In this document: one piece after another, positions 1-64,000 of the stretch
Position numbering within the stretch: position 1 is the stretch's first letter
How the letters are laid out: each line of letters begins with the position of its first letter
Source: Amoeboaphelidium occidentale
Taxonomy: Eukaryota
Reading direction: 5' to 3'
DNA: 64,000 bases
Assembly (NCBI GenBank): GCA_023515795.1
Contig: JALGPX010000005.1
Span: 124,001-188,000 of the forward strand
Made by a program: the position numbers and the translations under genes
Notes under the pieces: generated by a model
The model's input: the letters and a program-made list of their open reading frames with translations, nothing else
What the model was told of the DNA's origin: nothing
Databases searched by the model: none

Positions 1-1693
<1,693 letters not shown>

Positions 1694-1853
1694 TAACTTG
1701 ATATACAGAGCCGAAAGATAGCGGGCCCAATGATAAACTTGCGATCAAGTTGAAACAGTTTGCGAAATTCTGTCCAAGTCAGCATGGCAACCATTCGAAC
1801 GATCTGCCATGGGAGAACATCCGAAGCATCAATTATTTTCTATTAATTGCCAT

Positions 1854-3726
1854 TTAGATCAGTGAGCCGTACGACTTATTTTGAGGCTGTTGATACATCG
1901 ACTGGTTCATGTTCTTCGCGCCGCCTTGCCCGAATGACTGATTTTGTACCTGGCCAAAAGGATTAGCGCCAGTTTGTAGCATGTTCTGATTTGAAGCTGG
2001 CGCAACAGCATAATTTCCCTGTTGAGCAAAAGTTGCAGCTCCATATGTTTGTTGATGACTTTGATATTGCTGAAAGCTTTGAAATGAAGCATTAGATGCA
2101 TTCTGAGACTGAGGAATCGCTGCTAATTGCGGAGTAGCAAATAAGGATTGTTGCTGGGGTTGACCGAATGGATTGAGTTGTCTAGCATTACCCGAATCAT
2201 TGTTGTAATGAGACGGCAAAGTCGGTTGAGAATATGACCCTTGAGGAAGCTGTTGTTGATAAAATCCAGAGGATGAGGAGAATGTAGCTTGTTGACTAAA
2301 CGACTGGGCAGGCGGTGCACTCATTTGGCTTGCCTGTCTGGCTAGTTGTTGGGGTTGCTGAGGCTGTTGCTGCGCGTCAAAAACAACCATCTGGTTGGGA
2401 AAACCATCTAAACTCGAAACGCTCGTAGTGCTTGCGTTCTGCTTCGAATACACAACTGGTGCAGTAATGGGAGGATTCTGGAAAGTATCTAGAGAGGAAA
2501 ACACATCTACAAGTTGATTTTGCGTAGGCTTTGTTTGCGCAGGAGCAGAACGATTGTCATTAGGGCGAGGATTATTCAACGCACTTGAACTAGATGCCAT
2601 TTGTTTTGATGCTGCATATGCGCTTCTCTGTGCTTCAAAATCTGGTGACTGAATGTAGTCTTCCAAGCTCTTGGCCAATGATAATGGCGCCTAAAAGATC
2701 ACCAATAAAGTTGCGAGCAATTACGTGCTTAATTTCAGGAACATCAATTCCAAGGCCATAGCGAACTCTTCTGGCAACATCAAAGAACTCCATAGTCTTT
2801 TCGGTTAGAGACACAAAGACCTTATACAAGTCCAAAGCTCTCGTAGCATCAGACCTACTCAGCCCGAAAAATTGTTCTAAAACAATTAAACAGTTAAGAG
2901 TAGATGTTACGTAGAACGACTATAACAGCCTGATTTAAACAAGTGAAAAGTCTCATCAGTTCTTTAACCAAAAGTTTCATAGATTCTGTTGTGACATCAT
3001 TGTTGATCGAGTCGGTATAGTACTTGCAATCCAGCAACGTCTTTATAAGCCTTTGAATAACTTTGGTTTCGCTTTCCAAACCGTTCTGCCATTTCAGTGA
3101 CGACAAATGTTTCATGTAAGCAGCTCCATCGCGAAACAAGTCTATGCTGATATCCCGGTATGATACCACCCTTTCCTCAAGATATGCAGCATACGCCTTA
3201 ATGTTCTTTGACTGGTCCATTCCTATATGGTTTAGTTCCGCTCATAGAGAGATTCAACCTTGTCCGCCTGATCCGCTGTCTCGATAGTGCGTCATATTGA
3301 ATATGCCAGGATGAGAGCTCAAGTAACCCATGACCCTCTCAGCATTGCCTTCCAAAATCAGATAGTGCAAAACCAGTAGGGCTTTGAATGCAACCTTAAG
3401 GTTAACCACAAAAGTGCAAGATTGCCTTACCTGCCATGTTTGAACTTGTAGTCTGCCCTGTAGGGTTTTGAATAGGTCGATAAGATTTATACTCCTGTCG
3501 ACAGTAGCTGACAGAATGACTATGGAATTACATATATGAACGCAGGAGGATGAGAGTTACTTTGAACATGCTTTTGCTTTGGAACCACAATATCCCTGTT
3601 GGTTGCCTTTACAATTGATCGTTCAACATCAGTAAAGTACACCATGGCCAAAGTGGCCTTCTCTTTAATGGTTCCAAGCATCTCATTGGCTGCTACAGAT
3701 GCATTTGTGGAAGTCGAATAACTCAT
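1854..3726 (-). CDS. ANTH-domain clathrin adaptor (AP180/PICALM/YAP180-like), multi-exon
   Basis: KATN..VVPKQKHV, VAFKALLVLHYL, YAAYLEERV across short exons; Gln/Ser-rich tail with NPF motifs. Confidence 0.88.
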
Positions 3727-3765
3727 GTCACGGCTCTAAAAATATGACAACGATTAAGCAACGCT

Positions 3766-4917
3766 CTATTCAACATCTTGGGACAGGGCCAACAGATTTT
3801 GAGGAGGTACTAATGGGTAGTTTATCTGATCTTCAACCAAATCGAAAATGACTTTCCGCAGCTTGTTGTACCTTGGATCTGGAAACTCTTCAGAGAACCA
3901 TGTTTCTGTGAGTTCGAACATACCGGGTTCATTTAAGGTGATTACTGTTTGTTCACTTATTCTGTCAATCTTGGCAACTGAAATTGAGGGTTTTCCTGTT
4001 CGTACGTCTTCTACTTTAAGCTTGGTGGATGGCACCACAACACGCGCTCCTGTTTGATTTCCATTTGAGACACTTTCATTAGCGTTCTTTGGCGTGTCCT
4101 GCGCCGGAATATCAAGACTTTGCACAATTTGAGTGAGCGAGTTGATAGAAGCCTCGAATTCATCTAGTTGCCCAGTTATATCATTGTCTACCTTTATAGC
4201 TGGCGCTGTTATCGTTTCAACTAAATTCTTAATAGATTCCGAAAATTCAATATACCTTTTAAAGAATTCGCACGAGATTCCGGAACGCTGGCTAAAGCAG
4301 GTCTCTGTAAGACGTTTGATACTGCTCTTGTTCTTGAATTCGGCTCTTCAACCTTTTGGGCCGTATCAACGCTCGTGGTCTGGACATCCACCGGCTTGGA
4401 TGAGAATGGGGATATAGGAACAGACTTTCTTAGTTCATTCGCAGCACTATTTGTCTTAACAATGTCCATATCTGTGGCTTTCTGAAGTGATTTGATTAAG
4501 TTGTCCACCTCTGACGAGCTTGATCCTGATGATTTACCCGAAGCAGAGCTTTTGTCTGAGCTTAGAACTTGTGGAAATACTTTAGCCTTGATGTTCGAGT
4601 TCTGAGCATTGTTGATACCAGACTGTTGAGTATTGAGAGCAGAATTGGAAGTTGTGATATATGATCCCGAAACAGAAGCATTAGATCCTGATGACGGCTG
4701 AACGATCTAAATATGTTATGGCCTTTGTTGTACTTCTCATACTGGAGCAGGTTTTTGCAGAGGATTCTGCTTAGGTTGATTTGCTGGTGCAGCATTAATA
4801 GAGCCCTGATTAATCAGCTGATCTTCATCAATAGAGAATTACATTCTTTGAGCCTTTAGGGTCTTCTGCTGGAGCCTTAGCCTTGCTATCAGCTTTTGAT
4901 GAAGAAAATAGAGGCAT
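3766..4917 (-). CDS. Hypothetical low-complexity protein, multi-exon
   Basis: ATG at 4917 (MPLFSSSK...). Successive minus-strand frames are joinable by short GT-AG introns; Ser/Asn-rich with a more ordered C-terminus. No family recognised. Confidence 0.5.
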
Positions 4918-5052
4918 TCGCTACAATATCTTGGTTCCAGTCACTTGGCTGAAACGAGACCTATTTTGGTCAACATGGTTTCTATCGAATGAGAAGTAAC
5001 AACTTTACTTAGTACTTGAACCTTATCTTTAGCATCTGATACAGCAAATAGA

Positions 5053-8000
5053 ATGGATTCTGAAATACCGTTAAAGACTGAGAGTAATCATGGGATATCA
5101 AATGATCATAAGGGTTCAGACAATGTGCAGTTCAAAAGCATGGAAAAGATCTTTACTCCGAGCAAGACTAGTTCAAAGCACGTTGAGAGAGAAAGGCTTA
5201 GTTTATCAATACCTTTACGCAGTGAATATCATGGAGGCATGAAAAGTCCTCTAGAAGGCGCTCTATCACCGATAGCTCCGATGGATATTGGAAAGTTCAT
5301 AAAAAGTCACTCATTGTTCTCAAACGCAAGCGAAGACTTTATAACAGATCTTGTGAGGAAGATGCATTTTAGAAATTATCCACCTGGAGATCTTATTGTG
5401 AGGGAGGGAGAAATAGGGAAGGCGATGTTTCTGATCATCAAAGGATTCGTTACAGTATCATCTAAGGACGGCGAAAGTATTTTTGCGGATTTGGGACCAG
5501 GAAACTTCTTTGGAGGTAAGATTTAGGATCATGATTTAATCTTCAGAAATCGGCGTATTGTTCGAGGTGCCAAGAACTGCGAATGTGGTTGCAAAGACGA
5601 AGTGTTTTATTGCTGCGTTAAGAATCAATGAGATGAATGAAATCATGCAGCATTATCCGGAAATCGCTGATGAAATAAGGATTGAAGCTGATGATCGCTA
5701 CCAAGTACTGCTTAAAAAGGGAAAAGTATCACAGAGTCCAATTTTTTCCTTTACGACTGTGAAGGTTCGCGATATATCAAAAAACTTATCATTCTTAGGT
5801 TCCTGAGTTTCAATTATGCACAAGCGAGGCATATGAATGGATTAAATTACGAGCAGATCAACGCCATTTCAAAAAGGGCCACCAGATTATAAAAAAGCAC
5901 GATGTGAATTACGATCTTTTCGTTCTTAAGAGCGGGGTTGTCCGCATCGAAGTGGATACTGAAAAAACTTTTGAAATACTGGATAAAGAGGGAATGTTCT
6001 TTGGCGAAGTTGCGGCCGTTGAAAAGGTCCCAAGACTAGAAAACGTTTATGCAGATACAGATGTTGACCTCTACGCCTTGAACTCTGCGTTATTCTTTGG
6101 ATTTTTGAAAAAGTTTCCTTTGATGGGGGAAAGAACTAAGAGGGCATCCAACAGAGTTCAAAATTTTATTCGGCTAAAAGAGGCTAAACAGGTAGGAAAT
6201 TTGTCGTCTAGATTGATTTTTAGCATAAAAAACAGCACACACCTCAGCCACCCTCTACTATACCGTCGCCGCTTTCTGCTATCTTAACCCCTGATACACA
6301 AGAGGGCAATGGACCAAATGATCAGTTTTCTGGACCTCAAAGGCGCTCTACTCTTCCAGTTTACCCCACTACTGTAGATATCCCGCGAAAGAGCGACCAT
6401 CCCGTAGAAAGAACTTTTACGTTTCCGCTAATTGAAACTAACAGTATCATGCTATCCCCTAAAAGCGGCTCCTCCTCAAATTTTTATCTGCAAAGTGCTG
6501 CGCCTTTGGTTACGTCTGCGTCAAGATCGATCTCTGTTCTCTCATCGAAGCAACCTCTGGAAGGATTGAAAACCGGATCTTCAAGTAGTATTGGGATGTC
6601 TTTTGATTCTTTACTTGGACAATACAGCCCAACAAGAGGCTCTCTAGAAATGAAAGCCGAAAAAACAAGATCAACTTCTTCCTTGAGTACAGTGGGAAGT
6701 GAGAATCATAATGAAACTAAATCTTCGAAAGGATCCAAAGACAGAGTCGGAACAGCTTCCTCTAAAGCCAGCTCAATTGCGCTTGCAGATAATAGCCGCC
6801 AAACTCCCGAGTTGACCATAAAGGAACCTATGCCAGAGAGTCCTGAGATCGGCACAATGGAAGATCGACACGAGAACGCCGAGGATGATGCCTTTTCCGA
6901 TGAATATGAAACTGAGGATAGTGAAAACTCTCAAGAATCAGCCACCTCTGAAGATATGGAGATGGAAATTGAAGATGTTGCACTCCCGATGAGAAAACCG
7001 GTAAACACTTTTAGTAAGGCTATTATACAAAGTATGAACAATGATCCAAAAAAGAGGAGAGCGAGCATTGCAGTCTGGGCTGACTCTAAACTCTCCGAAT
7101 TAGCCTCTCAGAATGCTAGCAAATCTTTCAAGGTGTCTGAAACACCAACTACGGCGCCATCCAGATTCCAAGTTGTTGCGACTACATCAATAAGCAAAGA
7201 TTTCTCTAGCGAAGAGTTATTGACGAATGGACCTGAAGATTGCCTAATGAATCCAAGAATCCTTGAAAGAATATTTTCTTACCTTTCCTTCAAAACTTTA
7301 TGGATCATCCGAAGAGTCAATACAGTCTGGCATAAAACTATTCAATCTTCTGCAGATTTAATAAGATTTGTTGATTTATCAGAAGAACACGGTAAAACCG
7401 TTGATGACAAAGTATTGGGAAATATCGCATTGTTCCTGGGCTCTAATGTTGAAATTCTTATTCTAAAAAACTGCTGGAAGCTTACATCTGCTGGTTTACG
7501 AGAACTGGCAGCTTATAACCCAAACTTACAAGTTTTAGATTTGAGTGGGTGTTGGGATATCACTGATGCTGGTTTAAATTCGCTTTCATTAGGATGCAGA
7601 AGAATCAAATGCTTGGATCTCTCCAACTGTAGGAAAGTTACAGATTCAGGGCTATATAATCTTCTGGCGACTTCTCAAAACTTGCTAGATATTCACCTGT
7701 CGTATTGTAAAGCTCTATCCGATACGTCTTTGGCTTCGATATCAACCATGTGCACAAACATAAGACGGTTGAATCTGCAAAGATGCCTTGGGATTACAGA
7801 TGTGGGCTATGCTACTTTTGGAACCATGCTGCATAACAAGCTACATGAACTTCAAATATCAGATTGCAGCTTCTTGACTGACAGTGCAATGAAACACATC
7901 TCTGAATCATGTCCAAATCTGAAAGTATTGAACATATCATTCTGCTGCGCTCTATCGGAAGTATCAATACAATATTTGACGCATGGCTGTCCTAAAATGA

Positions 8001-8326
8001 AAGCTTTTGACGCTTCGTTTTGCGGAAATGCCATTTCAGACGAAACCATTTCGATAATAGCTACTAATTGGAAAGATCTAGAGAAGCTCAGTGTTAGAGG
8101 ATGTGTAAGAATAGGAAATGTGGCCGTTCAGTATCTTGTTGATAACTGCAGAAGCCTTAAAATGCTAAATATCAGCAGTTGTAAGAACGTATCCGACAAC
8201 ATACTAGCACAAATTCCTAAAGAATGGACGCTTCTGAGCGCCCAAACTCCGCTGATAGAGAGTTCCGGAATTGGAAATGGTGATGTAACAGGAAGCTCAC
8301 ACATCAGACGATTTACTGCTCCTTAG
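5053..8326 (+). CDS. Cyclic-nucleotide-binding domain / F-box / leucine-rich-repeat protein, multi-exon
   Basis: Two cNMP-binding domains (FFGEIGVL..VPRTANV after the 31-nt intron 5516-5546; FFGEVA); F-box-like (ILERIFSYL..RRVNTVW); about 10 cysteine-containing LRRs (LDLSGCWDITD). Confidence 0.88.
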
Positions 8327-8335
8327 AAAATAGAT

Positions 8336-9089
8336 TTATGCAAACAACTTTTCTTGAATGTCACTCTCTGACACAGCAGATATAACCTGTTTCGTCTCGT
8401 TTAACAGATCATCAGCAATACAACTGACATCTCGATTAGCATCGACCATTTTCCATTTACCGCTGGCATCATTCTTGATCAACTTGTGAAACAACTCCCG
8501 CACTTTCATTTGGAACTCTAACCTTTCGTAACGCTCTTCGCCAAAACCTCCCCTCTTTGATATTTCTTCTGGCGGGAGGTCCATAAAGAAAACACGATCT
8601 GGCAGAATCAAACCAGTGTCGCAGCCTTTGCACCATGCTTCGTCTAGGCCCTTTGCCATATTAACACTTCATAGAACAATTGCAATATACCTTCGCTACG
8701 GAGAATACGACGCCCGAATAAGCGTACCGGTCAACAATAAGGGTGTATCCCTTCTGAAGAAGTTCTCGCAAAGCTTTCCTAAATCTTCTTAGCTACCCGG
8801 CTAAAATATTACATGGCTTCCCAACGATTTGCTGAAAACATTAAATGGATAACATGATCATCCAAGTCCGACTTCTGAGTTAAGTAATCATTAATGGCAT
8901 TTCCTATTTTCGTTGTCCTGTCTGCGATTTTAGCGGCTAAGCGCAACCAGAATTACCGGGAAACTTTATATATTTTGCAGGTATTCCAGAGGCCTCAAGA
9001 TTTTCAACTAGTTTTTGGCATTGCGTAGATTTTCCAGCTCTGTCGCAGCCTTCTAAAACTACAAATGCTCCTCGGGTTGAAACGGTCAT
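8336..9089 (-). CDS. CDC8: Thymidylate kinase, multi-exon
   Basis: N-terminus [18 protein letters not shown] (P-loop), [19 protein letters not shown]. Confidence 0.93.
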
Positions 9090-9125
9090 TTCACAAAATA
9101 AAAGCTGGACTGTGACAGCGGTTTA

Positions 9126-11343
9126 TTACTCTTCGTCGTCCTCTGACTCACTCGTGCTCCATTCTTCCTGTTCTGGTGGTGGTCTTCCTGCTCCTCCCAT
9201 CACAGGCATGTTCGTTGCAATCTGAATCTCGCGACCTATTCTCTCTTCCTCTTCATAATCTTCCCACAAAGTTTGTTGTTCCTTCAGTCTTCTTGCCTCT
9301 TCTGCTTTATCTACATCTACAACTTTAAGCTTGACTTCTTGCCGAGTTTCGACACCAACATACGCATCACATTTAACAATCACATCGAACGTATAAGTTC
9401 CAGTTTGAGGTGGGGCCTGGAATTGAAGTTTGGCTGTTCGTGTACCACTTCTCTTTCCATCTAAACTTGTAGGAACAAGCTTGTTGATGACCATAGGAGG
9501 CCCAATGCTTCTCTTGTTCCTGGTGTTGCAGAGCCACACATAGTAACAAGGACGAACAAGATTGTCTTCCTCAGGTTCAAACTGTGGGTAGTATGGACAA
9601 TGCACAGGTATGTTTGGATTCTTCCAATATGTACCGCTCAACAATTTAGTAAGCTTCTGTGATCTCTTCTTTGGTGCATCGCTCTTCTCGTTGCCTTCAT
9701 CATCATCCTCATCGTCGTCATCTTCTTCATGATCTCCATTCTGCAATTCGGCTTTGTTTATGGTATCACCGTATGACTGGCCTTCATCAGAATAATCAAA
9801 AGCCTTTAGTTTGAGAACAAAAGTAACCAAGCTTTCTGGTGTAATTCGATCTTCTCCCTTTACTTCAAATGCCGCATTTTCGATAGTCACTTTAGGAATG
9901 ACCCTAGCCACTTTAAAAGCTTCATTGATTTCCTTATCCGTCATGTTAATGGAAGAAAGCAGCTCTGTCCTTTCTTGAAGAGGAATTTCCATCAAATTAT
10001 GAACGGATTTTAGTGCACGCTTCTTCATTTTCAGCTGCTTAATCCTTTCTGTATTGAAATGAGGAAGTTGATACAGCTCACTACTTTCAGCATGATTCCA
10101 TGCAGAAGGCACAGCTTGCAAAATCATTGCAGAAATGTCAACGCAAAACATTTGTTGATCCAACCAATGCTGAACAGATGCAACTTGAAGCAAACCCTTT
10201 CTCACTAGATGCCACATTTTCGGAATAATGTAATAAGAGTCTTCGATAAGATTAGGATCTTCAACCTTGACTCTAAAAAGATGCGCATAAAGTAAAACAA
10301 AAGCCTTGTGAACAAATGGAGCATTATACTAAAAAATCAATTTCATAATCCCAAAATAAGACGCAAACCTTCTTTGGCAATTCAATCTTTTCTCCAGTCT
10401 TTTCATAAACGACTCCTTGAACAACTTTAAAGAGATTCTGCACAGCCTGGACATCTTGATCACCCCTGAACTCAACTTCATCTTTAAACTCCAATGCAGT
10501 GCACAATAAGTCTAGCATTTTCTTGGCACTAAAGACCTCCTTTAATTCCTGCAAATAAACCCCCATGGTGTAATTCAAAATGCCATCTCTGCTGAACTTT
10601 TTGGAATGGCCCCACCACCTATAAAACTATTAAGAAACATATAGAGAAACAGTACTTATTGACATAGTAAGGCATCAGGCCACCAAATAGAAGAGCATAC
10701 ATTAACAGAACAATAGAGGAATTAGAAGGATCAACAATCCAAGTTGGTAATGCAATGCCAAAAGAGGTCGACTGTCTACCGTCAGGGTCGCCGTACTTTT
10801 CCCAATTTTCCCTGGTCGCATCATCAGTCAGAACTTTGTACGCTTTCGCAATTTTAACAAAGACGTCTTCAGCGCTCTGCTTCTCCTCCTCCGAAACTTT
10901 GTCAGGATGCCACTTCAACGAAAGCTTTCTGTACTGCTTCTTAATTTCATTCTCAGAAACACCAACGGAGAGCCCAAGAATTTCGTACGGGTCAAATTTC
11001 AGCTTTTCCTCCTGAACTTCCATCGACATGACTTGCATCAGAAGGAAAGCGAACAATGCCCAGCCAATTAACCACAAAACGAACAATTTAGAGACCCTCG
11101 GCTTCTTCAGAGTGCGCCTCGTCTTCTGCAGAGTCAATGCGTTCTTCTCATGGCATTTGTCACAGAATGCCTCCCTTTGAATTGCTACCAAGTTAAGTTT
11201 TAGCTGCGAAATTTACGTCTGTTCCACTCCTTCAGTACCAAAAAGTATTTGTAACTCAAGGGCAGAAGGAGTAATGACAAAATGCAGAGCAGAAAGACGT
11301 AAAAATAGTAACCGCTTGAGTCGTATTCGTATTTGAGGGACAT
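9126..11343 (-). CDS. SEC63: ER translocon subunit Sec63, multi-exon
   Basis: MSLKYEYDSSG N-terminus, TM segments, J-domain with HPD, YGDPDG..FGIALP, Sec63/Brl domain, acidic tail. Confidence 0.93.
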
Positions 11344-11490
11344 GCTTCTGATCGCAGCGAATAAGAAACCTTTTCGCTTGAGATTGAGAAATGTGATTGC
11401 GATCTTCCATTCTGATGCGATCCTCGCGACACTTCAAAGACTGTTTATTCTTTAATAAAGATGTGCGTATCTTAAATGGAAGTAGATGAT

Positions 11491-13038
11491 CTAACGAGTG
11501 ACTCCAAAATCAAGTTCGAACTCATCATCATCATCTGCTTGATCCAAAACTGTAACAACATCGTCAACTGTAGTAAGTTCAGTGAGAAAGCTTATCAAAT
11601 CTTTAAGTTCAGTGTCATTCGGATCATTGAACCAACTTGTAACTGGGACTGCATTATTCGGATGAAATAAATACGAAGCAGGAGAATTGTCCAGTATCAG
11701 AACGGATCTAGAAATTGTCAACGTAAACACATTGAGACGTACTTGATATCACGGCCCAGTTGGCTTAAATCTTTGACATAACTTCCTCGATGATTAAAAC
11801 AGCTCTCTCTAAATAGTCTGTGATGCACGACTCTTGTCTTATCCAGCTGATCAATTACGGGGTCAGCGTACTTTGATAGAGAAGCAGTAAATATCACAAT
11901 CTCATACAATGGGCCCATCGCGACAAGAAACTCATCAACAAACGGCCGCTTCAGCACAAAAACATTATGAACGGTATTTTCAATTTCTACTGGTATCACA
12001 AAATCAGAGTTTGCGACAGGCTAGAAAAATTTAGAACGCACTGATTATGAAACAAACCTTAAAAGAAGAGTGAACCAATGTTTCATCCAAATCTAAAACT
12101 AGACATTTCTTTCCTGTGAATTCAGGAGAAAGTGGTTTGAGAAGAAACTTTTCTGGAGAAGGCGGCTGTTGATGAGGATGCAAGAAGCTGTTTATAATCC
12201 CCTTCGAAAAGGAACTTGTTCTTTGATGCTTTTCATGTGACTGCAGTACCGGAGCGGGAGCTTGATTAGAGTCCTTCCTTTGACGCGAATCTGTTGAAGT
12301 AGATGAAGATGTCGATGATCTTGTGTGCTCTACAGGAACGGTAGATGCAGAGCTAACATCAGTTGTATCTACGCCACTAGGAGAAGTAGTAGTTAAACGA
12401 GGCACAGTAGGAGATGGCGTTGCTTCAGCACTCTGAAGTATAACTGCATTTCCTGATCCATCCTGACCCTTTGTCGCTGCAGCATCTGACTCGCTATTAG
12501 TGCCACAACACAGGAGCCTTGACAACATATCAAATATACCGTAACGCCTTATTTTCTGCTTACTCTGGGACTTGTTCTGATCAGAAGGAACAAATACTGC
12601 TTTAGAAGAACCATCAGCTCCTTGATCGGCAACTTGAGATGCTCTTTTACCAGCTACAGGAGCTTCTGGATTCCTGGGCATCAACTGATTAGTCGTGCCC
12701 ACAGAATTTTCTCGAGAATGCCCACCGCTAGACGCCACCCCAATGACTGCGTTATCTTCCTTGACTTCTAATACATCCCCGTGAGTTTGCTTCTGTTGCT
12801 CCAGCTCCTGTTCCTTTATCTTCTGCTTTCTAAGCTTTTCAATTCTCTTGCGATACTTCGCATAGCGATCTTTCTTTATAATCAAAGTAGTGTCGTCCAC
12901 TGGTTCGCTGCCCAAAGAATGGCCCTGTTGAACTTGCGTTACCAAAGAGTTTAGCCCTGATGATTGCGGATCTTGACCAGTCGATAGAGACGATGTAGAT
13001 CCTTCCTGCTGCTGCTGCTGCTGCTGTTGTTGTTGCAT
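11491..13038 (-). CDS. Small CTD/NIF-family phosphatase (Psr1/Psr2-like), multi-exon; an upstream in-frame ATG exists at 13161
   Basis: [49 protein letters not shown] palmitoylation-like motif; poly-Q N-terminus. Confidence 0.9.
13006..13035 (-). repeat. (CAG/CAA)n trinucleotide repeat encoding poly-Gln
   Basis: ctgctgctg...tgttgttg on + strand; ten Gln codons. Confidence 0.85.
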
Positions 13039-13292
13039 AGTTTCCTTATTCTTTAATAACTCTACTGAGATAATCTGTCCTTTTTGGTATTGTAAAGATG
13101 GATGAATTCTGTTCTTTTGTCTGCCTAATTGAATGGTGTCCCTGATTAAATTATTACTCATAAACTCAATGGAAAAAGTTTATGATTTCAGTGGCAGCGA
13201 TAACGCAGGAAGTATTGAAGGATTCTGGGGGAGGTTGGCGGCGGTCGAAGAAATCCCGTTTGATTTTCCGTTTGAAAAATTCCCTTTTGGTC

Positions 13293-13781
13293 ATGACGAC
13301 TTCCTTAAGCGCCAAAAAGTTTTCCTTTGCACGCAGCGGAAGCGAAAATGTCGAGATCTTATTAATTGAGCTTTCTAATAGAATTACGGTACTTGTTTCT
13401 GACCTGAATAAGGTTGGTTCGTTCTGTATTGTGAAACCTCAGAAGTTGCCATCTCCTCCGGCACCAGTACCATCATTAGTATCACCAACAGATTCAAGCT
13501 CGCTGTCCATTGAAAATGAGTTTCCGGTTTCGATAGTTCCATTGCTCGGTGCTTACACAGGTTCAGATATGTTTACAGTATTACAGTCTGCGCTTGCCTC
13601 GTTGCTATACAAGAGGTTTCGCGATATCAACTGGAGGGAAGAGAGAGAAATACTATTGGGGCTGTCCTTGAAAGATCCTATGGAATGGGATTATTCAAAA
13701 CTAAATGATTTGGTCAAGTCTATTCGGTTTAATGAACAGCAAGATCCGAATGATTTGGAAGCAACTGAAGCTGGTCGTTAA
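13293..13781 (+). CDS. Proteasome assembly chaperone 3 (PAC3/PSMG3)-like protein
   Basis: LSNRITVLVSDLNKVGS...PLLG...ILLGLSLK resembles the PAC3 pattern; start assigned to MTTSLS. Confidence 0.6.
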   Translation: MTTSLSAKKFSFARSGSENVEILLIELSNRITVLVSDLNKVGSFCIVKPQKLPSPPAPVPSLVSPTDSSSLSIENEFPVSIVPLLGAYTGSDMFTVLQSALASLLYKRFRDINWREEREILLGLSLKDPMEWDYSKLNDLVKSIRFNEQQDPNDLEATEAGR

Positions 13782-13796
13782 TAGACTGTATTTTTC

Positions 13797-14627
13797 TTAT
13801 TGGGGTGGAATGCTTTTGAATAAGAAGTCTCCGATATCCACGAATTCTTCTTCACATGCAGAGTGCACCATTCCGGGATAGGGTTTGAACTCCAGAGACT
13901 TAAATCCTTTTCTTTTAAGTAGCTCAAAGCTATCCTTGCCGTAAACATACTTAACTACTTGGTCACTTGTGCCGTGTGCCATTAGAACGGGTGTTTCCGT
14001 GACAGTTTGAGCTAGAGGTCTTCCCTCGACGTGTTGATGGTCTGGTAAGTATGATGATAATGCAACAGCAGCACCAAACTGAATACCATCAGTATTGGAA
14101 GCAGTTAGTGTATACAAAGTAATTGCGCCCCCTTGGCTGAAACCTCCTATTGCTATTCTGCTTGGTGCAATACCATTGTCGACTTCTGCCTTAACAAGTT
14201 CCATCACTGAAGCATTAGGGATATGAATACATTAAAAGATACATGATTTTCTAGTACGCTCCATCCCAGCGATATCTTCAACTATGTGTGACCTATTAGT
14301 TTTCTCTTCGACCTCAGCACCAATATCCATGTGCAGTATGTCATACCAAGCTGGCATCTTGTAGCCACCGTTAATAGTAACAGGCATAGCTGGTCTAAAT
14401 AGAAGTCGGCATTTAAATCAAAGATGGAAGTTTACGCGTTGGGGAATACGAACTTGAAGTAACCAAGCTTACGGGATAAATAGCGACCAAGATCCATCCA
14501 AGAATGTCCAGAGTCACCAAGACCTGAATTTAAATGTTATCGCTAGCAGAATTCATATGATACCATGGAGAAAGAACAATGTAGCAGTGTGCTTTTCAAT
14601 AGCTGGTACAACTTGGTTTGATAACAT
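13797..14627 (-). CDS. Acyl-protein thioesterase / lysophospholipase (LYPLA1/APT1-like), multi-exon
   Basis: HTATLFFLHG, NGGYKMPAWYD, GGFSQGG nucleophile elbow, HGTSD, MVHS. Confidence 0.92.
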
Positions 14628-14666
14628 CTTCGGAAGTTTCAATTCTCAAAAATCTATTCAAAGCAA

Positions 14667-16007
14667 TTAATTAAGTTCAACAAGCCCTATTCTGTGGTTA
14701 TCAAGATCCCACACTGAGTAGTAAAACTCGAGAAAAGACTCACCCAGTATGAGATTATTGTATTGTTCATCGTAAGAGAAAGTCGTCGCGCACATACCAT
14801 CTTCTTGAACATCCGTGTAGACAAACTGAGAAGGCTTCTGGATAAATTCATGCACTATGTCTTCAGAGCCACTGTTAATGCCAAACTTTATATCAGGCAA
14901 CTCAGAGATCTTTGCACATTCAACGACAATTATGCCTTTGTATAGTTGAAGCAGAGGAACTTTAGATACCAACGCTTTTGCAACAGCTGATGGGAAGATG
15001 ACATCGGTAGTACCAGTATCAAAGAAAGTCAAATCAATTTTTCGTGTTCTTACGGAGCCGCCGTAAACATCAGAATCATCCGTCGACACTTTTATATATG
15101 CCAAATCAACGCTCCAATACTTTGCGTCAATAACTTTCATAAACTTCACCTTTGAAAGATCTTCACCAGCATACTTAGGATCAATTGAACCTAAGCCTAT
15201 TTCTCCACGCAGTTCAGTCTTGTCGTGATTTTTCAGGTCGAGCTTTAGCAGAGGAGTGATCTTGTATGTAAACAAAATGTTATCAATGACACCAGCCTCC
15301 TTCATTTGGTACAAAGTGGGCTTCTGTCCACGCAAAGATAGCGAGTCGAAACTCAAGCCGAACAGTCCATCGAAATCAAAGTACGAGAAGGGTTCTTTTG
15401 ACAGACCAGTTGCCAAACCGAATTGTACATCTTTAGCAACAAGCTCATTGCCACTGTCAGTATCAAACAGATAGAAAGTGTCCTCGCCAAGTTTCATTTG
15501 CACTGAACCTGTTCCGTAGTGTAATTCCGAGGGTTTGTTTGATACCAACTTAGACGTGTTTGATTTCTCGAGATCATAAGGATTCGTAACCTGATTTGTA
15601 GCTGGGACAGGCGTAGAGTGCTTCTTATTATCGCAAGCTGATGATTTACAAAGCGATGAACGAACCCAAGTGGTGCTGCTTCCAGTGTCGAACAAGAACT
15701 TTACATATTGCTTTGGAGAACCAATAGCAACTACACCATACCAGTTATCGTTCATTCGCAATTCAGTTTGTATGTTATCATCACCAGGCGACGCTTGTTC
15801 TGATAGTAATAAATATGAAGACGTCCTTGAGCTCAAAATATTTGGAGCATTCTTGAATGCCAAAGGATTGCGCGGCCTAGCATCGTGATAAACACTAAAA
15901 GAGTTAGCCGACGGGTATTATATAGTATAAACATACTTCAATTTCAAGCTTAAAGCCAATAGGGGCAATAAAGCCCAAAATATCACCAAATTCTGGCACG
16001 ATGTCAT
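14667..16007 (-). CDS. Secreted pepsin-family (A1) aspartic protease
   Basis: Signal-peptide exon from ATG 16007; catalytic DTGSS and DTGTT; DGLFGL; ILGESFL. Confidence 0.92.
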
Positions 16008-16158
16008 GATTACAAAAAGCGCGGCGATCAAGGGGCAAATTCACCAGTTGCTGGTTCTTACTAGTAAGACACGACTTACAGGCGAAAGTATCATCAGATA
16101 ATTTTCATAAATATTATTTGCTCTTTTGCTTTTGCCTTGTTTCTTCTGAGGAGCGATC

Positions 16159-18523
16159 ATGTCGAGACATCGAAATATTAGAAATCTGAACTTGCAACGT
16201 AACTTGATCAGCACAGGATTAACTCGAAGATTTGGACGACGATAATGATTATGGGGAATTCGATGAGGATGATGATTACTATGAGGATGAGGATATTACA
16301 GAAGAGGAGGAAGCACAGACTTCTGCAAAAGGCTCCAACAGTAAAAGCTTGACGCTGGACGAATTGAATGAAGGTCATTTTGATAAGCCAAGATTATTCT
16401 TATTGCTTAGCCGTCGCCCGTGTTATGAGCGTGGTTGGTGATGCTTTTACGGAATCCCAAGCAAGAGATACACTGCGGAAGTTTAATTACGACATCGAAA
16501 AGGCTGTGGATAATTTACTGAGTAATTTTGGGCTTTGATATTCTTACGTTGGTAGATAGTGTTACCACCAGCAGTGTTTTGAAGAATTTGGGTGCGGTCA
16601 CAATATCAGCAGCGAAACCAGAGAAAGAAGGTATTTTTACACTTGGGGCATGTCCGAATGATGTTAGGGTCCAGCCAGAATGTCCTTCAAGGCCTTCAGC
16701 TTAACAGTCTTAAACTATCAAGCGCCAGCAAGAAGCCTCAAATGCAGAAATTATCGTCTTTAAAACCTCTCGGTGCATTGGGTCAGAAGAATCAACTTGC
16801 GAAACAGCCTTTGCTACCAAAGCTGCCGTTAATTCGAAACGCATCTGTACAAAATCACGCTGAAACTGCTCCAGAATCAACAGCCCGCGACCGAAAGATA
16901 GTCGAGACGGCTGCAAGACAAGAAGATATGCAAGTTGATCTATTGGAGGATTTCAGGCTGGCCCCAACATCATTCGCCCATGCCTTAATACAACAACGCC
17001 CTAAACGGCAACGTTTAGGTGGAAATCTTGAAGATATTGATAACTTTGTTTCTATTTTAGTTTCACGGAATACGAAGAATAAGGAATTCAAATTCGATTC
17101 ATTGTCACAACAAGATAAAGTCGAGAATGCAAGATCAAGAGACAACACTGCTTCTGTGCCCAGTTTAAAGGTTGAACACCCATCTGCTCAATCTTCTATA
17201 TCAAAGAAAAAGAAGCTAGATGTTCAGAAAGAATACACAGAAATGATGAAATTAGAGAAACCCACGATAAATTTAGTTGTAGTTGGACATGTTGACAGTG
17301 GAAAATCCACGCTTATGGGTCATTTGCTTTGCTTATTGGGAGAAGTGGAGGAAAGAGTTGTTGAAAAATACAGTCGAGATGCAGCTAGAATTGGAAAAGC
17401 TTCATTCTCTTTCGCTTGGGTCCTCGATTCCACAGAAGAAGAGAGAAATCGAGGCATTACTGTAAATGTTGCAATGAACCAATTTCAAACTAGTAGCAAA
17501 AAGTTTGTGTTGTTAGATGCTCCCGGCCACAAAGATTTTGTACCCCACATGATAACCGGAGCTTCGCAAGCAGATGCAGCAGTGTTAGTTGTTGATGCTT
17601 CTAAAGGAGGGTTTGAAGCTGGTTTTTTAGCTGAAGGACAGACAAAAGAACATATTCTATTAGTTCGGAGTTTAGGAGTCAAAGAGCTGATTGTTGCCGT
17701 TAACAAGATGGATACCGTCGAGTGGAATCGAGATCGGTACAAAGATATTGTTGATCAGCTGAAACCGTTTCTACTGCAAGCGGGCTTCAAGGAAAGTTTG
17801 ATTAAATTCTTGCCATGTAGTGGTTTCGTCGGAACAAATTTGGTTTCAAACGAAGAGAAGGAATTAGCATGGTATCAGGGCTCATCACTTGTGAATCTTT
17901 TAGACAATCTATCGCCACCAGAAAGATCGATTAACAAGCCCTGTAGGCTGATGGTTCATGATGTTTACAAAAATGGACTTGCTGGAAGAATCGAACAGGG
18001 CTCTATCCAAATTGGTGAAGAATTATTTGTTATGCCTACTAAGGAAAAGTTAGTTGTCAAATCTATTATAGTTCAGACTGTTTCCAGACAATTTGCTGTT
18101 GCAGGTGAACAAGTAGAGATCAGTGTCTCTATTGACACAACTCAAGTGTTTGTTGGCAATGTTTTGTGTTCGCAGGATAGCTTATGCCCTGTGATGAAAA
18201 GATTTAATGCCCAAATCGTGGTAATGGATCCACAAGTTCCTTTGATACAAGGCTCCAGACTCTTGCTTCATTATCATGCAATATCACAGCCAGTTATCAT
18301 CACCAAATTAAGTTGTATTATTGATAAAGCAACAGGAGAGGTATTGAAAGAGAAACCACGAGTTATCGGGAAATCTCAAGTTGCGAAAGTAGAAATAATG
18401 GTTGATGAATCCAAGGCTATCTGTCTAGAAACATTCAAGGATTGCAAAGAACTGGGTAGATTTTTACTTCGAAGACAAGGGAAAACAGTAGCTGCGGGCA
18501 TTATTTTAGATCAAATAGAATAA
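16159..18523 (+). CDS. HBS1: HBS1-like translational GTPase, multi-exon
   Basis: MSRHRNIRNL N-terminus; GHVDSGKST, ERNRGIT, DAPGHKDF, NKMD; EF-Tu-like domains II and III. Confidence 0.92.
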
Positions 18524-18542
18524 AGGCGGCGATTTGTCTATT

Positions 18543-19882
18543 TTAATTCAAATAAGACTGGACTCCATTTATCGCAATGATGTCTTGAATCTTCGGGAAA
18601 GGGTTCTCCTTTGACAACACAATCATCCGCTTCTCGTGGGATATGTAGCCTTTAGTTAAGCCTCTTGATATCAAATTTGCAACAATGCATTCAACTTCAT
18701 CATCATCCTTCTCGTCATTTTCTGAGCATCCAAGGTTAAAACCCAAACGAACATGCTCAACCGTGAGCCTATTGGTCTTTCCCGTCACAGACCATACTTT
18801 CTTGATCAGTCCTCTCCACACCAAAAATCTTAACTTTTCTACAACAAGATATGTTCCAGCCGCGAGCAACTCATATTCCTTCTCTTCCATCGTCTTCTCG
18901 AACAACGCGATATCTCCATTTCTTATACTCTCGACAATATCACCGTACTCTTCTGTCAAGGAATATCTTTGAAGAACTTGGTCTGAAGGTAGTGTTCCAT
19001 AAAGCAAAGAACACGGAAGTAGATATCGCAGCAACCATCTCTTGTTTCGTAAACTCGTCGAAGTACATTCTTCAAAAGCTTGTTTCAGAAATGAGTATGC
19101 CTGTTCGTAATCTTCATTATAAAAATGGTAATAACCGACATAGGCCCTGTACATTACTCGATGGCTTTTAGGAAAGTGCTTCAAATCAGGAAGTTCGACG
19201 TTTGCCAAAGCACGAAGCGAGTTCTTCCCCAAATTCAGAGTGTTCAGCTTCACATAACTTCGAAATAGCAAAGCTAAGAGATAATATACACCCCATTTCC
19301 GAGAAACTTTCATCGGAGAACGATCATTAAGAGCAAAGTTGTATGCGCGCATAATCAAGCGAGCGCAATCTTCCAAGTGAAACTCCTTCTCCTTCTTCTG
19401 CACAAGAGAATTATCAGCCCTAACGGCGATCCATTTTAAGTCCTTTAACAAATTGAACAGTAAAGGCAAAGAACCTTTATCAAATTGTCGGACAACAGCT
19501 CTTTAAAGAGTTAGCTAGTGTCATTCGAAACTCACGAAGCAGCTTTGTGTTGGTGTTTATACGCAGTGATGTAATCCTTGTCCTTATTAAGGCTCAGCAG
19601 AGTATTGACATGGCCCTCGATCATTTCATTCCATGGCTCATCCATTTGTTTAGCTTGCCGGAGGATTTTCTACCAAAGATTACGCAGCATACCACGAACA
19701 ATTACGTCTTTGTTCTTCCTTATCATTTCTACCGTTGAAGGGTCAGCATAGTGAACTGAAACGGAGTTCAGATTCTCGAATAGGCTGAACACAAACCGAT
19801 TTGGGTCCATCAGTTCTCGTCGAAATAACAAAAAAGGAGTTACTGACTCAAACAAGGACCACTCTTCAATGCTTTGCACCAT
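18543..19882 (-). CDS. PCI-domain protein (PCID2/CSN12/Thp1-like), multi-exon
   Basis: SRKWGVYYL..LLFRSYVKLN, FPKSHRVMY, ECIVANLI..GLTKGYISH..IVLSKENPFP. Confidence 0.88.
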
Positions 19883-19899
19883 TTTTATTAGTTAAACCG

Positions 19900-21983
19900 T
19901 TAAAGTTCGTCATGATCATCATCGTCATCATCATCCTGAGCTGCGCTTCCACCAGCACCGCCCTCATACAATTGTGAAGTAATTGGGTTGACAACAGCTT
20001 CGACTTCAGCCTTCTGTTCCTCAAAGTCTTCAGGTGAAGCAGTTGCGCCGTTGCTGTCAAGCCAGTCAATCTTCTCCTTCACAATATCCAATATCTTCTC
20101 CTTATCATCAGCGCTCAACTTTCCACCCAACTGTTTCTCGTCGTTGACTTGGTTCTTCAAACTGAACAAATAGTTTTCCAAACCATTCTTTGCTTCAATG
20201 CGCTCCTTGAACTTCTTGTCTTCTTCGGCATACTCTTCAGCTTCCTTGACCATACGTTCAATATCAGCTTCAGACAAGCGACCACGATCATTCTTGATAG
20301 TGATGGATTCAGACTTACCAGTTCCCTTGTCTTCAGCAGAAACCTTCAAAATACCGTTGGCGTCCAATTCAAAAGTAACTTCAATTTGTGGAGTACCTCT
20401 TGGAGCTGGAGGAATACCAGTCAACTCAAATTTACCCAACAAGTTGTTGTCCTTTGTCATTGCACGTTCACCTTCAAAGACTTGGATAAGCACAGTGTTT
20501 TGGTTATCAGCAGCGGTGGAGAAAATCTGTGACTTCTTGGTTGGAATAACAGTGTTTCTTGGAATCAACTTGGTCATAACACCACCAGTTGTCTCAATAC
20601 CCATAGTCAATGGATTCACATCCATGAGCAACAAGTCTCCAGTTCCTTCTTCTCCAGATAAAACACCGCCTTGAACAGCAGCTCCATAAGCAACAGCCTC
20701 ATCAGGATTGATACCCTTGTTTGGTTTACGGCCATCAAAGAACTCTTCCAATAGGGCCTGGACCTTTGGAATACGAGTAGAACCACCAACCAAAACAATT
20801 TCGTTGACATCAGACTTCTTCAATTTAGCATCTTCCAATACTTTCTTGACAGGAGCCAAAGTTCTCTTGAACAAATCCATGTTCAACTCTTCGAATCGAG
20901 CTCTGGAGATAGCAACGTTCAAGTCTTCACCATCAAACAAGTTTTCAACTTCAACACGAACAGTCATGAGGGAAGATAGAGCACGTTTGGCCTTTTCTGC
21001 CTCACGCTTCAACTTACCCATGGCCTTAGGATCTTTGCTGGGGTCTTTCTTTGTTGCCTTCTTGAATTCTTTGATCAAGAACTCACGAATACGGTTATCA
21101 AAGTCTTCACCACCCAAGTGAGTGTCACCAGATGTAGCCAGTACTTCAAAAACACCATCGTCGATAGACAACAATGAAACATCGAAGGTACCACCTCCCA
21201 AATCGTAAACCAAAATAGTTTGTTCACCGCCCTTCTTGTCCAAACCGTAAGCAATAGCTGCAGCAGTTGGCTCATTGATGATACGCAACACGGTCAAACC
21301 AGCAATAGTACCAGCATCCTTAGTTGCAGAACGTTGAGCATCGTTGAAGTAAGCAGGTACAGTAACAACAGCGTGAGTAACAGGTTTACCCAAGTAAGCC
21401 TCAGCAGTTTCCTTCATCTTGCCCAAAATCATGGCAGAGATTTCTTCAGGTGTGAACCTCTTCTTTTCTCCCTTGATGACGACTTCAATGGCAGGTGCAC
21501 CCTTGTTATCGACAACCTTGAAAGGCAAAGTTTTGATTTCCTGTTGGACTTCCTTGTCGTTGAACCTAAGCACATTAGCAATCACCCCCAAAAAGCTTGA
21601 GACAAAAAACAAACCTTCTTCCGATTAAACGCTTTGCATCAAAGATGGTGTTCAAAGGATTCTGAGGTGCCTGGTTCTTAGCAGCTTCACCAATTAAACG
21701 TTCATTGTCATCAGTGAAGGCAACCCAAGAAGGAGTAATACGATTACCCAAATCGTTGGCCAATATTTCAACACGTTGACTCTGGAACACTATAAAAGTT
21801 ACAAAGTTAAACAAAAATCTCACCTCCGACACAAGAATAGGTTGTGCCCAAATCGATACCAATAACAGTTCCGTAGTTGGCTTTATCGTCTCCTTTGGTT
21901 TCTGCCCTGTCGAACACGGCTGAACTTAGCAGGATTACCGCAAAGAGGTAAAAGAAGTTCCTGAAGTGACTGAACTTGATCAT
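19900..21983 (-). CDS. KAR2: ER Hsp70 chaperone BiP, multi-exon
   Basis: Signal peptide, [26 protein letters not shown]-terminal HDEL. Confidence 0.97.
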
Positions 21984-22419
21984 TTTCAAATCAGTAATGG
22001 TTAAACGGAAAAGAAGTTCAAAGGTCCTTACCGCTTTTGAATGCGAACTTGTTTGGATCGGCGACAAGTGGCACAGCGACGTTTCGACAACATTCCACGG
22101 GTCGTTTAGCCATTTGGCTTTTGCCTATTCGTTCATTAGGGGCTTAATTGAAATGATTTAAGATAAATAGTGATAAATATCACCCTTGAAACACTATGCA
22201 GTGTCTTTAAACGGAAACCTGAGGTTCACAAAGACTTTCCAAGGTATCGCGTCGAAACCTGAACGGAGGAGGAGCATTAGCGTGTGCGGCTTAAGCTTTC
22301 CTGTCAAATGCCCCTCCTATGCGTCTCTTATAACACCCTCGCTCATGTTTTCCTATAACGAAACTCTTCAGACCGCCTTGCTTTCGTTTCTGATCGGCGA
22401 GGCGAGCGCAAGTGCGATA

Positions 22420-23623
22420 ATGCATCCGGAATTTCAGCTGAGAGAGGAACACTTTCTTGTAATTGAAAGCAACACAGATATAATTAAAGCAGGCCCGGCT
22501 GATTCTTTTAAATCCCCTTCTGTGGTACTTTGATCGCTTGTGGCAAACTTAATTGGGTAGCTTATGAGGACAGACGCAACATTTGATGAGAATTGTCAGT
22601 TTCCCTTTAAGGATGGGTTCATTGAAGATTGGGAAAGTATGGAAAGGCTCTGGGCAAAAGTATTGGCAGGGCTTAACGTCAAAAGATCAAAGAATCATTC
22701 TCCTGTCCTCCTCACAATTCCTTCTAAATGGACACGGCAAGACCGGGAGCGAATTGTAAAGATATTCTTTGAGAAATTCAATGTTCCTGGATTGTATATT
22801 GCAGAGAAGCCACTGGCAACGCTTTATGGTTACGGACAGTTCTTGGATGGGGTTGTGATCGACTTTGGTGCTGATGAAGTGTCTGTATATCCTGTAGTTG
22901 AAGCGCAAGTGCTCTATCCTTACATCGCATCGGTAAAAATTGGTACGCTTCGACTTAAAGAATATCTTAAAAGCTTGCTTCTTGCTGATTCGGTGTTTGT
23001 GCAGGAGTTTGGTTCGTCTGATATTCCATCTGATTTGCTTGATCACTTATTCCAGCACGTTGTTGAAGTTTCTATTCCAGGCAATGATCCTGTTGGTGTT
23101 CCGAAAGTCAAAACACGAGCTACAGTCGAGTATCAAGGCAAGAAGGTAATTTCTCGCTGAGTTTGTTATTTTGACCTGTTAGTTTACTGTTGGGGAAGCC
23201 AGACTCAAGGTATTGGACCCTCTATTCAATCCTAAACTTGTCGGAGAGGAAATCTCATTATCGCTTCCGGAACTCGTTGTTAGAGTTTGTAAAAGTATGG
23301 ACATGGAAAAGAGGAGCGTCCTAATGAATAACATAATGCTAGCTGGATCATTCTGTACGCTTAAAGGACTTCAAAGTCGCTTGGAGAAAGAGTTCGACAA
23401 ATATTTACCACTCACAGATTTTTCTGGTGATTTTCAACCGAAAGAGCCAAAGTTTGGTCGAATGCCTGATTATTTAGAGCCTTATAAAGAAGGAGAACAT
23501 GATCTGACTTTTCTTGGGGCTGCGCAAATGGCCAAGAACATATTTCCTGATATGAGAAACTATCTGACGAAGCTTGATTATAATCAGTATGGTCCCAACG
23601 TGATCAATGTTAAAGGATACTAA
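22420..23623 (+). CDS. Nuclear actin-related protein (Arp9-like), multi-exon
   Basis: Actin-fold motifs FPFKDGFIEDW, FEKFNVPG, GVVIDFG, FLGAAQMAK, DYNQYGP; diverged from conventional actin. Confidence 0.75.
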
Positions 23624-23658
23624 ATCTATTTAACGCTTTTCAATTAAAACCCGTAGTT

Positions 23659-26014
23659 TCACGATCTTTTCGGCTGTTGCTGGTCTTCGTCGAGTTTCTT
23701 TTTCCAGTACTCTCTGTTATCATTCAAGTTATCAAGACCCTTGAAATCAGGTTGATCAAGAAATTTAGTCCATGGCTCAAACAGAGGCTGGACAATGTAA
23801 TCAATGAAACCAAGTTGACATTTGGGCACATTAGTAGCGTTTCTGTCCATAAAAACACTGATGGGGATTCCTCTCCTTCTTTCTTCGTCTCCTTGTTTGA
23901 AAAATTCTTCCATAATCAAAGAGGTCCATTTTTGAGAAATGCTGCTTTCTCGTGCAGGATTAGAGATATCACTACATTTCATCATAATATCCATAATAAG
24001 CTGTCTATCTTTTTGATCTTGGACTTCCAAGCCTCCTCCTGATATCTTGTTTTTGAACTTTGTGATGTAATCAAAATGTTGTGCCATATCGGTCGCAAGA
24101 ATGCAGGAAACTATTGTAGAGCGAATTTGTTTCTTTCTGTCAAACGATAAGTTCTTCAGTATTGCACAATCCTGTTCAGTAAACATCAATTCAAATGTCT
24201 TGGCACAGTGATGATTTTCTAAAACTGAGATGTCATTGTACCTCACAGCAAGGGGAGCGCCAGTGTTAATAAGAAATACGTTATTGACTCCGGGATGATC
24301 TATATCGTGACACATGGCCGCGATCAGACAAGAAAATTGTTCCTCTCTAGTCAAAANNNNNNNNNNNNNNNNGGAGCGCCAGTGTTAATAAGAAATGCGT
24401 TATTGACTCCGGGATGATCTATATCGTGACACATGGCCGCGATCAGACAAGAAAATTGTTCCTCTCTAGTCAAAAGCTCATCAATCTTTGCTGTCGTGAG
24501 GAAATAATGCACACTTTGCAAAACATCAGCTCCATGTAACGAGCAGTGGTATGGATTATTTCGATAACCAGAGTCAACTTTAGCCAAGAATGTATCCAAG
24601 AGAGTTTCGTCCAAATTAAAGTGTTGCGAAACCCCGTATTGTTCCAGAATATGTTTGCTTAGATGATACAACGGTCTCGTTTTTACAGAATTGTTGAAAT
24701 CAAAGATATTGAATTCCCAAGTATTAGCAACAATTTCATACACTTCAACTTCAGGAATATTCATGCTTGAAGGGTTTCGCGAGCCTGCTAAGGATCTGAC
24801 TGAATCGTGTTTTAGATTTTTGTTGGTGTACTGATAATTGACTAAACCATTGAGCCAAGTGTTGACGTCTCCATCCATAGATTCTTTTGTAGCCTCTAAA
24901 TTAGGCTGATAAATTTGATTTGATGCCAACACAGCGATAACCTCTTCCAGTTTCATTTTTGACTCTGATGTTGCGTTCGGATAGACGTTACGGAGCAATT
25001 GTATGACTTTAATCATCGGAGCATCCAAATCCAATTGGGGATTTGTCAAACTAAAGGCAATCAGTGCGTCATAAACGAAAATTACCTCTTGAGTTCATTG
25101 TGCAATTCTGTGTGAACCTTCGCCATTGTTTCTGCGTGATTTTCTTGTTTAAGAAAGAAATCTGCGTACTTCTGAATAAAATCATGTAATCGATAAAGAA
25201 TCAATGAAACAACAAGGAGGACGACCATGCACGTTATTCCCTGCCCAATTCCTTGTGCTGAGCTCGTTGATTCTCTAGGCCATAATTTTGAGATAAATCC
25301 AACAGAACTATTGACTGAAATAAACCCAAACCCATACATAACTAAAATTGAAACTGAATTAAATCCATGATCTTACCTATGTATGATACACATCCAATTA
25401 GAAGGGTTTTCCGAGACAGGCTTGATCCTATTTGCAGGTGAATGAACATGATCGAAACGAACCATAAAACGCCCATCACAACGTGCGATTCACTACTTAT
25501 GACATGAAAGATGTAGTATGGGAATAAGCTTAGGAACATATGTGCAGGCGAAGTAGGTTTTGTACTCAAAATTGCTCGTCCAATTTGAAACATCATGAAG
25601 CTGGCGACAAGATCTAAATAAGCATTATCAGATCAATGCGAAATCGAGAGAAATTACAAATAATAACAGTGTTGTAACTCTTTGTGGTTGTCCATCCAAC
25701 TCCAATCGATCCAAGAAGCAATGCACCGTACCACACATAGTGAAGGATCATCTATGACCACTTAGCTATTTCAAGATAAAGAATCGTACAAGTGTCTCTA
25801 TGGGACCATATATCGGTTGATAAGGCATACTTGCTAGTTCCAGATGTAGATCAGGTGTGATATTCCTGGGAACTTCATTATCCGTAGATGTCATCCTTTT
25901 GCGAGTGATCGTTTCAACTTTTCTAGAGATGAAGCTAGGTGATGTCTCAGCATTAGATAATTCCAGTGTATTAGTGCCAACGATCTGATTAGATGCAGCA
26001 GTATCTCTGTCCAT
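23659..26014 (-). CDS. Class I cyclic nucleotide phosphodiesterase with N-terminal transmembrane region, multi-exon
   Basis: NPYH..LHGADV, HDIDHPGVNN, LENHH, ILATDM, KCSDISNP, EFFKQGD; hydrophobic exons upstream. A segment is duplicated across the N-gap 24357-24372. Confidence 0.9.
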
Positions 26015-26241
26015 TCTTGTGGTGTGATTAAAAATTCAAGCTTGACCCAAACTGAAAAGTCAAGAATAGATCCAGGCCAAGGTTAAAAATTGCCCTCAGA
26101 ATTTAAAAAGCAACTCTAAGTTACACGTTACCCCAAAATCTGCGATTGAAACTGTTTATGCACATGCAGACGCAGCGCGATCAATTCTCGATTTCCATCG
26201 ATAAGCACCAAAAGGTACGTTATTCAACTTTTTAAACTAAA

Positions 26242-27907
26242 ATGACTGTAGAAGGAATGGTCAACAATGTTCAGTCGCCGTTTTCCACCAGGCTCGAATG
26301 GGTCTCTCAGTTAGACGTCCAGAAGAAGCCTACCAACTTCCGCAAGACTTCAATCATTTGCACAATTGGGCCAAAGGTCAACAGCATCCAAATGATCACC
26401 GAATTAAGAAAGGCTGGCATGAATATCACCCGCTTGAATTTCTCGCATGGTTCTTATGAATATCATGCGTCTGTTATCAAGAATGTTCGTGACTCTTTTG
26501 ACAGCTTCAAAGGTCGCCCTGTTGCGATTGCTCTGGACACTAAAGGGCCTGAAATTAGAACAGGAAAAATCCAGGGTGACGCTGAAGTAAGTTACAGCTT
26601 TGAGCTTTAATCTCTTAATTGTTCTCAACGTGTAGTTGGTCGTTCCTCAAGGACACGTTATGGTTTTGACTACAGATGAAAGTTATGCTGAAATCGGAGA
26701 CATCAACACCGTCTATGTTGACTACAAAAGTTTGCCAAAGTCAACTGAGGTCGGAAAGAACATCTTTGTTGATGATGGTCAGCTTCGTTTTGAAGTTATC
26801 GAAGTGCGCTCTGATTCCGTGAAGGTCAAGGCTGTGAACAGCTGGAAGTTAAGCAATAACAAGGGTGTGAACCTCCCAATGACCACCGTTGATCTGCCTG
26901 CTCTATCTGAAAGAGATAAGAGAGACTTGGCTTTTGGTGTTGAGCAAGGTGTTGATATGGTTTTTGCATCCTTCATTCGCAAGGCTGAAGATATTGTTGA
27001 AATCAGAAAGCATTTGGGAGACAAAGGAAAGAATATCAAGATTATTGCGAAGATTGAAAGTCACGAAGGTGTCGCCAATTTCCCTTCAATTTTGGAAGAA
27101 GCTGATGGTATTATGGTTGCAAGAGGAGGTATGTTTTAACTCGGTTGTAACTAAGTTGTAGATCTTGGTTTGGAAATACCCGCTGAAAAGGTTTTCATTG
27201 CCCAGAAGATGATGATCGCAAGGTGTAATGCTGCTGGAAAACCTGTCATTTGTGCAACTCAAATGTTGGAGACAATGACATATAATCCTCGCCCGACCAG
27301 AGCTGAAGTTTCAGATGTTGCCAACGCTGTTTTGGATGGAGCAGATTGTGTCATGTTGTCAGGAGAGACAGCGAAAGGTGCATATCCACTTGAAGCAGTA
27401 AGAATGATGTCTATCTTGTGTGAAGAAGCAGAATCCATTATATTCTATGCGCCTTTGTTTAACGAATTGAGAGGTATCACTCCAAAACCAACAGAGACTG
27501 CAGAAACAATTGCGAGCTCTGCTGTCAATGCTTGTTTAGAACAGGATGCTGCTGCAATTATTGTTATGACAACTTCAGGAAACTCTGCTCGTTTGTTGAG
27601 CAAGTATCGTCCTCAAGTTCCAATTTTCACTGTTACTAGAAACGCTCAAGTGGCTCGTCAATGTCACCTTTACCGTGGTTGTTATCCATTCTTTTATGGA
27701 AAGCCTGCTGCTTTTAAGCCTGAAGAAATGGCATCGTCTCCTGTTACGGCTGATGTTTGGCAGGAAGATGTCGATAAAAGAATTCAATGGGCTATCGATG
27801 AAGGCAAGGAAGCTGGAATGTTAAATACTGGCGACACTGTAGTCGTTGTTCAAGGATGGAAAGGCGGTTCCGGAAATACTTCAGTTATTCGTGTATTGAA
27901 GGTTTAA
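26242..27907 (+). CDS. PYK1: Pyruvate kinase, 3 exons
   Basis: [42 protein letters not shown] across the 33-nt intron 27129-27161, ATQMLE, MLSGETA. Confidence 0.97.
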
Positions 27908-27943
27908 TGTGAGAATCAAATCAAATATATGATCCAATTTTAA

Positions 27944-28991
27944 CTACAAAGGCCAATTTTTGATGTTTTTAGCTGGGCTTGTCAAAGGTATAGCATTAGA
28001 ACCTCTGAACTGTACTTGAGCTAGACCATTCCAGTAAACATAGTCCGTTGTCCATTGGTTTGTGCTGCGATAATGTCTCACGCGGTAAATCCCAGCAACA
28101 GCATTTCCTTTAGGGAATTCAACTACCCATCTTCCATACGTATCGCGTGAAACGCTACCACTGTAGAATTCGACGGAACGATCTGGCCTAACTTTTGCAA
28201 CGGTTAACTTAACTGCAGGAACTGTTTGAAACATGACTATCAAGTACATATGAAACCTACTAGATCCGGTATCCTAAACATGAGTTTAACAATATTCGTG
28301 AACATACAAAGTAGTAACGCATTCTTTCGCCTTTCCAGTCGCATTCTACAGGATATACCTCTAGACGAGCGAAATTTTCAGGACCACCTCTGTAAGGTTG
28401 TGAATTGAGGGAGTTTCCAGAAGCCAAGAATGCTGAACCAGCAACATGCAAGTCTAATTGCTTAGGAGTGCATGGAGGCGGACAATAATCAGTGATCATA
28501 CTGACTACCGATCTGCCGTTCTTTGGATTTCTAAGTAAGAGACATTGACCGCATGAGTAACTTCCTTTCCAGAAGTAACTACCAACACCAACCAGGTACG
28601 GGTTGAAACCGCTATCTACATAGTTCATGTTCTTTTTCAGTAGACCGAACTGACAAGATCCGATCGTATTTCCCATGTCGCTATTTCCTCTGAAGGTAGC
28701 TCCGGAATCTACACGCGGACCAAGTATCTTGCCATAGCCTAAGCGAACACGCGAAGACACATCATTGATCTTCCAATTTTTGTTGAACGGAGGCTGAGTT
28801 AGGTATGCGGAGACGGAATCGGAGGAGGCGTTCGGCAGAATATAACGATCTTCGATGACAAGCTGCCTGAAGTTCTCATCATCTTCGACCATGTAAGCAT
28901 CATCGTAAAGATAATCGCTGGGAGCGTGCGATCCGGTATTTGCCAAAAGTTCATGAGACAGGATAAGTAAGACCAGAAGGCGAGACAACAT
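27944..28991 (-). CDS. Secreted expansin-like protein (DPBB domain plus beta-rich second domain), 2 exons
   Basis: Signal peptide; GSCQFG, SCGQCL, MITDYCP..C...LDL, YPVEC pattern typical of expansin/RlpA-like DPBB; aromatic-rich C-terminal domain. Confidence 0.75.
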
Positions 28992-29171
28992 CTTTTAAAT
29001 GACACAATCTATCAACACCAACCCATCGTAGCAACGGCCCATTCTCAAGACGCAAACTAACCGACCATGTAAACATTCAAAATTACAATATAAAAGAATA
29101 CGCCATCAACCGTGGCGTAACAGAATAATCACAATAAGAATCTTGTTTGAAATTTGAGTTGAAACAACACC

Positions 29172-31387
29172 ATGTACTCAACACAAAAACTTCTTGGAAG
29201 TACGGCAGCTGGGAAAGCAAAAGAGAAGAAGTTCATAGGAGACTCCCAAAAGGATTTCATGAACCCAAAGTTGACTGAAACTGTTGAGATCACCAACACT
29301 CTCATGTCGAATGCATCATCTAACGGCTCGACCATTTCGAACAGATCTGGCCATTCTACGCTGGCACCGGAGAATACGAGCATTAACATGTTGGAGCCCT
29401 CGTCACCAGAGCCTAAAACTCCATCTGAGTGGTACTCTTTTATACAAGAAAGACGCAGAGCAGATTCGAACAAGAACTTGCTGCAATATTACGCTACAGC
29501 CATGCGACAGATCGATTTCAAGCAATACGCAAACGATCTTCATCTGGTGGCCATATGGCTGGAATTTATAAATCTGCAAAAGAATGAAAACGTGCCTGAG
29601 GACACTCTTTTAAAAATTTACGAGAAAATGCAGCACTTGGGAATCGGTCAGAAGGTCGCATCGTTTTATATTCAATGGGCAGAGTTCGACAGGCCCAGGG
29701 CTCTTGATATTTTAAATATGGGCATGAAGAACAAAGCTAAGCCGATATCATCCATAATGATGCAATTAAAAAGACTTGAAACAGATACTGATCCAACTAT
29801 GAAGCCTTTAAAGGAGAAGTCGCCAAGGCTGTNNNNNNNNNNNNNNNNNNNGCATGAAGAACAAAGCTAAGCCGATATCATCCTTAATGATGCAATTAAA
29901 AAGACTTGAAACAGATACTGATCCAACTATGAAGCCTTTAAAGGAGAAGTCGCCAAGGCTGTCGAATGTGAAGCCTTCTGGAGTAATGAAACAAGCATTG
30001 CCTGACGATGATGACAGCATACCACAAGCTCCAGTACTTTCTACGGAGAAGCCATCACGGTCTCGATCACAAGTTGAAATGATTCCACCTGCTGTTCAAG
30101 AGAAAATACCGGAAGTACAACCAGAAAAGATTGCAGATGTACCAGCTGTAGTTAAAAGTGTTCCTAAGGAAGAACTTCAAACGATGACAATTGTCGTTGA
30201 CGAAGATTTGACACAGCAGAAGCAGAAAGAAGATGAAAATAACACTATAGTGAGCTGTTCTATAGATGATTCTTCTAGACGTACAGGATCTGATCAAATG
30301 AAGAAAACTGGTCATTCCTCGCTGTTCTCAAGAAAGAATACTATCCAAGTGAATGGAACGCCATACATGAAACTTGAGCTTGTCGGAAGGGGTGGAAGTT
30401 CAAAAGTTTTCAAAGTTCTTGCAATGACTGGTAAAATCTTTGCTATTAAAAGGGTTCAGCTGAGTGGCGTGGACTCTAGCACCGTCAATGGTTATTTGAA
30501 TGAAATCGCATTGTTGAAGAAACTAAATAGTTGTGACCAAATTATAAAACTATATGACTCAGAAATTAACAGAAAAGATGGAGTTCTATATATGGTGATG
30601 GAGTGTGGAGAAATTGATTTGGCTCATGTATTGAAATTGCAGGAGGGTCAACCGATCAACATGAACTTTGTCCGAGTACATTGGGAGCAGATGCTTGAAG
30701 CTGTCCATGCCATACACGAGGAGAGAGTTGTTCATTCAGGTAAAATATTAATTACTGCTTCTAAATAGTCTAGATTTGAAGCCCGCAAACTTTCTGTTTG
30801 TCCGTGGAGGATTGAAGTTGATTGATTTTGGGATAGCAAAAACGATAAACGCTGATACTACAAACATTCATAGAGATTCCACTGTAGGAACTGTCAATTA
30901 TATGTCACCAGAGGCAATTATCGACACCAATGCTTTGAAAGGAAAAGAAAGCAAAGTCCAGTGCATGAAGGTGAACTTGGTTTGAGTTTCATATCTTATT
31001 TTTTAGTTGGGTAGGTCATCTGATGTTTGGAGTCTTGGTTGCATTCTTTATCAAATGATATTTTCAAAAACTCCATTCTCTCATCTCACAATGTTTGCGA
31101 AGATTCAAGCAATTATAGATCCTGATGTCCCGATTGAGTATCCATCGACTTGTCAGAATCGCTATTTGCTGGATGTCATCAAATCTTGCCTTATTAGAGA
31201 TCCCAAGAGTAGGAAGACTATTCCTGAACTACTTAATCATCCTTTCCTACATCCTGACAGTATTCCCGAAGCTAATCACGAAGTCATAAGAAAGATTGTG
31301 AAGCGGACAGTGTTGGAATGTACCAAATCAAGTAAAATTGACCTCGATGAACTCACGAACAGAATCATTGAAGAAAATTCCTTGTAA
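29172..31387 (+). CDS. MPS1: Mps1/TTK spindle-checkpoint kinase, multi-exon
   Basis: [67 protein letters not shown]-terminal TPR-like region. Duplicate across N-gap 29833-29851. Confidence 0.92.
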
Positions 31388-31464
31388 TTACTAAATTTAA
31401 TCAAAGCTGCTAAAGTTTTTCGTCATGATCTCCAAGTTCATGTTTCATCTCGATCACCACACAG

Positions 31465-34400
31465 ATGCCTTCCAAGCGAGACGCTTTGGCTCAAATTCAA
31501 AAGAACAAGGCAGATGGAAAGTCACATCCTGATCATTCTATAGATCATAAGAAGAAAGAGGAACCACAGTTTGTATCTATCGAAGTCCTTAAGAGTCCAG
31601 CACAGAAATCTGTATCAAATGCACAGAGCAGAATCAGCANNNNNNNNNNNNNNNNNNNNNCAAAAGAACAAGGCAGATGGAAAGTCACATCCTGATCATT
31701 CTATAGATCATAAGAAGAAAGAGGAGCCACAGTTTGTATCTATCGAAGTCCTTAAGAGTCCAGCACAGAAATCTGTATCAAATGCACAGAGCAGAATCAG
31801 CAAGCAATTGCCATCGATAAGTAGAGAAGGATCTCATCATGATCATAATCATGCGCCACAGGTATCACAAAATACTACCGCTGATACTGAAACAAGTCCA
31901 TCACATCCATCTAAACGGAAGACTTTAGTTGTGGAAGATAGATCAAGATCGATTCATCATTACAGACAAGTGCAGCTGAACCAAGCAGGACCTGGTAAAG
32001 CACAGACTGCAGTAAATCCGATTCCTGAGCCTCAGAGTTTCATAAGGACTACAGGATCATGTCAAAGGGCCTGGACTTTGTTCTCCATAGTTGTCACATT
32101 CTGGTGAGTCGATGAAATGGATAAAATCTAATTAGATTCTTAGGGCTCCTGATTTTATTCTGCGCAGATGTCTTAATAAGAAGGATAAGCAAAGTCAAGA
32201 TGCATGGAGGGAAAAGATGGCTCTTTGTGCAGTTTCGTTCTTGTTATGTGTCTTCCTTGGCTTCTTTACCTTCTTCTTTCAAACTACTGCTTGTCCGCCT
32301 CCTCCGAAAGATCTTTACTCTTTGTCCCAAGTCGAGAAGTCGGATATAATCACGCCAGGAAAAGCCAAGATCTTTGGGCAAATTTATGATATCAAGACAT
32401 GGATTACTGCAAATCATCCAAGAGTCCCAGGTCTAGACTGGGATGCTGCTTTTAAGGCTATTGGGACCAAAGATTTATCAGGGCTCTTTAAAAGGGGAAC
32501 TCCTAGCTGTGAAGCGCTTGGTATCAAACTAGATAAGTCACGATGCACAAGCGATCCATATGGTTTTAAAACAGCTGCACATTGTCACGATTGGAATTCG
32601 GTGAAAACAGCATTAGACTCCGCCGGTTTGAAAAGAGGCTTTTCCTTTCTAGAATGGAGTGACGTTATGGGCCAGGAAACAAGAATCGCTTTTAAAGGAG
32701 AAGGAATCGACTTGACTGCGTTCTTGGGCTCACAGAACTCAATATTTACGCCAGAACAAAGGCAAAAAGTATCAGAGTTAATAGGCAAAGATGGGACTCT
32801 TGCTTTTGCTAAAACCGAAAATGATCAATTTCTTGGGCAATGTTTACTAGAGTTGTACGGAATAGGACCAATTGATTATGTAACCATTGAATGTCTTGCA
32901 GCAAACACGCTCCTGAACATTGCATTAATTATTATTTGCAGCGTCGTCCTTATTCGATTTATATTGGCTGTCTTCTTTAGTTGGTTTCTGTCTTGGCAAC
33001 TTGGAAAGATTCAGCAAACCAGATCTATTTTCAACATGGGTGCAGCTGCTCCAACGGAAAAGGTCTCTGCTATTACTCATCCACAGTCCTTTAGCTTATT
33101 CACAACGGTTGATTTTAAACACGTTTACAAAGAATTATACACAATTTGTCTGGTGACGTGCTACTCTGAAGGCGAGGAAGGCTTGCGTACCACTTTAGAT
33201 TCAATCGCATCAACTGACTACAACCCTAATTATAAACTCATATTTGTTGTTGCAGATGGAGTTGTCAAGGGTGCAGGAAACGATAAGCCTACTGGTGATA
33301 TCGTTCTGGATATGATGGAAATCGATCAGTCAATGCATGGAAAACCGATCTCTTACGACAATTCAGAGGATCCTTCTCATCCATCGCTTCTGTGTGGCAA
33401 CGCTGAAGCTAATACATATGAAGCTATCGGACAAGGTCCTAAGAGGTTAAACAAAGCAAGAGTGTATTGTGGTTATTACAGATACAAAGAAAGTAGAGTT
33501 GCGATGATTCTTGTGTACAAAACTGGAATGCAATCAGAAAAGTCTGCAGCAAAACCTGGTAATCGAGGAAAGAGAGATTCTCAGATCGTCTTGATGGACT
33601 TTTTATCTAAAGTCATGTTTGATGAACGTTTAAGCGCATTTCAATTTGATTTATTCACAAAATGGACACATATAATGACTGTACAGAATGGTGGTAGCGT
33701 AAAAGTAACACCTGATGACTTTGAAGTTATTCTTATGGTTGATGCTGACACCAGAGTTATGCCTGATTCTTTAACACGTATGGTTGCAGTGCTGCAGAGA
33801 GATCCTTCCGTTATGGGACTTTGCGGAGAAACAAGGATATTGAACAAGAATGAGTCCTGGGTCACGATGATACAGGTTTTTGAGTACTACGTCAGTCATC
33901 ACTTGGCCAAAGCTTTCGAGAGTATCTTTGGGGGTGTTACTTGTCTTCCTGGCTGCTTTAGTATTTACAGAATCAAAGCACCAAAACCATTGGAGTCTTC
34001 TATGAGAAACATGCAAAATCCCGAAGCAAATTGCCAGTGGGTTCCAATTTTAGCAAATCCGGACATAGTTAGAGATTATTCACAAACTCAAGTTGACACC
34101 TTACACAAAAAGAACTTGCTTCTGCTCGGAGAAGATAGATATTTGACTACATTAATGCTTAGCACGTTTCCAAGAAGAAAGATGATGTTTGTACCGAAGG
34201 CGATCTGCAAGACACAAGTTCCGGCTGAGTTCTCAGTGCTGCTGTCTCAGAGAAGACGTTGGATTAATTCCACTATACACAATTTGATGGAGCTTGTATT
34301 GATCAAAGAGTTGTGTGGAATCTTTTGCTTCTCGATGCAGTTTGTTGTTTTCTTGGAATTGGTTGGTACTGCCACACTTCCTGCAGCTATTGCTTTTACT

Positions 34401-35290
34401 CTAGTCCTTATAGTTTCTGCCATTATTGGTCCCGTTGTGCCATGGGTTCCATTGGGATTGCTTTTTGCAATTTTGGGATTACCTGCATTTTTGATTATCT
34501 TTACCACAAGGAAAGCGGCTTATCTATTCTACATGGGATGCTACTTGCTCGCGCTGCCAATTTGGAATTTTGTTCTTCCTGTCTATTCATTTTGGCATTT
34601 GTAAGTTTCTAGTTTTGCGAAACTAATATCTTTAGCGATGACTTTTCTTGGGGTCAAACTCGGCAAGTTCAGGGAGAGAAGAAAGATACAGGTCNNNNNN
34701 NNNNNNNNNNNNNNNATTTGGAATTTTGTTCTTCCTGTCTATTCATTTTGGCATTTGTAAGTTTCTAGTTTTGTGAAACTAATATCTTTAGCGATGACTT
34801 TTCTTGGGGTCAAACTCGGCAAGTTCAGGGAGAGAAGAAAGATACAGGTCATGGTGGTGAAGAACATGGAGATCTAGAAGAAGATTTACCGCTGAAACGT
34901 TGGTCCGAATGGGAAAAGATAAGAAGGAAAGCACTGAAATTAGCACACGTTAACGATCCTGTTGGCATCGTGCTACATCCGCATGTCCATACACCTCAAG
35001 AAGTTAAGCGTAAAAAAGGATTCTTCAAGACTGTGTTCGGCATTAAATCATCAAACTCGATCAAAGGTCCTCAAAGTCCTTCGTCTCCTTTACCTAAATC
35101 ATTGGATACAAACTTGGCTTCGAATCCGGCTATGACTAATGGATCGCTCAATGCTGAACTTCCAGCAGCGCCATCATCAGCTAGACTTCAATCGCACCCC
35201 AACACTGCTAGAGCCAAGTTTGCTTTCACGAACTCTTTTCAGGCAATATCTCCTTATAATGACGATGATGAAAAGGATGTTAGCAACTAA
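31465..35290 (+). CDS. Chitin synthase, division 2 (class IV-like, no myosin head), multi-exon
   Basis: VTCYSEG, KPGNRGKRDSQ, VDADT, CGET, LPGCF, LGEDRYL, SQRRRW, DDFSWG; cytochrome-b5-like luminal region. Duplicates at N-gaps 31640-31660 and 34695-34715. Confidence 0.95.
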
Positions 35291-35314
35291 AGTTTCAATA
35301 ACCATGTCGCCTTT

Positions 35315-37057
35315 TTATTTTTCGCCGGTATCAAAATCAATGATAACATCATCAATTTTGAGGATCATCTTAACCAACTGTGTGGCAAGCAAGAACTGCT
35401 GCTTCTTTGAAATAAGCGGGTCATATACAAATTGCTCCTTCATATCTAAACAATTAAAGACGACGCTTTAGAACACTTACCGTAAGTTCCCTTGTTTAGG
35501 CAATCAACGCCGAGACATGGCTTATTCTCCGAAACTTGTAATGCCTTGATTTCACCAACAGTGCCGATAGGATTGAAGCCAGAGTTTTCGGCCAACGCAA
35601 AAGGAATAGCTTCCAAAGCACGAGCAAAACCACGCATTGCATACTGCTCTACTGATGATACTTCGTCGGCAGCTTTTGAGACAGCCAATGCACAAGAAAT
35701 TTCAGCAGCACCACCTCCATAGACAACTCGGTTATCGCGAATAAGATTACGAACGACACACATAGCATCATGTAACGAACGCTTTGCCTCATCAATAATC
35801 ATTTTGTTACCGCCACGAAGGAATACTGTAACTGCCTTAGTGTTTGCACAACCTTCGATGACCAACATTCTGTCCTTAGTTGTTCCAAATCCCAATTCAT
35901 ATACACGACCAGCACTTCCTAATTTTGAGGAATCTAAATCTTCAAACCTTGGAACAATACGTCCATTGGTTGCAATAGCGATCAACTCGATTTCTGGACC
36001 ACCAACCCATCTCACAGCAGGCAAATTGTTTTGAAGCAACAAATGATTAGCCTCATCATCAAAGCCCCACTGGCAAATAACTACATTGGCACCAGCATCC
36101 TTGACTCTTTTTACCATTTCCTCGAACTTTTCTAATTCATACTTTCTTAGGTTCTCAAATTCCGCCACAGATGTAATGTCTAATTTGTGTTTTGTTTTTG
36201 GTTTTGGAGGTTCAAAAGGACATGTCAAAATGGCCAACTTGGCATCTTTAACTTCAGATGGCATTTGAGGATGTGAGAAATCCTTATCAACCAAGACACC
36301 ACGAATAAGTTTCGAGTCACCAATGTTACCGCCAACTTTACCTTCAACTTTAATAAGCTCAAAATCTACATCCTTTCTTTCAAAGTCTGCAACAGACAAT
36401 ACAGCGTCGACAGCAATCTGAGCAAACTGGTCGTGGTGCTTGGAAACAATCTTTGAGCCCAAACTTGTCTTAGCTGTCTTGAGTAAATTCGTGGTATTCT
36501 CAGGACTGAACTCGATAACATCACCAATTTTCTCCAAATTGTCTACTGCAATCGTGCACGCTCTTTCAAAACCATCAGAGATACGTGCAGGATGAATTCC
36601 CTTGTCAAGCAAATCTTCTGCCTGTGCCAACATTGCGCCAGCCATAACTTAACAAAAAAGCATTAAAACTAGACGGCTTTAAAACGACTTACCGACAACG
36701 CCAGTGGTTCCATCACCAATTTCATCGTCTTGACTTTTGGACAATTGCACGAGCAACTTTGCGATCTGGTGGTCAACTTCCATTTGGTCGAGAATCGTTG
36801 CACCATCATTCGTAACTGTCACGTCTCCATCAGGAGAAATCATAATCTTGTCCAAGCCAAGAGGGCCAAGGGATGTTTTTAAGATGTCAGCAACAGCTTT
36901 TGCGGCTAAAACGTGTGACTACAAAACATAAGCTTAAGCAATTAAACGTCATATGAACCTTTTGAGCAGCCAGTCCTGTGACGCGCTGCTTCTTGTCTTG
37001 CTCTTTAATGATAATGAACGGTCTTCCGTATTCGTCTGTGGTATAAAGCGCTGACAT
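35315..37057 (-). CDS. CCT5: T-complex protein 1 subunit epsilon, multi-exon
   Basis: [64 protein letters not shown]. Confidence 0.96.
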
Positions 37058-37323
37058 GGTTCTTGGAAAATCAAGCGCCACAGACAAGCGATGATTGAGG
37101 CGAGAAAGCTTTGGTGGTTTCATCAGAATTACTGCTGCATCACTTTGGAATATTTAGAGAGTCGTACACTTATGAATAGATGATCATCGTGATGTTGGCG
37201 GCTGAGCGTTGTTTGACACCCAAATCTTGCCACTGCAACATCTTCTTAGATTGACTTGTCGAAACACTAGCTGTAAACTAGTTCGAAACTATTCTCTTTA
37301 TTAACCTTTTTTTTAGCTTGACC

Positions 37324-40300
37324 ATGAAGCTGTATGAACTTAAGGCTTGGCCAGGAGTATTGCAGGTGGTTATGTTACAAGTGGCCATGATGATCATGTT
37401 GATCGATGCAGCAAAGTTCAAGCAGACTTATGCCTTTGTCTCAACCAACATCATGGATGATAACTCAACCGGCGTTCCTATTAAAACTCAGAGTATCATA
37501 ACCAAGCTAACTTATGAAACTGGATATCCAACACATCCTGCTGATGCAAAGGTATTGACAAACTTTGGTCTTGAATCCTATGCAAAGTACCACGCAATGG
37601 CTTTTGATCAAGAAACTGGTATATTGTACTTCAGTACTGTAGAGCCAGATGATTCCTACAGAGGAGGACCATCTCAGTTTACAGTTAACATCAAAATGGT
37701 TGATGTGTTTAGTAACGAGGAGGCTCCTGCCAGTCTACTGCTTGAGTATTCATTTTTCTCTTGGAACGCAAGCACTCCCGAATTATATCATATGATCACT
37801 GACATAAAATTGGATAAAAATTTGGGGCTGCTTTTGTTTTCCTACAGCGATAGAGGTCCAGATGTTTCAACCAGGATCATAGCTTTTAGTTTGGTGAACA
37901 ACAACTTTACTATTGTTTGGGACTCTCCTGAGGGACCTTTCTTTGATACTGTTTTTGTTCTTGACACCGCAAATACTTCTGTGTACACATACTTTGGAGA
38001 AGAATTTGTGGTTTTTGATTACTCAAATCCTACTGGCTCAATTCCTGCTGATTACATGCTGATGGAGTCCATGTTCAAGCCGCCACCGCTTTATTGGGAC
38101 CTTGATATTGCTACCTTTGGTGCTGTCTACGCTGTAAAGGAAAGCAATTTTGTTTTCTTATTGACGGCACTTGACTATTTTGGAGGGGAATTCCCCATCG
38201 GTCCTATCGGGCTAAGTATGGCTGATCAGAAGAAGCTTATATTCGATTTCTCACTGAACAAGACTGTTTTTTACGATGAGTACAATATTTGGAACTATGA
38301 TTATGTTACTGGCAACTTGTTTTTGAAGTTCGATTTCGGTCCAACGTCCCCTACACCGCTGCCATTTCTAAAAGGAGCTCCTTCAATACCAAAAATTGCC
38401 AGATACTGCCTTGGTGATACCGTTGATGTTTTTGTTCCGGAATGTGCAAGTTGTGTAACAAATAATAACAAGATTGTCAACTTTGTCAGTGTTAACACCG
38501 TTGACTACTACTACTATGGTGATAATTCAAATATTCCAGAAGCACCTCAGAGTTATTTAGGTACAATTGGATATCCTGTGTTCAAGAACATTTTGCCGAA
38601 TGATGGCATTTCGTCTTATGATAAGTCACAGCCGATTGTGTTTGATGAAGAAAATGGTTACTTGTATTTCGGCAACTTGGAACCAGCTGGGGTAAACGAA
38701 ACCAACATTTTCACTTGCAATTTAAAAAGAGTTGATGTTTACAATAACTCTTTTCCTGCTGCCGAGTTAGTTTACACCTTTGATACCTTCGTGTGGGAAA
38801 CTCGCTTTTTAGGATGCTCTGTTAACGATTTGCATCTAGACAAGGAACGTAATCTCCTGGTCATCGCATGGACTCCTCCAGAACTTAATCAAAACCGTGA
38901 ACTTGGCGTCTTGAATTTGACTAGTGCAATATTTGATACCATTTATCAGACGGATGATTTCCTTGGTGATATTATTGGCTTAGACACGGCTGCTGGAACC
39001 TTGTACGTGACTAGGTTCTCGGATTTGGTGTTTTTCTCATACCTAGAGTTGAGCAATGCTACTGTTCCAAGTTCAATTGTTACTGTTGAGAATTTTCAAG
39101 TCTATACCGATTTTGCTGTTGGACGCGAAGAAGATGAGCCTAAAATCTTCTATGTAGATAGTTACGTACTTCCGGGCACGTCTTTACCCCGCGATGCTTT
39201 GTACTCTAAGCCTCTCAATTCTTCTGAAGAAAAACGCCGTCTTTATGATCTTGACTTTCTTGATTACCTATCTCAAAGAAGTCCGTCTCAATACAAAGTT
39301 TCTTTAGATGCCTCCAACAGGAAACTGTTTTTGTACGGGTTGTATCATGTTATTCAATTTGATCTTAATGACATCTCAAAAGAGCCAGAATTGTTATGGG
39401 ATAGCACGTTAAACGGCAATCCTTGGATACAAGAGGTTGTTGCATCTCAAATTGTAAGATTCTGCAGAGGGTACACTGAGAGTTTTGGACCGGTTACCGA
39501 GACTACAACATTGGCTTCTACTACAATGAACCCTTCAACAACTCTGCCTACTATGACGCCTAAACCGACACCAGCTCCTACTATTTGTCCTACTTGCTCT
39601 GATCAAGACATTCAAAATGTTGCCTTCATCAGCTATACCGATGCTCAGTTTTACGGCGAGTCTCTTCCGCAACAAGTGTTCAGTTACATTGCAAAAGTTG
39701 GCTTTCCAGGACTTTACGCTCCTTTTGTTGAATTCTTACCCAACTTAGGAACCGAATCATTTGGAAACCAACAGATGGCTTACGATGACAAGACCGGGCT
39801 TTTGTACTTTACTACTTTAGAACAGGTCTTTGTGGACGGATTTCCTAAAAATTTTAGTTGTAACGTTAAGGTTGTCGATACAAAAAATCCGGCCTTCCCT
39901 CCTTCTGAGTTATTGTACACGATTTCAAATTTCCCAGTGGAATCATTGGAAAAGTGTTTTATAAATCAGCTGGACTTAGATTCAGAAAGATCATTGTTGG
40001 TTATATCCTGGGGCATTTATCCGAACGGCTACAGTAATCATATTGGTGCTTATAATCTTTCTTCCAAAGTTTATGATGTTTTGTGGTCTCCGCCCACGTA
40101 TGATTTATTTGGTCGCATGGTAGACCTCAACAAGAAAACAGGAGAAGTTTACGTGTTCTTATCCAGTTATCTTACCAAATTCTCATACTTGGATTTTTCG
40201 GATGCCACAGTTCCCAAAAATGCAAAAGTTATCAGCTTTGAAATTCCTTTTCCTCCGAACTATGTGATTGACTGGGCTGGAGATTACCCTGTTATGTATT

Positions 40301-42552
40301 TTATTCGCAATCCACTGCTGGTAAAGAGAGATACCGATACTTTTCTCAGTTATATCAAATTCAATGGAACGTTTCAGGAGGGTCAGTCTGTTAATTTGAA
40401 TGCTTTGCAACAACAGGCACAAATGTACGCTTCTAATATGGCGATGTTTATTGACGAAAAGAGGAGAAAGCTCATGTTGCACGACAAGAAGAATATTTGG
40501 CAAATTTCTTTAAATGACTCGAACGCTGTTCCAGAACTTTACTATGAATCTTCCTTCTTCACGCCTTTAGTAGCCGCTGCTAACAACTCTGTCTATTTTG
40601 ATATGTTGGATAACTACTGCCCGGGTTTTATCAGATCTGCGGTTGTGTCTACCACTCAAATGGTCACCACTGTTGAGCCAACAATTGTGACAAATACTGC
40701 AATATCTACTGAGGCGAAATCGACGACATCTTCTGCAGTCAATTCCTTCTCAACTACTTTTGCTGTTACTACTTCTGCCTTCATAGTGGCGAATACATCA
40801 AGCACCACTCCCGCATTGGCGACTACAACTACCAAAACAACTGAGATGGTTATGCAAAACAGAACAGCTGTTGACTTTACCACCACGAAACAGTCATTTA
40901 CAACCTTGACTGTCAATCCTTTCACAACTTCAATCAACTCAACTAACTTCAATGGAACTGTTATCATGTCACCTCTGGAAGTTGTATTCTCAGAGCAAGG
41001 TGCATCTGATTTTGCAGTTACAGTCAACGTTATTACAGGTACTGCAATCGCTGGAACCGTTGGTGGTAGTATTGTTTCATCAGTTGTTGTTAGCTCGACT
41101 TTGGCTGGCGCGGGCGCTGGAGCTGGTGGTGTTGCTGGGAATGCGGCGTTAGCTGGCCAAGCAGCTGCTGGTCCTTACATTTTGATTGTATTGAATCAAC
41201 TGCAATTCATGGTCTTGTTGAATATGATAAGTGGTGATGTACCGCCATTCTATCAATCGTTTGCAGGNAACGTTATTACAGGTACTGCAATCGCTGGAAC
41301 CGTTGGTGGTAGTATTGTTTCATCAGTTGTTGTTAGCTCGACTTTGGCTGGAGCTGGTGGTGTTGCTGGGAATGCGGCGTTAGCTGGCCAAGCAGCTGCT
41401 GGTCCTTACATTTTGATTGTTTTGAATCAACTGCAATTCATGGTCTTGTTGAATATGATAAGTGGTGATGTACCGCCATTCTATCAATCGTTTGCAGGAG
41501 GTATATCCTGGGTCATGCTTGGTTTCAGTGGCGCCAATTTTGGAACATCAACATCCCCTTCTTTAAACAAGAGAGATGGCGTGATTTCTGCTGTTAATTC
41601 AACACAGAATGGTATGGAAAGATATGCTCAATCTATAGGTTTGGACGTATCTCAAGTGTTTTCGTCGTTCATGATTATTTTCCTATTACTTGCCGGTGCT
41701 GCGCTTTTACTAGTCTTTGTGTTTTCCACCTTCCGCAGGTATCAAGAGAAAGTAAAGGCCGCAAAAGATGGAAATACTCCAGCGACATTTGGCGCAAAAG
41801 TCACTAATGTTGGCTTAACTTTAAGCAGAAAAGGTTTTGGACATTTGTTCATTTTTGCGTACATCTCTATGTGTACGCTCTCTGTCGCGCAACTATTCAT
41901 TGCCGACACTATTGGAAACTTTTTCGGAGCGCTCGTTTTGGCAGTCATTTGCACTGGATTTTTAGCAATGTTGTCTATTGCTATTATTAAGCCAGACTAT
42001 GAGTGGTCCAAGAAGTTCTTGAGCGCTACAGAGCCTGTTTATAATACTTTCTTCAAAGAGATTGTTTGTGGAGATTATAAGGACGAACATGTTTTTGCTG
42101 GTGTTGTTAAAACGTTTTTCAAGTATTTAGTCGGAATTATTACTGGTGCAGCTCAGAATGTTCCTGTCGCTCAAACATGCTTGATCATGTCGATTTATAT
42201 TTTGCAGGCGGTTTACTTTTTGAAAACTAGGCCGCATAAGTTCAATGCTGTGTTTTGGGTAGAAATTGTTGCCACTCTTGTGAGTGTTGTAAGTTTGGCC
42301 CTGAAAGTTTATACAACAGCTTACCCAGATGTACAAGTTGCAGCAGTTGGAGCAGCTCTGTTGGTTGTTAATGGTGCTTTGATTATCCTTGTCTTGGTTG
42401 GTATCATGGTAGAACAAACCGCCAAATTTCTTGATAGAAGAGCAAAAGCCAGAAAAACCGGTTCTGAAACAGAAAAGAAGGATGAAGATCTTGCTAAGAG
42501 CGCTGAGCTCAATAGTCCTGATGTCGGTGGACTCGACAAGAAGGACGAATAG
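37324..42552 (+). CDS. Large membrane protein: signal peptide, three tandem extracellular repeats, Ser/Thr stalk, TRP-like (FLC-type) multi-pass domain
   Basis: Single-exon ORF with three homologous ~340-390 aa repeats; LNQLQF..L..ISG.VPPFYQSF..W motif followed by about 7 TM helices. About 240 nt are duplicated at N 41268, so the true length is roughly 1660 aa. Confidence 0.75.
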   Translation: MKLYELKAWPGVLQVVMLQVAMMIMLIDAAKFKQTYAFVSTNIMDDNSTGVPIKTQSIITKLTYETGYPTHPADAKVLTNFGLESYAKYHAMAFDQETGILYFSTVEPDDSYRGGPSQFTVNIKMVDVFSNEEAPASLLLEYSFFSWNASTPELYHMITDIKLDKNLGLLLFSYSDRGPDVSTRIIAFSLVNNNFTIVWDSPEGPFFDTVFVLDTANTSVYTYFGEEFVVFDYSNPTGSIPADYMLMESMFKPPPLYWDLDIATFGAVYAVKESNFVFLLTALDYFGGEFPIGPIGLSMADQKKLIFDFSLNKTVFYDEYNIWNYDYVTGNLFLKFDFGPTSPTPLPFLKGAPSIPKIARYCLGDTVDVFVPECASCVTNNNKIVNFVSVNTVDYYYYGDNSNIPEAPQSYLGTIGYPVFKNILPNDGISSYDKSQPIVFDEENGYLYFGNLEPAGVNETNIFTCNLKRVDVYNNSFPAAELVYTFDTFVWETRFLGCSVNDLHLDKERNLLVIAWTPPELNQNRELGVLNLTSAIFDTIYQTDDFLGDIIGLDTAAGTLYVTRFSDLVFFSYLELSNATVPSSIVTVENFQVYTDFAVGREEDEPKIFYVDSYVLPGTSLPRDALYSKPLNSSEEKRRLYDLDFLDYLSQRSPSQYKVSLDASNRKLFLYGLYHVIQFDLNDISKEPELLWDSTLNGNPWIQEVVASQIVRFCRGYTESFGPVTETTTLASTTMNPSTTLPTMTPKPTPAPTICPTCSDQDIQNVAFISYTDAQFYGESLPQQVFSYIAKVGFPGLYAPFVEFLPNLGTESFGNQQMAYDDKTGLLYFTTLEQVFVDGFPKNFSCNVKVVDTKNPAFPPSELLYTISNFPVESLEKCFINQLDLDSERSLLVISWGIYPNGYSNHIGAYNLSSKVYDVLWSPPTYDLFGRMVDLNKKTGEVYVFLSSYLTKFSYLDFSDATVPKNAKVISFEIPFPPNYVIDWAGDYPVMYFIRNPLLVKRDTDTFLSYIKFNGTFQEGQSVNLNALQQQAQMYASNMAMFIDEKRRKLMLHDKKNIWQISLNDSNAVPELYYESSFFTPLVAAANNSVYFDMLDNYCPGFIRSAVVSTTQMVTTVEPTIVTNTAISTEAKSTTSSAVNSFSTTFAVTTSAFIVANTSSTTPALATTTTKTTEMVMQNRTAVDFTTTKQSFTTLTVNPFTTSINSTNFNGTVIMSPLEVVFSEQGASDFAVTVNVITGTAIAGTVGGSIVSSVVVSSTLAGAGAGAGGVAGNAALAGQAAAGPYILIVLNQLQFMVLLNMISGDVPPFYQSFAXNVITGTAIAGTVGGSIVSSVVVSSTLAGAGGVAGNAALAGQAAAGPYILIVLNQLQFMVLLNMISGDVPPFYQSFAGGISWVMLGFSGANFGTSTSPSLNKRDGVISAVNSTQNGMERYAQSIGLDVSQVFSSFMIIFLLLAGAALLLVFVFSTFRRYQEKVKAAKDGNTPATFGAKVTNVGLTLSRKGFGHLFIFAYISMCTLSVAQLFIADTIGNFFGALVLAVICTGFLAMLSIAIIKPDYEWSKKFLSATEPVYNTFFKEIVCGDYKDEHVFAGVVKTFFKYLVGIITGAAQNVPVAQTCLIMSIYILQAVYFLKTRPHKFNAVFWVEIVATLVSVVSLALKVYTTAYPDVQVAAVGAALLVVNGALIILVLVGIMVEQTAKFLDRRAKARKTGSETEKKDEDLAKSAELNSPDVGGLDKKDE

Positions 42553-42580
42553 TCTTTTCGAGAAATATATTCAATGATGC

Positions 42581-43191
42581 CTAATTTTCACCAAAACCCA
42601 CAGGTATCTTGTTTACGTGCCCACATTTTGCGCATGTTCTCAACGCATCGTTTGCATAGTATTTCTCGATCACCGGCTTGAGCTGAGTACCAAGATCGAC
42701 GCAGTGAAACGCTTCTTCAAACACGATTAGTCTGCATGCTTCGTTCTCACAGTACCATCTCAAACGATCTAATTTTAATTGTCTCCAGAGTCCATCAAGC
42801 AGTTACCTAGAGCCCCCTCTGGTCTTTGTCGTTCAATGACTATTCCAATTGTATCAGCAAAGCGACATGGATTATGCGGAACATTGGCTGGCAACAAGAA
42901 CATTTCACCTTCTTTAATGGGAATATCTTTAAACTCTCCATCATCAACGATTTTCAGGAGCATGTCGCCCTTGTACTGATAGAACCATTCCTAATTTGGA
43001 AAGCGTTAAATTCGCTCAATGCTGTTCAAAACCTCAGTTTCCTGACAATGATAATCAGTTCGAACATTTGGCCCGCCAACTGCCATCACAATAAAGTCTC
43101 CGCGATGGACCAAATAATTGTTCACTGGCGGTCTAAGTTTGTCTTTATTTTCCTCAATCCATTTAGCAAAGTTAATTGGTGGCAATATCAT
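42581..43191 (-). CDS. BNA1: 3-hydroxyanthranilate 3,4-dioxygenase, 3 exons
   Basis: [45 protein letters not shown]...[14 protein letters not shown]. Confidence 0.93.
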
Positions 43192-43228
43192 GATCACTTT
43201 GAGAATGGAATTGTTCCTTCGGCCGATT

Positions 43229-43540
43229 ATGCTGCGCCAAAGATTCTTGTCAATATCAGCCAACACAAGATTGCCACGGCTGATACGACCGCAAGAACCG
43301 ACGCCTGAGGAATGTTGTAACTCTGATTGTGAATACTGTGTCACTGATCTTTATCAAGAGAAGTTAAAAGAATATGCTGATGAACTGCAGAAGAGGAGAT
43401 CGCATGCTAATTATCAGCTTACGAACGAAGAGGAACAGTTCCTTAAAGAATATTTATCTAATCCATCAAAAGTAAGTTCTCCCAAAAGCGTAGCTCAAGA
43501 TGCTTTCGATCAGCTGGAGAAATCTCTTCAAAGCAAATAG
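43229..43540 (+). CDS. Oxidoreductase-like N-terminal domain protein (OXLD1-like), probably mitochondrial
   Basis: [17 protein letters not shown] motif; Arg-rich presequence MLRQRFLS; C-terminal AFDQLEK. Confidence 0.8.
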
Positions 43541-43781
43541 ATTTACTGAGGATTTTTAACTGACTGGAGTTCTTGCTTACTTCTCATGGTCGCCTTTCTT
43601 CGTAGACACCTTAGTAGTGATCGCGCGGAATATGTGTGAGTGAATCCCCACGATAAAGCATGCAGCACTTGAAAAATTTAGAATAATCATTTTATTAACT
43701 GCTTCTTCTTGTTCTTAATAAAAACTGCAATACCAACCTGGGCAATAGGCATGTAATGACATTAAATCCAAAGTTCACTCC

Positions 43782-45242
43782 TTATGATTGCCTGAAACTA
43801 CATATCATTTCGGCATTATCAGGTAATGTAACCTCAAAATCAAGAGAACTTTTGTACTGTTTAAAAAGTTCTCGAAGATAAAGAGATGCGAGCTTCGATG
43901 TGAATAGATTTCTCGCCTTTGACGCCCTTTCAGTAACCCAACTCGCGGTATCATTAGAATGATCTGCTTGCCATTGCACAATCCAATCCAGTTTACTGTT
44001 TATGTCGTCCAAGTTAGTTGAAACAGGGATGTAATCAATCAACGGTTTCAACGCGATTGTAATGAAATCCAGATATTCTATCTCCTGCCGAAGTATCACA
44101 CTTTGTGTAGTCACCAAATCTTTGATTCTGTCTGAGAAGGAGTTTCCACCGACGTCGAGTAAATACTTGAACTTTGCCGACTCTACCGGATAGTCTGAAT
44201 AATTCGTAGTTGTCATGTTGATGCTTTGAAAATATCGCCATATCTCAATGGGGGTCTCAACATAATAATTGCTAAACAAAACGTCCATTTTTGGGTTATC
44301 ATGCGCTAAGCATATCAGCTTGTATCTCGTTGTGTTCTTCAGCAGAACCAGAGATTCCTCTTTCGTTAAATTAACAGCTTTGTATGCAGCCAAAATTTCT
44401 GGGTCAACGTTTAACATGCGAATTCCAGTGGTACTTCCTCTCCAGAAGATTTTATCTGCTTTGGACGTCCAATTCAAATCCAGAGAATGCTGCAAATACT
44501 TGGGCCGAGTTGCATTAAACTTCTTCGAAGACCATGTGTGATATGGAATCATGAAGTGCTTTTGGCCAAAATCTTCTCTTCTTCTTGAGGTTGCGAAAGA
44601 CGGAGGTCTACATGATGGTATATCCTGGGTACTTATCAAGAAGTCAACGTTGGGGATGGTATGTTCACTGTTATTTCCCATGGAGTACAATTGTTGCAGT
44701 AAATTGCATAGCGAAGGGAAAACATCGTCTCCATGTACGGGCCTATTGGATCCTTTAAATGGCTTTCTTGAATTTGGGTGATAGTACAATGCGTGGTCGT
44801 AAATCACAAGTCTCGCTTCACATTCTGGAGTGATCTCGTCAAGATTTTGTGATTTAATCTTCATCAGTACAGACTCCAGCATAGCTTTCTCGTAACTTTC
44901 ACGGAAGAATTCAAAGTTGTTCAGGTGGCTCGTGCTATTGCGGAACTGCCAATATGCGAGATACTTTGCCAGATGTTCTTCGTTATCGAAGGGTTGATGA
45001 TTTACCGTCCATTCTGGCCTACCAAAGATCTTGGAGTAGTTGTAGAACATGGAGTGTTCACATTCTTTAGCATCTCCAATGAGATCACATCGATCTGTTT
45101 CATTGATCAGAGTCTCCAGATGATCAGTATCATAGAAGGCCAGAAACAAGGCTAAGAAGGCTGTGTACGCACCCATCATGATGACCATGATCTGAATGAT
45201 CCTATTGAGTCTCGATGAAACATGGCTGATATTGCTCTTCAT
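43782..45242 (-). CDS. Glycosyltransferase family 90 (CAP10/POGLUT-like)
   Basis: N-terminal TM; IPNVDFLI, W..K.DKIFWRGSTTG, KFKYLLDVGGNSFSDR, LKP..DYIPV. Confidence 0.85.
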   Translation of the reverse strand: MKSNISHVSSRLNRIIQIMVIMMGAYTAFLALFLAFYDTDHLETLINETDRCDLIGDAKECEHSMFYNYSKIFGRPEWTVNHQPFDNEEHLAKYLAYWQFRNSTSHLNNFEFFRESYEKAMLESVLMKIKSQNLDEITPECEARLVIYDHALYYHPNSRKPFKGSNRPVHGDDVFPSLCNLLQQLYSMGNNSEHTIPNVDFLISTQDIPSCRPPSFATSRRREDFGQKHFMIPYHTWSSKKFNATRPKYLQHSLDLNWTSKADKIFWRGSTTGIRMLNVDPEILAAYKAVNLTKEESLVLLKNTTRYKLICLAHDNPKMDVLFSNYYVETPIEIWRYFQSINMTTTNYSDYPVESAKFKYLLDVGGNSFSDRIKDLVTTQSVILRQEIEYLDFITIALKPLIDYIPVSTNLDDINSKLDWIVQWQADHSNDTASWVTERASKARNLFTSKLASLYLRELFKQYKSSLDFEVTLPDNAEMICSFRQS

Positions 45243-45609
45243 AATTGCAGGCTTTTATATCTAAGATCTATGAGTCGTCAGAACTTTGGATAACAGGTCG
45301 AACTTCAATTCTAGCGGTCAGATCCTTGCTTATGAAAGGGACTAAATCTTGTTATAACAGTCAAGCTTGACTTGATTACCTTATCGCTAGCTTCCCAGGG
45401 AAGAAATTCTTGAAGAGACGATTCCCTGAGCGACGTGCGTGACCCTGATCGCAGTCCAAACAATTCACCCGTGTTCGTTCGTAAGCTACATCTCATAGTC
45501 TACCATACTGCGTAAAACCTACTCTGCACACTATTCTAAGTCGATAAAGAAGAATACTTCATCTGGAATGGCTGCGAATAATCTTGCCATAAATAAATTT
45601 TATTGACCC

Positions 45610-47577
45610 TCAGCCCTGTGAGCCTTTTCGCTTTGCTCTTCCTGACTGACTTCTTTCGCGAAAATTATAAGCTTGGTCGGTGACATTAGATCCGTCATCA
45701 GTTGCCAGACTGGCATCAGAGTCTTTGAATTGCCTGACGAGCTTATTCGGTTGGACTGGAACTTTGTAGCCACCGTTGGTAACTTCTGCAAGCTCATCCG
45801 TGCCATCATTCACGTCCAGAGTTACTAAAAGACTGCTGACACTGCCATTAGTCAACCCGCTCGTCTTCCTATGTGATTTAAAGTTTGCTAAGCGAGCCTC
45901 CGCCATCATTGCCATTCTATCCCTTTCAATACGTTCATTCTCGCCCATCTTCAGTAGAATAGGTTCAACAGATTCCAGCCAGTTCTGCTGAGGTCCAACG
46001 ACAGACCCAGGTCTCATAATTCTGCACCAACTAATGCAGTTTCTGGCGGTCCAACCAAACTTTTTGATCATCCAGCAGCAAATCAAAGAACCGGTTCTAC
46101 CAAGACCAGCTTTACAATGTATGGCGATCGGTCCAAACTCAGCAGGATTAAAGTTCGCTACAGGTGGCCATGGAGGAAGATGTTTGTCGCAGATTTCAAG
46201 GAACGTTTGCACAATAGTATCCAGTTTCGGAACCGAGCCATCAGGGAAATATAACTCATAATGCTCCAAGTTCTTCTCTAGAACCTTATTCCTGTCATAC
46301 ATCTTATTGTTCAATCTGACTACAGCCTTTATGTTCAATTCCTTCAAAAATACCAAAAGGTCTTCAATTTTGTACATTGGCCTGAATCTTGTTGACCTGA
46401 TTGTCGGAAGCCTATTCCCTCTTTTGACCTCTTCATGAAATGCAAGTAATCCTGGTGGTGGATTATCATGAGGAGTTGCCATGGCAAGGAAATAATTTGG
46501 AATAACCCAATTGAAATCACCATTCTCAACCTTTTCATAGTAATCATATTGTTCAGTATCAAACGTATCAATATCAACAAGTTTCAATTCAAACACTCCT
46601 TTATACAATGCTTTGAGACAGTCCAAAATGTCAATCCAATAAGTTGCCATTCCGTAGCCAGCATCTCTGAACGGTGCGATTGGAAGGGACATCATCTTTT
46701 TCATAAATACGCTCAAAGCCTTCTCAGGTGTTTCTTTCTTCGATAAGAGTATATAAGACGCGAGTAAGAATATTGCGTTTGAGCATTTATCCATGTTGAA
46801 TGCTGCAATCATCAATAATTGCTTGTCTTGAAGCGAAGGATCCTTAAAAATTCAGCACCGATGCTTTCAAATAATTTACCGATAGCTTCTTTTCAATAAT
46901 ACTCTTAAATTTGATGACTTGAGATATGTTTACTGGTCCAAAGTCCATGTGAAATCTACTGTAATTCAGTGCAACATCTACCGAGAACACGTGAATGTTC
47001 GTAGAATTATTAAGTACGATAGGGTGGGAAACATAACTATCGAAATAGAGTCGACCTACTATTTAAATCATTAGTAAAGATCTACCTGGTATGACTTGGA
47101 CTGCGTTGGCGAGTATTTGGTCTGACTGAGTTGAGATCGAATCGTTTGATGCTGCTCTTGATCCAGCTTTCTTCTTACTTTTCTTTTCAGCGATAATCCT
47201 TGCTGATTTTTCGATATTCGAGAGATCATTAGTAAAGTTCTTTGTCTCGGAGCTGTTCATACTGATGCCTTCTGTGCCCTGTGAACTTTCTTGCTTTCGG
47301 TTTGATCCATGATCATGTTGCATTATCACATCATCACCGGGTGTAATCGGCGAAGGAAGCCCTGTGAAATACTGGCGGATTTGAGATGCATAGCTACTGA
47401 AGCTTGTGGGCTGCACAGGCGTTGTTGGTGTGATCATGTAGCCTTAAACGTCAGGAACATCTTTGATGAAGCACGATTACCTGTATTGTTCGGTTCAGGT
47501 GTGACGACCAGCGCCTTCTTAGATCTATTAAGTACATTGTGATCAGTAGTATCAGAATCCATTGAACGGTCTTGCAT
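45610..47577 (-). CDS. CDC14: Cdc14 dual-specificity phosphatase, multi-exon
   Basis: DFGP, FRDAG, YEKVENGDFNW, VRLNNKMY, FPDGSVP, HCKAGLGRTG, RPGSVVGPQQ. The 5' exon and start are assigned tentatively. Confidence 0.9.
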
Positions 47578-47645
47578 TGCAAGGAATGAATTTTTGTAAA
47601 TCACTTATTAATAGCCACGTGTATCCATGACAACCGACTGCTCAC

Positions 47646-47826
47646 TGTTGGAATTAATGCGAATTCCAGTTTAGTCGATTCAATACAAACACTTCCGTTT
47701 TGGTCTGAGTTGTGGCTGAGTAATTTGACGTAGATCTGTAGATCAAATAAAGTTAAGTGCGAAGTGAACGAAGTGCGTTTATTTCGGTCTTGCTAGGTTT
47801 ACAGTTAAGTAAGTTAAGCGTTTCTT
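47646..47826 (+). mobile_element. Ty1/copia LTR, truncated by a contig join
   Basis: Starts TGTTGGAAT; near-identical to 57239-57412 apart from a 7-nt indel. The 88-nt left flank recurs at 47828-47915 without the LTR. Confidence 0.88.
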
Positions 47827-48257
47827 NTCCATTGAACGGTCTTGCATTGCAAGGAATGAATTTTTGTAAATCACTTATTAATAGCCACGTGTATCCATGA
47901 CAACCGACTGCTCACTGAGTTTAACGCAGTTTCTCTAAAACAACTTCAGCCGAAAAGATACAAAGCAAAAGATGAGTTGAAACATTTATGTCCAATAAGC
48001 CATTCATTCACATGTGACACGATCTGCAAGACGATCAAAAGACTTCGCCGCCAGTTTTTTTAACCCCTTGAATGCCATGATTCTAAAAGTATTAAAAAAT
48101 CACTTTCGTACAAATTTACCTTGGTTACTTTTGTGCGGACTTGTCAAGCCGCTTCTGTGATCTTGTTAAGATTCTGTAGGAGGAGGCACGAGTACTCTGA
48201 GTTGTTTCAGTCTGTGCATGGATAGTCTCATCACCAGNGGATTGCCCTTCTGATTCT

Positions 48258-49660
48258 TTGCTAAAACAGATGGAAGTTCTGTCGCGGGATGAATTAGTTG
48301 TCATGATATTCTCTGATTTTGTTTTGCTAGTTGATTTACACAAGGACAAGCATAGCAAGTTGCAGCTGAAGGGCGTGCAAAGTGTTTTTCATTCAGACAC
48401 GGAAAAAAGTCAGGGTAAATTGTATCTATTCAGTCTATCAGAAGTTCATATCATTGATTTGTCATTAATTTATAAATCTGAGTCAAATGCGAATAAGGCT
48501 GATCAGGGAGTTAATATCGCTTACAAGAAAGCTTCCACGAAATCATCCTGCTACTTGTTCAATTCGATTCTGAAAAATATTCTGCAAGACAGTTTTACGA
48601 AAGAGTTTCCACCAAAGAATCAGCAAGATCTTGACTCTCTAGTGAAGTCTTTGTACGATTGCGACAGGTTGGCAAAAGAAGATCTCCAGAATGTGCTGTA
48701 TTATATTCAATTGTTCTTTGAGTCTGAAGATGCTGTGAAAGCGCCTTTGAGTATAGGCAGCAGATTAATGTATGCTTACTTCTTATTGGATTCCTCGTCG
48801 ACAAATGACAGGCTAAAGGAAGCATATCAAATATTGTCTTGCATTGGTTTAGATTTGATTGATAATTGTGACTATATCTATGGAACTATGTTCAAAGAGG
48901 GACAATTTAAAAAAGGCATGACTGAGGATGGCTATAAAGTTGAAATTAAAGGTCCTATTTTGACAAGGCCTGGCAGAACTGCTGAGAGTGTTCAGTATAA
49001 CGCTGCACTTTTGATCAATGATTATAGAAACAGAAGAGTGAGAAATCAAAGGAATCGAGTGGAAGCTGTCAGTATTAGCTTCATGCCATTGAAAAGAAGA
49101 GAAGTATTTGATGAAACAGAATCTGAGGGGGAAGCCGAAACTGAGAGAGTTACTGAAGTCTCGAAAGAGATCGAGAATCCTGAGTTTGTTGAAGATCAAG
49201 TTATAGAAGAAGAGCATGAAGAAGAAATCTCCTCTACTGATAACGAGATAGAACATAGCGCAGTTCCTAATACTCCAGTTGCTGCATCGAAACCTGCTTC
49301 GTCTTGGCTTTCAACATTAACTGGATTGTTTAGTCCTTTCGTTCCAGGATATGGCAAAAGAGAAAGAAGTCTGTCAGCAGAGCATACTGATGACGAAGGA
49401 GAAAAGAAGAGTGTTTCATTTGGTAATGTTGAAGTCATTGAAGATAAACCAATCAACACAAAAATCAGAGCTCGGACAAAGAAAGCCAAGAGTACACCGC
49501 AGTTCAGCACTCCACAGCCTCAACGTCAAGAAGAGTAAGTTTTTCTATTATAGAAGATTAAATAGTTTTAGGCTAAGCAGGAGGAGAATAACAAGAAGTA
49601 TGGTTAAAAGCAAGAGCAGCAGAGTCTGAAAATAGACCTTTGTCAGAATTAAAATAATTT
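48258..49660 (+). CDS. Hypothetical protein with ELYS-like domain; 5' end lost at contig join N 48238
   Basis: FPPKNQQDLDSLVKSL...LQNVLYYIQL resembles the YPP..L...YYllD start of the ELYS domain; acidic/basic disordered tail; probable short last exon. Confidence 0.5.
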
Positions 49661-49675
49661 ACTGATAAACGTCTT

Positions 49676-50731
49676 TCAATGACTTTGTGGTTTCGGTTCT
49701 TCAGCGGATTGAAAGAGCTCAGACTTCGTTCTAACCTCAAGGAAATTATCTCTGAAGTCATTGCCTACTTGGGATTTCAATATTGCAAGCAAATCGACGA
49801 AATCATAAGCTTCCGAACCGGTAGGCTTGGGGTGAAGGTTTTTGAAACCATCGATTGCACCCAACATAATGTTGTCCATTTGAGTCTTATGTCCCAATTC
49901 GTAGAGCTTCATCAAGTTTGAAAAATGCTGTGCTCGATTGTCATTGACTGTTGCTTTGATAACGCCACTACACAGAACCTCAACAAACATTTTGCCCACC
50001 TCTCTGGAAAATTCACGGAGATCAATTACCAGAGGTTCTTCCCTTTCCATGCGAATATCCAACAACTCTGAAAGAACGATGCTATATTTTCTCAGAACTT
50101 CCGGATAAACAGAAATGTTCCCATCACGAAATTGTACCGTAGCCATTTCTTCACTAATGTCGATAGACCTGAAACACAAATCCGCAAACTCCGAGCGAGC
50201 CTTTTCCGTATCAATGTTGGTGCACTGACCATCTGGTCGTGGAACAAATAAAGCGAAAGAAACGGTCACATTCTGTCCATATGGTCTTGAAGACAAAGCT
50301 TCATACGGCATATGAAAACCTCTTTCACTTGGGTCTCTCCAACCGTACCAACCATTTTTCTTCGCGAAAACTAACGTGGTATTAAATAATAGCTGTTCAT
50401 CCTTGCGTACAATGGCAGAAAATGTTGCCGGTAAGTCGAAACTGTCATCTGGACAATCTTCAACACAGCTGGCTGATACATTGAGCCCTTTGAGCCCATT
50501 TAATTCTTTGTTCTGAACCACTGAAAACTTCCACTTCCCATATCCTTTGATTAAAGCATTTTGAGGCTGCTTAAAGTCGATACGATGCACTTCATCTGAG
50601 GATCCGAAATCAACCAGCGTGAAACTCAAGTCTGCTTTCAACATCGGTACCAGACACCGATCCAAAACCATGGAACTACCAGCAGAGCAAAGAGCAAGAA
50701 CCAGGAATGCGTATAATATGAACGAATTCAT
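49676..50731 (-). CDS. Predicted secreted protein with MATH-like and BTB/POZ-like domains
   Basis: Signal peptide MNSFILYAFLVLALCSAGS; beta-rich middle (WKFSV...GWYGW); BTB-like TVQFRDGNISVYPEVL.KYS.VL..LL...IDLREFS.EV.KMFVEVL.SG. Confidence 0.65.
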   Translation of the reverse strand: MNSFILYAFLVLALCSAGSSMVLDRCLVPMLKADLSFTLVDFGSSDEVHRIDFKQPQNALIKGYGKWKFSVVQNKELNGLKGLNVSASCVEDCPDDSFDLPATFSAIVRKDEQLLFNTTLVFAKKNGWYGWRDPSERGFHMPYEALSSRPYGQNVTVSFALFVPRPDGQCTNIDTEKARSEFADLCFRSIDISEEMATVQFRDGNISVYPEVLRKYSIVLSELLDIRMEREEPLVIDLREFSREVGKMFVEVLCSGVIKATVNDNRAQHFSNLMKLYELGHKTQMDNIMLGAIDGFKNLHPKPTGSEAYDFVDLLAILKSQVGNDFRDNFLEVRTKSELFQSAEEPKPQSH

Positions 50732-51129
50732 TTGAAACAAAGAATCTTAATCTGCCCAGATCCAGGGGTGAATGTAATTCTGCCCAATCGTTCATCTCAG
50801 GGGCTGCGTATCTTCCTTCAGGAAATCTAGTGCCAGGCAAGGCAAGGTAAATACTGATCTTGCATGCAGCGATAGACTTCTTCAACGTACTTCAAAGGTC
50901 TTTTTTAGCTGAATCGAGTTTGATTTCTGCTCTGTCGGGCACTTTAACTAAAGTGAAGCAACTACCTAAACAAAAGATTCAATATGGCAAACCCCTGTTT
51001 CACGAATCATTCTTGAATATATCGAGGTTGGCTTATACCTGTCACAAGCAGAACTAATTGTGAGACACTAGTTGGGTTCTATTCTGCAATACAAACGAAA
51101 TCACAACAAGGAAACCTTAGCTGTAGTCA

Positions 51130-51202
51130 GCTCTGTTGGCGCAGCTGGCAGCGCGTAGGTCTCATAATCCTGAGGTCGTGAGTTCGAACCTCACACAGAG
51201 CA
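51130..51202 (+). tRNA. tRNA-Met(CAT), elongator type
   Basis: Acceptor GCTCTGT/ACAGAGC, D-arm TGGCGCAGCTGGCAGCGC, anticodon loop CTCATAA, T-arm GTGAG-TTCGAAC-CTCAC. Confidence 0.95.
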
Positions 51203-51203
51203 C

Positions 51204-51208
51204 TTTTT
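51204..51208 (+). terminator. RNA polymerase III terminator (T5)
   Basis: TTTTT immediately after the tRNA discriminator base. Confidence 0.7.
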
Positions 51209-51426
51209 GCCGGAATTCACTGTATTTTTATCGCGTTATTAAGGAACTGATGGCTCTTGATAATATTGTTCTAAAATGCGAACTCCCATGCCTTTTTCCA
51301 CTAGTAACTCCTTTTAAAACCATTGTTCACAATGATCTTCTTGTTGTTTCGGCTGAGCGAACATAATCCGCATGCTGTAAAAGATTGTTTTATTGACATA
51401 GCGTAATCACTAACAGATTCTGCCTT

Positions 51427-51744
51427 TGATAATTAGTCCATAGAGATTATCATCGTGTTGACCTTCTGAGATGTTTAACTCAGGCGAAGGCGTCCCGAGA
51501 ATAATGATGACCTCTCGTTTCAAGGTTATACCATTAATGCCTTCATAATTGATGTTTGCTGTCAGCCGCATCCACAAAACCAAGAAGAGTTTAAAATCTC
51601 TTGTATATCGCGTATCAATAGGATCGTAATCATTCTGCAATTCTCCCAAACACGTGCAACGCAAACAGAACGCACAATTTCTATTTTAGACTAGATAGTA
51701 ACTACACAAAATAACATTAAAATATCGTGATGATACAGCGTACC
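51427..51744 (-). ncRNA. Candidate omegaRNA scaffold of the Fanzor-like locus
   Basis: Directly 3' of the RuvC ORF; five closely spaced stem-loops in 51427-51603. Boundaries unknown. Confidence 0.35.
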
Positions 51745-53440
51745 TCAATGCGACATGTCAAGCCGCCTTTTTCCCTTCTTTACCAATGAAACAGATACGT
51801 TATCTTCAGCGGAATCATCTAAAGTCTTATCACCTATTTCATCGCTAATGGAAGCAGAATAATCTGGTGAAGGCTTGTCCGGAGGTTTGTATCGTAAGTG
51901 CTCAGGCCTTCCTTTCCCTGTTACTTCATCTCTTAGCACTCTTGCCATGTTCTCTCCAGCCATAACGTCTCGATGATAGAAAACATGACAATGTCTGCAA
52001 TATTTCACACGCATCTTGAGTTGTTCTGTCCTGTTGAAACATCTAGGACACATTTGACTGGTAAGATACTCCTCAACGCAGACAACAGTGTAGCCAAGAG
52101 ATCTTAATTTCATAACCAGATGTTTTTCAAACAATGTGTGAGTGTTGTCTCCCATTTCGAATTTGCTTGCTCCTATGCCAATGACAATGCGTTTGTTTTT
52201 GAAAGCCTCACGCTTCAGATTGTAGTTGATTTTCATTTCTACCATTCGAAGTATAGCATGAACAGCACGATCAAATTCGCCACGCAGAGCTTTCTTGATA
52301 TCCCATCGATTCTTTTTCATGGATAAACTATTGTAGAAAGCATACAATTTTGAGTAACAGTTAAACCATCTAGTCGCGAAATTGGAAGCTGTTTCAGATT
52401 CAGTTCTCTCCATTAGCCGCTCTGTTTCATACACCCACTCATTCTCATATTTTTGTTTGTAAAACCATCTGTTGTATTTTTTTAATGGTCCTCGAAGGGC
52501 GTTCTTTCTGATAGCAAGATTGCGGATGGTATTCGAGCTTTCTTGTACTGCACAGACACCAGCAGAATACTTGTATCCTAAATCAACTCCAACAAAGTAG
52601 CAATCCTTTGCTTCATCCTCGGTCATTTTAGGAACTTTGTCATAAACAACGTCGGAGGGCTTGACACCAGCATTATCAAACAACCCTTCGTCAAAGTCGA
52701 TCTCCTGAGTTGGTTGGAGAACGTTCCTCTTCTTTTTCTCTGCTGTGTCAAGAACATGCACTCTCAACTCTACACCATCAGTTTGCAATGTATTCTGTAA
52801 AATATATCGTTTGTTTGAAGTATCATTCTGAAGTCGAAGATGCCGATTTCGATTATCACCAAAGTTTTTGCCAAACAATTCCATAAAGAACCACCCCTTG
52901 TTCTGAATTACAAAGTCGTTCGAAATTCTCTTAAACACTGGAACAACTTGTTTAAGAACATCCAATAAGCCAGACTCGTTAACGGTGATCGCAAGGTCAG
53001 GAACGCGGGACAACGAAAACATACTCCATCGCTTGTTGCTTGGAAGTAGTTGATTCAGCTTGTAAAAATACTCAACCTTGCTTTTGCATAGCTTTTGTAG
53101 CTTGTTGATATCATCTTTTAGATTTGAGTCATATTCAAAGACAACTTCCTCTAATAGTTTCACTCTGCCAACAACTTGCCCAGCGAACTCGGTGTCCAAC
53201 TGTTTAGCGATGAAATCAGTTGCCTGACACATACTGAATTTTGATAACGTATACAATTTCAGAGACTTCACCTCACGACCGCTGAACAATTTCTTATTAA
53301 TACAACTTTTAAAGAGGTTTAACCCTACAGACTCAGTTTCATCCCTCCCAGTACCATTAAGAAACGACATGCATGGCTGCCAGAATTTTCTTCCTCCTTG
53401 ACCTTTTGTATCACCAAGAATCATATCATCTAATTTTAAC
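51745..53440 (-). CDS. Fanzor1/TnpB-like RuvC nuclease domain (C-terminal half of the fused gene)
   Basis: TDGV motif; RuvC-I VGVDLG (D at 52582-52584); IVIGIG; RuvC-II VEEYLTSQMC (E at 52069-52071); zinc finger CPRC..CRHC; RuvC-III HRDVMAGENM (D at 51967-51969); terminal RP..L. Confidence 0.9.
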
Positions 53441-53441
53441 N

Positions 53442-56400
53442 AACAATTTCTTATTAATACAACTTTTAAAGAGGTTTAACCCTACCGACTCAGTTTCATC
53501 CCTCCCAGTACCATTAAGAAACGACATGCATGGCTGCCAGAATTTTCTTCCTCCTTGACCTTTTGTATCACCAAGAATCATATCATCTAATTTTAACGTG
53601 TTTTCATTTAATTTTATAATACTCTCTACAAACACTTCTGCGGCTTACTGGGCTTTGCGTTTCAGTATATTCAGCTGCGCCACTAAAATACTGAAACAAT
53701 GAATTATTTCTTTTTCATACTGTGCATATTGTCTTTGTCGATTTCTTGTTGAAAGCGCTCCAATACTCCACGTCTTTGTTACAAACTTTGCTTTCAAACT
53801 TGACATTTCTCTACTTTCGTCCGTGACGTTACGCGAACCTGTAGCACCAGCCTCAGCAGCATCAGGCTTATTTCTAAAATTTCTTGATGATGGCTGGTGT
53901 TTCGCAGACGTCTTTTTTCTCTTCTTACTTGAATTGTGAACGGTTGTTGAAGCAGAAGATCCACTTTCTTCATTGCTTTTACTTCCATCTAAATTTTCCT
54001 GTAATGCTTCAATTTGAGATTCCAAAATTTCCTCCGGCTGCTTTGGTCTTTTCTTCAGAGGTAAAGGTGGAACCTCAGACACACACAGTGATTTTCTATC
54101 CACAGTTTTATATTTATATCGCGTCAAGCTTTCATTATCATCATTGAACTTCTCACCTAGAACACGAAACGGATTTTTGTGAGTCCAGCGTTTAAGGTCC
54201 AAATTATCGCTGTTCCCAATATAATTTTCCTGCTTATCCTTCCATGCAATATTGTAATTGTCCCATTTTTTAATACTCTCCTTATTAAACAAAGATAACT
54301 GTAATAGTTTTTCTGTTCTAGCGTCGTGATGTAGAACATGTTCCTCTTTGCACTCAAAGATCATAANAGCACCAGCCTCAGCAGCATCAGGCTTATTTCT
54401 AAAATTTCTTGATGATGGCTGGTGTTTCGCAGACTTCTTTTTTCTCTTCTTACTTGAATTGTGGACGGTTGTTGAAGCAGTAAATCCACTGTCTTCATTG
54501 CTTTCACTGCCATCTAAATTTTCCTGTAATGCTTCAATTTGAGATTCCAAAATTTCCTCCGGCTGCTTTGGTCTTTTCTTCAGAGGTAAAGGTGGAACCT
54601 CAGACACACACACAGTGATTTTCTATCCACAGTTTTATATTTATATCGCGTCAAGCTTTCATTATCATCATTGAACTTCTCACCTAGAACACGAAACGGA
54701 TTTTTGTGAGTCCAGCGTTTAAGGTCCAAATTATCGCTGTTCCCAATATAATTTTCCTGCTTATCCTTCCATGCAATAATGTAATTGTCCCATTTTTTAA
54801 TACTCTCCTTATTAACAAAGATAACTGTAATAGTTTTTCTGTTCTAGCGTCGTGATGTAGAACATGTTCCTCTTTGCACTCAAAGATCATAATGGCTTTG
54901 TCAAAATTCGAGTCCGAACCAACAGTTTCCAAGAACGATTGTACTATCTTGTTGCATGACTCAAGATCAGCTTTTCTGTATTGTCTTATCCATTTGTACA
55001 CGCTAGCAATAGCCCATCCTCGAACATTTGAGCAGTAATCATTTCCACTTAATACCGCCAATGCACGCAATGATGCAAGATTTAGCTTAAGCTTATTTCT
55101 GGCTTCAGCGACGTCAATGTATCGGATCATTAAATTATTTCCTTGAAGAGAAGGAACAGCCCAAATGCCGTCATTTAGATGAAACACCATATCAGAGTCA
55201 GTGCTGATAACATTTACGCGACCTTTTCTTGTACCAATGAACACATCCGCTTCACCGGCAGCTTGCTCAATCTTGTACCCAAGCCTCTTCAGTAGAGCCA
55301 TTATTTCTTCTTTGTCTTGCTTGGTCAGAACAAAAGCTTTCTTGATCAACTTCTTCATTAAGATTTTCTTTGCTTTAGACACTCTCTTCAAAGACACTTT
55401 ATCTTCTGCTCCCTCTTGATCTCCATTATCTTTGCATAGAGAGTCAACAAAATACTGAAGATCCTGAATAGATTGGCGCTTGCTCTCTAGCCTTTTGATG
55501 TGAGTGACTTGCTTCTCTTCTGTTGATCCACCATCAAAGACAATCGTTANTCCGCTTTACCGGCAGCTTGCTCAATCTGGTACCCAAGCCTCTTCAGTAG
55601 AGCCATTATTTCTTCTTTGTCTTGCTTGGTCAGAACAAAAGCTTTCATTATCAACTTCTTCATTAGGATTTTCTTTGATTTAGACACTCTCTTCAAAGAC
55701 ACTTTATCTTCTGCTCCCTCTTGATCTCCATTATCTTTGCATAGAGAGTCAACAAAATACTGAAGAGCCTGAACAGATTGGCGTTTGCTCTCTAGCCTTT
55801 TGATGTGAGTGACTTGCTTCTCTTCTGTTGATCCACCATCAAACACAATCGTTAAATGCTTGCTTTTAGGAATAATGGTTGTAATGCGCTTGACCATATG
55901 ATCCCAATCTTTTAATCTTGAGTACTTGGAGCACAATAAAGGATAGAAGACCGCCTCGAAGTCCAAGTAGTGATGCTCATTTCGAAAAGGATAATTTTCA
56001 TAACTGATATGCTTTGAGAAGAGCTTTTTGGCTTTGAAGAACTTNGATTTTCTTTGCTTTAGACACTCTCTTCAAAGACACTTTATCTTCTGCTCCCTCT
56101 TGATCTCCATTATCTTTGCATAGAGAGTCAACAAAATACTGAAGATCCTGAATAGATTGGCGCTTGCTCTCTAGCCTTTTGATGTGAGTGACTTGCTTCT
56201 CTTCTGTTGATCCACCATCAAAGACAATCGTTAAATGCTTGATTTTGGTAATAATGGTTGTAATGCGCTTGATCATATGATCCCAATCTTTTGATCTTGA
56301 GTACTTGGAGCACATCAAAGGATAGAAAACCGCCTCGAAGTCCAAGTAGTGATGCTCATTTCGAAAAGGATAATTTTCATAACTGATCTGCTTTGAGAAG

Positions 56401-56443
56401 AGCTTTTGGCTTTGAAGAACTTATGCGCACCTTCCACTCCCAT
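53442..56443 (-). pseudogene. FEN1/XPG-family PIN nuclease domain plus linker (N-terminal half of the fused gene), present as overlapping, partly disabled segments
   Basis: MGVEG start (ATG 56443), YLDFE, IVFDG..EEK..T..KR, QAAGEAD, ISTDSD, LAVLSGNDY..NVRG. Split by single-N joins at 53441, 54367, 55550 and 56045; frameshifts and one in-frame TAA (53645-53647). Confidence 0.85.
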
Positions 56444-56454
56444 TAATGATTATC

Positions 56455-57076
56455 AAAAAATAAAGAGAACGCAATCAGAAAAAAGGTCAAAAGCAAACTT
56501 TTCAATTTTATTAAGGTTTGTATGGGAGAATCGTTTAAGTATATGGCCCGGCTCTTGTTTAGCAAATTATTTAAAGTTGAAGTTTCCTAGTTAACCTTAA
56601 TGACAATCATGCTTCTGGTTCTGATACCTCTTCTATCAGATTGATCCCTCCGGTGCCTGGAGATTGACTTCTGTCTTAACACGTGCTTGCAGCACACACA
56701 CAGATCGACACCTCGAGCCACAGCCTGTATCTTCAGATAGCAAATTATTGATGAATGNNNNNNNNNNNNNNNNNNNAAAATAAAGATGACGCAATCAAAA
56801 AAGAGGTCATAAGCAAACTTTTCAATTTTATTAAGGTTTGTATGGGAGAATCGTTTAAGTATATGGCCCAGCTCTTGTTTAGCAAATTATTTAAAGTTGA
56901 AGTTTCCTAGTTAACCTTAATGACAATCTTGCTTCTGGTTCTGATACCTCTTCTATCAGATTGATCCCTCCTGTGCCTGGAGATTGACTTCTGTCTTTAT
57001 ACGTGCTTGCAGCACACACACAGATCGACACCTCGAGCCACAGCCTGTATCTTCAGATAGCAAATTATTGATGAAT
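56455..57076. repeat. ~300-nt near-identical duplication around N-gap 56758-56776 (probable haplotype duplication)
   Basis: 56455-56757 recurs at 56777-57076 with several substitutions. Confidence 0.8.
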
Positions 57077-57238
57077 GATCGTATTTTAGAACAGCTTTAC
57101 CTCTGATGGCTTTGCAGGTAACAGATAAGAAAGTGCAGCATCCTTAATGATCCCACAAAGGTCGTTAATAAGATGCAAGAACTTCAAGCAGACTTTTTTG
57201 TTCTACCCTTCGATCTTGCTTTCATCCATTACTGTTCC

Positions 57239-57507
57239 TGTTGGAATTAATGCGAATTCCAGTTTAGTCGATTCAATACAAACACTTCCGTTTTGGTCTG
57301 AGTTGTGGCTGAGTAATTTGACGTAGATCTGTAGATCAAATAAAGCGAAGTGAACGAAGTGCGTTTATTTCGGTCTTGCTAGGTTTACAGTTAAGTAAGT
57401 TAAGCGTTTCTTAGTGAAAAGTCGACAGTTATGAGCCCTGCTATCGACAACGTTAAGCACGTCCTCCAAGGTTCTAGCAATTATGCGCACTGGGCGCAAG
57501 AAATTAA
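57239..57507 (+). mobile_element. 5' end of a Ty1/copia retrotransposon: LTR, primer-binding site and gag start
   Basis: 189-bp LTR TG...CA (57239-57427); PBS GTTATGAGCCCTGC (57428-57441); gag MSPAIDNVKHVLQGSSNYAHW with the copia L.G..NY..W motif; truncated at N 57508. Confidence 0.9.
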
Positions 57508-57944
57508 NTCCAAGAACTTCAAGCAGACTTTGTTGTTCTACCCTTCGATCTTGCTTTCATTCATTACTGTTCCGATTATGAGACACATTAAAATTTTGTT
57601 GAGATCAGTATTAGCCATCTGCATTAATTTCAAATTGTACTAAANATTGCGTGAAAATAATATCTGATAGACTAAACAAAGGTTGCACAGTGAATTTTCG
57701 GAAAGCTTGCGAGAAATATCTATTTTCAAGTGAATACATCTCCGACAGTGACGAGGATGTAATTGCTGCAAGAAAGGCATGCAGAAAGCGGGCAGAAATA
57801 CAAGAAAGTCTGCCAAACTGATTCCGTGTTCTGAGACTTCGAAACATACTTCTTATGGGTTTTGTTCAATAGTTTCTAGGGTCTTGAAATTAATACCTGA
57901 ATAAATCGTACAACAGCCCTTGACACAGCAAAACTTCTATTTAC

Positions 57945-59219
57945 TTAGCCAGAATGAATTTTCAGTTCGTTTCCGTCTTGAGTTAAATAATGAGCGTTAC
58001 TAAGTGCAGCTAATGGATCATTTTTATAGTGAACAAAGTGACCTTGAAGTTGAGCTGCACTAACTTCATAACCTTTCAATTTCTTTACAAACTTATCCGC
58101 TAGATCGGTTTCACCTTCATAAAATCGCAAAAACATCTCATTAATCTGATAATCAGAAGCGTTCCCAATTAGTACTTTCAGATCGACCCTGCCAGGCCTC
58201 AGTAATGCTTTATCCAGTCTCTCAATATGATTCGTAGTCATAAAAATTATTCTTCCTTCCGATGAAACAACTCCATCTAACGCGTTAAGAAACCCACTGA
58301 ATGTCATGTTGTTTCCTTCCGTTTTCCCTGTACTTTCTCGCTGATTTGTAAATGCTGCGTCGATATCTTCAAGAATAACTATCGACCTTTGAGGAATTAC
58401 AGACATGAGCAAATTTAATCGATCATCACTTAAATACTTCTCTGATAAGTTCAACACACAAATGTTGTACTCTAATTCACCTGCAAGCGCCTGAATAAAA
58501 CTGCTCTTGCCACTCCCCGGCGGGCCATACAATAAATACCCGCGACGATAAGGAATCCCTCTGTCAACGTACCATTTTCCATTAGCAAGGAAATCGTTAA
58601 CATCACTCAAAATTCTATCTGATATTCCTTTGTCCAGTATAACGGAAGATAAAGGTCGTCTCCTTCGTGGATAACCAAAAGGCTTCCATTCTTGTCCCCA
58701 AGATGTGTAAATCACAGTTTTGCCCTCCTGTCCAGCAAAAGCTTCTTCTCGAGCTTCGTCCAATATAAGCGATACTATGGAACGATCCCTCGTGACAGCG
58801 GTCATTGTCAATGTTTCCATCGCAGAAGAAGAACCGCTTGATATGTCAACTGTGGGACGTTCCCTCTGTCTTTCCACCTGAAACCAAATACCTTTCCATT
58901 TGAAGTAATGACGCCCAGGAGACGGCACGAAACTAAATTGAGTAGAGAAGCTTCCATTATCGCGTTGGACGAACGATGTTTTTACGCTGATATGCTGAGA
59001 TCGCTGTGCTATTTGCTTGTTGATCCATTGAAGCACCCAAAAGTAGCTCTTATCGTAGCTTGGTATATCAATAGTTGTAAGAAAATGTCTACGCGCCAAA
59101 TAATCCAGTTGTTTACCTCCTTGCTTAAGCACGGCCAATCCGGTACCTACACCGACAAGGCCAAGACCAGCGGTAAAGATCGAATTATTTGCGATCGACT
59201 CCAACACAGATTCGAACAT
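57945..59219 (-). CDS. BCS1: Mitochondrial AAA chaperone Bcs1
   Basis: N.IFTAGLGL.G.G, FVPSPGRH, RGIPYRRGYLLYGPPGSGKSS, LEDID, MTTNH..RLD.ALLRPGRVD. Confidence 0.96.
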   Translation of the reverse strand: MFESVLESIANNSIFTAGLGLVGVGTGLAVLKQGGKQLDYLARRHFLTTIDIPSYDKSYFWVLQWINKQIAQRSQHISVKTSFVQRDNGSFSTQFSFVPSPGRHYFKWKGIWFQVERQRERPTVDISSGSSSAMETLTMTAVTRDRSIVSLILDEAREEAFAGQEGKTVIYTSWGQEWKPFGYPRRRRPLSSVILDKGISDRILSDVNDFLANGKWYVDRGIPYRRGYLLYGPPGSGKSSFIQALAGELEYNICVLNLSEKYLSDDRLNLLMSVIPQRSIVILEDIDAAFTNQRESTGKTEGNNMTFSGFLNALDGVVSSEGRIIFMTTNHIERLDKALLRPGRVDLKVLIGNASDYQINEMFLRFYEGETDLADKFVKKLKGYEVSAAQLQGHFVHYKNDPLAALSNAHYLTQDGNELKIHSG

Positions 59220-59277
59220 GAAAAGAAAAAACAAGTCAAAGTTTCATTACTCATTTCATTTATTAATTCCAGCTACT

Positions 59278-62200
59278 TCAATAGTGAGCGAAAGCACATA
59301 CGCCTTCTCTGCAAAGCTCTTCAGCAGTGAATGAATAATCATCATAGTTCAGCGATGCAGAAAACAAGATATCCTTTCTATCTTCATTCAGATAAACAGG
59401 AACCGATAACTGCTTCTTGATCTGTTTATCTTCACCAGACATGTTCCATGAGAGGTACGCTGTTGTAAGTTCTTCAAACGGCTCTGATTCAGATCTGCGT
59501 ACACAACCATCTGAGCAAGCAGTCAGTCCGTAGAAGTAAACCTTGAAAAGAGTGAACGAATCTCGAGAACTTTTCAAACTAAAACTCAAAGTCAAATTTT
59601 CCAGTGACCAGCTATTCTTCCTTGTGGTAAATTGTCTTGTTGCTGTCAAGAATGCTTCGGGCCTAAACAAACCACCTAAAATTTAAATCATGCGCTCTGA
59701 ATAAATTACCTAGCCAAATAGAAAGAGAAACTAGTTCCTGATACTTTGCGGCACTCAACAATGAAGTTACAGTTTGGTATTGCTCCAATCTAGCACAGAA
59801 GTCTCTGAACCAGACATTCAAAGTAGTGAAAGCTCCTGAAATTCTGTATGTCATCCACTTATCAGGCACAGCTCCTTTCGAAAAACACTCATACAGCATC
59901 CTAGAATTATTTGTTCCTTTGGCCTCTCTTTTGACAAACAGATTCAAGTCGTCCAAATCATTTTGAACCATCAAAAGCAATTGAGAAGCTTCGTCGACTT
60001 CTCTTTGGTAGAACGAGACAATTGGCTCCAAGTAATGCTCTTTAGGTGATCTCATATCCTGTTGTGAATATTTAAACTTGCAATCATCGATTTGTTTCTT
60101 CATCTTATCGAGTAATTCATGCATACCGCTTGAAACGATAGAATCAGTTGCAGCGTTAGCTTCAACACTAAAATCTTCAGTGGCAGCTCCAAGTAATCTA
60201 ACACGAGATGCTAGTTCAGATGCATCTTTTCTAGCTAAAAGGTAATCTATATCTCCTCTCAGACCTAAGAAAGTTGGGTCAAAATGCTGGTTTAATCCAA
60301 GTGACCACTCCACAAATTGACTCATCTTTCGAACATCAGGTCCCAAAAACTTTGTGTTTCTGCGAGTCCCCAAGTACAAATCGTATTCTGCATTGAAAGC
60401 TTCCTTTGAGAAGAGCTTGTCAATAATGGAGTCAAGAAGAATCTGATCAAAGATACTATCAATTCTTCCACCATACACAGATTCTTTCAAAAGCCTCTTG
60501 ATAGATTCAAAAGGAATGGAGTTGACGGGAACATTATTCAACTTACTTTCCAAGTGACTATCGATAACTTTTAAAGCGCAATCATAGTCAGCAGAATTGA
60601 AATCGTAAGATCTGCTGAACGAAATAGGCAAGAACCTCAATCTTTCCATGATTATCGAATGCAAGAAAGATGAGAAGAAATAAAGTCGATTCTTCTCTAC
60701 AGGCAATATTTCCTTCGATTCGTTCTCAGTAATTGCTGTGTTCAAGCATTCTGTCAAGGAAAATTGCAAGCCACGACCCGATTCAAAGATTACGCTTCTG
60801 CAGGACTGCAAAAGGGAGCAAGGAAAGTTCTTGTTGGCATTCATTTCGACTGTAAAGAATAACTTGTTCTTTAGGGATTTCATTTGTTTCAATCTGTAAA
60901 TCTTTTTCTCAAGGACTTGTTCTAGCCATTCTGCATCAGCCAAGTGAGTGTTTTTCAATAGAACCCAAGCAGGCTTAGATGAACCCGGACCCAACAAATA
61001 ATGATTGATTATTTTCTCTGCCTCATTCAAAGATTCTTGAGATCCTATCGCCACAGAAACTAACTCGACATTATCACGTTCACTCAAAGCTACTTCTTCA
61101 ATCTTATCACTGCAATCTAAACCAAGAGTGGAAACAACTGCAAAAACAGAATAAGAATCTAAATCCAATGCCTTCACTGCTGGGTTAGACTTTTCCAGTA
61201 AGATGGTATCAACGATATTTTCATCGATGGATCTTGATTGTTCTGGATGGACTGCCTTGTCAACTAAAACTTTCAACAAAAACAAACTCAACTGACTAGG
61301 CGCCGCTGCCTTTGCATTATGGGAATAAAGGTCAATATTCTTCAAAACAACGGAATTGTAGAGACTAGCAAGTTCTCCCTCTGATTCTTTTGTGATAGAT
61401 TCATCAGTATAGTAAGTTTCAAAGAACTTCTTAGCATCCGAGTTCAAACTTATGAGCTCCAGTGACGATGGTTTGAATCCTTTAAACACGCGCTCGAGTA
61501 GATTTACATCATTCTTCACAGGGTCTCCTGATAACATCACTTTGATGAAGCAAAGATGCAAGCCAAGCAAAACCAAGTCCTTCTTCAACAATGAATAACT
61601 TGTCTCGGCATACAAAGATGATAAGAACTTGGATGAGAAGTTCTCAAAAAAGTCTTTTTCATCTGAAACAGCTGAAAGGTTCTTTTCAAAAACTTTCATG
61701 AAAGACTCCAAAGCAATTTCATAGTAATCGTTGAGTTTTGACAAATTCTTCAACACAAAGTATGCTTTTGTAATATTTTCTCCTTGTGGATTGAAAAGCG
61801 CTATTGAAGAATGCAAGTCTTCCATGACTTTAGAAGCTTCCTGTGTTTTTCTAGTGATTTGTAAGGATTCCGTCTTCAAAGTTTCCAACTCAGTTAATAC
61901 AGCATCATTCTCTAGGATATTGCCACTGCTTTCACTGATTTTGTTCAAAAGAGATGATTCCAATTTTCTCAGCATCAAGTTATACTCTCCTTGCAATTTT
62001 TCTGTTTCTCTCTTCTTGATTCCTATTTCTGGCCTTATCTTATCAAGAATGCTGTTTAGAATCTTGTTCTGTAAACCCCTGCTTGTAACAGTAAAATTGA
62101 CAAGCTTGCATTTGCTTGAAATGTTGAAGCTATTAAAATCAAAGGAAGACAATCTGCTAAACAAGAATAGTTTGAAATTTGGCGAAACATCAACTTCATC

Positions 62201-64000
62201 AATATTGGAATTCCCTGCACCGCTGCCCGAGCCCCCTGAAGCAGAAGCTTTCGTGTGACCGATACGAATAAGGTTTCTCCCACCAGTTCTTTTTATCTCC
62301 TTCGCTAATACAGGGTTTACAATAGGATCAAACATTTCAGCATCCTGAATAATCAGAATGTTTCCGAATCTTATGCAGGACTCTAATGTCTTCTGAAGGG
62401 AATCATCCAAGAAAGAGCTAACAATGACATTGTTCTTGCCCTTTAACTCATAAAACTTCTTCAAAAAGTTGACTGCTTCGCCGCTTGGATCAACTATCAG
62501 CGGATACTTATTCTCAAACAGTGGTCCAGTTAACATCAGGGCGTTTTCGCAAGCAGTTTCATCGTTGACCGCAAGTCCTGCATTTTCCCATTGATTCCTT
62601 TCATCGAAACTTTGAATATTGTAATCAACAAGAGCAAGGCTTGCATCAAAGCTGATACTTGCTGCATCCAACTCCGTCTTATACAATGACATGATATCCG
62701 ATCTGGTTTTGTGATCGTAATAACCAGCATAAACAAAAAATAAAGCAGACAAGAGAACATTGCCAGTCAAGTTTGCGAGCTTTTCGCGGAAGAGTTGACA
62801 GGTTTCAGTCCAACGAACTTTTTCCTGAGATAGATTTTGAATAAGCGCAACTGATCTCGTAACTTTCAAGTTAAGCATATCCATATCTGCTTTAATTGCT
62901 TGAGTGCTAGATATTAACATTGCGTATTCATCCTTGTATCTCTTAATTGAGCTCTCCAACTCTTCAATCATACTTTCCATGGATACAAGCTTTAGACGTG
63001 TGGACTCTGCTTCATTTTCTAACGATTCGACTTCTTCTCGCAACGGACCAACCTTATTCAACATTTCGGAGTAAACAACTTGAGCTATCAGCCATTGAAC
63101 AAGCGGACCGCAAGCTTTACTAGCCCGATTAACCGATTCAAAGTTGAAGTCGGAATTAGAGAGATAGTCTCTTTTAATTCTGTCCCGTAACTCTTTGGTC
63201 ATTTTCTCGTTTGTGTCAAAGTTGACAATCGAAGGAATGAAATCGTCCTTTCTTATTTGTTGTTGAACACTCTTCCAATCTGGAACGCTTGCGCCGGGCT
63301 GCAAAAGCTGGCATACAGCCTCCATCGTAAGTTTAACTAAATTAGGCGGGTTAGCCATGGATCTAACTTCAGTCAACTGCTGCTTCTTGATGTTAGAGAC
63401 GCTCTCTTTTGCTTCTTGGACAGCTGGTTCTGCTTTGCTCAAATCTTCCATCACAACTTTTTTCCTACTTTCAATCTCCTTGTTTTTCACTTCAAGCTGT
63501 TTTCTTATATTCAAAGATATCGCTTTCTTCTCTTCCGCTTCCTTTTGATCATTGACCATTTGTTCCAGTTTTTGATTTGCAAGAATGGACTGTTCCTCCA
63601 ACTGATCTTGCTTCTCTTTCAAATTCTTGCGCAATTCAGAAACAAGCTTAACGGTCTCTTCAAGCTTCTCCAAACCATGATTTACATGAATTTGCTCCTC
63701 TTCTAATTTCTGGCGCTTTTCTGTGTACAACTTGACAACTAACCTCAACACATCAAAAATCTGTCCAGCACTGACAACATTATTCTTTACACTCAAATTC
63801 TTGGTGAGTTTATGGCAAGACAGAATCGTTGAGGTAATGTTTCTCAGATTCAGTTCTTCGTCCCTTGTAGATTCATTTGTAACAAAATCGAGCTTCGACA
63901 AAACCTTCTGTGCAATCTCAACAATAGCATCGTCTGAAAATTCACCATACCAATTCAGAACACACCTATTAAACAGTGCCGGAGAAGCTGTTGCTTTGTT
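59278..64000 (-). CDS. DYN1: Cytoplasmic dynein heavy chain, C-terminal part (stalk, MTBD, AAA5, AAA6, C-terminal domain); continues past the window
   Basis: SPALFNRCV, DLSKAEPAV, EVRSMANPP, VNRASKACGPL, PLIVDPSG, LVNFTVT, WVLLKNTHLA, VYGGRID, RPEAFLTATRQ. Confidence 0.95.

What the first reader, a model, noticed from the sequence alone, without database searches (positions are those of the whole stretch)
51209..51744. Hairpin cluster downstream of the RuvC ORF: candidate omegaRNA
Seen: this ~540-nt non-coding gap is large for a genome whose intergenic spaces are often under 50 nt. It holds five close stem-loops: TGATAAT/ATTATCA (51427-51452), CCTTC-TGAG/CTCA-GAAGG (51462-51490), CGAGA/TCTCG (51496-51517), GATG..GCT/AGC..CATC (51551-51572) and CAAGA(A)GA/TCTCTTG (51581-51603). 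Established: TnpB/Fanzor omegaRNAs are encoded at the 3' end of the locus, with the guide taken from flanking DNA. Inference: this may be the scaffold, with the guide just beyond the element end. Short stems also arise by chance.
Basis: partly seen in the sequence, partly recalled or inferred. Interest (0 to 1): 0.7.

Follow-up and report, generated by a model that had tools for sequence, protein, structure and literature searches.

The report
Flap-nuclease–Fanzor element end; hairpins outside
The flagged hairpins are chance-level folds in host DNA just outside a repeated element whose gene joins a flap-trimming nuclease domain to a Fanzor nuclease; the guide RNA is predicted to lie at the element's own end, overlapping the tail of that gene, not in the flagged cluster.

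Summary
The five stems exist but are weak and at chance level. Contigs from four public runs place the element's 3' end at 51689, 56 nt past the stop codon. Five contigs of other copies switch to unrelated flanks at 51688-51690. Two relatives carry the flagged DNA without the element end. The cluster (51427-51603) is therefore single-copy host flank, 86-262 nt beyond the end, and cannot be the scaffold.

The better omegaRNA candidate ends at 51689 on the minus strand. It may include a strong hairpin inside the gene's disordered tail (51773-51857, z about -3.9). The guide would be about 51688-51674. No RNA data were available.

The element encodes a FEN1/XPG-type nuclease fused to Fanzor. This architecture recurs in 20 of 20 long relatives. 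The protein is listed in a published Fanzor supplementary table, but I found the fusion discussed nowhere. The assembled copy has a premature stop. The element's left end was not found.

The parts
51130..51203 (+). Host tRNA-Met (CAT), followed by a run of five T
   Evidence: ARAGORN; Rfam RF00005 61.9 bits; sequence
51209..51688 (.). Single-copy host flank; holds the five flagged stems (51427-51603); not part of the element
   Evidence: One X1 contig at single-copy depth (116.7 against 117.9 next door). X3 record 17 (51180-51681) and X5 record 25 (51518-51681) hold it and then leave the window's sequence. Chance-level folding.
51413..51634 (-). 74-codon open frame between two 40-41-nt GT..AG intron candidates (51675-51635 and 51414-51375); possible exon of a small host gene, unproven
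   Evidence: codon score inconclusive; two of the splice patterns were chosen after seeing the sequence; 3-nt indel at 51449 in X2 and X3; no homologue or Atlas hit
51674..51688 (-). Predicted guide (about 15 nt of flank beyond the element end); inferred
   Evidence: Boundary; 14-15-nt guide length taken from SpuFz1 (PMC10432273 section 7)
51689..51744 (-). Element right end (56 nt after the stop codon; plus-strand end GACTAGATA); 3' part of the predicted omegaRNA scaffold
   Evidence: Loose ends before 51688-51690 in 2 X1 and 3 X2 contigs. An X5 copy has the same terminal 9 nt but lacks about 42 nt (51698-51739).
51713..51751 (-). Hairpin across the stop codon; mostly absent from the shorter X5 variant
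   Evidence: z -2.35, 11 of 500 shuffles as good
51773..51857 (-). Strong strand-specific hairpin (14-bp core) inside the last 40 codons of the ORF; candidate 5' part of the scaffold
   Evidence: z -3.89 (1 of 500 shuffles) and -3.97 (0 of 200); plus strand z +0.69; 0 of 368 tiles elsewhere score as low; the encoded tail has pLDDT under 50
51745..53424 (-). Fanzor C-terminal ORF, 559 aa: RuvC D281, E452, D486 and C4 zinc finger
   Evidence: Pfam PF07282 E 2e-9; Foldseek hits to TnpB and SpuFz1 at E 4e-7 to 2e-6; motifs
53645..53647 (-). In-frame premature stop within the N-terminal part of the Fanzor moiety, in the assembled sequence
   Evidence: the residues before it align to continuous sequence in P0007
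53648..54613 (-). Basic/acidic linker and start of the Fanzor moiety, partly duplicated around an N
54684..56443 (-). FEN1/EXO1/XPG-type (PIN-fold) nuclease domain, present as overlapping N-separated duplicate pieces, some frameshifted
   Evidence: phmmer to human FEN1 E 5e-4; family profile to EXO1/RAD2/FEN1 E about 1e-10; FDG, EAD, DSD and GNDY motifs
56859..57028 (.). Upstream block shared with other copies and with relatives, so still inside the element
   Evidence: X1 record 1, X3 record 10, X5 records 11 and 12
57082..57090 (+). Direct repeat of 51682-51690 (TATTTTAGA); possible 7-9-bp target-site duplication marking the left end, unconfirmed
   Evidence: no X1 contig covers 57029-57087

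Best explanation
The flagged hairpins lie in single-copy host DNA beyond the 3' end (51689) of a multi-copy element that encodes a flap-nuclease-Fanzor fusion, and the element's guide RNA is predicted to be read from the minus strand across the tail of the gene and the 56 nt after its stop codon, taking about 15 flank bases (51688-51674) as guide. SHOWN: the position of the end; the host-flank status and chance-level folding of the cluster; the strong hairpin at 51773-51857; the two nuclease domains with their acidic motifs; the premature stop in the assembled copy. INFERRED from characterised Fanzor1 systems: the RNA is made, binds the protein and guides a cut at an element-free allele, favouring copying of the element back into it. 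SPECULATIVE: the fused FEN1/EXO1-type domain trims flaps or resects the cut so that repair copies the element. This copy is probably dead as assembled.
For:: five contigs of other copies leave the window's sequence at 51688-51690 (2 in X1, 3 in X2), each into different DNA. Depth in X1 steps from 117 to 218 there. X3 and X5 contigs hold the flagged DNA up to 51681 and continue without the element end; cluster at chance level; hairpin 51773-51857 at z about -3.9 on the ORF strand only; that stretch encodes a low-confidence tail. PMC10432273 section 7: SpuFz1 omegaRNA is 75 nt ending at the right end plus 14-15 nt of flank, and the GtFz1 omegaRNA overlaps 17 C-terminal codons; fusion in P0001 and P0006-P0010, and in 20 of 20 hits of 900 aa or more among the best 150.
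Against: No RNA was seen and no covariation test was possible, because 260 differences were not shown. Of three listed changes in the hairpin region, one is unpaired (51829), one keeps a G-U pair (51846) and one breaks a pair (51847); none is compensatory. The last 84 nt before the end fold no better than shuffles (z -0.5). An X5 copy lacks 42 of the 56 post-stop bases. One X2 copy has 10 differences in 51689-51826. The only other locus fetched (L001, 55% identical protein) shows at best z -2.6 near its stop. The strong hairpin was picked as the best of a sliding scan and then trimmed, which inflates its z. X1 may be the sample the window came from. The 20 of 20 count is biased because the query was itself a fusion and 2 of the 20 seeded the profiles. 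The left end and an exact empty site were not found.
Confidence: 0.82

Rival explanations
1. One reading: the five hairpins at 51427-51603 are the omegaRNA scaffold and the element ends further left.
For: The stems exist. The DNA is about 91% conserved in relatives. Some Fanzor families have long conserved 3' non-coding regions (PMC10530073 passage).
Against: No other copy shares the region; it sits at single-copy depth and occurs in relatives without the element end. Folding is at chance level. Its conservation equals that of neighbouring DNA (88-93%, table 8).
Confidence: 0.03
2. The omegaRNA is short, as in SpuFz1 and PpFz1, covering only about 51765-51689 plus guide; the strong hairpin at 51773-51857 is an mRNA or processing structure, or chance.
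For: Known Fz1 scaffolds can be about 75 nt. The post-stop segment with the stop-spanning hairpin is of that size.
Against: That segment folds at z -0.5 and most of it is missing in the X5 variant, which would leave too little scaffold without upstream sequence.
Confidence: 0.35
3. The flagged gap is the remains of a small spliced host gene (minus strand) that the element interrupted near its start. This is compatible with the best explanation and concerns what the flank is.
For: 74-codon open frame between two 40-41-nt GT..AG candidates; similar short introns can be read by eye in the Cdc14-like gene. The only indel listed in that frame in relatives is 3 nt.
Against: Codon score +0.6 bits lies between true chunks (7.6 +/- 6.6) and wrong frames (-9.1 +/- 6.1). 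No homologue among proteins of 40-130 aa and no Atlas hit. No Pfam result was obtained for it.
Confidence: 0.3
4. The element is a non-autonomous passenger moved by a transposase in trans (for example a MuDR-like one leaving 9-bp duplications), and the flap-nuclease domain is cargo that serves Fanzor cutting or repair rather than mobility.
For: A 7-9-bp direct repeat flanks the candidate element. Fungal Fanzor1 elements without their own transposase and with 6-12-bp duplications are described (PMC3627910 section 12). Spu-1 also lacks a transposase.
Against: No terminal inverted repeat to the right end was found in 53400-58000 (best 10 of 12 or 12 of 20, inside coding DNA). The direct repeat is AT-rich and could be chance (my estimate: about 0.02 for 9 bp, 0.3 for 7 bp in 1.5 kb).
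Confidence: 0.5

Closest known systems
SpuFz1 / Spu-1 and GtFz1 omegaRNA systems (Saito et al. 2023, PMC10432273; section 7 read, passages and supplement searched)
   Same: Fanzor RuvC and zinc finger; short distance from stop codon to element end; scaffold predicted to end at the right end, with overlap of the ORF tail as in GtFz1; no transposase inside. The 93%-identical sister protein KAI3661525.1 is labelled FZ1 in its supplementary file 3.
   Different: Here the protein is about 1,100-1,300 aa with an N-terminal FEN1/XPG-type domain. No terminal inverted repeat and no constant TA flank were found. The omegaRNA is predicted, not shown.
Fanzor fingerprint of Yoon et al. 2023 (PMC10711439; sections 23, 24, 27 read, supplement searched)
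   Same: Alternative catalytic Glu just before the zinc finger. This locus's protein model KAI3662223.1 is listed in Table S2.
   Different: RuvC-I reads DLG, not the near-exclusive DPG. Among such motifs in 126 RuvC-bearing relatives, L occurs 29 times and P 13 times (crude regex count).
Unclassified fungal Fanzor1 elements MCi-2 and MCi-5 (Bao & Jurka 2013, PMC3627910; section 12 and passages read)
   Same: Conserved 3' end, no recognisable TIRs, AT-rich direct repeats of 6-12 bp, unclear transposase.
   Different: No flap-nuclease domain is mentioned in the parts read. The left end here is not established.
FEN1/EXO1/RAD2(XPG) structure-specific 5' nucleases
   Same: Profile match at E about 1e-10 over about 200 residues, with FDG, EAD, DSD and GNDY motifs.
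   Different: Fused to Fanzor inside a repeated element rather than a stand-alone repair gene; activity untested.

Membership tests
Fanzor omegaRNA scaffold (flagged cluster 51427-51603) | Lies inside the element and is shared by its copies | tested here: not met
   copies diverge at 51688-51690; cluster at single-copy depth
Fanzor omegaRNA scaffold (flagged cluster 51427-51603) | Folds better than shuffled controls on the ORF strand | tested here: not met
   z -1.2; 42 of 300 shuffles as good
Fanzor omegaRNA scaffold (candidate 51857-51689) | Conserved block with a sharp end followed by variable flank | tested here: met
   five other flanks at 51688-51690
Fanzor omegaRNA scaffold (candidate 51857-51689) | Stable stem-loops on the ORF strand | tested here: met
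   51773-51857 z -3.9; 51689-51860 z -2.3; the last 84 nt alone give z -0.5
Fanzor omegaRNA scaffold (candidate 51857-51689) | Covariation across diverged copies | tested here: inconclusive
   Three listed changes: one unpaired, one G-U, one pair-breaking; full copy sequences not available
Fanzor omegaRNA scaffold (candidate 51857-51689) | Expressed small RNA bound by the protein | not testable with these tools
   Needs small-RNA-seq or RIP-seq
Fanzor (Bao & Jurka motif) | D-x(125,275)-[TS][TS]xx-C4 zinc finger-x(5,50)-RD | tested here: met
   Pfam PF07282
Fanzor (Yoon fingerprint) | Alternative Glu just upstream of the zinc finger | tested here: met
   EEYLTSQMC; definition
Fanzor (Yoon fingerprint) | DPG motif in RuvC-I | tested here: not met
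   DLG in this protein; relatives mixed
Fanzor1 clade | Phylogenetic placement in Fanzor1 | not tested
   No tree built here; sister protein labelled FZ1 in Saito 2023 supplementary file 3
Spu-1-type cut-and-paste element | Terminal inverted repeats and TA duplication | tested here: not met
   No inverted match to the right end in 53400-58000; flanks at 51689 end in different bases; left end not located
FEN1/XPG 5' nuclease | Conserved acidic metal-binding motifs | tested here: met
   FDG, EAD, DSD, GNDY align with EXO1/FEN1
FEN1/XPG 5' nuclease | Flap or exonuclease activity | not testable with these tools
   Needs a biochemical assay

The most novel reading that the evidence does not exclude
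This is the right end of a widespread, undescribed class of eukaryotic selfish element that spreads without a transposase of its own: one protein joins an RNA-guided Fanzor cutter to a FEN1/EXO1-type flap nuclease, so that the guided break and its trimming drive copying of the element into new or empty sites, with the guide RNA encoded in the protein's own tail.
Probability: 0.17. Interest if true: 0.8.

Novelty: new variant of a known kind. Interest (0 to 1): 0.42.

Why it matters
For the flagged hairpins themselves: little, beyond correcting where the omegaRNA should be sought. Cloning 51427-51603 as a scaffold would fail, whereas 51860-51689 is a testable candidate. The surrounding element matters more. 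A Fanzor naturally fused to a flap/exonuclease domain with intact acidic motifs would be an RNA-guided cutter carrying its own end-processing enzyme. That bears on the open question of how Fanzor elements without a transposase move, and on engineered nuclease-exonuclease fusions. The proteins are already in public Fanzor lists, so the novelty is the unremarked architecture, not the family.

Tried and rejected
No genome is held for this window, so copies were seen only through public-run contigs. No RNA holder listed. Rfam gave only the tRNA; nothing matched the gap or the element end. The metagenome scan gave 1 locus of 178 candidates; its 3' end has no recognisable likeness to this one. Viral contigs gave 0 of 35 and prokaryote genomes 0 of 42. 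The sequence that follows 51681 in X5 was not found in the window with up to 3 mismatches, so the X3/X5 contigs are 'flank without the element end', not a proven empty site. Laying contigs on 56777-57500 did not show the left end; X1 has no cover at 57029-57087. A third-position bias in 56896-56998 fitted no open frame and was dropped. The bacterial promoter/terminator scan was uninformative for a eukaryote. The gap frame gave no homologue; Pfam scans of it returned errors and gave no result. The structure model is mediocre (pLDDT 61, 8 sequences), so the fold hits support TnpB/Fanzor but do not separate them. One search fetched an unrelated paper by a wrong id and one search used the wrong frame; neither was used.

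Full report
Setting. The window is a compact eukaryotic genome. The ORF at 51745-53424 (minus, 559 aa) is 100% identical to the end of a 1,369-aa protein named for the aphelid Amoeboaphelidium occidentale (P0006) and 93% identical to a second protein of that species (P0001). It carries Pfam Cas12f1-like_TNB, RuvC residues D281, E452 and D486, and folds like TnpB and SpuFz1 (modest model). A tRNA-Met lies at 51130-51203.

The observation. The five arm pairs are present, but each folds at only -2.5 to -7.7 kcal/mol. Four perfect stems of 5 bp or more in 177 nt are reached by 8.6% of 500 shuffles and by 24 of 361 tiles of the window. Folding z is -1.2 on the ORF strand. Gaps of this size are common in the window (7 of 39 are 508 nt or more).

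Where the element ends. Contigs of 4 of the 9 listed runs were laid on 50600-53400. In X1, which may be the window's own sample, depth is about 117 over 51173-51718 and 218 from 51689 inward, and two contigs leave the window's sequence before 51689. In X2, a different study, three contigs leave it at 51688, 51689 and 51690, each into different DNA. An X5 contig has the same terminal bases but lacks about 42 nt of the post-stop segment; its flank resembles one of the X2 flanks. Conversely, X3 record 17 matches 51180-51681 (43 differences in 498 nt) and runs on for 1,010 nt of other DNA, and X5 record 25 matches 51518-51681 and then diverges. Twenty loose ends and 114 pieces were not shown. The element therefore ends at 51689, and the hairpin cluster is host flank 86-262 nt outside it. 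The sequence after 51681 in X5 was not found in the window, so these contigs are not a proven empty site.

Where the omegaRNA probably is. In SpuFz1 the scaffold is 75 nt ending at the right end, followed by 14-15 nt of flank; in GtFz1 it overlaps 17 C-terminal codons (PMC10432273 section 7). Applied here, the scaffold ends at 51689 and the guide is about 51688-51674. A sliding scan found its lowest z values at 51760-51879 on the minus strand. Trimmed to 51773-51857, this hairpin has z -3.89 and -3.97, +0.69 on the other strand, and none of 368 tiles elsewhere is as low. It encodes a tail with pLDDT under 50. A second hairpin spans the stop codon (51713-51751, z -2.35). Against this: the last 84 nt alone fold at z -0.5; of three listed changes in the hairpin region one is unpaired, one keeps G-U and one breaks a pair; one X2 copy has 10 differences in 51689-51826; and the hairpin was selected after scanning. 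The 3' boundary is well supported, while the 5' extent of the RNA is open.

What the flank is. It is single-copy and about as conserved in relatives (91%) as neighbouring DNA (88-93%). It holds a 74-codon frame (51413-51634, minus) between two 40-41-nt GT..AG candidates, and the one indel listed within it is 3 nt. Codon scoring is inconclusive and no homologue was found. I give 0.3 to an interrupted small host gene.

The element's gene. Upstream and in the same orientation lie a linker and a FEN1/EXO1/XPG-type domain starting at 56443. It matches human FEN1 at E 5e-4 and, as a family profile, EXO1/RAD2/FEN1 at E about 1e-10, with FDG, EAD, DSD and GNDY motifs. The same single-chain architecture is in P0001 and P0006-P0010, including a Mortierella protein. 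A full search with P0008 gave 743 clusters at E up to 0.001. Of the best 150, 23 carry both domains, 103 only RuvC and 24 only the flap-nuclease domain; all 20 of 900 aa or more carry both. That count is biased by the fused query, and the single-domain hits are all under 900 aa and may be fragments. The Atlas's nearest cluster is eukaryotic, 1,312 aa, 58 members. In the window the 5' part is broken into N-separated duplicate pieces, some frameshifted, and an in-frame stop at 53645-53647 falls in the Fanzor moiety. The assembled copy is probably inactive, though assembly error is not excluded.

The left end. Relatives stay homologous to at least 57024 and no boundary was seen. There is no inverted repeat of the right end in 53400-58000, but 51682-51690 recurs directly at 57082-57090, a possible 7-9-bp duplication that may be chance. 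No transposase domain was found in the ORFs scanned (9 ORFs around the locus).

Mechanism. Most likely this works like other Fanzor1 systems: a transcript through the right end yields an omegaRNA that guides a cut at element-free alleles (inferred). The fused flap nuclease would process that break or a transposition intermediate (speculative). Whether the element moves by itself or with a transposase in trans is open.

What is known. The locus protein KAI3662223.1, its sister and the Mortierella protein are rows of Table S2 of PMC10711439; the sister is labelled FZ1 in PMC10432273 supplementary file 3. The protein has the alternative Glu but DLG rather than the DPG fingerprint. I found no discussion of the fusion. 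Searches: Fanzor+XPG 0 papers; Fanzor+Amoeboaphelidium 0; Fanzor+flap endonuclease 5 papers, 4 listed, seen as listings only, none evidently about it; TnpB+XPG+transposon+fungal 1 listed, unrelated; broader searches (listings only). Term searches in the main texts of PMC10711439 and PMC10530073 and in the supplements of three papers found no XPG, FEN1 or relevant PIN mention. I could not see figures, notably fig. S1B of PMC10530073 on Fanzor domain content, nor one picture-only supplement of PMC10432273; I did not search the supplements of PMC3627910, and subscription papers are not held. Seen per paper: PMC10432273 passages, section 7, supplement search; PMC10711439 abstract, sections 23, 24, 27, supplement search; PMC10530073 passages, supplement search; PMC3627910 passages, section 12; PMC11423790 passages. 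Two earlier notes of this scan report the same pairing in other fungal genomes; they are unchecked AI notes and were found after I had seen the fusion.

Verdict. The flagged cluster is not an omegaRNA. The locus is the right end of a Fanzor element of an under-described flap-nuclease-fused type, with a relocated, untested omegaRNA candidate. Interest 0.42.

Noticed in passing
window 57239-57430, second copy 47645-47826: High-copy short repeat (X1 depth up to about 2,400 against 112-117), apparently an LTR of a Copia-like retrotransposon. It is followed by a primer-site-like motif and a gag-like start; the Copia label is recalled, not from a call. An allele without it seems to be assembled at 57502-57586.
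   Followed up: partly
window 24254-24475, 29722-29962, 31498-31802, 34560-34850, 41018-41498, 47558-47917, 53285-53597, 53843-54892, 55362-57076: Near-identical tandem duplications separated by N: probably scaffolding artefacts or alternative haplotypes/copies written side by side. They inflate the 1,369-aa gene model P0006.
   Followed up: partly
window 51698-51739: A natural variant of the element in X5 (and probably X2/X3) lacks about 42 of the 56 post-stop bases but keeps the terminal 9 nt; useful for mapping the minimal scaffold.
   Followed up: partly
window 51681 and 57074-57082: The X5 contig that leaves the window at 51681 continues with a 9-mer that also occurs, on the other strand, at the candidate left end near 57081. 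It may be chance or an oppositely oriented insertion at the same site; seen after the fact.
   Followed up: no
window 49676-50790: The 354-aa ORF left of the tRNA has no Pfam hit and its 5' part is multi-copy in X1 (depth 340-410), with relatives in X2, X3 and X5: a small unnamed gene family.
   Followed up: no
PMC10432273 supplementary file 3 and PMC10711439 Table S2: 38 and 112 rows name Amoeboaphelidium: aphelids are rich in Fanzor-like proteins. One more distant A. occidentale protein (KAI3658238.1, 1,219 aa) also appears by eye to start with an XPG-like domain.
   Followed up: no
L001 880-1166: A 55%-identical metagenomic relative also has a long tail after the RuvC domain and about 105 nt after its stop before the contig ends.
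   Followed up: partly

Follow-up and report, generated by a model that had tools for sequence, protein, structure and literature searches.

The window analysed here is a stretch of 64,000 nucleotides from Amoeboaphelidium occidentale, an algal parasite related to fungi. On its minus strand, it carries a gene in which a FEN1/XPG-type nuclease domain precedes a Fanzor1 nuclease, and this gene lies in a non-autonomous, Helitron1-like element of ~3.65 kb (3648 nt without overlaps) that contains no transposase. The features of the locus are the following (a slash marks the junction with host DNA):

51691..56704, minus strand: whole mobile element as assembled, non-autonomous, Helitron1-like (contig breakpoints)
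56703..56708, minus strand: left end TCGA/TC, the TC of 56704-56703 following A (contig breakpoints)
~57023-57028, minus strand: second assembled version of the left end (duplicate piece 56777-57077)
56046..56443, minus strand: piece B, N-terminal half of the FEN1/XPG-type domain, with the start codon (56443) (overlaps, joined frame)
55551..56044, minus strand: piece C, a second copy's FEN1/XPG-type domain in open frame, with its catalytic Glu exchanged (GKAD) (overlaps, joined frame)
54368..55549, minus strand: piece D, FEN1/XPG-type domain VFDG-GEAD-TDSD-SGNDY, then frameshifted linker (phmmer, human FEN1)
55253-55251, minus strand: Glu of GEAD in piece D (joined frame)
53442..54366, minus strand: piece E, low-complexity basic linker, then the first part of the Fanzor, TAA at 53647-53645 (overlaps, contigs)
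51745..53440, minus strand: piece F, C-terminal half of the Fanzor1, open frame of 564 aa, C4 zinc finger (PF07282, model)
52584-52582, 52071-52069 and 51969-51967, minus strand: RuvC Asp, Glu and Asp of piece F (joined frame)
51750..51766, minus strand: small subterminal hairpin GCGGC-N7-GTCGC (DNA fold)
51689..51826, minus strand: terminal 138 nt, candidate scaffold of an omega-RNA and candidate end signal for a transposase (contig matches, RNA fold)
51690..51694, minus strand: right end CTAG/T (contig junctions)
51671..51690, minus strand: host flank, putative guide source (position; analogy with known Fanzors, PMC13565253)

A proviral origin was considered and dropped, as the element lies between host genes of normal function and none of 202 pattern matches in viral contigs was a relative.

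A joined frame drawn from damaged copies

The assembly contains single Ns at 53441, 54367, 55550 and 56045, and the five minus-strand pieces separated by them overlap: B and C by 378 nt (96.0% identity), C and D by 304 nt (96.7%), B and D by 188 nt (100%), D and E by 526 nt (97.9%), and E and F by 156 nt (99.4%). As the initial annotation had proposed, they join into one frame of 3333 nt (1110 codons plus stop) that is interrupted by a single internal stop, TAA at 53647-53645, which is codon 530. All motifs searched (10/10) were found in it, at codons 1 (MGVEG), 33 (YLDF), 74 (VFDG), 169 (GEAD), 187 (TDSD) and 238 (SGNDY) in the N-terminal part and at codons 766 (TDG), 830 (GVDLG), 1003 (EYLTSQ) and 1035 (HRD) in the C-terminal part.

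The joined frame does not represent a single molecule but is pieced together from damaged copies, at least two in number: B equals D where they overlap, C deviates from both by 3-4%, and every piece carries a lesion of its own. Piece B has lost 1 nt near codon 13 (the X1 contig has one extra base behind 56403), C reads GKAD in place of GEAD, D contains two frameshifts downstream of the nuclease domain, and E has the in-frame stop. Differences between overlapping pieces were non-synonymous in 21 cases and synonymous in 11. To judge from their sequences, the element copies inside the window are probably dead or decayed. The E/F overlap is an assembly artefact because the contig of run X1 jumps from 53329 to 53487. 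The internal TAA is copy-specific, since at position 53646 the base differed from that of the window's stop in 7/7 sequencing runs compared and the paralogue P0003 has Leu at this codon. An alternative genetic code for TAA was ruled out; read with the standard code, the genes of the window are long, and this position is not the same in other copies.

A FEN1/XPG-type nuclease joined to a Fanzor1

The assignment of the N-terminal region to the FEN1/XPG nucleases was borne out by the family profile, which matches FEN1 at 6e-21, over the entire catalytic core, and EXO1 at 3e-20; piece D matches human FEN1 at E=1.8e-4 (phmmer). With the Rad2/XPG 5′ nucleases (FEN1, EXO1, XPG, GEN1), the domain shares the N-terminal MG, the seven acids and the gateway Lys/Arg at about 16-18% identity, and its helical arch region and SGNDY hairpin motif can be aligned with those of human FEN1 and EXO1; unlike these enzymes, it is joined to a guided nuclease inside a mobile element. 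A FEN fold with arch and helix-turn-helix motif is supported both by the profile and by the model of the homologue P0005 (pLDDT 84, linker of low confidence), the top Foldseek matches of which included SpuFz1 (1e-10), GtFz1, FEN1 (8e-10) and EXO1 (4e-9). Across the family, the seven acidic metal ligands (50/52, 60/64, 66/68, 69/70, 68/71, 69/71 and 74/76) and the gateway residues (K 62/63, R 63/66) are 94-99% conserved; the paralogue P0003 has the same Glu to Lys exchange as piece C. The domain is not assignable to either FEN1 or EXO1 because the scores are nearly equal (77.7 versus 75.4 bits, and 64.4 versus 54.0 in a second profile search); its EAD and DSD motifs are EXO1-like, whereas FEN1 has EAE and DMD.

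The RuvC fold predicted for the C-terminal half was recovered when the window's own half was modelled (pLDDT 81): the top seven Foldseek matches were all Fanzor1 structures, and piece F matched PF07282 at E=2e-9. The Fanzor1 motif D-X(125,275)-[TS]-[TS]-X-X-C4-X(5,50)-RD (PMC3627910) is present in the window as D832, T1006-S1007, C1010/1013/1027/1030 and R1036-D1037, and the form D-X(173)-TS-XX-C4-X(5)-RD is common to it and to Fanzor1 (SpuFz1, GtFz1, PpFz1; PMC3627910, PMC10432273, PMC11423790), which also provides the best structural matches (8gkh/9ceu/9cer). The catalytic Glu is located upstream of the zinc finger, at a distance of six residues (EYLTSQMC), which is the criterion of PMC13565253, and is kept in 53/57 family members, the two RuvC Asp being kept in 81/84 and 56/60. 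The RuvC-I signature of Fanzors has been given as DPG (PMC10711439); it is absent from the window, which has DLG, and from P0004-P0007, which have DIG, DLG, DFG and DLG. DPG is not strict in this branch, as some members of the Fanzor1 tables do have it. Besides DLG versus DPG, the fusion family differs from Fanzor1 in length (1100-1300 aa versus 400-700 aa), in the complete FEN1/EXO1-type domain and disordered linker in front, in lacking terminal inverted repeats, and in that its guide RNA and activity are predicted. To our knowledge, the characterised Fanzors function without a FEN-type domain.

That the fusion is real is evident from the presence of both domains in 36/36 relatives of at least 900 aa (among 155 proteins from a search biased towards fusions). 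None of the three outcomes named as contradicting the initial annotation has occurred. Separate PIN and RuvC genes or a chimeric misassembly, which made up one of them, are not in agreement with the paralogue P0002 (KAI3661525.1), which has both domains and lies on another contig, or with the fused homologues. The latter number in the dozens, originate from NCBI, JGI, ENA and Logan, are in several cases on contigs of 4-5.5 kb, and include intact ones (P0004-P0007, KAG0303305.1). The joined frame aligned over nearly its full length with P0004, P0005 and P0009 (27-30% identity), and all ten catalytic acids of both sites were retained in 10/10 fully covered proteins. Identities between protein pairs in one domain correlate with those in the other (rho 0.63, 756 pairs; 0/999 permutations as high), separate trees of the two domains (25 proteins) contain the same main groups, and members have diverged to about 26% identity with the domains still joined. 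By these sequence comparisons, the FEN-type and Fanzor domains share descent.

Helitron1-like ends of the element

The Helitron1-like ends are newly found here and were absent from the initial annotation. The element has both the 3′ end (CTRR, then host T) and the 5′ end (TC after host A) of Helitron1. At the right end, CTAG/T was observed in 7/7 distinct contig junctions, which indicates many insertion sites. At the left end, A(56705)/TC, the X2 and X3 contigs (one locus) stop matching at 56706, and the X1 contig, which has high depth, ends at 56708. The left end is the weaker of the two. By chance, the left-end letters alone would occur at about 0.1 and both contig-defined ends at about 0.002. 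TC(T) recurs at both window junctions, which is compatible with a shift of 1-3 nt or a short repeat; since no contig linking 51690 to 56705 was found among the matched contigs, we infer the target site. A cut-and-paste element was rejected as a model, as no terminal inverted repeats were seen, whether in the 25 longest pairs out of 376 or when the two ends were compared directly. RepHel was found in none of the 25 ORFs scanned in the window. The ends were observed in the aphelid-type family only and not in Mortierellaceae members.

The Chlamydomonas elements CRe-1, -2 and -3 (PMC3627910) resemble the element described here in having Fanzor1 as the sole gene, Helitron ends and no RepHel. They are, however, of the Helitron2 type (asymmetric inverted repeats, target duplications), whereas the ends are TC...CTAG of the Helitron1 type here, and they are devoid of the extra nuclease.

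The terminal 138 nt are common to other elements, as the X5 and X6 contigs match there and diverge behind 51826. As a candidate omega-RNA, this region has a fold that does not exceed chance expectation (z -1.72, 11/200 shuffles equally good) and matched no Rfam family; the Rfam matches were a tRNA and one sub-threshold chance match only. The hairpin at 51750-51766, with its 5-bp stem, is likewise not above shuffles (z +1.24). It is separated from the terminal CTAG by 55 nt in the window and by 13 nt in the X2/X3 form, which is without 51698-51739. These 42 nt were considered as an intron on account of their GT..AG pair, but in two DNA-type runs the contigs break off at 51741, which makes genomic variation the more probable reading.

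Possible roles of the second nuclease

The biological role of Fanzors has been stated as unknown, and they have been proposed to aid single-stranded DNA transposons such as Helitrons by cut-and-copy (PMC10432273). Cleavage products of SpuFz1 have 5′ overhangs. The best reading of the present data, and one that we consider about evenly balanced between right and wrong, is RNA-guided homing in which the extra nuclease would trim the break ends toward recombination. Going by the A/TC...CTAG/T ends, new sites would be reached by a rolling-circle transposase supplied from elsewhere. By analogy with other Fanzors, a transcript through the right end would give rise to the omega-RNA, with the right flank as guide. 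RuvC would then cut the empty allele beside a motif resembling that of the left flank, which three left ends give as TCGA or CTGA together with T, and the tethered 5′ nuclease may strip the 5′ overhang and resect, so that end joining would be avoided and homologous recombination favoured. Repair of the cut empty allele would copy the element in.

It is unlikely, if well worth considering, that the FEN-type domain instead serves rolling-circle transposition, removing the displaced 5′ flap or resolving heteroduplex, and is linked to the Fanzor as a cassette. The Helitron1-like ends would suit such a role, as would flap removal, which is the textbook FEN1 reaction, and the slight advantage of FEN1 over EXO1 in both profile searches. 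A shared cassette requires no fusion, however, yet the domains stay joined down to about 26% identity; moreover, the fusion partner is a guided nuclease and not a transposase, and host FEN1 could suffice. Quite improbable, in our estimate, is a guided shredder, in which the target, once opened by RuvC, would be degraded onward by the 5′ nuclease, so that competing DNA (empty chromosomes, elements, viruses) is destroyed: two predicted active nucleases are present in one chain, and processive resection and destruction would share their chemistry, but a guide from the element's own flank aims at the host's own locus, where destruction would not copy the element, and neither a guide array or foreign spacer nor a relative in viral contigs was seen.

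The domain might also mature the guide by 5′ trimming of read-through mRNA to omega-RNA. Such trimming would be needed because the candidate scaffold (51826-51689) overlaps the end of the ORF, and some FEN-family enzymes act on RNA. We nevertheless regard this role as very improbable, given that the structural matches of the domain are all DNA nucleases of the FEN1/EXO1/XPG group and that TnpB reportedly processes its own mRNA via RuvC (PMC10278001). An artefact of patchwork assembly or gene prediction, finally, could be suspected from the mosaic frame and from the NCBI model at the locus (P0001), a spurious splice of the repeated pieces; its probability is practically negligible in view of pieces overlapping by 156-526 nt at 96-100% identity, the paralogue P0002 elsewhere and the dozens of fused homologues from four sources.

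The proposed guided cutting with end trimming has an engineered parallel in human EXO1 fused to Cas9, by which HDR is reported to be increased and NHEJ decreased (PMC11107001). There too, a 5′ nuclease is tethered to an RNA-guided nuclease; that editor is man-made and Cas9-based, whereas the fusion described here is natural, old and about 1100 aa long. The pairing of a single-strand transposon with an RNA-guided RuvC nuclease predicted to cut the empty site is also known; in the present case, the host is eukaryotic, with competing end joining, and a second nuclease is built in. The more general proposition, that an old and large branch in aphelids and early-branching fungi has an end-resection enzyme of its own and is a cut-and-resect homing machine on rolling-circle elements, is put forward tentatively, at somewhat less than an even chance. 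If true, cut-and-resect homing would answer the end-joining problem of guided nucleases in eukaryotes and may offer a small editor that is ready to use, whether for precise repair or for making large deletions. A branch that keeps an end-processing nuclease down to about 26% identity is a direct handle on the role of Fanzors, single-domain mutants would separate cutting from repair steering, and for tool builders the family is a natural counterpart of engineered exonuclease-Cas fusions.

A FEN/XPG-Fanzor fusion is not mentioned in the searched text of PMC10432273, PMC10530073, PMC10711439, PMC11423790 or PMC13565253, nor is the fusion in PMC5499597, PMC10799480 or 10.64898/2026.06.03.729735. 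The literature covered, with figure S1B of PMC10530073 (Fanzor domain architectures), Repbase and subscription papers outside its range, gave no match for Fanzor and XPG, and nothing relevant for Helitrons with XPG/FEN1/Rad2 among the matches listed. In a weak search, the FEN-domain profile found 2 matches among 7994 longer candidate proteins scored; a metagenome scan found 2 loci among 155 matches, which were too short to reach the element ends. No named FEN fusion occurs in the one ESM Atlas cluster (0.98, 58 members, PF07282 in 67%). Of the initial annotation, the fusion of a Fanzor with a second 5′ nuclease stands. It is no isolated case: the family is large, and published Fanzor1 tables already include its proteins. 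P0002 is among these; Supplementary Table 1 of PMC10432273 classes it as FZ1 (authors' tree).

The fused family

The Fanzor element was assembled as N-separated pieces, five of which (B–F) are considered here:

56046..56443, minus strand: piece B, FEN1/XPG-type nuclease domain
55551..56044, minus strand: piece C, FEN1/XPG-type nuclease domain
54368..55549, minus strand: piece D, FEN1/XPG-type nuclease domain
53442..54366, minus strand: piece E, linker and stop
51745..53440, minus strand: piece F, Fanzor1 C-terminal half (RuvC)

When longer proteins were searched with piece F, five matches were obtained, of which four were new, full-length (1102–1315 aa), and carried the same N-terminal nuclease domain. 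These intact homologues bear out the fusion of a FEN1/XPG-type nuclease to a Fanzor proposed in the initial annotation. Judged by sequence, it is a real, widespread Fanzor1 variant with a predicted second nuclease, the local copies of which are damaged. A full-length profile retrieved 6926 proteins (E ≤ 0.001) among 1.84 billion representatives; the best 150 of these plus others, 155 proteins, were analyzed further. Both domains were present in 48, only the N-terminal one in 41, and only RuvC in 66; all 36 proteins of at least 900 aa contained both. As the profile query favors fusions, these counts establish that fusions are frequent but not that unfused forms are missing. Fourteen of 20 matches looked up had species names, 13 fungi (Mortierella, Linnemannia, Dissophora, Actinomortierella, and Entomortierella, which we take to be Mortierellaceae-type) and one A. 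protococcarum; two of the 20 had been automatically named "Rad2 nuclease". In one relative (L001:852-1643), the frame is shifted or stopped ahead of RuvC-II, and the C-terminal tail is long and acidic and includes a small CxxC-H-C knuckle.

Median pairwise identity was 26% for each domain, and the identities of the two were correlated (rho 0.63, 756 pairs; 0 of 999 permutations as high). Trees of 25 proteins gave the same main groups from either domain, the RuvC tree being a quick tree with long branches. Because of this correlation and the shared groups, the data point to one old, stable fusion.

Both predicted active sites are conserved in the family. In an alignment of 117 of the sequences, the seven FEN acids were kept in 50/52, 60/64, 66/68, 69/70, 68/71, 69/71, and 74/76, the gateway residues in 62/63 (Lys) and 63/66 (Arg), and the three residues of the RuvC triad in 81/84, 53/57, and 56/60. 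Of 47 two-domain proteins, the 10 fully covering the ten catalytic positions had all of them intact and the other 37 were gapped at one or more; substitutions occurred in a few (relatives P0017, P0058, P0094, and P0116). The first part of the alignment profile matched FEN1 (6e-21), EXO1 (3e-20), and XPG (5e-19), the rest SpuFz1 (1e-18) and GtFz1 (7e-11), followed by TnpB and Cas12f. With nearly equal scores for FEN1 and EXO1, the N-terminal domain may belong to either group. The model of the intact homologue P0005 (pLDDT 84, low-confidence linker at ∼340–445) retrieved SpuFz1 and GtFz1 first in Foldseek, then FEN1 and EXO1. For piece F alone (pLDDT 81), the top seven matches were all Fanzor1 structures, in agreement with the Fanzor-like C-terminal fold anticipated earlier.

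State of the local copies

The element is surrounded by eukaryotic genes of the ordinary kind, among them those for chitin synthase, Hsp70, and BCS1. Also in the window is a 1756-aa open frame (37282-42552), in which a long N-terminal stretch lacking annotation precedes a TRP-like membrane domain (PF06011) at the C-terminus. Pieces B–F are separated by four single Ns and have overlapping ends (156–526 nt, 96–100% identity); as initially annotated, they join to one frame (3333 nt, 1110 codons) with all searched motifs and one internal stop (codon 530). The NCBI protein P0001 (MP638_002209, Amoeboaphelidium occidentale), matching most pieces at 99–100%, is a gene model splicing repeated pieces together. 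The E/F duplication is skipped exactly (53329→53487) by a contig of sequencing run X1. With only 0–1 differences from the flanks, X1 may represent the source sample and therefore does not count as independent. The internal stop is copy-specific, because base 53646 within it differs from the window in all seven runs compared and the paralogue P0003 has Leu there.

Pieces B and D are identical in 188 nt of overlap, and C departs from both by 3–4%; therefore, the joined frame is a mosaic of at least two copies. Each of the first four pieces has a lesion: one base missing near codon 13 (B), Lys in place of the catalytic Glu (C), two frameshifts after the nuclease domain (D), and the internal stop (E). 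The five overlaps contain 21 non-synonymous and 11 synonymous differences, close to the ratio expected from decay. Among the 33 listed, best-supported differences between X1 and the window, 19 are synonymous and 14 non-synonymous, which we read as a sign of earlier purifying selection. The copies in the window are probably dead. Three loci in A. occidentale would be consistent with three NCBI models (P0001–P0003) on three contigs and with two right junctions of X1 in addition to the window's.

Termini and mobility

The ends of the element (∼3.65 kb; as assembled 51691..56704, minus strand) were located with contigs of seven of nine listed runs placed on the region. On the right, contig matches end at 51688-51690 and give way to flanks of unrelated sequence; X1 and X5 had two junctions each and X6 three (two common to X5, one to X2). 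On the gene strand, all seven distinct right junctions, the window's included, read CTAG followed by T, and C or T comes after that. In X2 and X3, the terminal letters are the same but 42 nt (51698-51739) are lacking that are present in the window and X6 and lie inside the candidate omega-RNA region. At the left end, X2 and X3 cease to match past 56706, and a high-depth X1 contig ends at 56708; these breakpoints bracket an A (56705) followed by TC. Helitron1 inserts between A and T. Its type of letters would occur by chance within five positions of both ends with a probability of ∼0.002. PMC3627910 describes Helitron1 termini as 5′-TC, CTRR-3′, and a subterminal hairpin; a weak hairpin is present at 51750-51766, 13 nt from the terminal CTAG when the 42 nt are absent. 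No RepHel gene was found within the element, and no empty insertion site in the contigs of the seven runs. By its sequence, the element is Helitron1-like, and given the many different junctions, we count its mobility as shown.

X2–X7 contain relatives at roughly 85–96% identity. Other X5 and X6 elements have only the last 138 nt (51689-51826) in common with it and a different interior, resembling the "ghost" loci of SpuFz1; they are possibly ghost or sister elements. A tRNA-Met gene (51130-51203) lies ∼490 nt from the right end and shows no sign of being targeted. A high-copy insert of ∼190 nt (57239-57430 and 47646-47826; X1 depth ∼1100 versus ∼110 at single-copy flanks) ends in a hairpin and CAG, unrelated to the element's ends. 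Neighboring assembled versions without it at both places suggest a presence/absence polymorphism.

Possible roles of the second nuclease and published record

To a guided cut of the empty allele, combined with 5′ resection favoring recombination with the filled allele, we give about even chances. A transposase supplied in trans would move the element; by analogy with other Fanzors (PMC13565253), a right-end transcript would yield an omega-RNA in which the flank serves as guide; RuvC would cut the empty allele; and the tethered 5′ nuclease could remove the 5′ overhang and resect, so that recombination with the filled allele would be favored. SpuFz1 cleavage leaves 5′ overhangs, an engineered EXO1-Cas9 moves repair toward recombination (PMC11107001), and cut-and-copy help by Fanzors has been proposed for Helitron-type elements (PMC10432273). 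Flap removal during transposition by the FEN-type domain is a less likely role; guided shredding, in which the protein would degrade target DNA, is improbable, and guide maturation by the FEN-type domain slightly more so. That the fusion is an artefact is very hard to credit beside its intact homologues.

Such sequences have been tabulated as Fanzor1, with the fusion itself apparently undiscussed. Supplementary Table 1 of PMC10432273 assigns the A. occidentale protein P0002 (KAI3661525.1) to FZ1, next to two A. protococcarum proteins that share its N-terminal motifs, and two of three sampled parts (of 158) contain many Mortierellaceae entries with these motifs; the supplement of PMC10711439 contains such proteins too. 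XPG, FEN1, or a fusion are not mentioned in the passages or supplement terms of these two papers that were covered, nor is the fusion, by term, in the covered parts of PMC11423790, PMC5499597, PMC10799480, the Atlas preprint, or PMC10530073, although figure S1B of the latter may show the domain. Row 630 of Supplementary Table 1 of PMC10432273, KAI3658238.1 (A. occidentale, 1219 aa), has FEN-like motifs (MG, YESD, SDAD, and GCDNY) in the first ∼400 residues, which were examined, and a RuvC score, and is placed outside the FZ1 branch; it may be a fusion that arose separately, or its placement may be a long-branch error.
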